45,078 bases of DNA from Alphaproteobacteria bacterium (GTDB lineage Bacteria > Pseudomonadota > Alphaproteobacteria > Rs-D84), in assembly GCA_024402815.1 (NCBI GenBank), contig JAKSTB010000002.1, forward strand, positions 1 through 45,078, read 5' to 3'. The position numbers and the translations under genes were made by a program. Of the stretch, positions 1 through 45,078 are shown in pieces (the stretch's first letter is position 1; each line of letters starts with the position of its first letter). The notes under the pieces are model-generated. The model saw only the letters and a program-made list of their open reading frames with translations, was not told the origin of the DNA and made no database searches.

Positions 1-112
1 AACAATCCCGAAGCCGCATAGTATCAAAACCAAAAAACATGAATTTTGTTAAAACCGTCCAATATTTGCATAATTCTACACATCGACTATACGGCGGTTT
101 ACACAATAAAAT

Positions 113-634
113 TTACCATTTGTTGTTATGGATTTTGTTTTTATCAAATTGGTCTTTGGCGACAAATGGTTCGTCAGAATATCCCATTACCACCAATGCA
201 ACCGGAACGATGTTTTTTGGAATTCCAAGCAGGTTGCGGTAATCGTCCGCGTTTTCTATTGCGTGCGTCCAACAGGTTGCAATACCAAGTTCGGTTGCGC
301 GCAATAACATATTTTCTATGCATGCTGCGGCATCTAGTTTGCCTAGGTCGTCGTTATCGTAACCTGCTGCAAAAATTTTATTTGAATCATAACATACCAA
401 AACGGATACTGGTGATTGTGTGCAAAATCCTGCCCATTCATAGAATGATTTGATTTCTTCTTTGGTTGTGTTGTCTTTTATAACAATAAGTTCCAAAGGA
501 TGTATGCCTTCACCACTTGGCGCAGAAAGGCCGCTGGATAAAATAAAGTTTAAATCATTATCTGAAATTTCATCTTTGCGAAACGACCGAATGCTGCGCC
601 GTTTATATATACTATCATTTGTCGGGTATGTCAT
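113..634 (-). CDS. nitroreductase family protein
   Basis: 173-aa ORF. ATG at 634-632 is preceded by AAGGA. N-terminal RRSIRSF motif and overall pattern fit NAD(P)H nitroreductases. Confidence 0.8.
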   Translation of the reverse strand: MTYPTNDSIYKRRSIRSFRKDEISDNDLNFILSSGLSAPSGEGIHPLELIVIKDNTTKEEIKSFYEWAGFCTQSPVSVLVCYDSNKIFAAGYDNDDLGKLDAAACIENMLLRATELGIATCWTHAIENADDYRNLLGIPKNIVPVALVVMGYSDEPFVAKDQFDKNKIHNNKW

Positions 635-921
635 GGGGGATCCTTTTTGTGTTGAATTATCCTCTTCTAGTTAACGATTCTATCAAAGTCGCTTTCAATG
701 TTTTGGTTTCACCTTATTACATAATTTATTCGCGAATGAATTATAAATGTAAAACTATTACATGTCCAGTTTAATCTGGCTCACAAAAAATTCAAAAATA
801 AAGTTTCGGTCTAATGTGCGATGAAGTGAGATAAAACTATAAATGCATATTGTCTTTTTGTATGCGTGATTTTACATATTGACTACACGAGAAATTTTTG
901 TGTGGTAAAAAATCAGCTGTA

Positions 922-1007
922 AGCTGCGGAAAAGCGTGTTATGCGGGTTTGTGTGTCAAACCATCATAATCCTTTGGTCAGGGGTCCGAATCCCTTCGCC
1001 GCTACCA
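922..1007 (+). ncRNA. tRNA-like RNA of uncertain identity (aberrant tRNA or tRNA pseudogene) ending in A-CCA
   Basis: T arm AGGGG/TCCGAAT/CCCTT (980-996). 3' acceptor strand CGCCGCT (997-1003) pairs 6/7 with AGCTGCG (922-928). Discriminator A plus encoded CCA (1004-1007). Anticodon-like arm GGTTT/GTGTGTC/AAACC (946-962). The D arm is degenerate, the 17-nt variable region does not pair, and the T loop is non-canonical. Its own terminator follows. Confidence 0.4.
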
Positions 1008-1012
1008 AAATT

Positions 1013-1040
1013 AAATCGGGTTCGTCCCGATTTTTATTTT
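1013..1040 (+). terminator. intrinsic terminator after the tRNA-like RNA
   Basis: Stem AAATCGGG (1013-1020) / CCCGATTT (1026-1033), 5-nt loop, then a T-run. Confidence 0.75.
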
Positions 1041-1100
1041 TCCCAAGAATCAATTCCCATCCAGTTGTTTTGTTTGTATTTTTATGATATGATACACATT

Positions 1101-1676
1101 ATGAAAAATTTATACGCAATATTTTTATCTCTATTTTTATCAATACCTTCATTTGCAGAAAGTTGTATTTTACCAGAAAGAAACCCTTTTATGGGTGATT
1201 ACCGACAACAAATCGCTTTTGGCATTGGCCAAGGATTCGATACAGGATGGCTTTTACCACCGCCTGTCAAACCCGTTCCTTTTTATATTGGGACTTTTAC
1301 TTATTCCCAGCCAACAACTTTCTTTCGCGTTCCAGCGCGTCGTTCAATAAACATATCTGAAACACTTGGCTTGGGAAGCAAGAACGGCTGGGACTGGCAA
1401 GATTATACAATACCTATGATTTACGTGACCGAAGATATCGCCCTGTTTCGTTATCATCGTATTTATGCTGGGCTTGGTGCGGGCGCTGGCTTGCAAGCCA
1501 AAGAAAACAAAAGATTGGGTGCAAAATTGCTTTTCCAATTCAAAGCGACATTTGGTTATAATTTCAACAGACGTTGGGCGGCAGAAGTATTTATTCAACA
1601 TTTTTCAAATGCTAATACTGCCGAAGAAAATAATTCTTATGCTTTTTATGGTTTGGGTGTTACATATAATTATTAA
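1101..1676 (+). CDS. acyloxyacyl hydrolase / PagL-like outer-membrane lipid A deacylase
   Basis: ATG at 1101 gives signal peptide MKNLYAIFLSLFLSIPSFA. Alternating beta-barrel-like sequence. C-terminal H-F-S-N motif (FIQHFSNANT) resembles the PagL His/Ser site. The track ORF start at 936 overlaps the tRNA-like RNA and its terminator and was rejected. Confidence 0.6.
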   Translation: MKNLYAIFLSLFLSIPSFAESCILPERNPFMGDYRQQIAFGIGQGFDTGWLLPPPVKPVPFYIGTFTYSQPTTFFRVPARRSINISETLGLGSKNGWDWQDYTIPMIYVTEDIALFRYHRIYAGLGAGAGLQAKENKRLGAKLLFQFKATFGYNFNRRWAAEVFIQHFSNANTAEENNSYAFYGLGVTYNY

Positions 1677-1683
1677 TCACAAT

Positions 1684-2349
1684 TTACCAATTTATAGGTT
1701 TATCACCGTGCGCAATTAAATATTCATTAGCACGTGAAAAATGATGATTTCCAAAAAATCCGCGGTATGCAGATAATGGTGACGGGTGCGCACTGGTTAA
1801 AACCAGGTTTTCGTTTTTATCAACAATCACTGCTTTGTTTTGAGCAAAAGATCCCCACAACATATAAACAACGTGTTTTTTATTTTGCGCGATTGTTTTT
1901 ATAACCGCATCAGTAAATGTTTCCCAACCCTTGCCACTGTGGGATGCGGCCAGATGTGCCTGGACCGTCAATGTAGAATTTAATAATAAAACACCTTGGC
2001 GCGCCCACTGGGTTAAATCGCCATTTGTAATACTTTTGTGTCCAATATCTGATTCAATTTCTTTATATATGTTTACCAAAGACGGTGGCAAATCAACACC
2101 ATTTTGCACAGAAAAACATAGTCCGTGCGCCTGGCCTGGTTCGTGATATGGATCTTGACCAATTATAACTACACGCACTTCATTCAACGGACATAAATTA
2201 AAAGCATTAAAAATATTTTTAGGTTCTGGATAAACTGTTTTGCCGGCCAAATATTCACCCCGAACAAAATCTGTCAGTTTTTGAAAATATTCTTTTTCAA
2301 ATTCACCAGATAATGCCTTTTTCCAAGATTCTTCTATTTTAACATCCAT
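1684..2349 (-). CDS. ung: uracil-DNA glycosylase
   Basis: GQDPYH and HPSPLS motifs with full-length family-1 UDG pattern. Start overlaps the upstream stop (TAATG). Confidence 0.95.
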   Translation of the reverse strand: MDVKIEESWKKALSGEFEKEYFQKLTDFVRGEYLAGKTVYPEPKNIFNAFNLCPLNEVRVVIIGQDPYHEPGQAHGLCFSVQNGVDLPPSLVNIYKEIESDIGHKSITNGDLTQWARQGVLLLNSTLTVQAHLAASHSGKGWETFTDAVIKTIAQNKKHVVYMLWGSFAQNKAVIVDKNENLVLTSAHPSPLSAYRGFFGNHHFSRANEYLIAHGDKPINW

Positions 2350-3002
2350 TATTTATCACCCATATCTATTAAATGATTTTGGCATGCACGAAATAAAACA
2401 ACATCTATGTATCCAATTGGTAAACCTGTTTCTCGGACCAGATGATTAAACATAGCATCACACGCTTGTTTTAATTCTGGTTTTAATTTTGGTTTATCTA
2501 ATAATTCATTAAGATTTTTATCACCGCCGAACACGACACCCAGGCGTTTTATCCACCTGTCATATTTAGGAAGATTTTCACCCAGATTTCTGGCCAAATG
2601 ATTAACGGTGGTTTCACCAACATAAGATATCTGTAACAGATATTTTATTTTTTCTTCCAAATTTTGACATTTATAAAAACCATCACATAAACTTTGACGA
2701 TTATTCCAAACTGTTATAATTGCATCTATCTTAGATTCATTTTTAAACACAGGTAATATCTCAAATTTATTTGAATTATTTTTTAACAAATCCATTATTA
2801 TTCTGTGTTTTATTTTGGCTGTTTTCTGGTTAAACCCAGATGCCAAGATAACATAAGACACCGTCTCGGCAAATTGATTTGGACTTACGCGTTTGGGGTG
2901 TTTCAAGTTTTCTAAAATTTCATCAAAAGATTGTTCATCACTGTCCAATCCCATTTCGCGTAATTTAGATTCTAAATCAAAAAACCATTTTTTCGAAAAC
3001 AT
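2349..3002 (-). CDS. HhH-GPD superfamily-like protein (putative DNA glycosylase)
   Basis: Pattern FAETVSYVILASGFNQKTA ... ISYVGETTVNHLARNLG ... KYDRWIKRLG resembles the helix-hairpin-helix plus downstream Asp of EndoIII/MagIII-type glycosylases. The ATG at 3002 has GGAAG 5 nt upstream. The alternative ATG at 3026 has no SD and overlaps the JAB gene. Confidence 0.45.
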   Translation of the reverse strand: MFSKKWFFDLESKLREMGLDSDEQSFDEILENLKHPKRVSPNQFAETVSYVILASGFNQKTAKIKHRIIMDLLKNNSNKFEILPVFKNESKIDAIITVWNNRQSLCDGFYKCQNLEEKIKYLLQISYVGETTVNHLARNLGENLPKYDRWIKRLGVVFGGDKNLNELLDKPKLKPELKQACDAMFNHLVRETGLPIGYIDVVLFRACQNHLIDMGDK

Positions 3003-3003
3003 T

Positions 3004-3660
3004 TTATCTTCCCATGCTGTTTTCATTAGTATTTGCTAAAACATCAGGACCAAAACAAGGCAATTGAATAAATTCCCCATTTGAATCTTCTGCAAAAACA
3101 TTATCACAGCGATAAACATCGACACCATCACAAAAAACAAAATTGAAATTGCCACCGGTAAGCAAACATCCACATATACCAACATTTTTTGCAACATCTG
3201 AAAAAGCCATATCTATGTAAGCATTAACATCAGCCAAAGAATAATTTAAATACCACGCCCCAACACGCGGATGGCTGTGCCCATGCGCAGCAATTTTGCC
3301 TTCCGCTTTTGTAGCATTAATACAATATTCGGCATATTTTTTATTTTGATATTTGGAAAATACAGCTTCATAAGTATTCGAATTTGTTGGATATTGCGCA
3401 ATAATATCATTAAAAACAAACTGTTGATATTCAAAATCTATGAAACCAAATAACAAAAAAGGAACTTCGCAATTTTGTTTGTTTGTTATATCGGCTATTT
3501 TTTTTAATGTCTTGTACACTTGATTATTTAAAACAACCGCAGATATTTTACTGGTATGTGGAAATCCAGAATTACTGATTGGACTGTTGTCGCCAAAATG
3601 TCGGTGTATTCTTTCTTGTATTTTTAATTTCAATTTTGATTTAGTGAAAACATCGCTCAT
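3004..3660 (-). CDS. JAB/MPN+ (JAMM) metalloprotease domain protein
   Basis: AHGHSHP...YSLAD (H-x-H ... S-x-x-D) with upstream Glu in CEVPFLLFG. The H-to-S spacer is longer than the canonical 7 residues. Confidence 0.55.
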   Translation of the reverse strand: MSDVFTKSKLKLKIQERIHRHFGDNSPISNSGFPHTSKISAVVLNNQVYKTLKKIADITNKQNCEVPFLLFGFIDFEYQQFVFNDIIAQYPTNSNTYEAVFSKYQNKKYAEYCINATKAEGKIAAHGHSHPRVGAWYLNYSLADVNAYIDMAFSDVAKNVGICGCLLTGGNFNFVFCDGVDVYRCDNVFAEDSNGEFIQLPCFGPDVLANTNENSMGR

Positions 3661-3678
3661 AACTTTATACCCTTGAAT

Positions 3679-3960
3679 TTACATTTTCTTTTTTTTGAAA
3701 CTGGACATAGCAGTAAATCTGATGTTTTTATCTTTTGATTCATCAGACAATATAATCATCCGTTCCAGACGTTCTTTAGCTTGGTTTAATTTAGTGCTTA
3801 AATTTTTTCTTATGTCTTGTGATTGTATAATTACCCTGGGGATATTCACCAAATGTTTTTGTTTGTTTGACATTTCGTATTCCAATCGACATGGTTCCCC
3901 AAAAAAAACATCTGTTTCATTAAACATTTGATTGTTTGATTTGTTGAAATCATCCACCAT
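3679..3960 (-). CDS. hypothetical protein (93 aa)
   Basis: ATG preceded by AGGGGGA. Co-directional and tightly spaced with the JAB gene. No recognisable motif. Confidence 0.5.
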   Translation of the reverse strand: MVDDFNKSNNQMFNETDVFFGEPCRLEYEMSNKQKHLVNIPRVIIQSQDIRKNLSTKLNQAKERLERMIILSDESKDKNIRFTAMSSFKKKKM

Positions 3961-4077
3961 GTTGTCCCCCTTTTTTGGGTTTAATACAATATCATTCGTT
4001 AATCCTGCTGTTCACCATATGTTTTATCAGTATTTGTTTGCACTTTTCTTTTTCTAACATTACCATATATAAAGTTT

Positions 4078-5727
4078 TCAACCGTTTTGTATATGTTTGC
4101 CATTAAATAACAATTTCAGCATTTCTTTCTTTCTGCGTTCATCTGCGCCTTTCTCGTTTACGTTTTCTATACCCTGACGGAATTTTGATTCAACTTGTGC
4201 TTCTCTATCTTTGGATTGCACATTGATTATTCCCTGCCTTAATTGTTCTGCCTTGTTGTTGATTGGTGTTTTAACCTCTGGTGATTTGTGTGGCAATTCC
4301 ACCCTGACACCATCTCTTATTTCAGGATCTTTCCAATAAAATTCAGCCATATCATGCCTAAAATCTTTTCTGTATTTGTCTTCTATATCACTGTATCCTA
4401 ATTCTTGATCCAGTATTTCTTCCCATTGTTTTTTATTATATTTTTTTCTGGTTTCCACAGATAACCCATATTTTTCTTTGAATGCTTCTATGCGTTCACG
4501 TCCCTGGGATTCTAAATCAGCATAACTTAGCGGTTGTCTTTTTTGTTCTTGTGGTTGTTGACCTTGGTTCACAATGTTTTCTGGTTCACGAATACCCAGG
4601 GCTTCTCTCATTTTGCTTAAAGCATAATCCCTATATCCAACCTGGTTTCCTGCCAGCACCATCATACCATTAACCGTCTTTAATTTTCTTGCTACATCTT
4701 CTGGAACGTTTTTACTAGATACAACTTCTTTGATTGCATCTGTTAATTTTTTCCAGCTTTCTTCAACCTCTGGGCTTTTAACAGAACCTGCTTCTTTATA
4801 TGCTTTTTCATAACCATCTATTAACAAAGCAATCTTTTTGGATTGATCATCTGTCAGGTTTTTATCTTCCTTGTTTTGACCCGCCATCGCATTTTTTATA
4901 CCGCCAAAAATGTCATTTGGTTTGGCTTGCTTTGGGTCTTGCGCTTCTGGTTTTTGTTCATCTTGTTGTTGCGGTTTTTTCTTACCAAGATTGAAAAAAT
5001 CAAACCGAGGATCTGATTTCACCTGTTCAGGTTCTTCTTCGTCTTTCTGTTTTTCGGTTTGCTGTACGGTTTTATCTTTGTCTTTGATATTTGACATATC
5101 ATTATTCAACACAACCATAAACTCTTGGATTTTATCTTGATGTGTATTGTCTCTAAAGACATTGTATTTCATGTCTTTTAATATATCGACCAATCTTTCA
5201 GCCGTTTCCGCAGTTATTTCTTTATCTGCAACACCTTTCTGGATTGCTTGACCGACTGCACACAGCAAATCCCCAGATTCCATCGCGCCATTTTGTTTAT
5301 ACGCTTCTTCATAGTTTTTCATAAACTGTTTCACATTCTGTAAAACCAGTTTAGAATCTTCTACGTTATCGTTCAAACCAACCAAACTTAAACTTTGTGA
5401 TAAATCAAAAGCCTGGGTTGTTTTATTATCATATTGTTCATATTGTTCTGTTTGACGATTACAAATTTCTTTCAATCTTTCTATTCTGTCAACAGTATAA
5501 TCATATCCAGCTCTGCCACTGTCAATTTCATGAATTACATCAATATATTCCTGGGCCATCTTAGGCGAAATCAATTTAGCATCCAGAGCATCCTGGATTG
5601 CAAAATTAAGTTTTCTGCGGATATTGGTCACTTCTTCACCAAACAAAAAACCTTCATCTTCATATGCGCCACGAAATTCTTTAATCAAGTAACCAATTTC
5701 ATCCAATATATCTAATGTTGTGTCCAC
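4078..5727 (-). CDS. hypothetical charged repeat protein (549 aa), candidate secreted or effector protein
   Basis: GTG start preceded by AAGGGGGA, 21 nt after the gyrB stop. Three about 52-aa internal repeats, a Q/K/E/P-rich linker, and a C-terminal duplicated RQGI-x-NV motif. Confidence 0.65.
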   Translation of the reverse strand: MDTTLDILDEIGYLIKEFRGAYEDEGFLFGEEVTNIRRKLNFAIQDALDAKLISPKMAQEYIDVIHEIDSGRAGYDYTVDRIERLKEICNRQTEQYEQYDNKTTQAFDLSQSLSLVGLNDNVEDSKLVLQNVKQFMKNYEEAYKQNGAMESGDLLCAVGQAIQKGVADKEITAETAERLVDILKDMKYNVFRDNTHQDKIQEFMVVLNNDMSNIKDKDKTVQQTEKQKDEEEPEQVKSDPRFDFFNLGKKKPQQQDEQKPEAQDPKQAKPNDIFGGIKNAMAGQNKEDKNLTDDQSKKIALLIDGYEKAYKEAGSVKSPEVEESWKKLTDAIKEVVSSKNVPEDVARKLKTVNGMMVLAGNQVGYRDYALSKMREALGIREPENIVNQGQQPQEQKRQPLSYADLESQGRERIEAFKEKYGLSVETRKKYNKKQWEEILDQELGYSDIEDKYRKDFRHDMAEFYWKDPEIRDGVRVELPHKSPEVKTPINNKAEQLRQGIINVQSKDREAQVESKFRQGIENVNEKGADERRKKEMLKLLFNGKHIQNG

Positions 5728-5748
5728 GATATCCCCCTTTCACAAAAA

Positions 5749-8148
<2,400 letters not shown>

Positions 8149-8303
8149 TTACAAGTCCTTTCTTTTTGCTATACAAAACATAGCAATTTATGTTATAATT
8201 ATCAAGAGAAAACAGAAGAAAAATGATAAAAAAGAACGGGGTAAACATCTGTTCTAAAAAGGCATTTTTTAGGGATAAATATCTAAGTAAAAGGGTATAA
8301 AAA

Positions 8304-8873
8304 ATGAAGTTTAAATTGTTATATTATGGTGATATTTTAACAAACCCAAAAAAACGGGCTCAACATATTGCAGATATTCGTATGCAATTTCATCCCCAGC
8401 TTAAAAAACTAATGAATTTCCAGCCCTGGAATAACCTTACTAATTTCATGATGCCGTCCCCGACAAAAAGTCCTATTATAACCCGGCACATTGGGGGCAT
8501 TGATTGGAACCCTGTTATTACGCCAAATTTGAAAATGATTGCAGAATTGGATATTTTGTTGATGCATCCTGAAATTGTCGGTGTTCCGCGTTCTGATATT
8601 GATAACCGCGTTAAAACCATATTAGATGGCCTGCGTTGCCCACAAAACGAACACGAAATAGGACAAAATACACCACGCGATATTGGGCCTATTTATACAT
8701 TGTTGGACGATGACCATTTGGTAACAAAATTAACAGTCAACACCAGCCATCTTTTGATGGAAAACATATTCCCTTGTGATTTGAAAAGAAGCCAGGATTC
8801 AGTGTTTATGTTAATAGACGTCAATGTCCGCGTAACCGAAGGGACATTGGAAAATTTACCATTTATGGCATAA
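8304..8873 (+). CDS. hypothetical protein, possibly RusA-like endonuclease fold
   Basis: PRSDIDNRVKTILDGL ... LLDDDHLV resembles the RusA D-x-D-N-x-x-K-x-x-x-D-x-L ... DD core. It is the only plus-strand gene inside a 15 kb minus-strand block. Confidence 0.35.
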   Translation: MKFKLLYYGDILTNPKKRAQHIADIRMQFHPQLKKLMNFQPWNNLTNFMMPSPTKSPIITRHIGGIDWNPVITPNLKMIAELDILLMHPEIVGVPRSDIDNRVKTILDGLRCPQNEHEIGQNTPRDIGPIYTLLDDDHLVTKLTVNTSHLLMENIFPCDLKRSQDSVFMLIDVNVRVTEGTLENLPFMA

Positions 8874-8889
8874 AGAAAAAATATATAAA

Positions 8890-8915
8890 AAAATACCGGT
8901 AAATACCGGTATTTT
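8890..8915. terminator. bidirectional hairpin terminator (AAAATACCGG / CCGGTATTTT, 6-nt loop)
   Basis: 10-bp stem 8890-8899 / 8906-8915 flanked by A and T runs, between convergent stops at 8873 and 8919. Confidence 0.7.
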
Positions 8916-8918
8916 CTA

Positions 8919-9989
8919 TTAGGTTAATGCGGCGGTTATTTGCTCTTGCATCTGGAAAGTTCCAAATACAACCCAACCTATCGCACCAGAAACCAACCCC
9001 ATACCCACACTGTTCAAAGTGCTGGATAAATTTTCTATACGGCGCACAGATTCATTCATATATTCTATGGCGATTTTATTTAAATTCTTTGCAAAATCGT
9101 TCATATCGGAATAAATGACCAAATCCCCCACAATTTCAGCATTTGGAAAATTCTTGCCTGTTGCAGCCAACGCATTACCTAAATTTTCACCATTTGTAAT
9201 ATACAATAATGTTTCTTCCAAAATACTGGATAAATAACGATTTGAATTATTCGCCAACAAACGCATCGCTTGGGGTACAGATGTATCTGCAGCAACCATT
9301 GCCGCCAATGACATCAACCAGCTGACCGATAATTGTAATTTATAAATACTCCATGGTGGAAAATCATCAAATTTTGCACGTAATTTTCCAGTCCATATAG
9401 GCAAAGATACCACGATCAATATAATTAACACCACCAACGCCGCACAAATAATATACAAATATTTATTCATAAAATCAGATGCCCAAACCAAAGATGCCGC
9501 CGTTCCACGCCAAACAATATCACCACCTGCGGCTTCTGTTAAAGGTGGCACCAAATATATACCCACCATGGCAATAATACCTATGGTCATAGCAAACAAA
9601 AACAATGGGTATGCAAAAGCAGATGATACCGCCCTTTTAATACGGTTCACACCATTAACCACTGTCGATATGTTTTCCAAAGAAACCAACAAATCAGATA
9701 AATTTCCAGACATTAACAATAATGTTTCTTCAGGTGGAACCCAACCACGTGTTGCTTCGGAAAAACTAAGTCCACATTCCAAACCTTTTTGCACCTCACG
9801 CATATATATAGCAAAAGGTTCATTTGGTTTTTTACCGTTTTCAGATTCTATCATTTCAATACGATGTAAGGCATCCATCAAAGAAAAATTATTACGCAAC
9901 AGAGATGCCAATTTACTACTGATTGACATACGTTTATCTGTATCCATTCTGCAAGAAAGTCTTGCGTACCAATACTCTAATTTGTTCAT
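8919..9989 (-). CDS. GspF/PilC-family inner-membrane platform protein (type IVb PilR/TcpE/BfpE-like)
   Basis: Two repeated cytoplasmic helical domains and three long hydrophobic segments. Sits directly after the GspE-type ATPase. The ATG at 9989 is 2 nt after the ATPase stop. Alternative starts are ATG 10004 and TTG 10028. Confidence 0.75.
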   Translation of the reverse strand: MNKLEYWYARLSCRMDTDKRMSISSKLASLLRNNFSLMDALHRIEMIESENGKKPNEPFAIYMREVQKGLECGLSFSEATRGWVPPEETLLLMSGNLSDLLVSLENISTVVNGVNRIKRAVSSAFAYPLFLFAMTIGIIAMVGIYLVPPLTEAAGGDIVWRGTAASLVWASDFMNKYLYIICAALVVLIILIVVSLPIWTGKLRAKFDDFPPWSIYKLQLSVSWLMSLAAMVAADTSVPQAMRLLANNSNRYLSSILEETLLYITNGENLGNALAATGKNFPNAEIVGDLVIYSDMNDFAKNLNKIAIEYMNESVRRIENLSSTLNSVGMGLVSGAIGWVVFGTFQMQEQITAALT

Positions 9990-9991
9990 GA

Positions 9992-11620
9992 TTAATACAC
10001 CCATGGTCTGTCGAGTAATCCAACCCAACGTTCTACTTCATCAACACCGATAATTCCGCGCAACATTAATTCTTCAGCAGCTTCTTTTAATGTTCGCCCA
10101 TCTAATTTTTCCAACCAGAATCTCAAAGCTGCATCTGTTTCACCAGCCAATGCCAAACTTAAAAATTCACTGTTAGTCAAAATAATTTCGCCTGCTTTTA
10201 TACGTCCAACCGAACCCGTTCCTTTACAATGTTCACAACCCGGTCCACGAATAAATACCTGTTGTAATCCCAAATCACCAAACGCTTCTTTAACTCTGTG
10301 GTATGCAGGATTATCAGCCTTGTCAATCAACTGTTCACGACAATATGGACACAACTTTTTAAACAAACGCATCGAAACCAAACCACGCATCATGGTTTCA
10401 TCTTTCAATTTAAATGCTTCAACTCCCATATCTAACAAACGGGTCAATGCACCCATAGCGGAATTCGCGTGCAAAGTTGTCCATACGTTATGTCCAGACA
10501 AAGCGCCCTTGACGGTTAATTGCGCCGCAGACAAAGTTCTGATTTCACCGACCATCAATGTATCAGGGTCACTACGCAAAGCCGCAGCCAAAGCTTCTGT
10601 AAATTTTTCTTCACGTTGTTCTTCGTTACCAGCATTAACCACCGGCATTTGATGCGCGCCAAAAATTTTCTGTTCCGCAGGATCTTCCACAGTAATAAGG
10701 TTGATTTCATATCTGTGTTCTTTCAACATCAAAGCCATATTACGAACCAATGTCGTTGATTTACCAGATGATGTTGGTCCAGCCACCACAACCAACCCTG
10801 TTGGCGCGGAACGTAAACGTGATAATAATTTTTGCTCGTAATCACCAAATTCTTGTTCTGTTTTAATACCTTCGCTTGGGTTATCATACAGAAGACGCAT
10901 AACCACATATTGACTACCAAACGCAATCGGGTTAAATTGCATACGAATACCCAATACAGATGCAGGTAAATACAAATCTTTTGTACCACGCAACGGTGTT
11001 CGTCCGTCTTTCTGGGCGGCCTGGTATTCGTTTTGTGCATAACTGGAATTAGATATATCCGCAGATGCGAATGCGGCACGAACAAATGCTTCACCCCATT
11101 GTGAATTATATTCCAAAATTGGTTGCATACTTCCGTCCATACGGAAATAAATCGTGGTCTGATCAGCAACTTCAATGTGAATATCTGATACCTTTTGTGC
11201 AGCAGCACGCGCAATAACATCGACGAAATCTTTCTGCATCTGGTTATCAAAATCAACACGTTGATGTAATTTACCACCAACCCTTTCTTCGTTTGTTTTG
11301 TAAATACTTGAAATCAAACCCAAATCTGCATAGAAAGGTTTTTTTACAACCGCATGATTTCGATTTAACCAATCCATAAATGCCAGAACACGTCCGTCAT
11401 ATTTGTGTGTTCTGGATATAATCAATTCACCACCAGAAAAATACGCAATCAAACTCTGGGTGTCTTTTGGCAAAGCATATTCACCACCAAACGATGTCAA
11501 CAGTTTGTTGTTATCTGAAAACAAGTATGTCAAAATATCCTTGTTGCCAGCAGTTTCCAATCCTGACGGCACAGAATGCTTTTTTGATATATCTTCAACA
11601 GTTGTGTCTTGTTTTGCCAT
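9992..11620 (-). CDS. GspE/PilB-family secretion ATPase (type IVb PilQ/TcpT/BfpD-like)
   Basis: Walker A GPTSSGKST, Walker B/Asp box LMVGEIR, His box TTLHANS, tetracysteine CPYC...CEHC. The ATG at 11620 is 1 nt after the upstream stop. Confidence 0.85.
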   Translation of the reverse strand: MAKQDTTVEDISKKHSVPSGLETAGNKDILTYLFSDNNKLLTSFGGEYALPKDTQSLIAYFSGGELIISRTHKYDGRVLAFMDWLNRNHAVVKKPFYADLGLISSIYKTNEERVGGKLHQRVDFDNQMQKDFVDVIARAAAQKVSDIHIEVADQTTIYFRMDGSMQPILEYNSQWGEAFVRAAFASADISNSSYAQNEYQAAQKDGRTPLRGTKDLYLPASVLGIRMQFNPIAFGSQYVVMRLLYDNPSEGIKTEQEFGDYEQKLLSRLRSAPTGLVVVAGPTSSGKSTTLVRNMALMLKEHRYEINLITVEDPAEQKIFGAHQMPVVNAGNEEQREEKFTEALAAALRSDPDTLMVGEIRTLSAAQLTVKGALSGHNVWTTLHANSAMGALTRLLDMGVEAFKLKDETMMRGLVSMRLFKKLCPYCREQLIDKADNPAYHRVKEAFGDLGLQQVFIRGPGCEHCKGTGSVGRIKAGEIILTNSEFLSLALAGETDAALRFWLEKLDGRTLKEAAEELMLRGIIGVDEVERWVGLLDRPWVY

Positions 11621-11621
11621 T

Positions 11622-12287
11622 TTATTTGCCACCAATATTTAAACTTTCAGAAACACCATCTTTTTCAAATATAATTCCATCGTCCAAAGAAATTGATTTG
11701 ATTGTATAACCGTCTAATTTTTTACCAACGGCTATGCGTTTGTTTTGACCTGTGGATATTTCTTCTACTGTTGCCTGTAATTGATTACCAACACCAATAA
11801 CATTTAACAATTTGTATTTTGCTTTGAATACAGGTTTTACTTCCTCTTTCACAGGCGTTGCCACAACTTCGGTTTCTTTTTCTTCCATTTCTTCCATTTG
11901 TCTTTTCAGTTTTTCTGTTTGAGCTTCCAATTCTGCTTTGGCTGCTTCTAATTCTTGCTGTTGCTGTTCAGCTTTGCCTGAAATATTATCCAATTCGATT
12001 TGCATTTTTATTTTTTCAGCATTTAATTTATCCAATTCCAAATCCATTTGGGCATGTTCTTTTTCTAATTGCATCAACACTTTTTCTTGTTCCAAAGTTG
12101 TGATTTTTTCAAACAAAGAACCTTCTACTTGGTATTCTTCCAAAGCAGTTGTTGAAGAATCTTCTGCTGGGGCTTCTGTTTCTTCGATTATTTCTTCCTC
12201 TTCTATAATTTCTTCTGCAAATGCATATGTATTCCCACCCAGGAATCCAACGCACAAACATAAAACAAATAATAATCTTTTAATCAT
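11622..12287 (-). CDS. secreted coiled-coil protein with PilP-like C-terminal domain
   Basis: Signal peptide ending AFA, acidic EEIIEEEE tract, long coiled coil. The C-terminal beta-rich segment (YKLLNVIGVGNQLQATVEE...VGKKLDGYTIKSI) resembles PilP/GspC HR domains. Confidence 0.4.
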   Translation of the reverse strand: MIKRLLFVLCLCVGFLGGNTYAFAEEIIEEEEIIEETEAPAEDSSTTALEEYQVEGSLFEKITTLEQEKVLMQLEKEHAQMDLELDKLNAEKIKMQIELDNISGKAEQQQQELEAAKAELEAQTEKLKRQMEEMEEKETEVVATPVKEEVKPVFKAKYKLLNVIGVGNQLQATVEEISTGQNKRIAVGKKLDGYTIKSISLDDGIIFEKDGVSESLNIGGK

Positions 12288-12299
12288 CTTGTACCCCTT

Positions 12300-13565
12300 T
12301 TATTTCGTGTAAATACTGATATTATATTTCCAAGTTCGTGAATTATTTGACCAATCAACAGCTCTTAAATAAACACCTTGAAAACCATCAAACATCAACA
12401 TATATTCCTGTGGTATCAGTTTAGATGAAGCGTTTATTTGTATAACGTTTATTGTATCTTTTTCTACACCCTTTTTTATAATTTCTGTACCAGGTTTTAT
12501 TTCCGCTGTCATACCGTATTTTTGATATTTAGAAATTAAATCACGCATAACAGTTGCCTGGTCACGACTATCGATTGATTTGTGTGTTCTTAATTCAGGC
12601 AATTTAACCAGAACCCTGACTTCGTTATTTGATAACTGTTCCACCTGGGCACCTGGCATCAATTCCCCGCCCACAGCATAAAAATCATTTATAGTTCCGT
12701 ATTCGCGTCTAAAAGTTGCAGACACATTATCTTGATTACATTCAACCGCATTTGGTACCCATCCCAACACTGGTTGCATCACAAAACCGATGGCTTTATA
12801 ACACAATTTTGCCTTGTCCATAACATATGGCAATTTGTTGTATGGGTAAAACCTTTCCTGTTTTTGTTGTTGTTGCTTTTTATCAATCTTAAACTGTTCG
12901 TCTAATTCTTTATTTTTGATTTCTATCTGACGTTGATATTCCGCTATGGCCTCTGGACTAAGTTCCGGTGTTTTTGGTGGTGTAATTTTATGCAAATCAG
13001 ACAATTTAGAAATTAAAAACACCGCCAACAAAAATCCCAACACTATTACCGCAGAAGGAATCAAAGTTTTAAAAACATTTACCTGTTGTAATTTTGCCCC
13101 AACAACACCGACGACTAATTTTGATAAATCTCTTTCTTGGGATCTTGGCATACCCCATTCTGATGGTGCGAACAAAGCACTCCAATCCGGCATTGCAGAT
13201 AAATCTACATATGCTTTGCGTGCCTCGTTTTCAGTTTCCAGTAAAATATCGCGGATAATCATACCGTTACGAACAGCCAACAAATAAAAATTATTTCCGG
13301 CCCTGAAAACACCTAAAAACGAAACAAATTCAGACAAAGAATTCATTATTTCTGCGGCGATACTGGGGATACCAACACGCAGACCTTCATGGGGGGTTGC
13401 CAAACCAACCATGGCTTTATATTCCACGTACAAAGTGTATTTTACTTTGGTATTTTTTTCCAGTTGGTTTGCATAAATATTTACAGCATTACCCACAGCG
13501 ACAGGTTGCCAGAACAACCCTGCCGCATACTTTTTACGATTAACGGTTATGACTTGTTTTATCAA
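12300..13565 (-). CDS. bitopic membrane protein, PilO(type IVb, PilO2)-like pilus accessory protein
   Basis: TTG start after a purine-rich AAGAGAGAGAA tract. N-terminal RKKYAAGLFWQP motif, a single central TM segment (IPSAVIVLGFLLAVFLI), and size and gene order matching IncI-type pilO-pilP-pilQ-pilR. Confidence 0.4.
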   Translation of the reverse strand: MIKQVITVNRKKYAAGLFWQPVAVGNAVNIYANQLEKNTKVKYTLYVEYKAMVGLATPHEGLRVGIPSIAAEIMNSLSEFVSFLGVFRAGNNFYLLAVRNGMIIRDILLETENEARKAYVDLSAMPDWSALFAPSEWGMPRSQERDLSKLVVGVVGAKLQQVNVFKTLIPSAVIVLGFLLAVFLISKLSDLHKITPPKTPELSPEAIAEYQRQIEIKNKELDEQFKIDKKQQQQKQERFYPYNKLPYVMDKAKLCYKAIGFVMQPVLGWVPNAVECNQDNVSATFRREYGTINDFYAVGGELMPGAQVEQLSNNEVRVLVKLPELRTHKSIDSRDQATVMRDLISKYQKYGMTAEIKPGTEIIKKGVEKDTINVIQINASSKLIPQEYMLMFDGFQGVYLRAVDWSNNSRTWKYNISIYTK

Positions 13566-13584
13566 TTCTCTCTCTTATCTGTTA

Positions 13585-13593
13585 ATTATAACA
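13585..13593 (-). promoter_or_regulatory. extended -10 element (TGTTATAAT on the minus strand) upstream of the pilO-like gene
   Basis: Reverse complement of 13585-13593 reads TGTTATAAT, about 20 nt upstream of the TTG start. It lies downstream of the lipoprotein-gene terminator. Confidence 0.4.
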
Positions 13594-13626
13594 TAAATTG
13601 ATAAAAAAAATAAAGCCGAAAATTAC

Positions 13627-13654
13627 AAAAAAAGTCGTAAATTTACGACTTTTT
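13627..13654 (-). terminator. intrinsic terminator after the lipoprotein gene
   Basis: Palindrome GTCGTAAATTTACGAC flanked by A and T runs, immediately after the stop at 13655. Confidence 0.7.
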
Positions 13655-13969
13655 TCATTTTTTGCAATTATACACTTTGGCCTTTATTTTGTATGTATTT
13701 CTGGGGCCTAAAATTGCACCTATGTTTTTCACAGTATCTTCTGTGTAAATGAAATAAGAATCGCCCAATTTGTTTTCTTCAGCAATTCGTTTTTCTATGA
13801 AATTATAGGCATCGTCTATGTCATAACTTGAAACATTTGTATCAATCATATACAAATATTCACAATTTTTTGGTTCTGCATTTAATTTAACCAAAGCGGG
13901 TTCTTTTGTGCCGGATTCCGCGCACCCAGCCACAGTCAACAAACCGAATATTAACATCGTTTTTTTCAT
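13655..13969 (-). CDS. small lipoprotein (DUF4156-like)
   Basis: Lipobox LTVAGC, AAGGAG SD, two further Cys residues with spacing typical of about 100-aa DUF4156 lipoproteins. Confidence 0.55.
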   Translation of the reverse strand: MKKTMLIFGLLTVAGCAESGTKEPALVKLNAEPKNCEYLYMIDTNVSSYDIDDAYNFIEKRIAEENKLGDSYFIYTEDTVKNIGAILGPRNTYKIKAKVYNCKK

Positions 13970-13983
13970 CTTTTTCTCCTTTG

Positions 13984-14919
13984 TTATTCTTCCACTATTT
14001 CATAATTTGATTTATCGCTGAACAATTTGCGTAATACCAAATTATTCAACGCATGCGATCCCTTTACAGATTCCAAATTCCCATAAATAAAACCGCCAGA
14101 TGTGAACATATCACCCACCGCGTCTATTATTTTATGACGAGCAAATTCATCTGGGTACAATAATTTATTCATAGTTCCATCCCCAGCATCATTTATTGCG
14201 ATAATATTATGTTCGTTTGCACCACGCCCCATACCGTGCGCCTTTAAATATTCCCATTCTGAATGTTTACCAAAAGTTCTGGATCTTGATATTTTATCAA
14301 TGAATTTTTCAACAGATTTCTTGGTTCCATCCAATTCACATGAAAAAGATTGTGTCCCAATTATTTTATCTTTGTAAACCAATGTGGCACTGATTTTCAA
14401 ACCCTTATCATTTGGCGATAATTTAACAAAACCATTACCGCGACGCCAAATCGTATGATTTAAAATAAACATTTTTATGCGTTTGAAAAATGGTAAATTT
14501 TTAGATAATTCATTACGAGTTGCGACAATTGTTTTTTTAACAATTATCTTTTTCATTTTTGTTTTTTTACCAACAACTTTTTCCAACCCCTTATAAAATT
14601 CATATGCACTGCCGTCCAAAATAGGTGTTTCAAAACCATCTATTTCAACAACAGCACTGTCAATTCCATGTAAAAACAGCGCGGCCATAAAATGTTCTAT
14701 GGTTTGAACACGTGCACCATTTTTATCACCAATTGTCGTATTGCGCATTTTTGTTTCGCCAACATTATCAAATGTCGCAGGTATCAACGCAGAATCTTTT
14801 ATATCAACCCTTTTGAAAAAAATTCCGGGCTTCTTGGATGGTAAAACCACCATATTCACATTTAATCCAGAATGAATTCCAACACCGGAAAATTTAACTT
14901 TTTTTGTAATTGATGTCAT
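13984..14919 (-). CDS. lpxC: UDP-3-O-acyl-N-acetylglucosamine deacetylase
   Basis: N-terminal FSGVGIHSG, TIEHFMAAL, C-terminal HKIIDAVGD motifs. Overlaps the lpxK 3' end by 26 nt. Confidence 0.95.
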   Translation of the reverse strand: MTSITKKVKFSGVGIHSGLNVNMVVLPSKKPGIFFKRVDIKDSALIPATFDNVGETKMRNTTIGDKNGARVQTIEHFMAALFLHGIDSAVVEIDGFETPILDGSAYEFYKGLEKVVGKKTKMKKIIVKKTIVATRNELSKNLPFFKRIKMFILNHTIWRRGNGFVKLSPNDKGLKISATLVYKDKIIGTQSFSCELDGTKKSVEKFIDKISRSRTFGKHSEWEYLKAHGMGRGANEHNIIAINDAGDGTMNKLLYPDEFARHKIIDAVGDMFTSGGFIYGNLESVKGSHALNNLVLRKLFSDKSNYEIVEE

Positions 14920-15820
14920 TTATCCTTCCTTTGATCCAATCATAAAAATTATCTTCGATTTCTATATCCAGATTTGAAAATTTGATTTGTTTTTGCGCCC
15001 ATTCTGGCAATCTGACCCAATCTTTTTCAGTTGTTAACAATTTCGCGTTTTTTTCATCTGCAATACGAATTAAATCTTTGATGTCTTTTTCAGTATATTG
15101 ATAATGATCAGGGTACGCGTGTTTTTCAATTAAATGCACAGGCAAATTTTCAAAGAATTTTTCAGGATATCCAATTCCAGCGAACGCAATCACATCTGTG
15201 TTTTCACCATACGGACATATTTCTTTGTTTTTCGCATAAAATATAGGCATACTGGTCGGCAGATAGAAATTGTCGGCTATCTTTTTTCTTTTGATAACTA
15301 TAATCGCATCTGCACGTCTTATCGCAGATTTGTATTCACGCAAAGGTCCCGCAGGCAACAAAAATCCATTTCCAAAACCAATACTTTCATCAAAAACCAG
15401 CACAGAAATATCTTTCTTGATTCCTGAATTTTGAAACCCATCATCCATAATAATCGGTGTATTTGATTTTTGTTCATTTAATAAAATTAAATTCTTTTTT
15501 CTGTTTCCAACATGAACCTGGATATCATCAGCGGACAGCATTTTTGCCTCGTCCCCAATGTTATCTGTATCCGCCGTTTGTTTATATCCACGCATAACCA
15601 CAGGCGCATCAAAATATTTTGCAATCTTTCTGACAATAGGTGTTTTCCCCACCCCCCCAGATAAAATATTACCCAAACAAATAACAATTCTGCGTGAAAC
15701 ATATTCGTGTTTTTTTCTTGCTTTAAACACTATGCGTGATGCAATGTAATAAAACAGTGTCAAAGGGTACAGCAAATAAGAAATTATATTATGTTTTAAA
15801 AACCAGCGTGGTGTTTTCAT
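14894..15820 (-). CDS. lpxK: tetraacyldisaccharide 4'-kinase
   Basis: P-loop GNILSGGVGKTP. ATGA overlap with the upstream gene. Confidence 0.9.
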   Translation of the reverse strand: MKTPRWFLKHNIISYLLYPLTLFYYIASRIVFKARKKHEYVSRRIVICLGNILSGGVGKTPIVRKIAKYFDAPVVMRGYKQTADTDNIGDEAKMLSADDIQVHVGNRKKNLILLNEQKSNTPIIMDDGFQNSGIKKDISVLVFDESIGFGNGFLLPAGPLREYKSAIRRADAIIVIKRKKIADNFYLPTSMPIFYAKNKEICPYGENTDVIAFAGIGYPEKFFENLPVHLIEKHAYPDHYQYTEKDIKDLIRIADEKNAKLLTTEKDWVRLPEWAQKQIKFSNLDIEIEDNFYDWIKGRINDINYKKS

Positions 15821-16572
15821 TTTTTTACCTGGGTTTTGTAATTATCTTCGGTTAAATCTTGCTCTATCTTGATATCGGTAAAATTTTTATCTAAATCATA
15901 GGCCTGTTTTACCATGATATCTTCCAAATTTTTACGCAACGATTCAAATTCTTCTATCTTGGTTGCTTTATCGATAAATATAGGTTTCCCAACAATACCC
16001 TTGATTATGGAAAAAGGTTTAGTCAATAAATATCTGTCCCAACGTTTTAAAAACCAAGGGCGCGAACAAGAATAACATACAGGTATAATCGGTGCACCGG
16101 TCATTTTTGCAAAATATAGCGCCCCATCATGAAACCGCATAGACGGTCCTGTTGGACCATCGGGCGACAGTGCCAAACAATAGCGCCCATCACTTAAAAC
16201 CCGAACACCATTTTTCAACACAGAAACACCATTTTTCTTTGATGAACCCCATATGGTTTTCAGTCCAAATAATTTTTCCATTTTTGCAATTACACGACCA
16301 TCACGTCGCGGATCTGCAACGGCATAACCACGAACCCCGGCACGCGCAACAATCGGTGATAACATCATAGTCCGCCCATGCCAAAACACGAAAATAGCGG
16401 GCTTTCTGCGGTATTTTTTTAAAATATCATAACCGATAATTTCTTTCTTTGATGTATAATAAACAAACCAAATCAAAATCCAAAAAATGACAACAGCTGG
16501 CCATTGAATCACAGACCATTCATACATATGCAGCCACAGCCGTCTTAATGTCTTTTTTACTGATTTTTTCAT
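15817..16572 (-). CDS. DUF374 / lysophospholipid acyltransferase family protein
   Basis: FWHGR ... DGPTGP pattern and position upstream of lpxK. ATG 16572 was chosen because the track start at 16620 is TTG with no support. Confidence 0.7.
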   Translation of the reverse strand: MKKSVKKTLRRLWLHMYEWSVIQWPAVVIFWILIWFVYYTSKKEIIGYDILKKYRRKPAIFVFWHGRTMMLSPIVARAGVRGYAVADPRRDGRVIAKMEKLFGLKTIWGSSKKNGVSVLKNGVRVLSDGRYCLALSPDGPTGPSMRFHDGALYFAKMTGAPIIPVCYSCSRPWFLKRWDRYLLTKPFSIIKGIVGKPIFIDKATKIEEFESLRKNLEDIMVKQAYDLDKNFTDIKIEQDLTEDNYKTQVKK

Positions 16573-16658
16573 ATTTTTACCTGTGTGTTTGATTTTAGCA
16601 ATAAAAATAAAACAATGCAAGAATCACGAAAAAATAAGATTAAAAGCGTTTTTTTTAT

Positions 16659-16686
16659 TTGACACCTTGACAAAAAGAGATATAAT
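16659..16686 (+). promoter_or_regulatory. consensus sigma70-type promoter of tRNA-fMet
   Basis: TTGACA (16659-16664), 16-nt spacer, TATAAT (16681-16686), 13 nt before the tRNA 5' end. Confidence 0.7.
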
Positions 16687-16699
16687 TAACCTTGCTTAT

Positions 16700-16770
<71 letters not shown>

Positions 16771-16776
<6 letters not shown>

Positions 16777-16816
16777 GTTAAATGAAAAACGCACCCCACC
16801 GGGTGCGTTTTTTGTT
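16771..16816 (+). repeat. direct repeat, left copy (last 6 nt of tRNA-fMet plus its terminator)
   Basis: caaccagttaaatgaaaaacgcacc-ccaccg-ggtgcgttttttgtt. It is 40/46 identical to 18152-18197, and all 6 differences lie in the hairpin loop. Confidence 0.85.
16785..16813 (+). terminator. intrinsic terminator of tRNA-fMet
   Basis: Stem AAAAACGCACCC / GGGTGCGTTTTT with loop CACC and a T-run. Confidence 0.8.
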
Positions 16817-16855
16817 AGATTCCAAATATCTGCACAAAGTTCGAAAGTTAAAATC

Positions 16856-16884
16856 AAAAAAGTGGCGATTTTTCGCCACTTTTG
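16856..16884. terminator. hairpin terminator downstream of the 373-aa gene
   Basis: AAAAGTGGCG / CGCCACTTTT stem with loop ATTTTT, 10 nt after the stop at 16894. Confidence 0.7.
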
Positions 16885-16893
16885 AACTCGTGT

Positions 16894-18015
16894 TTAAATT
16901 TCGCGTTTCATTTTTGAGATAATATCACTAGCCATCTCTTTATAATCAGGTGTTTGTTTCTTCTGTTTCCATTTTGAACTGATACTTGTATATAGTCTCG
17001 TATTTGTATCAGTAAAATCCAAAGCAGGATAACCTTTTATTCTATCCTGAAACATTTTAAAAAATGTTTTTTCTTGTGCTTCTTGAACAAAAGTTTCTGC
17101 TAATTCATCCCAATCTTTACGTTCTGCAGTGTTTTTTGCGGGGATATTATTACCAAAAAATTTATTTTCAAATTGTTCTAATGATGTACCATAATAATAA
17201 TGACCATATAACGCAACATACAGTTTATGTGTAATATATGTTAATAATTTTTTACCAGAAATAGTCAATGCAGGTACTCGGTAGTTCATAAAAAATTGTG
17301 TTATCCCTGTTTGCTCTAATTTTTTAGATTTCGCCACTGTTTTTTCAAAAGTTAATAAAATATTGAGAAAAGGACTAATTCCAACAATACCTATATTTTT
17401 CATTGGATAAATACAATGAGTTTTACCAATTCCAAATCGTCCATACACAGTTGGCTCAAATGCATATTCTTCTTTAAATTGGTCTGTATAAACTGGTGGA
17501 ATGTATATTTTTGACCCAAATTTTTCTTGTATAATCTTTGCTAATTTTATTGTGTCATCATAACTACCCGTATATATTGTCATTCCTTTACCACCATCAC
17601 CACCATCCAAAATTTTATGATGCACACCAAATTCTATTAAAAAATCTGATATTTCTTTGGTTACAGGATGTTTTCTATTTGGAACAACGTCCAAGTGTAA
17701 TTTCCAAGCACAACTACTATCCCATTCATCACTGGGTAAATCTCTTTTATGAAATAATTTACTTTGTTCTGGTGGTAATCCACCGCCTTGCCAAGATTCT
17801 TTTTTATAACCTGTTTTTATTTCATGTACTGAAAACCTCAAATTTTCGTCTTTTTTTGCTCTTTTCATATATTCTTGATTTATCTTCTCTCTTTGAACAG
17901 ATAAAGGTGTGGTCGCTTCATACAAAGACAATGTTTTTTCCAATTTGACAAGGTCTTTTAATGAAAGTTTTGAAAGGTCTGTATTTTCAAAAGACTTCAA
18001 AAAATCTTGTAACAT
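16894..18015 (-). CDS. hypothetical protein (373 aa), effector-like; weak resemblance to the phosphothreonine-lyase catalytic core
   Basis: ATG preceded by AGGAG. Extended -10 TGGTATAAT (reverse complement of 18040-18048). Motif string WKLHLDV ... HHKILDG ... GKGMTIYTG parallels DKFHISV ... KWKVTD ... QFTLY of OspF/SpvC. Confidence 0.6.
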   Translation of the reverse strand: MLQDFLKSFENTDLSKLSLKDLVKLEKTLSLYEATTPLSVQREKINQEYMKRAKKDENLRFSVHEIKTGYKKESWQGGGLPPEQSKLFHKRDLPSDEWDSSCAWKLHLDVVPNRKHPVTKEISDFLIEFGVHHKILDGGDGGKGMTIYTGSYDDTIKLAKIIQEKFGSKIYIPPVYTDQFKEEYAFEPTVYGRFGIGKTHCIYPMKNIGIVGISPFLNILLTFEKTVAKSKKLEQTGITQFFMNYRVPALTISGKKLLTYITHKLYVALYGHYYYGTSLEQFENKFFGNNIPAKNTAERKDWDELAETFVQEAQEKTFFKMFQDRIKGYPALDFTDTNTRLYTSISSKWKQKKQTPDYKEMASDIISKMKREI

Positions 18016-18151
18016 TATAATCTCCTATTATATTGTAAAATTATACCATAAATGTCATTCAATGTAAATTCAGCGATGTTAATTCGTTTTTTAACTCATC
18101 AATCTCACGCCCGATTTCCAACAATTCGGCTCGAGAACTGCACACACTGCA

Positions 18152-18197
18152 CAACCAGTTAAATGAAAAACGCACCAAAAATGGTGCGTTTTTTGTT
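18152..18197 (+). repeat. direct repeat, right copy
   Basis: caaccagttaaatgaaaaacgcacc-aaaaat-ggtgcgttttttgtt. Retains a terminator-like hairpin. Confidence 0.85.
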
Positions 18198-18248
18198 TAA
18201 TTTATTTCGGGATTTGAATCAACGAGACAAGGTGGTTCACAACAAGGA

Positions 18249-18410
18249 TTAGACGGGTGGAAACACGCCGGTTTGCCAAAGGCAAAAATCCGCAGTTGCA
18301 GAATTATTATACAAAACAAAACCACAATTACCGCATTCCCATTTGCGATTATTTGTATTGGTGATGTTTTTGCTGGCACAATTCGGACAAAATTTGAAAT
18401 CGTTTTTCAT
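18249..18410 (-). pseudogene. truncated NUDIX-hydrolase-like gene (N-terminal zinc ribbon only)
   Basis: MKNDFKFCPNCASK...WECGNCGFVLYNN is the CxxC...CxxC ribbon seen at the N-terminus of some NUDIX hydrolases. The frame stops after about 53 codons with no Nudix box. Confidence 0.45.
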
Positions 18411-18485
18411 GATTAAACCCTTTGATACTGTTATAATTTTAATTTGTTTCAACATCAAGCATAAATAAAATCCTGTGTCAAAATG

Positions 18486-18513
18486 TTGACATTTTATATT
18501 TTTGTGTTATATT
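18486..18513 (+). promoter_or_regulatory. promoter of the 277-aa gene (predicts a leaderless mRNA)
   Basis: TTGACA (18486-18491), 16-nt spacer, TG-n-TATATT (18505-18513). The ATG at 18520 lies 7 nt after the -10 element. Confidence 0.45.
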
Positions 18514-18519
18514 TGAGAC

Positions 18520-19353
18520 ATGAATATAGTTTATGACACACCTTTGCCAAATATGAAAGATGCCTTGTCTTGTTACAAAGACATTAGTGGGTATTGTGGT
18601 TTCACGATTTATAATAAATATTATCCTTGTCTTACAACAACGAACGAATACAACCAAATATTACAAACCAAAAATTATGTTATACCAAAATCAAAGGTTT
18701 TAACCGTATCAGGTTCTGGGGAACAACCTTTGTTTTTTAAATTGTTTGGGGCAGAACATATAACTACTTTTGATATTTCATACAATTCTTATTTAATGAC
18801 AAAACTTAAAACTATTGCCCTGCAAACATTTGACCAGGCGAAAGATTTCAACAAATTCTTGGATTGTTTGTATGATGAACATCATTTGTATTTTTTAAAA
18901 AATGATTACCAAAACATCATTCAAAAACTCAACAAACCCGAACAAAACTATCTTTGCAACGCACCTGAAAAAATAGATATATTTTATACAAACAGATGGT
19001 GCGATCTTTACAGTTTTACTGATTCAGATTATAAAAAATTAAGAGATTCAATTAAATCACCATTTCCTTTTATTTGGACAGACATTAAAAATCTGGATGA
19101 AAGGTTAGGTAATGCTAAATTTGATATTATATATTATTCCAATATTTGCGATTTTTTGTATTCGTACACGGTTGTTGATATATTGAAAAAAACCCAGAAA
19201 CATTTAAACCCAAACGGTAAAATATGTTTTGTCACAAATGATGACGACAAAGAATCTTTATTAGACAATATCAATCAAGCCATGTCATACGATGTGATAC
19301 ATAAAATGCCTGAACGTTTAAATTTTTATCTGGTTGTTGTTCAAACCAGATAG
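18520..19353 (+). CDS. DUF3419/BtaA-C-terminal-like SAM-binding protein
   Basis: VLTVSGSGEQPL...TFDIS (motif I-like) followed by YLMTKLKTIAL, as in DUF3419 proteins. Confidence 0.4.
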   Translation: MNIVYDTPLPNMKDALSCYKDISGYCGFTIYNKYYPCLTTTNEYNQILQTKNYVIPKSKVLTVSGSGEQPLFFKLFGAEHITTFDISYNSYLMTKLKTIALQTFDQAKDFNKFLDCLYDEHHLYFLKNDYQNIIQKLNKPEQNYLCNAPEKIDIFYTNRWCDLYSFTDSDYKKLRDSIKSPFPFIWTDIKNLDERLGNAKFDIIYYSNICDFLYSYTVVDILKKTQKHLNPNGKICFVTNDDDKESLLDNINQAMSYDVIHKMPERLNFYLVVVQTR

Positions 19354-19363
19354 AAAAGTCAGT

Positions 19364-19915
19364 TTATTTTTGTGGAATATCTGTTTTATTTTGAACTTCT
19401 ATACCTGATTCAAAATCTTCAACAAATTTCCAAACACCTTTATCCAATGTAAAATGAAAACATTGGCAATTTTTTATACCCCCAACTTTTAATCCACACG
19501 CCCAACACAAAGCGCGCGTTACACCGCCATGCGATGCAATTACAATATTTTTATGTTTGTCTTTATCAACAATATCGTCCAAACATTCTTTGACACGATT
19601 GAAATTATCCATTATGTGTTTTTGTTTTTCATCATTTTTATCATACCAAAAACCAAAAGCAGTTTCGGTTAAACGTTCATCTGTTATAATTTTAATATCT
19701 GGGTTACCAACCGCTATTTTTGCCGTATCCACCGCGCGTTTAAGTGGCGATGAATATGCAATATCTATGTTTTTATCAGATAAAAATTGATTTAATTTTT
19801 TTGCCTGTTCTTCACCAGATTTTGTTAACCATACATCCGTGCCCGTGCCATATCTTTCGCCCGCTTCGTTTTCATTAGTTTGCCCATGTCTAAAAAAATA
19901 AAAATGTCGTATCAT
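19364..19915 (-). CDS. histidine phosphatase (phosphoglycerate mutase-like) family protein
   Basis: FFRHGQT catalytic motif and ASHGG. Confidence 0.85.
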   Translation of the reverse strand: MIRHFYFFRHGQTNENEAGERYGTGTDVWLTKSGEEQAKKLNQFLSDKNIDIAYSSPLKRAVDTAKIAVGNPDIKIITDERLTETAFGFWYDKNDEKQKHIMDNFNRVKECLDDIVDKDKHKNIVIASHGGVTRALCWACGLKVGGIKNCQCFHFTLDKGVWKFVEDFESGIEVQNKTDIPQK

Positions 19916-19965
19916 GATAATCTCTGCCTTTGGTTTATAATTTACTATTATAGCATAAAATTTAT

Positions 19966-19991
19966 AAAAAGCGGGGTTATTGCCCCGCTTT
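19966..19991 (-). terminator. intrinsic terminator after the 504-aa gene
   Basis: AAAGCGGGG / CCCCGCTTT stem with loop TTATTG and a T-run on the minus strand. Confidence 0.75.
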
Positions 19992-19993
19992 AT

Positions 19994-21508
19994 TTATAAT
20001 CCCAAACCTAATATTTCTTGTAATTTTTTATCTATCAGATTTTGATTTGTTGGTACAGGGATATCTTTGACACCTGTTTTTCTCAATTCAGATAAAACAT
20101 CTGTAACATCTCTGTATTTTTCCAAATCTTGTTCTGTAAATGTTCTGCGTTTACTTGTTTCACGTAACAATTCATAATATTTATTATATTTTTTTATTGT
20201 TTCGCCATGTTCATTCAAAACACCCATACAAACAATAACAACGCCATTTGGGCCGTCACCCACAGTCCAAACCAAACGTTTTCTGTCGTTGTTTGTATTG
20301 CTGTCAACACTTTGCACCAATGTACAGCCATTTTCTTTTTCAACGGTTTGAACATTTGTCAAAATACCATCTTTTAATACCCACACAGGCCCCTGGTAAT
20401 TCACAAAATCAGCCGGATCTATATTGATTTTATTAATAGCATCCAACACAGATCTTTGACGACCAATACTTATTTGTTTTAATTGGTTATTGGTCATGTA
20501 TTTCGTTATTTCAACATGTTTATATTCCTGGGTGGTTTTGACAACTTTATCAGGTTTAACCTGTTTGTTTTGTGGTTGTTTTTGTTTTTCTTCTTCTTTC
20601 TTTTGGGTTTCTTGATTTTGCAAAGCCAAAATTTCCTGACGAATTAAATTCCAATCAGATGTGTCCGCACAAGCCACAGGAACACCGTCTTCACGCAATT
20701 TAACAGTTTTGTTTATACCGTTTCTGCGTTGATCAGACAAAATTATTCGAATATATCTGTTCAAATCGTCATTTGATAAATCAAGTGCAAATATTTCAGC
20801 ATCTTGTTTGCACAAATCTAAAATATCTCTTTTGTCGATATGTTGCCCAGATATCTTTTTATCCATGACTTCCGGTTTAATCGCGATTTCTTTTGTTTTT
20901 GGATTTGCAGATGTTGGTTTCTGTCTTTCTGGTATAATTTTATGCAAAAAGTATTCCGCCACAGAATTTTGTAAATTTATATTACCTTTTCTGCTGTAAA
21001 CCTTTACATGTTTATACTTTGACATAAATTTCAACGCAGATTCCAAATTATTTGGATCTTTCATTGCTTGTTTAGAAATCAAGTCGGGTTGAACAATCAA
21101 TTCTTTAATTTTTTGTGGTAATTTATCCAATAAAACATCCAAACTTCTGATACTGTATGAACAATCCATTTTTTCCGCAAACATAGGCAAAGTTGTATCT
21201 TCGGTTATATAATCTTTACCGCAATTACTACAATCAAAAATACCATCTGTAACCAAGAAAGGAAATATTTTAATATGTTTTGATGCAACAAAATCGCCTT
21301 TGAGCGCAACATGTTTAAAAAATGGCATCTGGGCACCCTTTTGCGGAATAAAACCACGAATGTTCACACTTTCATAGATTATATAAAATCCGAATTCTTC
21401 GGTTATTTTTGGTAATTGCAATGGATTCAAACGCGCCAATGATATTGGTGTTATATTTTCATCATCATTAAAAACAACTTTTTCTACCAAAACTTTCTTT
21501 TGAGACAT
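19994..21508 (-). CDS. hypothetical protein (504 aa)
   Basis: ATG preceded by AAGAGG. Central K/Q/E-rich linker. No confident motif. Confidence 0.6.
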   Translation of the reverse strand: MSQKKVLVEKVVFNDDENITPISLARLNPLQLPKITEEFGFYIIYESVNIRGFIPQKGAQMPFFKHVALKGDFVASKHIKIFPFLVTDGIFDCSNCGKDYITEDTTLPMFAEKMDCSYSIRSLDVLLDKLPQKIKELIVQPDLISKQAMKDPNNLESALKFMSKYKHVKVYSRKGNINLQNSVAEYFLHKIIPERQKPTSANPKTKEIAIKPEVMDKKISGQHIDKRDILDLCKQDAEIFALDLSNDDLNRYIRIILSDQRRNGINKTVKLREDGVPVACADTSDWNLIRQEILALQNQETQKKEEEKQKQPQNKQVKPDKVVKTTQEYKHVEITKYMTNNQLKQISIGRQRSVLDAINKINIDPADFVNYQGPVWVLKDGILTNVQTVEKENGCTLVQSVDSNTNNDRKRLVWTVGDGPNGVVIVCMGVLNEHGETIKKYNKYYELLRETSKRRTFTEQDLEKYRDVTDVLSELRKTGVKDIPVPTNQNLIDKKLQEILGLGL

Positions 21509-21598
21509 TTTTGACCTCTTGTTTTATATTATTTTAATACAAAAATATAAATTGTCAATATATTCATAAAAAAACATATTATAAAAGAATTAAAAAAG

Positions 21599-21607
21599 TG
21601 ATATAAT
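21599..21607 (+). promoter_or_regulatory. extended -10 (TGATATAAT) upstream of lrgA
   Basis: TG-n-TATAAT, 22 nt before the ATG. GGGAGAGAG SD follows. Confidence 0.45.
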
Positions 21608-21629
21608 ACATTAAAACAGCGGGAGAGAG

Positions 21630-21989
21630 ATGAAATACCTTTTTCAATTTATGATTATTCTGTTTTTTGTATTTCTTGGGGAAATATGTGAACATTTTAT
21701 ACCCTTGCCTATCGCGGGCAGTATTTATGGATTGTTATTATTGTTTGTTGCCCTGTGTTTACACATTGTTAAATTGGAATGGGTTTCAGATATTGCAGAT
21801 TGGTTTCACAGTGTAATGGCTTTGTTTTTTATTGCGCCTGCTGCCGCGGTTATAGACATATGGGGCGATATATCTGATATTTGGTATTATCTGGTGTTCT
21901 TGTTGGTTGCAACATATGTTGTAAGTATGATTGCAACTGGAAAAACCGCTGATTATTTTATAAGGACGAACAAGGATAAGAAAAAATGA
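21630..21989 (+). CDS. lrgA: CidA/LrgA family holin-like protein
   Basis: 119 aa with four hydrophobic helices and an ATGA overlap with lrgB. Confidence 0.85.
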   Translation: MKYLFQFMIILFFVFLGEICEHFIPLPIAGSIYGLLLLFVALCLHIVKLEWVSDIADWFHSVMALFFIAPAAAVIDIWGDISDIWYYLVFLLVATYVVSMIATGKTADYFIRTNKDKKK

Positions 21990-22684
21990 TAGATTTGATT
22001 GCAAATTCTTCATATTTTGGTGCAACCATAACTATACTTATGTTTATGATTGCTTCGTTCATAAATAAAAAATGGCAAAATCCATTTACAACACCTTTGT
22101 TCTTGGCAACCTTTTTTGTCATCGCTGTGTTGTTATCATTTAATATTCCATATGCTATGTATAACGCATCTGCAAAATATTTAACTTATTTTTTGGTACC
22201 TGTAACCGTATGTTTTGCAGTCCCTATGTATCGACAATTACCCCTTTTGAAAAAGCATATTTTTTCAATATTATTCGCAATGTTTATCGGTGTAATGGCA
22301 TCTGTATTATCGGTATGTATAATTGTTATTGTATTGGGTTTATCAGACATTATTGCGCGTTCTTTGGTATCTATATCTGTAACAACAGCTTTGGCTATTG
22401 GCATCACACAAAAATTGGGTGGTATGGTTTCTTTGACTGTATCTGCGGTTATTATCACAGGTATTTTGGGCGCATCGGTCAGCGACAAATTATGTAAATG
22501 GGCACGCATAAAAAATCCAATTTCACGCGGTTTGGCTATTGGAAATGCTGCACATGCAGCCGGAACAGTAAAAGCCATGGAAATGGGAAAAATAGAAGGT
22601 TCTTTCAGTTCTTTAGCAATAGTATTATCTGGTTTAATGACCGCAGTTATTGCACCAATCGTAATATGGTTTTGTTTCGGTTAA
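21986..22684 (+). CDS. lrgB: LrgB family protein
   Basis: 232-aa polytopic protein. Motifs SITTALAIGITQKLGG and RGLAIGNAAHAAGT are typical of LrgB. Confidence 0.88.
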   Translation: MIDLIANSSYFGATITILMFMIASFINKKWQNPFTTPLFLATFFVIAVLLSFNIPYAMYNASAKYLTYFLVPVTVCFAVPMYRQLPLLKKHIFSILFAMFIGVMASVLSVCIIVIVLGLSDIIARSLVSISVTTALAIGITQKLGGMVSLTVSAVIITGILGASVSDKLCKWARIKNPISRGLAIGNAAHAAGTVKAMEMGKIEGSFSSLAIVLSGLMTAVIAPIVIWFCFG

Positions 22685-22697
22685 AAAAAGAATAAAA

Positions 22698-22985
22698 ATG
22701 TTATCACATGCTTTTAATTTTGAAGGTGGGGAATTTTTGTCAAAAATGGGGGCTTCGTGGTTTGTATCATATTTATATTATAAAAAAATAGATAAAACAC
22801 ATACAAATTGGACTCTTGTTGGAACATCAACCAGAATACCTGTTTTTAATAAAACAGGTAACTATCATGATTATTGGTTAAGAAAAATTTTAGAAATGGA
22901 TGATAATAAATTAAATACAAATAAAATAAAATTGTCTGCACCAGAAATTAAAAATATGGCTAAAAATTTATTAAAATTATTTTAA
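22698..22985 (+). CDS. hypothetical protein (95 aa)
   Basis: ORF only. No SD. The 3' end overlaps the convergent 204-aa gene by 9 nt. Confidence 0.3.
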   Translation: MLSHAFNFEGGEFLSKMGASWFVSYLYYKKIDKTHTNWTLVGTSTRIPVFNKTGNYHDYWLRKILEMDDNKLNTNKIKLSAPEIKNMAKNLLKLF

Positions 22986-23591
22986 ACACTTTTTTAATGT
23001 TTCACCGGTATCGTTTTGATCAACGCGTTTGTTGCGAATTTCTTCATCGGCCTTTAATTGTTGTTTAAGTAAAACTATATCAGGATGACTTTGTATTTCT
23101 TCATTTAATTTATCAATCGCAGATTCTATATCTTCCTTGTTTTTTACGAATATAGGTGTAATAGAATTTACCGCATTAAACAAAGATTTTTTCACCAATT
23201 CATCATTATCATCTATGACAGATAAATAGGCGTGTATATGTTGATCTTCGTGCGCCAAAATTGCATCATAAGAACAAGTATTTGGCTTATGCGAAATATC
23301 AATTTGAACCAGAAAATCAACATATCCAATCGTTGCTTCTACACTTTTTAATGCGACACAAAAACCGTCTTCTATGGATGTAATATCACTGGTTATATCA
23401 TAATTATCAACCATAGTTGCAATTACATCACCGTGCAAAACGTCCATATGTTGTAAAGGCTGAACAACCTGTTTTTGCCAAGACGGCATATTAACTGTAA
23501 CTTTGGGTTTTAATTTATAATCTAAACAATCATCTGCAAATAATATTGTTGGTAAAAAAAACAGTGTTAAAAATACAAATTTCTTAAACAT
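22977..23591 (-). CDS. secreted HExxH protein (DUF922-like putative Zn metalloprotease)
   Basis: Signal peptide MFKKFVFLTLFFLPTILFA and an AHEDQH motif. Starts 6 nt after the virB4 stop. Confidence 0.45.
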   Translation of the reverse strand: MFKKFVFLTLFFLPTILFADDCLDYKLKPKVTVNMPSWQKQVVQPLQHMDVLHGDVIATMVDNYDITSDITSIEDGFCVALKSVEATIGYVDFLVQIDISHKPNTCSYDAILAHEDQHIHAYLSVIDDNDELVKKSLFNAVNSITPIFVKNKEDIESAIDKLNEEIQSHPDIVLLKQQLKADEEIRNKRVDQNDTGETLKKCLK

Positions 23592-23597
23592 ATGGTT

Positions 23598-26012
23598 TTA
23601 CATTATTTGTTTTTTAAGATATTCAGTTACAAATTTATTGCCATAAATTTTGTACAAATCTTCCGCCAACAACACAGATGAACGACCAGATTCAAACAAT
23701 CTTAACAAATTACCCAAACCACCTAATTCTGTATTCAAAATAACAGATTCACCGTTTATAGGACGTGATAACAATACCGCCCTTTTCAAATTTGGATATG
23801 CTTTACCCTGGATAAATGCCATTTCCAAAGGATTTAAATTCCATTTTTCATAATCACTTAAATCTGCCGCAGGATTACGGAAGAACAAAACTGTTTGTGC
23901 CTGGCCACGAACCACATCACCTATGCCTAATTTATCCAAAACATTTGCACGTTGGAACGCAACCATATATGCCTGACGGTTTTTACGACCTTCCTGTAAC
24001 CCAGCTATGAAATTATCGCGGAACATTTTGTTTTCCAACATAGGCGCGGTTTCGTCAATCATAATAAGTGACGGATTTCCGCCGGATACAGTAACATTAT
24101 TAATTCTGTGCAAGATATAAGATATAACCGCAGGTGCCAAAACTTCATCCTGTAAAATTTCTGTAAAATCAAATGTTGTTAATCTGGAATTCAAATCCAA
24201 AGTATCTTCATCTTCATTGAAGATATCGCCATATTGTAATGGGTCAATCCATTTCTTTAATTCACCACGCATAGTTCCAGATGATGAAAAACAGCTTTCA
24301 TATAAGTTCTTTAACAATCTGTCTCTCATAGATAAGTAATCAAAATTCACAGATACAGCACGTGCAATTTCATCACCAGATAACACATCTGTTTGACCGG
24401 TTATCATCGCAAACCATCTGCGCAAGAAAGCCCTGTTTGCCGCCGTATCAGGCATTTTTAATGGGTTCAAGTGAGTTAAAAATGTATTTTGTGCCGCATC
24501 TTTTTCTTTACCGTTCATAGTTATATATTTACCATCAATAGATAATGTAAATATTTCTGCACCCCTGTTACGATCAAAGAAGAATGCTTTCAGTTTTGGA
24601 TGACGTAAAGATTGTGCAATTAAAAACGAGAATAATGTTGTTTTACCACCACCTGTTGGCCCGATTGTTAATGTATGACCCACAGCAACCGGTTTATCAG
24701 ATACATGGAATTGGAATTGATATGGTGTACCTTGGGCTGTCGGGAAAGTAACAAGAGGTCCAGGACCCCAATCACAATCTTTGATACCTTTTGGCATACT
24801 GGACAAAGGTATACTGATTGCGGCTGTTTTTGATAACATTTTAAATATTCTTGGGAATACATCAAATCCTGGTATTTGCGCAAAAAATGATACTTTGGAT
24901 GCAAATGTTTCAACCACAGGTGATATTCCAAATGAAGCGCATATTTTCTTGAATTCTGCGACATTTTTATTTAATTCATCTTTATTATATCCAAACAAAA
25001 TAAACAAAGGATAATAATCAACCAAAGTTTGTGCACCGGTTATATTTTCATCCATAGATGATTCAGCTTCACTGATTTGTTCCAATGTAGAATCTTCTGT
25101 TTGGTCTGTAACTGTGGATCTGTGTTGGCGCATCAATGCTTCTATGTCATTTGGTCTTAAAATATGAAAACCGTTCATATTTATCATTTCGCATTGTATA
25201 GTTGAAATTGTATTATAAAATTCTTCATCCAGATAATCAGGGGCAGTTTTGAAAGACAAAGCCGCAGCATAATATGTTTTTTCACCACTTGAATATTCTA
25301 TGATACCGTTTCCTAAAAATTCTACATTATCAACAGTAACCAGATTTCTTATATTTTCATCACATGTTTTTATAACAGGTTTTGTCACAGGTGATAATAT
25401 ACGACCAAAAAATGTTGCCATATTATTAACGGTATTATTTTTTAATAATTCTGGTTTATACACAGACAACATAGATTCAATATAATTACAATATTGATTT
25501 AATTTTTCGCGGTTATTTGCGCCTTTGACAGAAATAACAACATAATAAGTATTTGTGAAAATCTTTAAACCTTGGTTATTCCATTTATCATAAATACTTT
25601 GCAAAACAGGTTGATGAAATTCATAATTTGTTTTTTCATCTGCGGAATCACGAATTGTAAAAAATCTGATATATACAGCCGGATCTTGAATTTGATTAAA
25701 TAATTGTGTTCTTAAATCCAGTAATTTTTCATTATTTTTTTCATCCATCATACTGGTTTGAACGCCGTTTATTTTATAAACACGCATCAATGAGCCATCA
25801 TCGGTTGACATAGTGTCATCGTTATAAACAGTTCTGAATGGTAAATAATCAGAATATTTTGCATAACCAAATTTTGGTAAAATCTTTTTAGTTAATACTG
25901 GTAAATATATCAACAAAACAATAAATACCAATAAAATAGACATCGCAATAATAACAAAAGTTAATATTGTTGATGTATTACTGCCGGCAAAATAATCAAA
26001 TAAATATTCCAT
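23598..26012 (-). CDS. virB4: type IV secretion system ATPase VirB4
   Basis: 804 aa, Walker A GPTGGGKTT, N-terminal TM segment. Sits 1 nt after the virB3 stop. Confidence 0.93.
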   Translation of the reverse strand: MEYLFDYFAGSNTSTILTFVIIAMSILLVFIVLLIYLPVLTKKILPKFGYAKYSDYLPFRTVYNDDTMSTDDGSLMRVYKINGVQTSMMDEKNNEKLLDLRTQLFNQIQDPAVYIRFFTIRDSADEKTNYEFHQPVLQSIYDKWNNQGLKIFTNTYYVVISVKGANNREKLNQYCNYIESMLSVYKPELLKNNTVNNMATFFGRILSPVTKPVIKTCDENIRNLVTVDNVEFLGNGIIEYSSGEKTYYAAALSFKTAPDYLDEEFYNTISTIQCEMINMNGFHILRPNDIEALMRQHRSTVTDQTEDSTLEQISEAESSMDENITGAQTLVDYYPLFILFGYNKDELNKNVAEFKKICASFGISPVVETFASKVSFFAQIPGFDVFPRIFKMLSKTAAISIPLSSMPKGIKDCDWGPGPLVTFPTAQGTPYQFQFHVSDKPVAVGHTLTIGPTGGGKTTLFSFLIAQSLRHPKLKAFFFDRNRGAEIFTLSIDGKYITMNGKEKDAAQNTFLTHLNPLKMPDTAANRAFLRRWFAMITGQTDVLSGDEIARAVSVNFDYLSMRDRLLKNLYESCFSSSGTMRGELKKWIDPLQYGDIFNEDEDTLDLNSRLTTFDFTEILQDEVLAPAVISYILHRINNVTVSGGNPSLIMIDETAPMLENKMFRDNFIAGLQEGRKNRQAYMVAFQRANVLDKLGIGDVVRGQAQTVLFFRNPAADLSDYEKWNLNPLEMAFIQGKAYPNLKRAVLLSRPINGESVILNTELGGLGNLLRLFESGRSSVLLAEDLYKIYGNKFVTEYLKKQIM

Positions 26013-26013
26013 T

Positions 26014-26310
26014 TTATACTACTAATTTCCTTGGTACTTTGTTTTTAAACAGAAAAAAACTTGAAAATATCAGTTGAGCGATTTGAGAATCTTTCTTTGA
26101 ATAAATACCTAAAATACTGTGTGTTAAACATAAAACACCTATAAAAAACAATGGTAACAAAGTGGGAATATTACCAGTTATCAGCAAAAAACAAATTAAT
26201 GCCACGATAAATAAAATAAACAAAACTATAAAATTTAATATCGCAAGCGAATAAGGCACATAAAATATGCGCGGCGGATTTGCCAAAGCTTTCAAAACCT
26301 TTTGTTTCAA
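26014..26310 (-). CDS. virB3: type IV secretion system protein VirB3
   Basis: 98 aa with two TM helices. TTG start preceded by GGGAGAGGGG. Position is immediately upstream of virB4. Confidence 0.8.
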   Translation of the reverse strand: MKQKVLKALANPPRIFYVPYSLAILNFIVLFILFIVALICFLLITGNIPTLLPLFFIGVLCLTHSILGIYSKKDSQIAQLIFSSFFLFKNKVPRKLVV

Positions 26311-26571
26311 AACCCCTCTCCCGATGTATTTATTATATCAATTTCAACTTTTTTCAACAAGCATAAAAGTAAAAACAATAATTTTTGTTTAATATATAAA
26401 AAATTGCTTGTTTTTTAACAATTTGAATAGTTGTATCAAATTATCAACAATTTTAAAATATACGCAAAAAACTTGGATTTTTTTGTTGAAAAAATGTTTA
26501 TAAAACGTTAATTCAAGTTTTTAATAAAATAAACAGGTACAATAAAAACAACAAATAATTATAATAAATAT

Positions 26572-26599
26572 TTGATTTTTTATAAAACTGGTTTATAAT
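26572..26599 (+). promoter_or_regulatory. promoter of rpmJ
   Basis: TTGATT (26572-26577), 16-nt spacer, TATAAT (26594-26599). Confidence 0.5.
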
Positions 26600-26622
26600 A
26601 AGCCAGCAAAAAGGATTTTGAT

Positions 26623-26757
26623 ATGAAATTTTTAAGTTCTTTAAAAGCTTGGAAAAAACGCGGTAACATTAAACAAATTCGCCGTGGTAAACAGGTTATT
26701 TTAATTGATCCTGCAAACCCAAAATTAAAGGCAAAGCAAGGATTCAAAAGAAAATAA
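26623..26757 (+). CDS. rpmJ: 50S ribosomal protein L36 (non-zinc, alphaproteobacterial type)
   Basis: 44-aa ORF absent from the track: MKFLSSLKAWKKRGNIKQIRRGKQVILIDPANPKLKAKQGFKRK. It matches the MK..SLK......RR.G...I....NP..KA.QG pattern. AAGGA SD. Confidence 0.8.
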   Translation: MKFLSSLKAWKKRGNIKQIRRGKQVILIDPANPKLKAKQGFKRK

Positions 26758-26781
26758 GTCCAATTGGATGATATTTTTTAG

Positions 26782-26806
26782 CCCGTTTTTAACGGGTATT
26801 TTTTTA
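26782..26806 (+). terminator. terminator after rpmJ
   Basis: CCCGTT / AACGGG stem followed by TATTTTTTT. Confidence 0.6.
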
Positions 26807-27502
26807 TTCATTTGATAAAAACGCTTCCTTGAATATATCTTGAATTTCAGATGTAGATAATCCTGCATTACGTAAATAGATTATTTGGTTATTATTTGGT
26901 TTATACAAAGATGCAGAATGTTTAGCAGAATTTGGAACAGACTTTATGTACTGAACAGGTTTCATTTGAATTTTTGTATTTTCATCAGCCATCACAGAAA
27001 AAGATATATCTGAATCACAATTTTCCATATTTTTTTCTATATTTGCATAACCATTTAATATTGTATTTGAATTTTTATGTGCCAGAACACGTGTTTTTAC
27101 AAAAATACCGGTATTTTCACATAAATGATTACAATTTACATCAATTTTCAGGTTATCATAATTTTGTACAATAATTTGCCCATCAAACAAACTATTTTTC
27201 CCGGTGTTTTTGATAAAAATATTCAAAAAGGCCGGCTTTTTATTTTTTATTTTTGTTGTCAAAACAACTTTTGTATTTTCTGATAATACATCTATGTTTA
27301 AATTTATATCACCACCAATTTCACCAATATATATAATATGAATCGGTAATTTTGGTGTTTTGTTTATTGAGATTATATTTTTATCAGCATTATATACTAT
27401 ATTTTCATAATCAGATAATTCATCACAAAAAACACCATCACGAAAAACCAAAGTTTCCGCCTGAAATGTTTTTATATTGAATTCTTGCCAAAGGTATGAC
27501 AT
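26804..27502 (-). CDS. short SufD/SufB-family (SUF Fe-S assembly, beta-helix) protein
   Basis: C-terminal KHSASLYKPNNNQIIYLRNAGLSTSEIQDIFKEAFL matches the SufBD signature. The ATG at 27502 has AGGA 6 nt upstream. The alternative ATG at 27532 has no SD. Confidence 0.5.
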   Translation of the reverse strand: MSYLWQEFNIKTFQAETLVFRDGVFCDELSDYENIVYNADKNIISINKTPKLPIHIIYIGEIGGDINLNIDVLSENTKVVLTTKIKNKKPAFLNIFIKNTGKNSLFDGQIIVQNYDNLKIDVNCNHLCENTGIFVKTRVLAHKNSNTILNGYANIEKNMENCDSDISFSVMADENTKIQMKPVQYIKSVPNSAKHSASLYKPNNNQIIYLRNAGLSTSEIQDIFKEAFLSNE

Positions 27503-27579
27503 ATTTAATCCTGATGTTGATATATAAAACATATTAAAATAAAAAAATTTGAAAACAAATAAAAAATTGGTGAAAAGAT

Positions 27580-28659
27580 ATGGGATTTAATTGTGGAATT
27601 GTTGGTTTACCAAATGTTGGAAAATCTACCCTGTTTAATGCATTAACACAAAGTGCCGCGGCAGATGCGCAAAATTATCCTTTTTGCACAATAGAGCCAA
27701 ATACCGGCCGTGTTGTTGTTCCAGACAGTACTTTGTTAAATCTGGCCCAGGTCGCAGGTGCCGAACGTATTATACCAACACAATTGGAAATAGTTGATAT
27801 TGCAGGTCTGGTCAAAGGTGCATCCAGTGGTGAAGGTTTGGGAAATAAATTTTTATCTAATATTTTAGAAACAGACGCAATAATTCATGTTGTTCGTTGT
27901 TTTGAAAATGATGATATTGTTCATGTAAATGGAAAAATAGATCCTTTAAGTGATATTGAAACAATTGAAACAGAATTAATGTTAGCGGATATTGAAAGTT
28001 TAGATAATCAAATTAAAAAGTTAGAAAAAAAAGTTCATGGCCAAGATAAAAATGCTGCTAAATTATTAGCCGATGCCACATCTATTAAATCACAACTTGA
28101 AAAATCTGTTCCGGCGCGCGATCAAGATGTTGATGCCACACCTTTTAATTTATTAACGAAAAAGCCGGTAATTTATGTATGTAACGTGGAAGAAGCCGCC
28201 GCCAGTACCGGTAATAAATATTCAGATTTAGTTCGTGAAAAATATTCAAACAAAGCACCTGTGTTGATAATTTCTTCAAAAATAGAAATGGAAATAGCCC
28301 AAATAGTTGATGTTGAAGAAAGAAAAATGTTTTTAAATGAACTGGGGTTAAATGAATCGGGTCTGGACCAGGTTATACACACAGGTTATGATACACTTGG
28401 TTTGCAAACCTTTTATACGGTTGGCCCAAAAGAAGCGCACGCTTGGACAATTACCAAAGGTATGACCGCACCCCAGGCCGCCGGCAAAATCCACAGTGAT
28501 TTTGAACGTGGATTTATTCGTGCAGAAATAATTTCCCCATCTGATTATTTACAATATGGTGGTGAAGTTGCTGTTAAAGAAGCTGGAAAAATGCGTCTTG
28601 TCGGCAAAGAATATGTTATGCAAGATGGTGATATATGCCATTTCTTGTTTAATGTTTAA
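27580..28659 (+). CDS. ychF: ribosome-binding ATPase YchF
   Basis: GIVGLPNVGKST P-loop with full-length OLA1/YchF pattern. Confidence 0.95.
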   Translation: MGFNCGIVGLPNVGKSTLFNALTQSAAADAQNYPFCTIEPNTGRVVVPDSTLLNLAQVAGAERIIPTQLEIVDIAGLVKGASSGEGLGNKFLSNILETDAIIHVVRCFENDDIVHVNGKIDPLSDIETIETELMLADIESLDNQIKKLEKKVHGQDKNAAKLLADATSIKSQLEKSVPARDQDVDATPFNLLTKKPVIYVCNVEEAAASTGNKYSDLVREKYSNKAPVLIISSKIEMEIAQIVDVEERKMFLNELGLNESGLDQVIHTGYDTLGLQTFYTVGPKEAHAWTITKGMTAPQAAGKIHSDFERGFIRAEIISPSDYLQYGGEVAVKEAGKMRLVGKEYVMQDGDICHFLFNV

Positions 28660-28663
28660 TATA

Positions 28664-28700
28664 AAAATACCGGTATTTTCTTAAAAAAAGCCGGTATTTT
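28664..28700. terminator. bidirectional hairpin (AAAATACCGG / CCGGTATTTT, 17-nt loop)
   Basis: Same 10-bp arms as at 8890 and 44986, here at 28664-28673 and 28691-28700. The first arm is also part of the 16-nt palindrome AAAATACCGGTATTTT. Confidence 0.55.
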
Positions 28701-28872
28701 TAATAATATTTTTTGTTTAACAAAATAAATATATGTGATATTTTTTATTCTGCAAACGTAATACCCTGGGGCTTGCCCCGTGGGTGATTTATTTTATATT
28801 TAACTGGTCGACACACTACGAAAAAAATAGCTGATAATTTTTTGAAAATTATAAAAACCCAACAAAGATAAA

Positions 28873-30507
28873 TTATTTATCTTCTATATCAAATAACATA
28901 TCAAGTTTTTCTTTGGCTTCATTTATTTTGATATTAATTTGATTGGTTAATTCTGTGATTTCTTCCCCAGATTTATTTGTCTTGAAACCATCATTTATAA
29001 TATCTTCTTTTTCTTTATTTAATTTTGATATATATCTTTGTAATTTTAGAGATGCGATAAATTTTTCTGCGTCAGCCAAACTTAAATCTGTTTTTTCAAC
29101 ATCTTCATCAAAAGACATATTTAATGTTGTTAAAAAATCCATGTGTTTTTCGACCAATTCTGGATATGTTTGAACCACAGATTTTAAAATTTGTGATGTC
29201 ATAGCATCTATATCTGGAATATCAATTTCAGGTGTATATTTTTTTTGTTTCCATTTATGCCATTGATTAAATTTTCGATTGTTATAATCTTGTTCAATTT
29301 CATTTTGGAAAATTTTATCTTTTATTTTTGATGTGCAATCTTTCAAAAATTTTTCCGCTTGGGTTCTGCCACCTGGGGTGGTAATTAAATAATTTTTATT
29401 TGCGCTGTCCCATAAAAAATCAATCAAAGGAACAGATTTGTTAATAATTTCCCGCATAGCAGATTCGCCATGTGTTTTTAAAACTTCGTCTGGATCTTTA
29501 CCACCGGTTACAAAAGCAAAACGAACATCACTGTTATCACGCAAAAAAGGCAAAACCAAAATACATGCCCTGACCGCAGCTTTTTGTCCTGCGGCATCAC
29601 CATCAAAACAAAATGTAATATTTCTGTTTGCTTTGCAAATAATAGCAATATGATCTTCAGTTAATGCGGTTCCCAATGGCGCAACGGTTTCTGGAAAACC
29701 ATGATTTTGCATTTGAATCGCATCTATTTGACCTTCGACTATGATTGTTCTGTTTTGACGATGAATTGCATCACGTGCAAAATTAAACCCAAATATAGTT
29801 TGACGTTTATGGAATAATTCTGTGTCGGTTGTGTTTATATATTTTGGTTCAGAACCATCCAAGGATCGCCCAGAAAACGCAACAATTTGATTATGTGCAT
29901 TGAATATAGGAAACATCAATTTATCACGAAAGAAATCATATGGGCCATAATTTCCAATGCGTACCAAACCTGTTGCAACCAATTTATCTGATTTAATATT
30001 TACAAAATGGGACGAAATAATATTGTTTTTTGGTGCATAACCAATTTTATATTTTTTTATCATTTCATCACTGAAACCGCGATTTTTTATATAATCTAAT
30101 GCGAACTTTCCAGATTCAGAATACAATAAATCTTGATATATTTTTGCGCTGTCTTCTGTAATTTTTACATAGGTTTGTTCTGCTTCGATTTGTTCTGATG
30201 ATTTTTGTTTTATCTCTGGTACCTTGATACCAGCCATATCCGCCAATTCGGTTATAGCAGTTTTGAAATCTACATTTTCAGATTTCATTACAAAAGATAT
30301 AATATCACCATGTTCGCTACAACCAAAACAATGATAAAAACCTTTTTCTTCGGATACAGAAAACGAAGGTGTTTTTTCATTATGAAATGGACAACAACCC
30401 CAATAATTTTGACCCTTCTTGTTCAGCGGTACACGACGGGAAACCACGTCTACAATGGATAAACGTTGTCTTAATTCATCGGTAAAAGAATTATCAAATT
30501 TTGACAA
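28873..30507 (-). CDS. dnaG: DNA primase
   Basis: Zinc finger CCPFHNEKTPSFSV...HCFGC and Toprim IIVEGQIDA. TTG start directly abuts the topA stop. Confidence 0.93.
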   Translation of the reverse strand: MSKFDNSFTDELRQRLSIVDVVSRRVPLNKKGQNYWGCCPFHNEKTPSFSVSEEKGFYHCFGCSEHGDIISFVMKSENVDFKTAITELADMAGIKVPEIKQKSSEQIEAEQTYVKITEDSAKIYQDLLYSESGKFALDYIKNRGFSDEMIKKYKIGYAPKNNIISSHFVNIKSDKLVATGLVRIGNYGPYDFFRDKLMFPIFNAHNQIVAFSGRSLDGSEPKYINTTDTELFHKRQTIFGFNFARDAIHRQNRTIIVEGQIDAIQMQNHGFPETVAPLGTALTEDHIAIICKANRNITFCFDGDAAGQKAAVRACILVLPFLRDNSDVRFAFVTGGKDPDEVLKTHGESAMREIINKSVPLIDFLWDSANKNYLITTPGGRTQAEKFLKDCTSKIKDKIFQNEIEQDYNNRKFNQWHKWKQKKYTPEIDIPDIDAMTSQILKSVVQTYPELVEKHMDFLTTLNMSFDEDVEKTDLSLADAEKFIASLKLQRYISKLNKEKEDIINDGFKTNKSGEEITELTNQINIKINEAKEKLDMLFDIEDK

Positions 30508-32760
30508 TTATTTTGACCTTTTTTTGAAAGGCGTTTTTGTTTTTTTACTGTTAATTAAATCAATTGCTTCGGATAAACTGGGTTGTTCTTTCACAGAAAC
30601 ATTTACACGATTAGATGATAAATATGGACCATATCTACCGTCTGGATAATAATAAATTGGTTTGTCTGTTTCTGGATTTTTACCTAAAATTATTGGTTCG
30701 ATTTTCTTTTTTTCTGAATTCAATAATTCTTTGGCGATATCCAAAGTAATTGTTTCAAAATTATATTTTTTAGCAGTAACATTTTTTTCGCCATTTGTAA
30801 CATATGGACCATATTTACCAATTTTGAAAAATATATTTTCGCCCAAATCTTTTTCAGTTTGTGTTTTTATTTCACCAACTTGTTCAGGTTCTTTGTCTGT
30901 ATCTAAACCGTCAGCAATTTTCATTGTAAAATCACATTTTGGATAATTACTGCACCCAACAAACGCACCGTATTTAGATAATTTTATACCCAATTTTGCA
31001 CCACATTTTGGACATTTATCGGAACCATCTTTGAATAAATGAGAATGCATAAATTCATTTATATTATCAATAATATCTGTGGTTTTAATATCTTTGGCCG
31101 TCAAAATAGTTTCGTTTGTTGGTGTCCAGAAAGATTGCAAAGATGACAATTTATCTTTTTTACCATTTGATACATCATCCAATGTATCTTCTGTTTTTGC
31201 GGTGAAATTAACATCAACTAAATCTTTAAAATAATTAGATAAATAAGAAACCAAAACCCAACCAGCAATTGTTGGATGGAATCTGTGTTGTTTATCTTGA
31301 TCAACATATTTTCTGTCGACAATTGTTGACATAATAGTTGCATATGTTGATGGACGACCAATTCCTAATTCTTCCAATTTTTTAACCAAGGATGCTTCTG
31401 TGAATCGTGCAGGTGGTTGAGTAAAATGTTGTTCAGGAATCAAAGATTTAATTTGAATTTCATCATTTATATTTAATTCAGGCAATTTAATTTCGCCATC
31501 TTCTTTTTCATCATCCATATCTTCGATATAAACTTTCATAAATCCGTCAAAAATACGCGTAGTTCCAACACAATGGAAAGTTGCAGATTTTACATCTATA
31601 TCCACAGACACAGAATCAAAAATCGCATTTGACATTTGACAAGCAATGGTTCTTTTCCAAATCAAATTATACAATTTCAATTCATCACCAGATAAATCTG
31701 CGTTTTGATTCAAGAAGTGTGTAGGACGAATTGCTTCGTGTGCTTCCTGGGCATTTTTAGATTTTGTAACATATATGTTTGGTTGATTTGGAATAAATTT
31801 ATTTCCATATTCTTTTGTTATATATTCGCGAATTTCATCAACCGCTTCTTTGGATAAGTTAGTGGCATCAGTACGCATATATGTGATAAAACCTTGTTCA
31901 TACAATTTTTGTGCGGTTGCCATAGTGCGTTTAGATGAAAAATGCAATTTACGTGCCGCTTCCTGTTGCAATGTAGATGTTGTAAATGGTGCCGCGGCAT
32001 GACGTTGAATCTGTTTCTTTTCTATCTGGGAAACACGACCAACATTTGGCGTATCTATGTTGAATAAAATTTTATCAACCATATATTTATTTGATAGGGT
32101 TAATTTTTCAATTTTATCACCATTGAATTTTACCAAGTTAGCATTAAATTCGTTTTTGTCTTTGCCACAATTTGCAGCCACAGACCAATATTCCACAGGG
32201 TTAAAACTTTCAATTTCTTTTTCGCGATCCACAACTAACTTCACAGCCACAGATTGAACGCGTCCCGCGGATTTACCTAAATTTCTTTTCCATAATAATG
32301 GTGATACACCAAAACCAATTAAATAATCCAGAATTCTGCGCACTAAATACGCATCAACCAAATTATTATCTATTTCGCGTGGATTTTTCAGTGCTTCCAA
32401 TATAGCATTTTTTGTAATTTCGTGGAAAGCCACACGATAAACTTTTTTACCCTTTAATACATTTCTGGAATTCAAAATATCATTGATATGCCAAGCAATT
32501 GCTTCCCCTTCACGATCAGGATCTGATGCCAAATAAACCGCGTCCGCTTTCTTTAATTCATCTGTGATTAATTTCAATTGTTTTTCTTTGCCAGGCATGA
32601 TTTGCCATTTTGGTTGAAAATCGTGTTCTGTATCAACACTGCCAGATTCTGGAATCAAATCACGAACATGTCCTATGGACGCAACAACACGCCATCCATT
32701 ACCCAGATATTTTTCAATAGTTTTTGCTTTTGATGGAGATTCTACGATTAAAAGATTCAT
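30508..32760 (-). CDS. topA: DNA topoisomerase I
   Basis: MNLLIVESPSKAKTIEKYLG Toprim N-terminus and one C-terminal zinc ribbon CPKC...CSNYPKC. Confidence 0.95.
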   Translation of the reverse strand: MNLLIVESPSKAKTIEKYLGNGWRVVASIGHVRDLIPESGSVDTEHDFQPKWQIMPGKEKQLKLITDELKKADAVYLASDPDREGEAIAWHINDILNSRNVLKGKKVYRVAFHEITKNAILEALKNPREIDNNLVDAYLVRRILDYLIGFGVSPLLWKRNLGKSAGRVQSVAVKLVVDREKEIESFNPVEYWSVAANCGKDKNEFNANLVKFNGDKIEKLTLSNKYMVDKILFNIDTPNVGRVSQIEKKQIQRHAAAPFTTSTLQQEAARKLHFSSKRTMATAQKLYEQGFITYMRTDATNLSKEAVDEIREYITKEYGNKFIPNQPNIYVTKSKNAQEAHEAIRPTHFLNQNADLSGDELKLYNLIWKRTIACQMSNAIFDSVSVDIDVKSATFHCVGTTRIFDGFMKVYIEDMDDEKEDGEIKLPELNINDEIQIKSLIPEQHFTQPPARFTEASLVKKLEELGIGRPSTYATIMSTIVDRKYVDQDKQHRFHPTIAGWVLVSYLSNYFKDLVDVNFTAKTEDTLDDVSNGKKDKLSSLQSFWTPTNETILTAKDIKTTDIIDNINEFMHSHLFKDGSDKCPKCGAKLGIKLSKYGAFVGCSNYPKCDFTMKIADGLDTDKEPEQVGEIKTQTEKDLGENIFFKIGKYGPYVTNGEKNVTAKKYNFETITLDIAKELLNSEKKKIEPIILGKNPETDKPIYYYPDGRYGPYLSSNRVNVSVKEQPSLSEAIDLINSKKTKTPFKKRSK

Positions 32761-32763
32761 TTT

Positions 32764-33909
32764 TTAAAACCCCTTGGATGATAATTGTTGGTCTTTGTAT
32801 ATGTGTGCATTTTGACATAATCCAAAACCAAAAAGTAAAGATATCAAACTGCTGCCACCAAAAGACATAAGCGGTAAAGGAACACCAACTGTTGGTGCCA
32901 ATCCCAATACCATGGATATATTTATAAAATAATAAACGAAAAAGTTCAACATAAAACCGAAACAGACCAATTGACCAAAACGATTTCTGCAAGTTTTGGC
33001 GCACCAGAACAAAATAGCAACGATAAATGTATATATTGTTAACAAAATAAACGCACCTATAAATCCAAATTCTTCACCCAACATAGTGAATATAAAATCG
33101 GTTTGTTTTTCAGGTAAAAATGATTGTTGAGATTGTGTTCCAGATAAATAACCTTTACCGATTATTCCACCCGAACCAAATGCAATTTTTGCCTGATTTA
33201 TTTGATAACCAGCCCCTTGGGAATCTTTGTCTGGATTCAAAAAGGTTATAATTCTGTCGCGTTGATAATCATGCATTGCGCCATACCAAACCGCAGGCAA
33301 AGATAATAAACCCAATACAAACGCAATTAAAAACCATTTTTTATTTGCACCAACTATATAAAACATACCCAGTGTAATTAAACCCAAAGACACCCCTGTT
33401 CCAAGATCGGGTTGTGCACAAATTAAACCAAAAGGAAACAACAACAATAATGTTGGGACCATGTAATTTTTTATCTGTAATAATTCAACTGAATTTTTCC
33501 ATGCAAAATAACGCGCCAGCGCCAAAACCAACATAGGCTTTATGATTTCAGATGGTTGTAAATTTATAAACCCAAGCGACAGCCATCTTTGTGCGCCCAT
33601 ACCTACATTACCAACAAAAGTTACCAATAAAACCAAAATCAGCGCGATTGCATACCAAAAATATGCTGTTTTTATCCAAAATTTGATGTTTGAAAAAGCC
33701 ACCAAGAAGAAGATAAACATACCCAACATAATTTTTAATAATTGGGACATAGCAAAGGGATGCCATGAACCACCACCCGCACTGAACAAAACAACCAAAG
33801 ATAAAATTAAAACAACACACATAGGAATAAATAATACCCATGAAAAACGCGACAGCTTTTCACAGAAAGTCATCATATTAGCATTAGAAACACGTGTTGT
33901 TGTTGACAT
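32764..33909 (-). CDS. rodA: peptidoglycan glycosyltransferase RodA (SEDS family)
   Basis: 381-aa polytopic FtsW/RodA pattern, immediately after mrdA. Confidence 0.9.
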   Translation of the reverse strand: MSTTTRVSNANMMTFCEKLSRFSWVLFIPMCVVLILSLVVLFSAGGGSWHPFAMSQLLKIMLGMFIFFLVAFSNIKFWIKTAYFWYAIALILVLLVTFVGNVGMGAQRWLSLGFINLQPSEIIKPMLVLALARYFAWKNSVELLQIKNYMVPTLLLLFPFGLICAQPDLGTGVSLGLITLGMFYIVGANKKWFLIAFVLGLLSLPAVWYGAMHDYQRDRIITFLNPDKDSQGAGYQINQAKIAFGSGGIIGKGYLSGTQSQQSFLPEKQTDFIFTMLGEEFGFIGAFILLTIYTFIVAILFWCAKTCRNRFGQLVCFGFMLNFFVYYFINISMVLGLAPTVGVPLPLMSFGGSSLISLLFGFGLCQNAHIYKDQQLSSKGF

Positions 33910-33910
33910 T

Positions 33911-35677
33911 TTATTTTAATAATTCCTTCATAATTCTTGCAGTTGCATGTGCGGCAGGACTGCTGCCACCTGCATGTTCCATTATTATGCATACAGCATA
34001 TTTTGGGTCTTTTGTTGGGGCGTACCCTACAAATAAACCATGGTTTCGTAAATTCCATTTTAATTGTTCTGTTGTTAAAACACCTTTTTCTCGTTCAGAT
34101 TTTGAAATATTACGAACCTGGGATGTTCCTGTTTTGCCACCCATTTTCTTGCCGTTAACATTTATAGCACTGCCCGATGCTGTGCCACCTTTTTGGGTAA
34201 CCTGTTCCAGACCATTTAACACAAATCTTAAGTTTTTCTCTTGGATACCAAGGTCCGCAAAACCAGGATTTGAATTGCTGTAAATCAAATGAGGTACAAC
34301 CTGTTTATTAGATGCAACACGCGCCATCATTACGGCCAATTGCAAACAATTTGTTAAAATGAACCCTTGGCCAATGCCGGAAATAACTGTATCCCCATGA
34401 ACCCACGAAGAACCTATGTTTTGTTCTTTCCAATATCTGTCAGGTATAACACCCGCCATTTCATGTGCCAAAACATCATCCATATATTTTTGATTTAACC
34501 CTAACTTTAATGCCATTTGTTTAATTGCATCAATACCTATACGCAGGGCAACCTGATAAAAATATACGTCGCAAGAATGTTTCAATGCGCCAGCCAAATC
34601 AACCCAGCCATGACCTTTCTTTTCCCAACAATGATATTTATGATTTCCATATTCCCAATATCCACGACAAAAGATTTTTTCTTTCGGGGTTATCGCGCCA
34701 CTTTCCAAAGCGGCCAAAGCCACCACAATTTTGAATGTAGATCCAGGTGGATATAAACCCTCTATCGTTTTATTCATAAAAGGTTTTGCAACATCTGTTA
34801 AAAGTGAAGAAATGTATTCTTCGCCATCATCTGTTCTAAAATTATTTGGATCAAAACTGGGGGTAGATGCCATCGCCAATATAGCACCTGTTTCTATATC
34901 TAAAACGACACCACAACCCGCACGATTCATAGTTAAAGAATCATATAAAATTTTTTGTACATTATCACGAATAGTTGTTTTTAAATCATGACCAGGTATA
35001 GGGGAAATATATTGAGTTTTATCTTCGCCTGTGATTCGTCCCACAGCATTAGCAATCAAGACACTTTGTCCCATTTTGCCGGCGATATCGTCATTAAATC
35101 TTTTTTCCAAACCATTTATACCCGTTGTAAAAAATGGTGCATTTGGAACAGGTTTTTTAGGGGCACCAACATAACCAAATATTTGTGCACCCGCAGGTCC
35201 CATTTCGTATACGCGTGAAAAGCCTGTGTTTACGTGCAGGCCTGGAATATTTTTAGCGGCCAAACGTGCCAATGTATTCCAATTTGAATTTTCACTGATT
35301 AAAACAGGTTGAAAAGCCTTTTGTTTTTTTATTGTTCGCCAAATTCTATCAACTGTCTTTTTGCGCAGATTCAAATCGTTTTTTACAGTTTCTATTAAAC
35401 CATCTAAATCGTTCGTTTCTTCTGGTATAACGTAAATTCTGTATGTTTGTGTATCGCGGGAAATTATTGACCCAGATTCAGATAATATATTGCCACGCTG
35501 TGCGATAAAGGCCTGGGTTCTAAATGAATTGTGTTCACTTTTTTTTGTGTATTCTTTGTAATTAAAAACCTGCATTTGTAACATGCGCAATATCAAAAAA
35601 GAAGTAAAAGCCACACCACCCGTTAAAAACAAGGCACTACGTCTGTCAAAAGTGCGTGCAACTTCTGTATCTATCAT
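33911..35677 (-). CDS. mrdA: penicillin-binding protein 2
   Basis: STFK (SxxK) and KTGTS motifs. mreCD-mrdA-rodA order. Confidence 0.92.
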   Translation of the reverse strand: MIDTEVARTFDRRSALFLTGGVAFTSFLILRMLQMQVFNYKEYTKKSEHNSFRTQAFIAQRGNILSESGSIISRDTQTYRIYVIPEETNDLDGLIETVKNDLNLRKKTVDRIWRTIKKQKAFQPVLISENSNWNTLARLAAKNIPGLHVNTGFSRVYEMGPAGAQIFGYVGAPKKPVPNAPFFTTGINGLEKRFNDDIAGKMGQSVLIANAVGRITGEDKTQYISPIPGHDLKTTIRDNVQKILYDSLTMNRAGCGVVLDIETGAILAMASTPSFDPNNFRTDDGEEYISSLLTDVAKPFMNKTIEGLYPPGSTFKIVVALAALESGAITPKEKIFCRGYWEYGNHKYHCWEKKGHGWVDLAGALKHSCDVYFYQVALRIGIDAIKQMALKLGLNQKYMDDVLAHEMAGVIPDRYWKEQNIGSSWVHGDTVISGIGQGFILTNCLQLAVMMARVASNKQVVPHLIYSNSNPGFADLGIQEKNLRFVLNGLEQVTQKGGTASGSAINVNGKKMGGKTGTSQVRNISKSEREKGVLTTEQLKWNLRNHGLFVGYAPTKDPKYAVCIIMEHAGGSSPAAHATARIMKELLK

Positions 35678-35680
35678 TTT

Positions 35681-36157
35681 TTATCGCGTATCTGTTATGC
35701 TTTTCCTTTTGTATTTAAACAAACTATCAATAGATGTTATTGGCATGTATAAAACATTTAACCACACGAATAACCATAAATTATTTATTAAATTTTTCCA
35801 GGTTAAATTTGCAAAAATTAAAATAAAAATTCCTGCCCCAGTAAACAACATAAATAAATACATCGCGTTTCTGTCCATATGTGGAACATCTACATATTTT
35901 TGGAAACCGTTTATTGCATATGCTAAACAAAAAAATGATGTCCAAAACAAAGGCAGTCCACATCTGTAATCTATTAAAAAGCAAAACAGTAATGCAAAAC
36001 CCGCAAACCAATATATTTGTTTAACAAATGTGTAATAAAAAATTGGAATCAAGGCCAAGATTCCACCGGGATTCCAAAAATACACACTTAACCGCCATAA
36101 AAATATGGTGACCAAGAAGGGAAACAGTGTAAAAAATACAAGTTTTACATTATTCAT
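35681..36157 (-). CDS. mreD: rod shape-determining protein MreD
   Basis: 158-aa polytopic protein between mreC and mrdA. Confidence 0.7.
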   Translation of the reverse strand: MNNVKLVFFTLFPFLVTIFLWRLSVYFWNPGGILALIPIFYYTFVKQIYWFAGFALLFCFLIDYRCGLPLFWTSFFCLAYAINGFQKYVDVPHMDRNAMYLFMLFTGAGIFILIFANLTWKNLINNLWLFVWLNVLYMPITSIDSLFKYKRKSITDTR

Positions 36158-37065
36158 TATTTATATGAACCATTGTTATCAAATTTTAATACTAATACTC
36201 TGGAAATTTTATTTGGTGATAACACATCAACGCGTGTTTCATCTATCATATCCCCAACGTATATCCCAGAGGGTAAAATACCACTGATATTACTGGTTAT
36301 AACTTTTAATCCCTGGCGACCTGAAAATTGTGTGTCGCTGAAGAAACCAACCGAAGCACCTGTTTTACCATTTCCCTGTAAAAATCCGGAAACATCTGCC
36401 CCGGCAATTCGTATGGCGACATTTGAATCAGAATCACTTAAAGCACGAACCCTACAAAATTGAGAGCCACAATCAGATATCATACCAACCATTCTGTTAT
36501 CAAAAGAAACGACCACCATTCCGCGTTCTAATCCTGATTGTGTTCCGCGGTTTATCAAAAATGTAGTATGATGAAACACAGAATCATTAAATTGTATATC
36601 TGCAACAACAGTTGAATAAGGCGACGATTTTTTTACATCCAATTCTTGTTCTAATCTTTTATTTTCTGCCAAAGCAACTTCATATTCATATTTTTGACTT
36701 AACAAAGTATCTAATTTTTCGCGCAATCTTTTGTTTTCCGCGCGGATTTGGGATGTTTCTCGCACCCATGTTATACTGTTCCCAACCACATGTATGGGCC
36801 ATGTAACAACATCGCCTACGAAATTAGCCACGGGCAACACAACATGTGCCAAACCGTTCATAATCGTATAATCTGGCTTTGAAATCATAACATAAATGAA
36901 AAAGACAGGAACCGCGATAGCCGCCAAAGTGGATTTTAAGATTTTTATCAGCTTGTAAGATAATTTGTCTTTCGTCATGAAAAATACTTTAAACGCAAAA
37001 ATTCCAATATTCAATAAAAACTTGATTTTTCTTTTTAATATGTCAAAATAAGCATCAGCCGACAT
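36157..37065 (-). CDS. mreC: rod shape-determining protein MreC
   Basis: N-terminal TM segment, coiled coil (ENKRLREKL...ENKRLEQEL) and a beta-rich C-terminal domain. Confidence 0.85.
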   Translation of the reverse strand: MSADAYFDILKRKIKFLLNIGIFAFKVFFMTKDKLSYKLIKILKSTLAAIAVPVFFIYVMISKPDYTIMNGLAHVVLPVANFVGDVVTWPIHVVGNSITWVRETSQIRAENKRLREKLDTLLSQKYEYEVALAENKRLEQELDVKKSSPYSTVVADIQFNDSVFHHTTFLINRGTQSGLERGMVVVSFDNRMVGMISDCGSQFCRVRALSDSDSNVAIRIAGADVSGFLQGNGKTGASVGFFSDTQFSGRQGLKVITSNISGILPSGIYVGDMIDETRVDVLSPNKISRVLVLKFDNNGSYK

Positions 37066-37105
37066 GGCAAGGCGTTGCCACGAGGTTTATAAAAAAGGAT
37101 AAAAA

Positions 37106-37309
37106 ATGCCAAAATTAAAAACAAAATCATATATGAAAAAACGTGCGTCCATGACTGCAAGCGGTAAAATCCGCGTTGCAAGAAACGCCCACCACAAATG
37201 TCTGTTGCATAAATCCAAACGCGCTAATAACGCGGGGACCAAGCCACAGTATCTGAACAAAAACATGGAAGGTCAGGCTAAAATCTTGGCTCCATATGGA
37301 TTGAAATAA
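37106..37309 (+). CDS. rpmI: 50S ribosomal protein L35
   Basis: MPKLKTKS N-terminus, 67 aa, precedes rplT. Confidence 0.92.
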
Positions 37310-37320
37310 AGGGGGCTATC

Positions 37321-37689
37321 ATGGCAAGAGTAAAACGTGGAACTACTGTTAAACAAAAACACAGCAAGATTCTGGATAGAGCCAAAGGTTATTTGGGTCG
37401 TCATCATTCTACTTATCGTGCAGCACGTGAAAAAACCGAAAAAGCGGGTCAATATGCATACCGTGATCGCCGTCAAAAGAAACGCGATTTCCGTTCTTTG
37501 TGGATTGTGCGTATCAATGCAGCTGTTCGTCCTGAAGGTTTAACATACAGTCAATTTATGAATGGTTTGAAAAAAGCGGGTGTTACTTTGGATCGCAAAG
37601 TTTTGGCCCAAATGGCATATGATGCCGATAAAAACTTCAAAACATTGGTTGACACTGCAAAACGATTTATTGCCGAATCTGTTAAATAA
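37321..37689 (+). CDS. rplT: 50S ribosomal protein L20
   Basis: [19 protein letters not shown]-terminus with full-length L20 pattern. Confidence 0.95.
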
Positions 37690-37726
37690 CACATTACGGC
37701 GTGTTTGTTTTGTTTAAAATATAAAA

Positions 37727-37756
37727 AAGGCCGTATATATGCGGCCTTGCTTTTTT
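37727..37756 (+). terminator. intrinsic terminator between rplT and pheS (possible attenuator)
   Basis: AAGGCCG (37727-37733) / CGGCCTT (37742-37748), 8-nt loop, then GCTTTTTT. Confidence 0.7.
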
Positions 37757-37774
37757 ATAAGATGGGGAAAACAA

Positions 37775-38725
37775 ATGAAAGATAAAATTAAAAATGTAAA
37801 TTCTTTGGAAGATTTGCAAAGTTTATACACCGAAACATTCGGTAAAAATGGGACTATGACCCAAAAGTTAAAAAATATGGCGAATTTATCCAACGAAGAA
37901 CGTGCAGTTGTGAACACAGAAAACACCGAATTGCGCCAATTGTTCAAAGAAAAACAGGCGGAATTGGAATTGGCGGTGTTGAATTCTAAATTGGCAACAG
38001 AATATGTTGATGTAACATTGGACACAGAACCAAAAAATCGCGGAACGATACATCCTGTGACTCAATCATTCAAAGAAGCTATCGCTATATTTGAATCTAT
38101 GGGATATACACTGATGACGGGGCCAGAAATCGAAGATGATTGGCATAATTTTACTGCGTTGAATACGCCTGAATATCACCCTGCCCGCGATATGCAAGAT
38201 TCGTTCTTTTTGGAAAACGGAAATGTTATGCGTACACAAACCAGCGCGATTCAAATTCGTGCTATGGAAAAATTAGGCGCACCAATCAAGATATTTGCAT
38301 TGGGTAATTGTTACCGCAAAGAATTAGACGCGACCCATTCTGCCATGTTTGATCAATTGGAAGGGTTGTGTATAGATACAGTTGAAAAGAATATAAATTT
38401 ATCTGATTTGTTGGGAACCATGCGTGTGTTTGCTTCTAAATTCTTTGGCAAAGAAGTTGATTTACGTATTCGTCCTTCATACTTCCCTTTCACAGAACCA
38501 TCTATTGAAATAGATATGAAATGGGGTGATAAGTGGTTGGAATTATTATGTGGCGGTATGGTTCATCCAAATGTTTTGCGTAACTGTGGTATAGATCCTG
38601 ATAAATACCAAGGTTTTGCATTCGGTTTTGGTTGGGACAGATTAGTAATGTTGAAATATGGGCTGAACGATATTCGTGCCTTTACAGACAGCGATATTCG
38701 TTGGTTGAAAAATAGTGGTTTTTAA
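37775..38725 (+). CDS. pheS: phenylalanine--tRNA ligase alpha subunit
   Basis: FPFTEPS motif and class II signature. ATG 37775 has a GGGGA SD. The track start at 37739 lies inside the terminator hairpin. Confidence 0.93.
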   Translation: MKDKIKNVNSLEDLQSLYTETFGKNGTMTQKLKNMANLSNEERAVVNTENTELRQLFKEKQAELELAVLNSKLATEYVDVTLDTEPKNRGTIHPVTQSFKEAIAIFESMGYTLMTGPEIEDDWHNFTALNTPEYHPARDMQDSFFLENGNVMRTQTSAIQIRAMEKLGAPIKIFALGNCYRKELDATHSAMFDQLEGLCIDTVEKNINLSDLLGTMRVFASKFFGKEVDLRIRPSYFPFTEPSIEIDMKWGDKWLELLCGGMVHPNVLRNCGIDPDKYQGFAFGFGWDRLVMLKYGLNDIRAFTDSDIRWLKNSGF

Positions 38726-38740
38726 TCAAGGGGGTAAAAA

Positions 38741-41062
38741 ATGAAATGGTCTTATGAATGGTTAAAAGAATATTTAGATACAGATTTAACCCCAGAGCAA
38801 ATTGCTGATAAATTAACAGCTGTGGGATTGGAAGTTGAAGATTTATCAACACCAATTTTGCCAATCGCTGCAAAAATTACGGAATGTGTTCCACATCCAA
38901 ACAGTGATCATTTACATGTATTGCAAGTTGATGATGGCACAGGCAAATTGCGTCAGGTCGTATGCGGTGCACCAAATGCGCGCGTTGGATTGGTATCTGC
39001 GTTGGCTTTGCCAGGGTGCATAATCGGTGACTTTGTGATTCAACCTGGTAACTTACGCGGTGTTGATTCAAACGGTATGATGTGCAGTGCTGCCGAAATG
39101 GGAATTGGTGATGATGATGCCGGTATTATCGAATTAGATGAAAAACAAGAAAAAATCGGCGAACCTATATCCGTTATGCGTAACAGTGCATCTGCAGTAT
39201 TGGAAACATCTATTACACCAAATCGCCCTGATTATTTATCTGTACGTGGTATTGCGTTGGATTTAAGTGCGGCTGGGGCTGGTAAATATATCGCAGAAGA
39301 TATCAAAGAATTGGAATTAAAGTCTGGTTCTCGCAAAGTGAATTTGGTTGCCGAAAAGGCATGTCCAACATATCGCTTTTGTGAAATACACGGAATTAAA
39401 AATGTTCCGTCCTCTGATAAAATACAAAATCGTTTACGCAGTGCAGATATAAACCCAAAAAATACTGCAATTGATGCTACGAATTATATATGTTATGATT
39501 TGGCGCAACCTATGCATTGTTTTGATGCAGATAAAATCGTTGGCGATATAACTGTGCGTATGGCGAAAGATGGCGAAACATTTACAGACCTGTTCGGCAA
39601 AGAACATGTGTTATGTGAAAAAGATTTGGTTATAACCGATGATGCCGGTATATTGGCTTTGGCTGGTGTTGTTGGTGGGGAACGCGGTTCAACTACAGAC
39701 GAAACCAAAAATATTATATTGGAATCTGCATATTTTGATCCTGTGTTTATTCGTAAATCTTCGAAACGTCATGGGATATCAACAGATTCTTCATACAGAT
39801 ATGAACGTGGTATTAACCCAGATGGCACAGCCAAAGCTTTGGCGTTGGCTGCTAAAATCATCATGGATCAATGTGGTGGTGAAATTGTAAATGTTTCTGT
39901 GGCGGGACGTGAAAAATATGTTCCGGAAACAGTTGTATACAATCCATCATATTTCCAACAAAAAACAGGTTTAACTTTGGATGCAGATACACAACGTGAA
40001 ATACTTGAAAGATTGCAATTCAAAGTTGCCAATAACAAAAAAGGTGATTGGGTTATAACACCAAACCCACAACGTGTAGATGTTGTGATTCCTGAAAATA
40101 TTGTTTCAGATTTAATCCGTATCTATGGCTATGACAAGGTTGGGTTGAATTATGTCCCTGAAAAAACAGTTCCTGCGGAACATAATGATTTGAATATACC
40201 TTTGAAGGAAAAATTAGCAAATCTGGGTTTGAACGAAGCTATTACTTTTGGTTTTGGTAATTCCAAAGTTGAACAATTGGTAACTGATAAACCTTTAATC
40301 AAAGTTGCAAACCCAATTATTGTTGATTTAGATACTGCAAGAAATAATTTGTTGGGAAATTTATTGATTGCAGTGGCAAATAATGAAAAACGTGGTTTTT
40401 CTGATTTGAATATGTTTGAAATGGGTGCAGTGTTTGATGGTGATAAACCTGGTGAACAATATACATCTATTTGTATAGTTCGCACCGGGAATACATCGCC
40501 AAAGCATTGGCAAAAACGCAATCGCCCTGTTGATGTATTCGATGTAAAATCAGATATTGTGTCTTTGTTGGGTTCACAAAAATTCAATATAGATACCAAG
40601 AATGCGCCACGTTGGGCACACCCATACAGATACGGTGCAATTACCCAGGGACCACGTGTCATTGGACAATTTGGTGAATTACATCCATCTGTCGCAAAAC
40701 AATTACACATAAAAACACCTGTGATGATTGGTTTGATTGACAACATAGAAAATTTACCAAAAAATCCGAAACACAAAAAAATACCTGTAACCGATTTTAT
40801 GCCAATCACACGTGATTTTGCTTTTGTAGTTGATGCAAAATATGAATCACAAAAAATGATTGCGACAGCACTGGGGGCAGATTCACACATATCAAATGCG
40901 GTTATATTTGATTCATTTGATATGGAAAACGGATTAAAATCTGTTGCATTTACAATAACGATTTATCCTGAACAAAACATGTTAGATACAGATTTGTTAA
41001 AGATTCAAGAAAACGTTATCAGAAATGTTGAATCAAAATGTGGTGCTAAATTGCGTGCATAA
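38741..41062 (+). CDS. pheT: phenylalanine--tRNA ligase beta subunit
   Basis: 773 aa with N-terminal tRNA-binding domain, B3/4, B5 and C-terminal FDX-ACB-like region. Follows pheS. Confidence 0.93.
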   Translation: MKWSYEWLKEYLDTDLTPEQIADKLTAVGLEVEDLSTPILPIAAKITECVPHPNSDHLHVLQVDDGTGKLRQVVCGAPNARVGLVSALALPGCIIGDFVIQPGNLRGVDSNGMMCSAAEMGIGDDDAGIIELDEKQEKIGEPISVMRNSASAVLETSITPNRPDYLSVRGIALDLSAAGAGKYIAEDIKELELKSGSRKVNLVAEKACPTYRFCEIHGIKNVPSSDKIQNRLRSADINPKNTAIDATNYICYDLAQPMHCFDADKIVGDITVRMAKDGETFTDLFGKEHVLCEKDLVITDDAGILALAGVVGGERGSTTDETKNIILESAYFDPVFIRKSSKRHGISTDSSYRYERGINPDGTAKALALAAKIIMDQCGGEIVNVSVAGREKYVPETVVYNPSYFQQKTGLTLDADTQREILERLQFKVANNKKGDWVITPNPQRVDVVIPENIVSDLIRIYGYDKVGLNYVPEKTVPAEHNDLNIPLKEKLANLGLNEAITFGFGNSKVEQLVTDKPLIKVANPIIVDLDTARNNLLGNLLIAVANNEKRGFSDLNMFEMGAVFDGDKPGEQYTSICIVRTGNTSPKHWQKRNRPVDVFDVKSDIVSLLGSQKFNIDTKNAPRWAHPYRYGAITQGPRVIGQFGELHPSVAKQLHIKTPVMIGLIDNIENLPKNPKHKKIPVTDFMPITRDFAFVVDAKYESQKMIATALGADSHISNAVIFDSFDMENGLKSVAFTITIYPEQNMLDTDLLKIQENVIRNVESKCGAKLRA

Positions 41063-41076
41063 AATCGCAATAAATA

Positions 41077-41107
41077 AAAGACCGGTGTGAAAAACACCGG
41101 TTTTTTT
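41077..41107 (+). terminator. intrinsic terminator after pheT
   Basis: ACCGGTGT / ACACCGGT stem with 5-nt loop and a T7 run. Confidence 0.8.
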
Positions 41108-41127
41108 ATAAAATTTATATATAAAAC

Positions 41128-41156
41128 TTGATTTTCATAAAAATTCATTGTATAAA
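41128..41156 (+). promoter_or_regulatory. promoter of the ileS leader
   Basis: TTGATT (41128-41133), 17-nt spacer, TATAAA (41151-41156). Confidence 0.5.
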
Positions 41157-41163
41157 TAGTGTC

Positions 41164-41196
41164 ATGAAACAAAAAACAATAATTATCATTAAATAA
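41164..41196 (+). CDS. putative ileS leader peptide MKQKTIIIIK
   Basis: 10-codon ORF with four consecutive Ile codons (ATA ATT ATC ATT). The ATG is about 8 nt after the -10 element (leaderless-type) and there is no SD. Confidence 0.45.
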   Translation: MKQKTIIIIK

Positions 41197-41200
41197 AAGG

Positions 41201-41244
41201 CACTGCGCTTTGGCGGTGGCTGGGGCGCATAAAGCGCCCTTTTT
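41201..41244 (+). promoter_or_regulatory. attenuator-like alternative structures ending in an intrinsic terminator
   Basis: Terminator GGGCGC (41223-41228) / GCGCCC (41234-41239) plus TTTTT. Competing helix TGCGCTTT (41204-41211) / GGGGCGCA (41222-41229). Third helix 41201-41206 / 41213-41218. Confidence 0.55.
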
Positions 41245-41274
41245 CAATGCAAATAAAACAAAGGTAGAAAAACA

Positions 41275-44200
41275 ATGGCATATCCAAAAACAGAAACCAA
41301 AGCGAATTTTTCAGAATTAGAAAATAAAATCTTAGAATTTTGGCGTGATGATGACACATTTCATAAATCATTGAATAAAACAAAATTGGGACATCCGTTT
41401 ACTTTCTATGATGGTCCACCGTTTGCAAATGGTTTGCCACATTGGGGACATCTGGGCGTATCAGCGGTTAAAGATATGGTCTGTAGATTTAATACTATGC
41501 GTGGCCGTTATGTAGAGCGCGCGTTGGGTTGGGATTGTCATGGTCTGCCAGCTGAAGCGTCTGTTGAAAAGAAGCAAGGTCGTACCGCTAAAGATATTGT
41601 CGCAACTGATGGAATTGCAGCATTTTGTGATATGTGCCACGATGATGTTATCACATACACAAATGAATGGGTACGTTTCATAGAACGTGTGGGACGTTGG
41701 GTTGATGGTGGTAAAGATTTGGGCTATCGCACAATGGATACCAATTATATGGAATCTGTTATCTGGGCTTTGAAAGAATTATATAATCGTGGTTTGTTAT
41801 ACAAAGATTTCAAAGTAAATCCATATGATTGGAAACTTGGCACTGTCTTATCAAACAGCGAAGCGTCATCTGAATATCAGGATATTATTGATGATACAGT
41901 CACAGTTTGGTTTGAACTGGAAAATGGCGATCGTGCAATGGCATGGACAACAACACCATGGACACTACCTGCAAATTCAGCATTGGCTGTAAATAATAAT
42001 ATGACATATGTTCGTATGCGCCATGATGATGGTCATGTCTATGTTTTGGCAGAGTCTCGATTAAAAGCATATGAAAAAATATTTGCAAATTCTGAAAACT
42101 TAGGAACTGTAAATGGTTCTGAATTGGTTGGTCTGCATTATAAACCGATTTTTCCATATTATACAGAATTGGCAAAATCAGGTCATGGGCTGTATACAGT
42201 AATTTCTGGGGATTATGTATCGGACAGTGATGGTACTGGTATTGTTCATATTGCACCTGCATATGGTGAAGATGACTATATCGTTGCCAAAGCAATCGAT
42301 TCACAATTCCCTGTGATTTTGAATGTTGATGATTATGGCAATTTTGATAACACAGTCAAAGAATGGGCGGGCGAAAACATATTTGATGCAAATCCAAAAG
42401 TCATAGATTGGTTGCGTGATAATGGTATTTTGGTAAAGAAAGATCAACACAAACACAGTTATCCATTTGGTCCGCGCAGCAAAGAAAAATTGATTTATCG
42501 TGCAACTGATGCGTGGTATGTTGATGTTCCAAAAATTCGTGAAAGATTAGTTGAAATAACCAAGAACGAAACAACATGGACATCGGCTGGAAATCGGTTT
42601 TTATCTTGGATTGAAAACGCACGTCCTTGGGGAATTTCTAGAAACAGATTCTGGGGCGTACCATTACCGCTTTGGGAAAAAGATGGTGAATATAAAATCT
42701 TTGGTTCTGTCGCAGAACTGGAAGAATTTTTCAATATGAAAATTGACGATCTGCATCGTCCAACATTGGATGCGTTGACACGTGATGGTTGGAAACGTAT
42801 ACCTGATGTTCTGGATTGTTGGTTTGAATCTGGGTCTATGCCATTTGCATCATTGCATTACCCGTTTGAAAACAAGGATATTTTTGAAAAAACTTTCCCG
42901 GCTGATTACATCATAGAAGGCCAAGATCAAACGCGTGGATGGTTTTATCATTTGATGATAATGGCAGTCGCGCTATTTGATAAACCTGCGTTTCGTGTAG
43001 TATCGGCAAACGGTATGGTCGTTGATGAAAATAAACGCAAATTTTCAAAATCGTTGGGAAATTTTGTTAATCCGGATCAGCAACTTGAAACATATGGTGC
43101 AGATGCTATCCGTCTGTTTATCTTGGGTAGTAATTTTATGAAGGCTGAACCGGTGCCTGTTGATAAAGAAGGTGTGGTCTTTAATGACACAATTAAAACA
43201 ATTTTAACACCGCTTTGGAACGCATATCATTTCTTTACTTTGTATGCTAATGCGTCTGATATCATAGTATCAAAAGAGCCGAATTTAGATAATGTTTTGG
43301 ATAAATACATAATATCTGAATTGAACGATTTGATAAAAACGACTACATCTGCTTTGAATGATTATAAGCCAGATATCGCAGTTAAAGAATTTGCAAGATT
43401 TTTGGATATATTGAATAACTGGTACATACGTCGTAACAGAACAAGATTTTGGGACGAAGATATGGAAGCATTCGAAACATTACATTATGTGTTAACTACA
43501 TTCTGTAAATGTTTGGCGCCATTTGCACCATTTATCGCTGAATATATATTCAAGAATTTAACAGGCGAAGAATCTGTGCATTTACAAGATTGGCCAACAG
43601 CAACAGATGTTGATGAAAAAATCGTAAACGACATGCGTCGTGTTCAATCAATCGTGTCTGTGGGTAAACAATTACGTGAACAATATAAATTGCGTAATCG
43701 TTTGCCTTTGGCTGATGTTACAATCGCAGGTGTTGATATGCGCGAATACGGCGACATCATCAAAGATGAATTAAATGTCAAAGCTGTTAAATTCATCGAA
43801 AATATAAATGATGTGGCTGATTCATTTGTATATTTGGTTACACCAAAAATCGGTGCACGTTTGGGTGGTGCTTTGAAAGACATTATCCCAATGGTAAAAC
43901 ATGGTGATTATAAAATCGAAAATGATAAATTGGTCGTTGGTGAATATGTTTTGAACAGCGACGAATTTGAAAATCGTTTAACCGTCAAAGATGGTGTGTC
44001 GGGTGCAACATTACCAGACAACACAGCGGTCGTTGTATTGAATACAGAATTGAACGCTGAATTACAAGAAGAAGGTTTGGTAAATGATGCGTTGCGTTTC
44101 ATCCAAGATTCACGCAAAGCGGCAAATCTGGATGTGTCAGACAGAATAAAATTGGCATATACCGCTGATGTTGCCCTGCACAATGCGATAGAAGCACACA

Positions 44201-44319
44201 AAAAACGCATAATGCATGATGCGTTGATAACTGAAATGACATTTGGTGATGCAAATCAATTCAGTGATAAAATCGAAGAATACAATTTGTCTATCAACAT
44301 TGAAAAAGCAAATGCGTAA
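41275..44319 (+). CDS. ileS: isoleucine--tRNA ligase (type 2)
   Basis: HIGH-type PHWGH, KMSKS-type KFSKS, 1014 aa with CP1 editing domain. Confidence 0.95.
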   Translation: MAYPKTETKANFSELENKILEFWRDDDTFHKSLNKTKLGHPFTFYDGPPFANGLPHWGHLGVSAVKDMVCRFNTMRGRYVERALGWDCHGLPAEASVEKKQGRTAKDIVATDGIAAFCDMCHDDVITYTNEWVRFIERVGRWVDGGKDLGYRTMDTNYMESVIWALKELYNRGLLYKDFKVNPYDWKLGTVLSNSEASSEYQDIIDDTVTVWFELENGDRAMAWTTTPWTLPANSALAVNNNMTYVRMRHDDGHVYVLAESRLKAYEKIFANSENLGTVNGSELVGLHYKPIFPYYTELAKSGHGLYTVISGDYVSDSDGTGIVHIAPAYGEDDYIVAKAIDSQFPVILNVDDYGNFDNTVKEWAGENIFDANPKVIDWLRDNGILVKKDQHKHSYPFGPRSKEKLIYRATDAWYVDVPKIRERLVEITKNETTWTSAGNRFLSWIENARPWGISRNRFWGVPLPLWEKDGEYKIFGSVAELEEFFNMKIDDLHRPTLDALTRDGWKRIPDVLDCWFESGSMPFASLHYPFENKDIFEKTFPADYIIEGQDQTRGWFYHLMIMAVALFDKPAFRVVSANGMVVDENKRKFSKSLGNFVNPDQQLETYGADAIRLFILGSNFMKAEPVPVDKEGVVFNDTIKTILTPLWNAYHFFTLYANASDIIVSKEPNLDNVLDKYIISELNDLIKTTTSALNDYKPDIAVKEFARFLDILNNWYIRRNRTRFWDEDMEAFETLHYVLTTFCKCLAPFAPFIAEYIFKNLTGEESVHLQDWPTATDVDEKIVNDMRRVQSIVSVGKQLREQYKLRNRLPLADVTIAGVDMREYGDIIKDELNVKAVKFIENINDVADSFVYLVTPKIGARLGGALKDIIPMVKHGDYKIENDKLVVGEYVLNSDEFENRLTVKDGVSGATLPDNTAVVVLNTELNAELQEEGLVNDALRFIQDSRKAANLDVSDRIKLAYTADVALHNAIEAHKKRIMHDALITEMTFGDANQFSDKIEEYNLSINIEKANA

Positions 44320-44986
44320 ACAAAAAATAATTCTTAGTCCGGATATTTATTTTGAAAATGTTTGTCCAACATTGAATATGAATATCCGGTCTGAATTATA
44401 TTCCACAAATGAATTTACATTTGCGGTGGCTGTGATTTTATCAGCCCAGGCAACTGATAAAAAAGTTAATGAAGTTACCCCAGAATTATTCCGTATAGCA
44501 CCAACGCCCGATAAAATGCTGAAGTTGGGGATTGACGGATTAAAACAACATATCAAAGTAATTTCTTTCTTTAATAACAAGGCGAAAAACATAATTTTAT
44601 TGTCACAACAATTGCAAGATAAAAACAGCGACGATATAAATTATAAATTCCCAACAAAATATCACGACAGAAATGAATTAATGAAATTAGCAGGGGTCGG
44701 TCAAAAAACCGCCAATGTGGTATCTAATGTTTTGTGGGGTGCGTCAAACATAGGTGTGGATACTCACGTTTTCCGTCTGTCGCATCGATTTGGTTGGTGT
44801 GATGAAAACGATAATACACCCGAAAAAGTAGAAACAAAATTATTGAAAATTATTCCACAAAAATACCATTCAATTACAAATCATGTAATGGTTTTGCATG
44901 GTCGTTATACATGCAAGGCACTTCGCCCAAATTGTGTAAATTGCCCAGTTGTAAAATGGTGTAATTCTAAAGATAAAAGACAATAA
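44312..44986 (+). CDS. nth: endonuclease III
   Basis: HhH LAGVGQKTANVV, catalytic D in GVDTHVFR, Fe-S ligands C-x6-C-x2-C-x5-C. The ATG overlaps the ileS end by 8 nt. Confidence 0.93.
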   Translation: MRKQKIILSPDIYFENVCPTLNMNIRSELYSTNEFTFAVAVILSAQATDKKVNEVTPELFRIAPTPDKMLKLGIDGLKQHIKVISFFNNKAKNIILLSQQLQDKNSDDINYKFPTKYHDRNELMKLAGVGQKTANVVSNVLWGASNIGVDTHVFRLSHRFGWCDENDNTPEKVETKLLKIIPQKYHSITNHVMVLHGRYTCKALRPNCVNCPVVKWCNSKDKRQ

Positions 44987-45011
44987 AAATACCGGTATTT
45001 ACCGGTATTTT
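44986..45011. terminator. bidirectional hairpin (AAAATACCGG / CCGGTATTTT, 6-nt loop)
   Basis: Arms at 44986-44995 and 45002-45011, between nth and the convergent tRNA-Thr. Confidence 0.7.
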
Positions 45012-45023
45012 CTTAAATTTTTA

Positions 45024-45078
45024 TGGTGCCGGTTATAGGACTTGAACCTACGACCCCCTCATTACGAATGAGATGCTC
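45024..45078 (-). tRNA. tRNA-Thr (anticodon CGU), 3' part only (runs off the window)
   Basis: Reverse complement reads ...TCTCA-TTCGTAA-TGAGG-GGGTC-GTAGG-TTCAAGT-CCTAT-AACCGGC-A-CCA. Confidence 0.85.

What the first reader, a model, noticed from the sequence alone, without database searches (positions are those of the whole stretch)
8919..13565. Orphan four-gene type IVb-pilus-like module (PilO/PilP/ATPase/platform) without pilin, secretin or peptidase
The gene order and sizes (421, 221, 542 and about 356 aa) mirror pilO-pilP-pilQ-pilR of IncI/ICE-type thin-pilus clusters. The genes are translationally coupled, with 1-12 nt gaps. The ATPase and GspF-family platform are clear. The PilO-like and PilP-like calls are weaker. 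The module has its own promoter and ends at a bidirectional terminator. No class-III signal peptide ORF, secretin or prepilin peptidase is present anywhere in the 45 kb. The cluster sits among core genes (lpxC/lpxK, gyrB) rather than on an obvious mobile element. It could be a decaying remnant, a split system, or a reduced motor used for something other than a classical pilus.
Basis: partly seen in the sequence, partly recalled or inferred. Interest (0 to 1): 0.65.

Follow-up and report, generated by a model that had tools for sequence, protein, structure and literature searches.

The report
Split type IVb pilus motor core
The four genes are the intact, strongly conserved inner-membrane core of a type IVb pilus machine in tiny-genome gut bacteria (Candidatus Enterousia); in related genomes of this group the pilin gene lies about 150 kb away, so the module is part of a scattered system and not an orphan or a relic.

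Summary
Window 13565-8919 (minus strand) carries pilO2 (421 aa), pilP (221 aa), a BfpD-like extension ATPase (542 aa) and a GspF-family platform (356 aa). The gaps are 12, 1 and 2 nt, with a promoter-like extended -10 upstream and a terminator hairpin downstream. Nothing else in the 45 kb is a pilin, secretin or prepilin peptidase.

The source is a gut/rumen alphaproteobacterium of the Candidatus Enterousia / Rs-D84 clade (genomes under 1 Mb). All 80 related species genomes examined keep the same block between lpxC and gyrB. dN/dS is 0.01-0.24, like the housekeeping neighbours, so it is not a remnant.

The closest ATPases outside the clade (50-57% identity) sit in complete R64-type clusters: TcpQ-PilN-PilO2-PilP-ATPase-platform-pilins-PilT. 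A DNA motif from those pilins found a 154-aa prepilin (ESG|RSMIEML...) in Enterousia-clade genomes. It lies between uvrC and a pseudouridine synthase gene, about 150 kb from the module on one 697-kb contig. Its model resembles the type IVb pilins TcpA and CofA.

"Split system" is therefore supported for the pilin. A PilN secretin motif scan found none in Enterousia, and the peptidase could not be tested. A secretin-less reduced machine remains open.

The parts
13585..13593 (-). promoter-like extended -10 (TGtTATAAT). A purine-rich RBS follows at 13576-13566.
   Evidence: Read directly. It lies downstream of the hairpin that ends the lpxC-lipoprotein unit. A consensus match only; the generic scan found no enrichment over shuffles.
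12300..13565 (-). pilO2: a bitopic alignment protein. Cytoplasmic N-domain carries the GLFWQP motif, the TM helix is at about 164-191, and a conserved periplasmic domain has two invariant Cys.
   Evidence: PF06864 at 53.4 bits. PilO2Bp (PDB 4bz0) at E 0.008. phmmer against plasmid PilO2 proteins reaches 1e-17 to 1e-22. Conservation map; AF2 topology. NCBI names its 88%-identical homologue 'type 4b pilus protein PilO2'.
11622..12287 (-). pilP: signal peptide, a conserved coiled coil (about 51-110) and a conserved C-terminal beta domain (about 160-215).
   Evidence: TIGR03021 at 30.6 bits, below its cut-off of 34.65. Sister-clade PilP HMM at E 8e-16. hhalign 98.3% over the C-terminal 68 columns. 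Weak GspC HR-domain match, 7oio, E 0.18.
9992..11620 (-). pilQ-type (BfpD-like) extension ATPase. Walker A at 281, Walker B at 351, His box at 377, and Zn-site cysteines CPYC 424 and CEHC 462.
   Evidence: PF00437 at 217 bits. Best PDB match is BfpD 8dze, E 1.4e-74 over residues 27-530, against GspE at 2e-43. Motif positions. 76-96% identical across 80 species. dN/dS 0.01-0.07, with 0.28 in one near-identical pair.
8919..9989 (-). pilR-type platform protein (GspF/PilC family)
   Evidence: PF00482 in two stretches. phmmer against the plasmid PilR reaches 6.5e-57 for clade orthologues. PilC 3jc8 at 5e-8 and TcpE 4hhx at 0.1.
8888..8917 (.). hairpin terminator shared with the convergent ORF 8304-8873
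   Evidence: 13-bp stem, 4-nt loop, followed by a T run.
13655..13969 (-). 104-aa lipoprotein gene that always sits upstream of pilO2, in the position pilN holds elsewhere. Whether it belongs to the system is not shown.
   Evidence: Syntenic in 79 related loci. Separated from pilO2 by the hairpin at 13655-13628. No Pfam or NCBIfam hit. hhalign against PilN (16%) and TcpQ (55%) is not significant.

Best explanation
The four genes form one operon encoding the inner-membrane core of a type IVb (R64 / PilO2-type) filament assembly machine. The machine is in use, and its remaining parts are encoded elsewhere on the chromosome.

Shown here:
- The ATPase is a BfpD/PilQ-type extension ATPase with all catalytic motifs and the Zn-binding cysteines.
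- The platform is a PilR/GspF protein.
- PilO2 is a bitopic protein with a cytoplasmic domain, one TM helix and a conserved periplasmic domain.
- PilP is a periplasmic protein whose C-terminal beta domain is conserved.
- Genomes of the same clade encode a single, highly conserved 154-aa prepilin (leader M-x-x-E-S-G, mature N-terminus RSMIEMLGVLAIMG, Glu at +5, two invariant Cys). It is homologous to the pilins that lie next to the same four genes in the sister clade, and its model is TcpA/CofA-like.

Inferred:
- A prepilin peptidase, not found here, cleaves after the Gly.
- The hexameric ATPase, held at the membrane by the PilO2 N-domain, drives the platform to lift processed pilin out of the inner membrane and add it to the base of a filament.
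- The periplasmic domains of PilO2 and PilP link the motor to whatever lets the filament reach or cross the outer membrane.

Most likely use, by analogy only: contact with or adhesion to the partner cells on which these metabolically dependent bacteria are proposed to live. The linked VirB-type type IV secretion genes may act alongside it.
For: - Family and order: searches place the four proteins in the PilO2, PilP, BfpD/PilQ and PilR families. The order is the same as in the annotated P. aeruginosa plasmid cluster TcpQ-PilN-PilO2-PilP-ATPase-T2SSF-pilin-PilT-PilV.
- Function retained: the block is present, intact and syntenic in 80 species genomes. NG86 dN/dS is 0.01-0.07 for the ATPase (0.28 in one near-identical pair), 0.04-0.11 for PilR, 0.07-0.20 for PilO2 (0.31 in that pair) and up to 0.24 for PilP, against 0.01-0.05 for gyrB and 0.05-0.16 for lpxC. 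The periplasmic parts of PilO2 and PilP carry invariant residues.
- Ancestry: the closest ATPases outside the clade (P0121 and P0122, 54% identity) lie in complete clusters with TcpQ, a PF00263 secretin, one to four PF08805 pilins and PilT.
- Pilin elsewhere: a genome-collection scan for EML[GA]VLA[IV][IV]G hit 154-aa prepilins (158 aa on JAFVFD010000005.1) in MAGs that also carry the module: CAMWON01, CANQCM01, and the same contig JAFVFD010000005.1. On the 697,490-bp contig the pilin is at about 68.5 kb and the module at about 216-238 kb.
- Pilin properties: 941 homologues, of which nearly all of the best 120 are 154 aa long and 72-94% identical. Pilin dN/dS is 0.06-0.15. The sister-pilin HMM hits it at 1e-19 to 1e-26. 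The AF2 model (pLDDT 82) matches the TcpA and ETEC type IVb filament subunits with probability 1.0.
Against: - The pilin was shown in other species of the clade, not in the window's own genome, which could not be read.
- No secretin, TcpQ, PilT or A24 peptidase was found in any Enterousia DNA available: the 45-kb window, the 86 related loci and the pilin loci.
- A collection scan for a PilN motif that is invariant in the sister clade returned about 115 PilN genes and none from Enterousia.
- PilP is below the curated NCBIfam cut-off.
- The full-length PilO2 model gave no significant fold match.
- There are no expression or imaging data, and the biological role is by analogy only.
Confidence: 0.78

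Rival explanations
1. Reduced, secretin-less and retraction-less variant. The lineage kept only PilO2-PilP-ATPase-platform plus one pilin. It builds a short periplasmic or otherwise non-classical filament (an endopilus or pseudopilus) used for secretion, uptake or envelope contact, not a surface thin pilus.
For: - The sister clade has TcpQ-PilN directly upstream, and many members have pilins and PilT downstream. In Enterousia exactly these flanking genes are gone, replaced by lpxC plus a lipoprotein gene upstream and by a terminator downstream.
- PilN, TcpQ and PilT profiles find nothing in the Enterousia DNA at hand beyond the paralogous match of the PilT profile to the module's own ATPase.
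- The PilN motif scan gave 0 Enterousia rows of 120. The pilin scan of the same collection gave about 8 of 120.
- The pilin is single-copy, short (154 aa) and unusually conserved: 83% mean column identity, against 42% in the variable part of sister pilins. That fits a filament not exposed to diversifying selection. Public annotation calls it a T2SS pseudopilin.
Against: - Only about 10% of any Enterousia genome could be inspected.
- The motif scan needs an exact 12-residue pattern, and plasmid PilN proteins already differ at one of its positions.
- PilP, the usual secretin adaptor, is retained with a conserved C-terminal domain under purifying selection.
- The pilin model resembles true type IVb pilins, not pseudopilins.
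Confidence: 0.3
2. Decaying remnant of an ancestral pilus cluster, with no current function.
For: The flanking cluster genes (TcpQ, PilN, pilins, PilT) are missing from the locus.
Against: All four ORFs are intact in all 80 species genomes wherever the contig reaches them. The ATPase is 76-96% identical across them, more conserved than lpxC or lpxK. dN/dS is 0.01-0.24, and all catalytic motifs are present.
Confidence: 0.01
3. Accessory module of the neighbouring VirB-type type IV secretion system, not an independent pilus machine.
For: - VirB3-VirB4 and a conserved secreted 204-aa protein lie directly upstream of the DUF374-lpxK-lpxC-lipoprotein-pilO2 block in at least 14 relatives, and 10 kb away in the window.
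- In the sister clade, VirB2-like, VirB3 and VirB4 genes lie next to the pilus cluster.
- A Cupriavidus plasmid has TcpQ-PilN-PilO2-PilP-like followed directly by VirB3-VirB4-TrbJ-TrbL-TrbG.
Against: The module has its own dedicated extension ATPase, platform and pilin, which are enough to define a type IV filament machine. Linkage of a type IVb pilus with a conjugation-type T4SS is well known from IncI plasmids and ICEs, where the two machines are separate. No physical or regulatory coupling was tested.
Confidence: 0.05
4. Conjugative thin pilus carried on a mobile element (plasmid or ICE), present by recent transfer.
For: The closest characterised relatives are on IncI-type plasmids and ICEs.
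Against: The position between lpxC and gyrB is fixed in 80 species. No integrase, relaxase or repeats are present, GC content matches the surroundings, and divergence tracks that of the housekeeping genes.
Confidence: 0.02

Closest known systems
R64 / IncI1 thin pilus and its ICE and plasmid relatives (PAPI-1/pKLC102-type pil clusters; B. pseudomallei Tfp7): the 'Tfpb R64 variant' with PilO2
   Same: Same four families in the same order (PilO2-PilP-ATPase-platform), tightly packed. The pilin is of type IVb fold. The sister clade has the full TcpQ-PilN-...-pilin-PilT layout.
   Different: - Chromosomal and vertically inherited in a reduced-genome clade.
- The pilin gene is separated by about 150 kb and single-copy.
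- No PilN, TcpQ, PilT, PilV/shufflon, PilL/M or dedicated peptidase was found near the module.
- Sequence identity to plasmid PilO2 is only about 25%.
- The linked T4SS genes are VirB-type; R64 itself carries an IncI-type transfer system (background knowledge).
Bundle-forming pilus of enteropathogenic E. coli (BfpC-BfpD-BfpE)
   Same: BfpD is the best solved-structure match of the ATPase, over nearly its full length (E 1.4e-74). BfpC belongs to the same PF06864 superfamily as PilO2 (PMC3984277).
   Different: BFP has its own secretin BfpB, peptidase BfpP, retraction ATPase BfpF and bundlin, all in one operon. No PilP-family gene sits in that position.
Complete T4bP clusters of the sister gut Alphaproteobacteria (CAG-495, 'Candidatus Scatocola', UBA3650 and similar MAGs)
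   Same: Closest homologues: ATPase 50-57%, PilR 38-46%, PilO2 21-36% identity. Same pilin leader and N-terminus. Same linkage to VirB3/VirB4.
   Different: The sister clade keeps an unknown 538-aa gene, TcpQ and PilN upstream. Many members keep one to four tandem pilin genes with variable C-termini plus PilT downstream. Their ATPases often carry long N-terminal extensions (up to 977 aa). These clusters are themselves undescribed in the literature searched.
Type II secretion system / competence pseudopilus cores (GspE-GspF-GspL/M-GspC)
   Same: Same functional layout: ATPase, platform, bitopic actin-like clamp, and a secretin adaptor with an HR-like domain. Public pipelines label the pilin a T2SS protein.
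   Different: The ATPase scores far better against BfpD than against GspE. PilO2 and PilP are the T4b-specific families. The pilin model matches TcpA/CofA, not GspG.

Membership tests
R64-type (PilO2) type IVb pilus system | PilO2 protein (PF06864): cytoplasmic actin-like domain, one TM helix, periplasmic domain | tested here: met
   PF06864 at 53.4 bits against a cut-off of 26.7. The GLFWQP motif aligns to PilO2Bp 4bz0. TM helix at 164-191. The actin-like fold of the N-domain itself was not confirmed: low pLDDT and no fold hit.
R64-type (PilO2) type IVb pilus system | PilP-family periplasmic protein encoded directly after PilO2 | tested here: inconclusive
   TIGR03021 at 30.6 bits, below the curated 34.65. 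It is homologous to the PilP of complete sister clusters (HMM E 8e-16; hhalign 98%). phmmer with a plasmid PilP gave no hit.
R64-type (PilO2) type IVb pilus system | PilQ/BfpD-type extension ATPase with Walker A/B, His box and tetracysteine site | tested here: met
R64-type (PilO2) type IVb pilus system | PilR/GspF-family platform protein | tested here: met
   PF00482 in two stretches. Plasmid PilR reaches 6.5e-57 against clade orthologues.
R64-type (PilO2) type IVb pilus system | Gene order pilO-pilP-pilQ-pilR in one tightly packed operon | tested here: met
   Gaps of 12, 1 and 2 nt. Same order as in L087.
R64-type (PilO2) type IVb pilus system | Type IVb prepilin with class III signal peptide | tested here: met
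   Not in the window. Present elsewhere in genomes of the clade that carry the module. Homologous to PF08805-positive sister pilins. TcpA/CofA-like model. Not verified for the window's own genome.
R64-type (PilO2) type IVb pilus system | PilN lipoprotein secretin (with its TcpQ partner) | tested here: not met
   Absent from the window, the 86 syntenic loci and the pilin loci by phmmer and by sister-clade HMMs. 0 of 120 rows in the motif scan of the genome collection belonged to Enterousia. Whole genomes could not be scanned, so a divergent or unrelated secretin is not excluded.
R64-type (PilO2) type IVb pilus system | Prepilin peptidase (A24 family) | not testable with these tools
   None in the DNA at hand, by Pfam scans of the window and by a GxGDxK-plus-TM heuristic on all loci. 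It is not in the sister clusters either. No way to search whole Enterousia genomes by family.
R64-type (PilO2) type IVb pilus system | Retraction ATPase PilT and tip adhesin PilV/shufflon (present in many members, not all) | tested here: not met
   No hit in the Enterousia DNA at hand. PilT is present in 28 of the 80 sister loci.
Type II secretion system | GspE-type ATPase, GspL/GspM, GspC, GspD and GspG-type pseudopilins | tested here: not met
   The TIGR02533 GspE score of 220 bits is far below its cut-off of 630. BfpD is a much better match than GspE. No GspD found. The pilin model matches type IVb pilins.

The most novel reading that the evidence does not exclude
Enterousia and the Rs-D84 order run a minimal type IVb filament machine of five genes (PilO2, PilP, ATPase, platform and one invariant-length pilin). 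In a bacterium with an outer membrane it has lost the PilN/TcpQ secretin pair and the retraction ATPase. Even so, it is among the most strongly conserved functions of a genome under 1 Mb. This would point to a non-classical, possibly essential role in the partner-dependent lifestyle, such as an endopilus for uptake or secretion, or a filament that uses another outer-membrane conduit such as the linked VirB system.
Probability: 0.3. Interest if true: 0.7.

Novelty: new variant of a known kind. Interest (0 to 1): 0.45.

Why it matters
Rs-D84 / Enterousia bacteria are widespread in rumen, horse, chicken, termite and human guts. Their genomes are under 1 Mb, and they lack most biosynthesis and standard transporters. 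They are proposed to live off other cells by unknown means (PMC12306168). That paper reports no pili for this lineage.

This report shows that every genome examined keeps a type IVb filament motor under selection as strong as on gyrB. It also shows a dedicated conserved pilin and linked VirB genes. Together these give a concrete, testable candidate for the cell-contact apparatus of the group.

The comparison with the sister clade also gives a natural before-and-after series for how a contiguous conjugative-type pilus cluster is dispersed and trimmed during genome reduction. If the secretin is really gone, it defines a minimal type IVb machine.

Tried and rejected
- Exact look-up of the 421-aa protein found nothing. 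The 221-aa protein worked.
- Extending the window through its edge genes failed. Only contigs of about 1 kb came back, plus an NCBI assembly (GCA_024500545.1) whose file is too large to read.
- Supplementary files of the only genomic paper on the clade are not held, and the 2023 Enterousia paper is not held.
- A class III signal-peptide regex on the window and the 86 syntenic loci gave only spurious hits.
- phmmer with plasmid PilN, TcpQ, PilS, PilV and PilP found nothing in Enterousia DNA.
It is evidence against a canonical PilN, not proof.
- A heuristic search for A24 peptidases (GxGDxK plus TM segments) found none in any locus.
- hhalign of the upstream 104-aa lipoprotein against PilN, TcpQ and the 538-aa sister protein was not significant, so it is not a recognisable PilN remnant.
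- The AF2 model of PilO2 had a poorly predicted N-domain, and Foldseek gave only chance-level hits.
- My guess that the convergent 189-aa ORF is RusA-like (motif DIDNRVKTILDGL) got no support from Pfam, NCBIfam or the PDB and is dropped.

Full report
**What is in the window.** On the minus strand, four ORFs run head to tail:
- 13565-12300: 421 aa, TTG start.
- 12287-11622: 221 aa.
- 11620-9992: 542 aa.
- 9989-8919: 356 aa.

The gaps are 12, 1 and 2 nt. Gene calls on six independent public contigs give the same sizes.

**Family assignments.**
- The 421-aa protein passes Pfam's curated threshold for PF06864 PAP_PilO: 53.4 bits against 26.7. Its N-terminus, with the GLFWQP motif, aligns to the crystallised N-domain of B. 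pseudomallei PilO2.
- The 221-aa protein scores 30.6 bits on TIGR03021 pilP_fam, just under the cut-off of 34.65.
- The 542-aa protein is a T2SSE ATPase at 217 bits. Its best solved relative, over nearly the full length, is the type IVb ATPase BfpD (E 1.4e-74, against 2e-43 for GspE). It has Walker A, Walker B, the His box and both CxxC pairs.
- The 356-aa protein has two T2SSF domains.

**Operon boundaries.** A 13-bp-stem hairpin with a T run (8917-8888) closes the operon against a convergent ORF. Upstream, a hairpin (13655-13628) ends the lpxC-lipoprotein unit. It is followed by TGtTATAAT (13593-13585) and a purine-rich RBS.

**The rest of the 45 kb.** The other large ORFs were Pfam-scanned here or have Pfam hits on the public gene calls. 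They include a nitroreductase, PagL, UDG, gyrB, lpxC, lpxK, a DUF374 protein, LrgAB, VirB3/VirB4, SufBD, YchF, DnaG, TopA, RodA, PBP2, MreC, L20 and PheST, plus several hypotheticals; the 1014-aa ORF was read as IleRS by eye. There is no secretin, A24 peptidase or pilin. A six-frame class III signal-peptide search is negative.

**Whose genome it is.** The ATPase retrieves 237 loci from the species-level genome collection, of which 80 were kept. All are gut or rumen MAGs named Alphaproteobacteria or Candidatus Enterousia. The genus belongs to GTDB order Rs-D84, whose members have genomes under about 1 Mb. They lack most biosynthesis and standard transporters and are proposed to depend on partner cells (PMC12306168). 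That paper reports type IV pili only for an unrelated verrucomicrobial lineage. No paper in the library connects Rs-D84 or RF32 with pili.

**Not a remnant and not mobile.**
- Wherever the contigs extend, all 80 genomes show one arrangement: DUF374-lpxK-lpxC-104-aa lipoprotein-pilO2-pilP-ATPase-platform-(convergent 189-aa ORF)-gyrB-h225-UDG-PagL. One genome has an inversion just beyond the platform gene.
- Identity to the window is 76-96% for the ATPase, 56-96% for the platform, 43-95% for PilP and 39-88% for PilO2. For comparison it is 80-98% for gyrB and 51-96% for lpxC.
- Nei-Gojobori dN/dS in ten pairs is 0.01-0.07 for the ATPase (0.28 in one near-identical pair), 0.04-0.11 for the platform, 0.07-0.20 for PilO2 (0.31 in that pair) and up to 0.24 for PilP. 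This is the range of gyrB, lpxC and lpxK.
- The periplasmic domain of PilO2 (two invariant Cys and many invariant aromatic residues), the coiled coil of PilP and the C-terminal beta domain of PilP are all conserved.
- GC content is unremarkable.

**Where the module comes from.** A search of 1.8 billion representative proteins shows a gap after the Enterousia ATPases. The next full-length relatives are 54% identical. Their genomic loci, 80 more gut alphaproteobacterial MAGs including CAG:495 and 'Candidatus Scatocola', hold complete R64-type clusters:
- an unknown 538-aa gene;
- TcpQ (PF10671);
- a PilN secretin (PF00263);
- PilO2, PilP, the ATPase and the platform;
- in many, one to four tandem pilin genes (PF08805 PilS / Bundlin);
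- a PilT-like ATPase.

VirB2-like, VirB3 and VirB4 genes often lie divergently upstream. An annotated P. aeruginosa conjugative plasmid has the same order. The Enterousia operon is thus the middle of this cluster. What is missing is exactly what flanks it elsewhere. A profile of the sister PilP hits every Enterousia 221-aa protein (E down to 8e-16; hhalign 98%).

**The pilin is elsewhere.** Sister-clade pilins share an almost invariant leader and N-terminus..SG|RSMVEMLGVLAIIGVLSVGG. A scan of the genome collection for DNA encoding EML[GA]VLA[IV][IV]G returned 120 rows, its limit. About eight of them are a distinct prepilin, mostly 154 aa: M-x-x-ESG|RSMIEMLGVLAIMGVITVGAIG.
- Three of these lie in assemblies that also carry the module. 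CAMWON01 is the MAG of locus L064. CANQCM01 is the MAG of L059. JAFVFD010000005.1 is the very contig of L076.
- A fourth is labelled Candidatus Enterousia sp.
- The gene always sits between a divergent uvrC and a pseudouridine synthase gene. An asmA-like gene, a diadenylate cyclase gene and dnaN follow.
- On the 697,490-bp contig, whose module lies at 216-238 kb, the pilin is at about 68.5 kb.
- The family has 941 members in the protein collection. Nearly all of the best 120 are 154 aa long and 72-94% identical. Some are annotated as 'type II secretion system protein'.
- It has two invariant Cys, and its dN/dS is 0.06-0.15.
- The sister-pilin HMM hits it at 1e-19 to 1e-26.
- Its AlphaFold model (pLDDT 82) matches TcpA in the toxin-coregulated pilus, the ETEC type IVb pilus subunit and CofA. 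No pseudopilin or type IVa pilin appears among the top hits.
- No second prepilin lies near it.

The system is therefore split, at least for the pilin.

**What was not found.**
- The sister PilN alignment contains the invariant stretch TT[LM]NNK.AP[IV]Q[VI]. Related forms occur in Burkholderiales and Methylococcales PilN.
- A scan for TT[LMIF]NN...P[IVM]Q[IVM] again filled 120 rows. About 115 were PilN genes, nearly all in a TcpQ-PilN-PilO2 context. None came from an Enterousia assembly or stood alone. The pilin scan of the same collection yielded about eight Enterousia rows, so a canonical PilN in Enterousia should have shown up.
- The test still needs an exact motif, and plasmid PilN proteins already deviate at one position. 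It is therefore evidence, not proof.
- Profiles of PilN, TcpQ, the 538-aa protein and VirB2 find nothing in the Enterousia DNA available. The PilT profile matches only the module's own ATPase, a paralogous hit.
- The 104-aa lipoprotein in PilN's position is not recognisably related to PilN or TcpQ.
- No A24 peptidase was seen anywhere, including the sister clusters.
- The tools give only 10 kb either side of a hit, so roughly 90% of any Enterousia genome remained unseen.

**Mechanism.** By homology with BFP, TCP and R64 systems (established knowledge of these families):
- The hexameric ATPase is held at the membrane by the cytoplasmic domain of PilO2.
- It drives the platform protein to extract peptidase-processed pilin from the inner membrane and polymerise it.
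- The periplasmic domains of PilO2 and PilP connect to the outer-membrane component.

Shown here are the parts list, its integrity, the selection on it and the existence of a matching pilin. Inferred are the processing, the polymerisation, the outer-membrane route and the role. I think the role is contact with partner cells, possibly together with the linked VirB system.

**Two versions remain open.**
- A conventional but scattered pilus, with a divergent secretin elsewhere.
- A trimmed machine without secretin or retraction ATPase. The single, short, unusually conserved pilin and the negative PilN scan point that way. The retention of PilP argues against it.

**Verdict.** I file this as a new variant of the R64/PilO2-type type IVb pilus system, found in a lineage where no pilus has been described. 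Interest is moderate. It would be higher if complete-genome scans confirm the absence of a secretin.

Noticed in passing
window 23598-26310 (minus strand); also loci L025, L030, L038-L042, L047, L053, L058, L066, L078, L079, L084: VirB3 (98 aa) and VirB4 (804 aa) genes are followed by a conserved secreted 204-aa protein (22977-23591). In many relatives this trio lies directly upstream of the DUF374-lpxK-lpxC-pil block. In the sister clade, VirB2-like (TrbC family, multi-copy), VirB3 and VirB4 genes lie next to the complete pilus cluster. The T4SS-T4bP linkage therefore looks ancestral.
   Followed up: partly
L088 (Cupriavidus basilensis plasmid pRK1-3, NZ_CP062807, 110290-123026): TcpQ-PilN-PilO2-PilP-like genes run straight into VirB3-VirB4-...-TrbJ-TrbL-...-TrbG, with no pilus ATPase, platform or pilin between them. 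This looks like a secretin/PilO2/PilP sub-complex embedded in a P-type T4SS operon.
   Followed up: no
window 4078-5727 (minus strand): A 549-aa K/E/Q-rich ORF with no Pfam hit lies between gyrB and the 93-aa ORF. It is absent from the closest relatives (L001, L007), where those two genes are adjacent. It is an insertion specific to this strain.
   Followed up: partly
window about 16700-22985: A 6.3-kb block holds tRNA-Met, a 373-aa and a 504-aa hypothetical, a methyltransferase-like ORF, a histidine phosphatase and LrgA/LrgB. It separates the VirB4-h204 genes from DUF374-lpxK. In many relatives this block is missing and the two parts abut.
   Followed up: partly
window 8304-8873 (plus strand): A convergent 189-aa ORF is as conserved as the ATPase (74-99% identity; dN/dS 0.01-0.08) and always follows the platform gene. 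It has no Pfam, NCBIfam or PDB match. A RusA-like motif I thought I saw was not supported.
   Followed up: partly
L058 (OZ246409.1) and L182 (CAZJGX010000004.1): Records titled 'uncultured Muribaculaceae bacterium' carry the Enterousia synteny block (L058) and the Enterousia-type pilin (L182). One is a complete 716,531-bp chromosome. The taxonomic labels look wrong.
   Followed up: no
sister-clade loci L092-L171, e.g. L098 8642-11575 and L148 13544-15477: Sister-clade pilus ATPases carry N-terminal extensions (up to 977 aa in total). Many of these genomes have one to four tandem pilin genes that are near-identical in the first 35 residues (88%) but only 42% identical in the rest. Several very large pilin-like proteins (up to 1667 aa) share the same N-terminus.
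   Followed up: no
whole window: Exact-protein look-ups place window genes in NCBI assembly GCA_024500545.1, whose file is 'too large' to read. This suggests the 45-kb contig sits in a very large assembly (a metagenome or a host genome), not in a binned MAG.
   Followed up: no

Follow-up and report, generated by a model that had tools for sequence, protein, structure and literature searches.

The pheST attenuator of Escherichia coli (pheM) is a leader-peptide attenuator in front of an aminoacyl-tRNA synthetase operon, built from cognate codons, alternative hairpins and an intrinsic terminator, and is cited as the proteobacterial precedent for such control (PMC1262725). The trp attenuator of E. 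coli (trpL) has 1:2, 2:3 and 3:4 hairpins and terminates by default if its leader is untranslated, and its control region consists of the cognate codons and the next codon (PMC1183508). In Sinorhizobium meliloti the trpL leader (rnTrpL) starts at the AUG at the 5' end of the transcript and is leaderless (PMC10117765). The ilvL, ivbL and thrL leaders carry runs of Ile codons that sense charged tRNA-Ile by ribosome stalling, and attenuation at an ilv leader has been described in Caulobacter (PMC4117421). Finally, ileS itself lies behind T-box leaders in Firmicutes and behind translational T-boxes in Actinobacteria; these respond to the charging of tRNA-Ile through terminator/antiterminator or sequestrator alternatives (PMC1262725).

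Upstream of ileS in the 45,078-nt stretch of alphaproteobacterial DNA analysed here in its entirety (the window; contig JAKSTB010000002.1), a short open reading frame with Ile codons precedes a set of alternative hairpins and a terminator (Table 1). An earlier note, made from this DNA only, had read the region as a leader-peptide attenuator with Ile control codons, and comparison of 128 related loci supports that reading at the level of sequence. We consider the element to be a ribosome-mediated (leader-peptide) transcription attenuator that would fit ileS transcription to the supply of charged tRNA-Ile, and put the probability of this at about 0.65. The pheST attenuator shares this arrangement but is built on Phe codons, not Ile, and its leader is longer and carries a Shine-Dalgarno sequence; it belongs to the Gammaproteobacteria and has no sequence relationship to the ileS leader. 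The trp attenuator shares the three alternative hairpins but governs a biosynthetic operon rather than a synthetase and has its control codons inside region 1; in the ileS leader the Ile codons, AU-only in their first two positions, lie wholly upstream of the first hairpin (H1), so that the positional tolerance is much smaller, and the leader is shorter, at ~82 nt to the end of the terminator. The ilvL, ivbL and thrL leaders differ in being multivalent (Ile with Val, Leu or Thr) and in governing biosynthesis, and show no match in sequence or structure to the ileS leader, whereas T-boxes bind uncharged tRNA directly and need no translation.

Table 1. Features of the ileS leader region, in window coordinates
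Feature	Position	Strand	Basis and details
-35 hexamer TTGATT	41128..41133	+	read from sequence
-10 hexamer TATAAA	41151..41156	+	spacer to -35, 17 nt; gap to ATG, 7 nt
Leader ORF MKQKTIIIIK*, 10 codons + TAA	41164..41196	+	sequence, comparison of loci
Four successive Ile control codons, ATA ATT ATC ATT	41179..41190	+	codon conservation
P0, 5' strand: third base of Ile codon 3, Ile codon 4, Lys codon	41187..41193	+	tentative
Hairpin H1 (anti-antiterminator, '1:2' analogue)	41198..41221	+	predicted; folding energy -13.2 kcal/mol
Antiterminator hairpin, 41204-14 x 41219-29	41204..41229	+	predicted; 11 bp, loop GGUG 41215-18, -16.7 kcal/mol
Intrinsic terminator	41222..41244	+	stem 41222-28 x 41234-40, loop 41229-33, U-tract 41240-44, -13.7 kcal/mol
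P0, 3' strand: last U-tract residues + 4 nt	41243..41249	+	tentative
ileS ribosome-binding region AGGTAG (41262-67) and start codon (41275)	41262..41277	+	sequence, folding
ileS, proposed regulated gene; 1014 aa, long-form IleRS with DUF5915 C-terminal domain	41275..44319	+	Pfam

The ten-codon ORF MKQKTIIIIK, in which codons 6-9 are all Ile, is present as the earlier note had reported. Among 125 leaders analysed for ORF features, the peptide is 10 aa long in 117 and the Ile run is four codons long in 119, and every run contains at least one ATA codon. Across 71 aligned loci the first two positions of the Ile codons are invariant and the third is A, T or C, a three-base periodic, coding-type pattern of conservation. 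The stop codon, TAA in the window (41194-96), interchanges among TAA, TAG and TGA in the 125 leaders, with one of the three in every locus; residues 2-5 vary freely, the start codon, the stop and the peptide length of 10 aa are kept, and within the peptide conservation is confined to the C-terminal IIII and the residue after it. A single codon separates the Ile run from the stop in 123 of the 125 loci (one or two codons in all 125), and the codon after the run is always purine-purine-N, although the residue that it encodes varies among K, R, G and E. Because of this periodicity, the interchange of stops, the kept ATG and length and a fixed distance between the -10 hexamer and the ATG, the comparison suggests that the leader ORF is translated.

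The module as a whole follows the plan M-x4-IIII-(purine-purine-N codon)-stop, alternative hairpin, terminator. Taken alone, runs of four ATH codons are unremarkable in the AT-rich window, with five matches against 4.0 expected; searching both strands of the 45 kb for mini-ORFs that contain a residue triplet and precede a terminator gave this single case. The module is far beyond chance because it is kept in 124 other loci. They were found among 128 related loci whose upstream sequence was usable (73 of 75 from genomes and 51 of 53 from metagenomes), in Candidatus Enterousia-like Alphaproteobacteria with IleRS 57-97% identical, and the mini-ORF and helices that the earlier note had read from one sequence are conserved together in them. 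Each locus has one copy of the module, always ahead of ileS, and what precedes it differs among loci, with at least three unrelated contexts: pheT, tRNA-Thr or a divergent gene. No second copies and no analogous leaders before other genes were found in the window and 141 loci, and no Phe leader precedes pheS in the window, where there is only a terminator-like hairpin after rplT. A second metagenome scan, with a five-protein IleRS alignment, returned mainly the same clade, together with three loci that carry the leader (L102, L107 and L133) and two that do not (L103 and L117). The organisms bearing the module are uncultured gut bacteria related to the source of the window.

The encoded IleRS matches the Pfam families tRNA-synt_1, Anticodon_1 and DUF5915. 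The ribosome-binding region and start codon of ileS are unsequestered in every predicted fold, and relatives have GGAG at an equal distance from the ileS start.

Between the pheT terminator and ileS, where the earlier note had seen a near-consensus promoter, TTGATT and TATAAA are indeed present with 17 nt between them; our consensus promoter scan omitted this promoter only because the scan demands T as the last -10 base. The motif CTTGATTTTT of the leader promoter is common to 26 'class A' loci. The gap between the leader ATG and the nearest -10-like hexamer is 7 nt in 38 loci and 8 nt in nine, and in six further loci such a hexamer ends 10 nt 5' of the inner ATG of an ATGATG pair; the spacing is alike across two unrelated promoter types. 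In nine loci the leader lies 15-45 nt downstream of tRNA-Thr instead. Inspection of the leader loci revealed no Shine-Dalgarno sequence for the leader ORF. Given the 7-nt gap between the -10 hexamer and the ATG, transcription in the window is predicted to begin at or adjoining A41164, yielding a leaderless mRNA. The apparently leaderless message proposed by the earlier note therefore stands as a prediction, with the ATG ~7 nt past the -10 in two unrelated promoter types, but it is not wholly unprecedented, since the S. meliloti trpL attenuator has the same 5'-AUG start (PMC10117765).

Beyond the stop codon, folding predicts three mutually exclusive pairings. H1 joins 41198-99 and 41201-06 to 41213-18 and 41220-21; its core, 41201-06/41213-18, had already been picked out in the earlier note and reappears as the core of the minimum-free-energy hairpin. 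The helix formerly drawn between 41204-11 and 41222-29 exists, but is merely the outer part of a continuous 11-bp hairpin, the antiterminator, which overlaps both arms of H1 as well as the 5' arm of the terminator (41222-28). A terminator scan detected the GC-rich terminator that had been expected there, with its run of five Ts ending ~30 nt 5' of the ileS ATG. When the growing transcript was folded, the order of structures was H1, then the antiterminator, then H1 with the terminator. H1 might possibly also act as a synchronising pause hairpin for RNA polymerase.

These structures are conserved across the related loci. The antiterminator is paired in 96.8% of alignment cells, as compared to 35-55% with its partner columns slid, and is the unbiased RNAalifold consensus; in a truncated-transcript test it forms before the terminator 3' arm has been made in 70 of 72 loci. 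All 71 aligned loci have the terminator hairpin (-7.9 to -15.1 kcal/mol), followed by T5-T7. The H1 core is paired in 87.8% of alignment cells, and native combinations of flank and loop fold better than swapped ones; H1 is found in all loci except L078, with modest covariation, and its equivalents in L102 and L075 have a different sequence. Because the antiterminator stem is nearly invariant, true covariation rests on few events. In L068, linked changes in three strands (G to A, C to U and G to A) keep both the antiterminator and the terminator pairing, as do linked three-strand changes in L102 (GCGUCUU / GGGACGC / GCGUUC), so the covarying helices that the earlier note had proposed to seek among relatives are seen at these two loci.

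We propose that the leader would be translated from a leaderless mRNA beginning at or adjoining A41164. With no ribosome near, H1 would form and trap the antiterminator 5' strand, and with H1 in place the terminator would form and halt transcription some 30 nt short of ileS. If a ribosome were held where the Ile run ends, on Ile codon 4 or the purine-rich codon next to it, it would melt the 5' arm of H1 and leave 41204-14 free; the antiterminator could then form and RNA polymerase would enter ileS. A ribosome at the stop codon would cover the first antiterminator bases as well, leaving the antiterminator less stable than the terminator and resulting in termination. Isoleucine limitation, with low Ile-tRNA, would likely lead to read-through and more ileS, a sign of response that we infer; homeostatic logic favours the same sign. 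With a single codon between Ile run and stop, such positional sensing is a better fit than a pure delay. Moreover, the described synthetase leaders, the pheST attenuator and the T-boxes, agree with low charging giving more synthetase (PMC1262725).

Masking the leader from its 5' side, as a ribosome would, lowers the barrier between H1 and the antiterminator, initially 15 kcal/mol, to 4-8 kcal/mol once the mask reaches 41201-04 (only nested direct paths were considered, so these heights are upper bounds), and weakens the antiterminator from -16.7 to between -11 and -5 kcal/mol once it reaches 41205-07. The interval in which the front edge of a ribosome permits the antiterminator is 41201-04, ~4 nt wide. 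Across the 125 loci the terminator is most often absent from the fold with the mask at stop+8 to stop+10 and is back by stop+12 or +13, a profile that is valid in aggregate, the criterion being too noisy at the level of individual loci (L078 and the window itself are scored wrongly). The last Ile codon begins 10 nt 5' of the first paired base of H1 (41198). A ribosome on Ile codon 4 reaches the permissive interval only if its footprint, measured from the first A-site base, is 13 nt or more; a ribosome on the stop codon reaches it with a footprint of 7-10 nt. The assumed footprint thus determines whether the Ile-stalled or the terminating ribosome sits in 41201-04. At a front edge 12-13 nt from the first A-site base, only Ile codon 4 and the next codon belong to the control region, and Ile codons 1-3 lie too far upstream, though they are strictly conserved. 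The claim that a stop-codon ribosome would cover 41204-11 and favour the terminator holds with footprints of at least 12 nt from the first A-site base only, and the reach of such a ribosome extends to ~41203-07 rather than across that segment.

The ribosomal helicase is said, in work by Takyar et al. from 2005, to unwind RNA over a reach of ~9 nt. With that reach it is the stop-codon ribosome, and not the Ile-stalled one, that occupies the permissive interval: its edge falls at 41203, and 41204, the first base of the antiterminator, is the first base outside. This opens the way to the same attenuator with the opposite sign, which we regard as unlikely. Only quick crossing of the four Ile codons would then bring a ribosome to the stop codon, with H1 melted, the antiterminator formed and ileS on, while a ribosome delayed on the Ile codons would leave H1 intact and allow the terminator; such a race timer, a feed-forward or translation-capacity gate of ileS, would be nearer in spirit to the ribosome-proximity control of pyrBI. 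If every codon of the Ile run counted towards a delay, the conservation of the whole run would be accounted for, and H1 is so strong a default trap (-13.2 kcal/mol, barrier up to 15) that read-through would need a ribosome at the ORF end. However, a pure timer needs no Ile run beside the stop, yet the run is so placed in all 125 loci, and the stop contexts, for the most part UAA-A following Lys or Arg, are efficient ones that would probably disfavour a long-lived terminating ribosome. The opposite sign would also place an essential enzyme under positive feedback, less IleRS giving less charged tRNA and less ileS, and we know of no aminoacyl-tRNA synthetase controlled in this way. Locus L078 (IleRS 57% identical) likewise points to the classical sign: it lacks H1 and has its antiterminator 5' strand directly behind the stop, at stop+5 to +12, so a terminating ribosome would block the antiterminator at any plausible footprint. 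A metagenome scan with the L078 IleRS as query for further antiterminator-only leaders gave no matches.

The alignment also contains a tentative outer helix, P0, between the 3' end of the leader ORF and bases transcribed solely after the termination point. P0 is paired in 95.2% of cells as compared to 42-78% when slid, with 27 cells changed on both sides as compared to 0-2 in slid controls; in the window it has one A.C mismatch and is absent from the minimum-free-energy fold. The classical attenuator model leaves this helix unexplained. Were ileS gated by quick crossing of the Ile codons, P0 would add a second, post-decision layer.

It is very improbable, in our estimate, that the signal is the nascent IIII(K/R) peptide, which, with or without a small molecule such as free isoleucine, would arrest the ribosome at the last sense codon or stop, as in TnaC or SpeFL, and so hold it in the permissive interval. 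Such an arrest would agree with the ribosome placement that most favours the antiterminator (Ile codon 4 in the P site, and either the purine-rich codon or the stop in the A site) and with the confinement of peptide conservation to IIII and one residue. That residue varies among K, R, G and E, however, and is kept as purine-purine-N in the RNA rather than as an amino acid; a 10-residue chain would hardly fill the exit tunnel; and a run of cognate codons before the cognate synthetase is more simply understood as tRNA sensing. We know of no arrest motif of this sequence. Alternative structures could by themselves serve as a riboswitch-like element, with the mini-ORF untranslated and the switch run by a protein (for instance IleRS autoregulation), a tRNA or a metabolite, or could simply fix the level of ileS by constitutive partial termination, but the three-base periodicity, the kept ATG, stop and length, the fixed -10-to-ATG spacing, the lack of a T-box or other Rfam match, conserved unpaired bases too few for a ligand pocket and loops unlike the tRNA-Ile anticodon loop, as read from sequence, make this a far-fetched alternative.

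The preferred reading, a leader-peptide attenuator that senses tRNA-Ile charging, belongs to a known kind; what is new is a member at ileS without a matching Rfam family. Neither the T-box nor any other Rfam family matched the element, whether at the gathering threshold across the whole window or at E ≤ 10 across 41050-41330, and the Thr, Trp, His, Leu and Phe leader families gave no match on it; the sole leader hit, to Thr_leader, scores 18 bits, below the gathering score of 55, and falls on the pheT terminator (41050-41110). As a separate candidate, IleRS binding to a tRNA-like operator was ruled out, there being no anticodon-like GAU loop. No account of an ileS attenuator with Ile codons emerged from a literature search. 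The earlier note had likewise known of no leader-peptide attenuator described for ileS, which agrees with the literature except that an 'ileS leader CDS' has already been named in Caulobacter (PMC4117421). This ORF of Caulobacter crescentus, CCNA_03934, was found by ribosome profiling as a small translated ORF upstream of ileS, and in the part of that paper available to us it is uncharacterised and serves only as a negative control (PMC4117421). It too is a small ORF before ileS in an alphaproteobacterium, likened here by name and position alone, and the Caulobacter IleRS is shorter (2910-nt gene) than that of the window.

With a predicted leaderless start, ten codons and ~82 nt to the end of the terminator, the element is about the smallest complete attenuator that could be built, and its 125 natural variants form a seed alignment for a new RNA family. 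Such a family would aid annotation of gut and rumen alphaproteobacterial genomes, in which the 33-nt ORF is never called. The ~4-nt permissive interval would make the module a stringent natural probe of the distance over which stalled and terminating ribosomes mask downstream RNA, and if quick crossing of the Ile codons does turn ileS on, the synthetase gene would be under feed-forward gating by the output of its own product. The module joins scattered indications that synthetase genes are under leader-peptide control more often than the one textbook example, pheST, would imply. These indications are the Caulobacter ileS and trpS leader ORFs and the Streptomyces trpS and leuS leaders. Together, these findings suggest a means by which a lineage without T-boxes could couple an essential synthetase to the charging of its own tRNA.

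The mini-ORF encoding MKQKTIIIIK upstream of ileS is followed by a GC-rich segment that ends in a terminator (Table). A promoter, an Ile-codon mini-ORF and a terminator had been described here in an earlier note made from the sequence alone, and all three were recovered in place, so that the observation is correct as written; our promoter scan missed the promoter solely because it demands T as the last base of the -10 hexamer. Runs of four ATH codons are not rare by themselves (5 seen in the window versus 4.0 expected), and a search of both strands of the window for a mini-ORF with a residue triplet and a terminator behind it returned this single occurrence.

Features of the ileS leader region and its neighbours (window positions), with the transcript 3' ends at which each modelled structure forms
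Feature	Position	Description or source	Transcript 3' end	Free energy (kcal/mol)
pheT	38741-41062	Pfam B3_4, tRNA_synthFbeta		
pheT terminator	41081-41101	followed by a T-run; terminator scan		
Leader promoter	41128-33, 41151-56	TTGATT, 17-nt spacer, TATAAA		
Leader ORF MKQKTIIIIK	ATG 41164; stop 41194-96	ATG seven bases past the -10		
Leader Ile codons	41179-90			
P0, outer AU helix	41187-93 with 41243-49	RNAalifold; alignment columns 12-18 with 74-81		
GC-rich segment	41198-41240	closes in T5 (41240-44), 30 nt short of the ileS ATG		
H1, first hairpin	41198-99 + 41201-06 with 41213-18 + 41220-21		up to 41226	-13.2
Antiterminator	41204-14 with 41219-29	11 bp, loop GGUG	41228-41236	-16.7
Leader terminator	41222-40	terminator scan		
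H1 + terminator	terminator 41222-28 with 41234-40		from 41238	-26.9 jointly
ileS	41275-44319	Pfam tRNA-synt_1, Anticodon_1, DUF5915		

Elsewhere in the window, the order rpmI-rplT-pheS-pheT is that of E. coli, and a terminator-like hairpin (37728-50, then T6) lies between rplT and pheS; this interval (37690-37775) holds no Phe-codon leader. The mechanical pheS ORF start (37739) passes through the hairpin, and the likely start is ATG 37775, preceded by GGGGAA. At the other end of ileS, an HhH-GPD base-excision-repair ORF (44243-44986, TTG start as listed) overlaps the final 77 nt of the gene; its true start probably lies further downstream than the listed TTG.

A scan with the IleRS protein, one genome per species, returned 78 loci with 57-89% identity, and nearly all of these come from genomes that were assembled from rumen or gut metagenomes and carry the label Candidatus Enterousia or uncultured Alphaproteobacteria. 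The earlier note had proposed conservation of the ileS upstream region as a check, and the same plan, Ile run included, was found in 73 of the 75 genome loci with usable upstream sequence: one exception is broken by a contig end within the Ile run, and the other (L064, a Rickettsiales genome) is the only usable genome locus without a leader upstream of ileS. A metagenome scan added 53 loci, 51 of them with the leader, to give a pooled set of 125 leaders (111 distinct sequences). The peptide is 10 residues long in 117/125 and the Ile run four codons long in 119/125. Where present, the element is single-copy and invariably precedes ileS; across the window and 141 loci no second copy was found away from the gene. 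Its upstream neighbour may be pheT, a divergent gene or, on either strand, a gene for tRNA-Thr(CGT). The commonest is tRNA-Thr(CGT), in the outgroup L063 as well; it lies ~100-230 nt upstream of ileS, on the + strand in L034, L053 and L063 and on the - strand in L005. One contig labelled uncultured Muribaculaceae (Bacteroidota) (L075, CAZNTZ010000003.1; IleRS 61% identical to that of the window) bears the same Ile-run leader and a class-B, alphaproteobacterial-type promoter, and is probably mis-binned.

The mini-ORF is conserved as codons. In the alignment of 71 sequences, positions 1 and 2 of the Ile codons are invariant and position 3 is A, T or C; leader residues 2-5 are free to vary while the length stays fixed; and all three stop codons occur among the 125 leaders (TAA 109, TGA 9, TAG 7). 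Decoding ATA together with ATT or ATC takes both tRNA-Ile isoacceptors (GAU and lysidine-modified CAU); since every one of the 125 runs mixes at least one ATA with ATT or ATC, both would be needed to translate the leader. A window tRNA with anticodon CAT (16700-16776), called tRNA-Met, may just as well be tRNA-Ile2, which depends on lysidine and decodes ATA. A single codon separates the run from the stop in 123/125 leaders (two in L040 and L078, AAA first). This codon (41191-41193 in the window) is purine-purine-N throughout the 125 loci (AAA 67, AGA 40, GGA 7, GAA 5, AGG 2, AAG 1, AAT 1), whereas the residue it specifies is not fixed (K, R, G or E), which points to a constraint at the RNA level.

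Upstream of the leader we find two unrelated kinds of promoter, TTGATT-17-TATAAA (26 loci) and TGGAAA-17-TAnnnT (35 loci); in both, the -10 hexamer mostly ends 7 nt ahead of the first ATG. Because of this spacing, and because no Shine-Dalgarno sequence precedes the leader ATG (ileS itself has one), the leader transcript is predicted to start with AUG. The transcript of the S. meliloti trpL attenuator is known to do so (PMC10117765), and Caulobacter has many leaderless mRNAs (PMC4117421). In nine loci the ATG lies only 15-45 nt past tRNA-Thr, so these leaders must share a transcript with the tRNA. The leaderless, Shine-Dalgarno-less start suggested in the earlier note thus fits the window and not these nine loci; in the family, leaderlessness appears frequent and not obligatory.

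We folded the transcript stepwise as its 3' end extends. H1, antiterminator and terminator (alone, -13.7 kcal/mol) form in turn and, in these models, overlap pairwise in the classical 1:2, 2:3, 3:4 arrangement. The earlier note's second helix comprises the outer eight pairs of the antiterminator. In truncated transcripts the antiterminator forms ahead of the terminator 3' arm in 70/72 loci. It is paired in 96.8% of cells, versus 35-55% with slid 3' partners, and belongs to the unguided RNAalifold consensus. It is nearly invariant, as expected where one strand has to fit two partners, and covariation is therefore sparse: pair 32/60 is UA in 34, UG in 22 and CG in 6, and pair 40/52 is GU in 46, GC in 17 and AU in 8, never A.C. 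Linked changes nevertheless occur that keep both alternative pairings. In L068 three strands change together (5' strand G->A, shared strand C->U, terminator 3' arm G->A), with L035 as the G.U intermediate, and L102 (IleRS 61% identical) retains both as GCGUCUU/GGGACGC/GCGUUC with a different H1. L075 has unrelated sequences for H1 (GGCAA/UUGCC) and antiterminator (CGCCC/GGGCG), and L078 has antiterminator (GUCCUGUA/UACGGGGC) and terminator and no H1. The terminator is present in 71/71 aligned loci. The H1 core is paired in 87.8% of cells, its register shifting between clades; native combinations of 5' flank and loop fold better than swapped ones (-9.9 versus -8.9 kcal/mol, better in 39/52; Wilcoxon p = 2e-4, a value that ignores phylogeny). 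Folded at full length, the L102 leader region (~1387-1470) does not form the terminator: the H1 5' flank is taken up in an extended antiterminator, paired to the loop and 3' arm of the terminator. Going by this model, lineages may not all share one default state.

The strongest covariation in the alignment belongs to P0, which joins the close of the Ile run and the codon after it (5' strand) to the final U residues of the U-tract and the 4 nt beyond (3' strand). It is paired in 95.2% of cells versus 42-78% for slid partners, with both-side changes in 27 cells versus 0-2 in slid controls. ATC as the third Ile codon has at least four origins on the IleRS tree, opposite G each time. In the window, P0 contains an A.C mismatch and lies outside the minimum-free-energy fold. 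Since its 3' strand is transcribed only past the termination point, P0 comes too late to influence termination; it may serve to close a three-way junction with H1 and the terminator once the mRNA has been read through, or to shield AU-rich ends.

We then masked the 5' part of the transcript to positions counted from s = 41194, where the stop codon begins, and computed barriers along nested direct paths, which are upper bounds. Unmasked, the barrier from H1 to antiterminator is at most ~15 kcal/mol, so that H1 is a trap and termination the default outcome. Masking to s+7 to s+10 (41201-04) lowers it to 8.4-4.2 kcal/mol with the antiterminator intact; at s+11 to s+13 the antiterminator weakens to -11.3 to -5.5 kcal/mol and the barrier towards the terminator is down to 5-3 kcal/mol. 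Across the 125 loci, terminator loss peaks at s+8 to s+10 (40, 50 and 63 loci), and the terminator is back by s+12 or s+13 (lost in 11 and 3). Read-through would thus need the front edge of a ribosome inside a window of ~4 nt, where it would permit the antiterminator. The alternative pairings on which the stalled-ribosome logic of the earlier note rests are conserved. Which codon would then occupy the A site depends on f, the distance that separates the front edge from the first A-site base. This codon would be Ile codon 4 for f = 13-16, the codon after the run for f = 10-13, and the stop codon for f = 7-10.

The sign of the response would depend on this distance. The ribosomal helicase is reported to have a smaller unwinding reach, ~9 nt, and with that reach a ribosome on the stop codon would fall within the window, inverting the logic. 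The classical attenuation literature reckons with ~10 nt past the codon under translation, and the trp control region takes in the codon following the Trp codons (PMC1183508). By these rules the control region would include Ile codon 4 together with the purine-rich codon after it, and a ribosome at the stop codon would lie just outside. We favour the classical sign, in which low charged tRNA-Ile would lead to read-through into ileS, because it gives homeostatic control of an essential enzyme, because L078 yields it at any footprint, and because the Ile run always abuts the ORF end, a placement that a pure delay timer has no need of. All described synthetase leaders known to us also behave so. 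The classical sign does not account for why Ile codons 1-3, which in this model lie outside the control region, are so strictly conserved.

No Rfam family matches the leader element. Its nearest known counterparts are the attenuator of pheST (pheM), those of trp operons, the leaderless S. meliloti trpL among them, and the Ile-containing ilv and thr leaders; ileS T-boxes share gene and signal but differ in mechanism (PMC1262725). Leader-peptide attenuators have been predicted for Streptomyces trpS and leuS (PMC1262725), and Caulobacter ribosome profiling names trpS and ileS leader ORFs but does not describe them (PMC4117421). In keeping with the earlier note, our literature searches found no description of an Ile-codon attenuator acting on ileS. 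On comparative sequence grounds, the ileS leader is a real, strongly conserved element of the leader-peptide-attenuator type, of interest for its unexplained P0 helix, its minimal, predicted leaderless design and its unusually narrow positional window.
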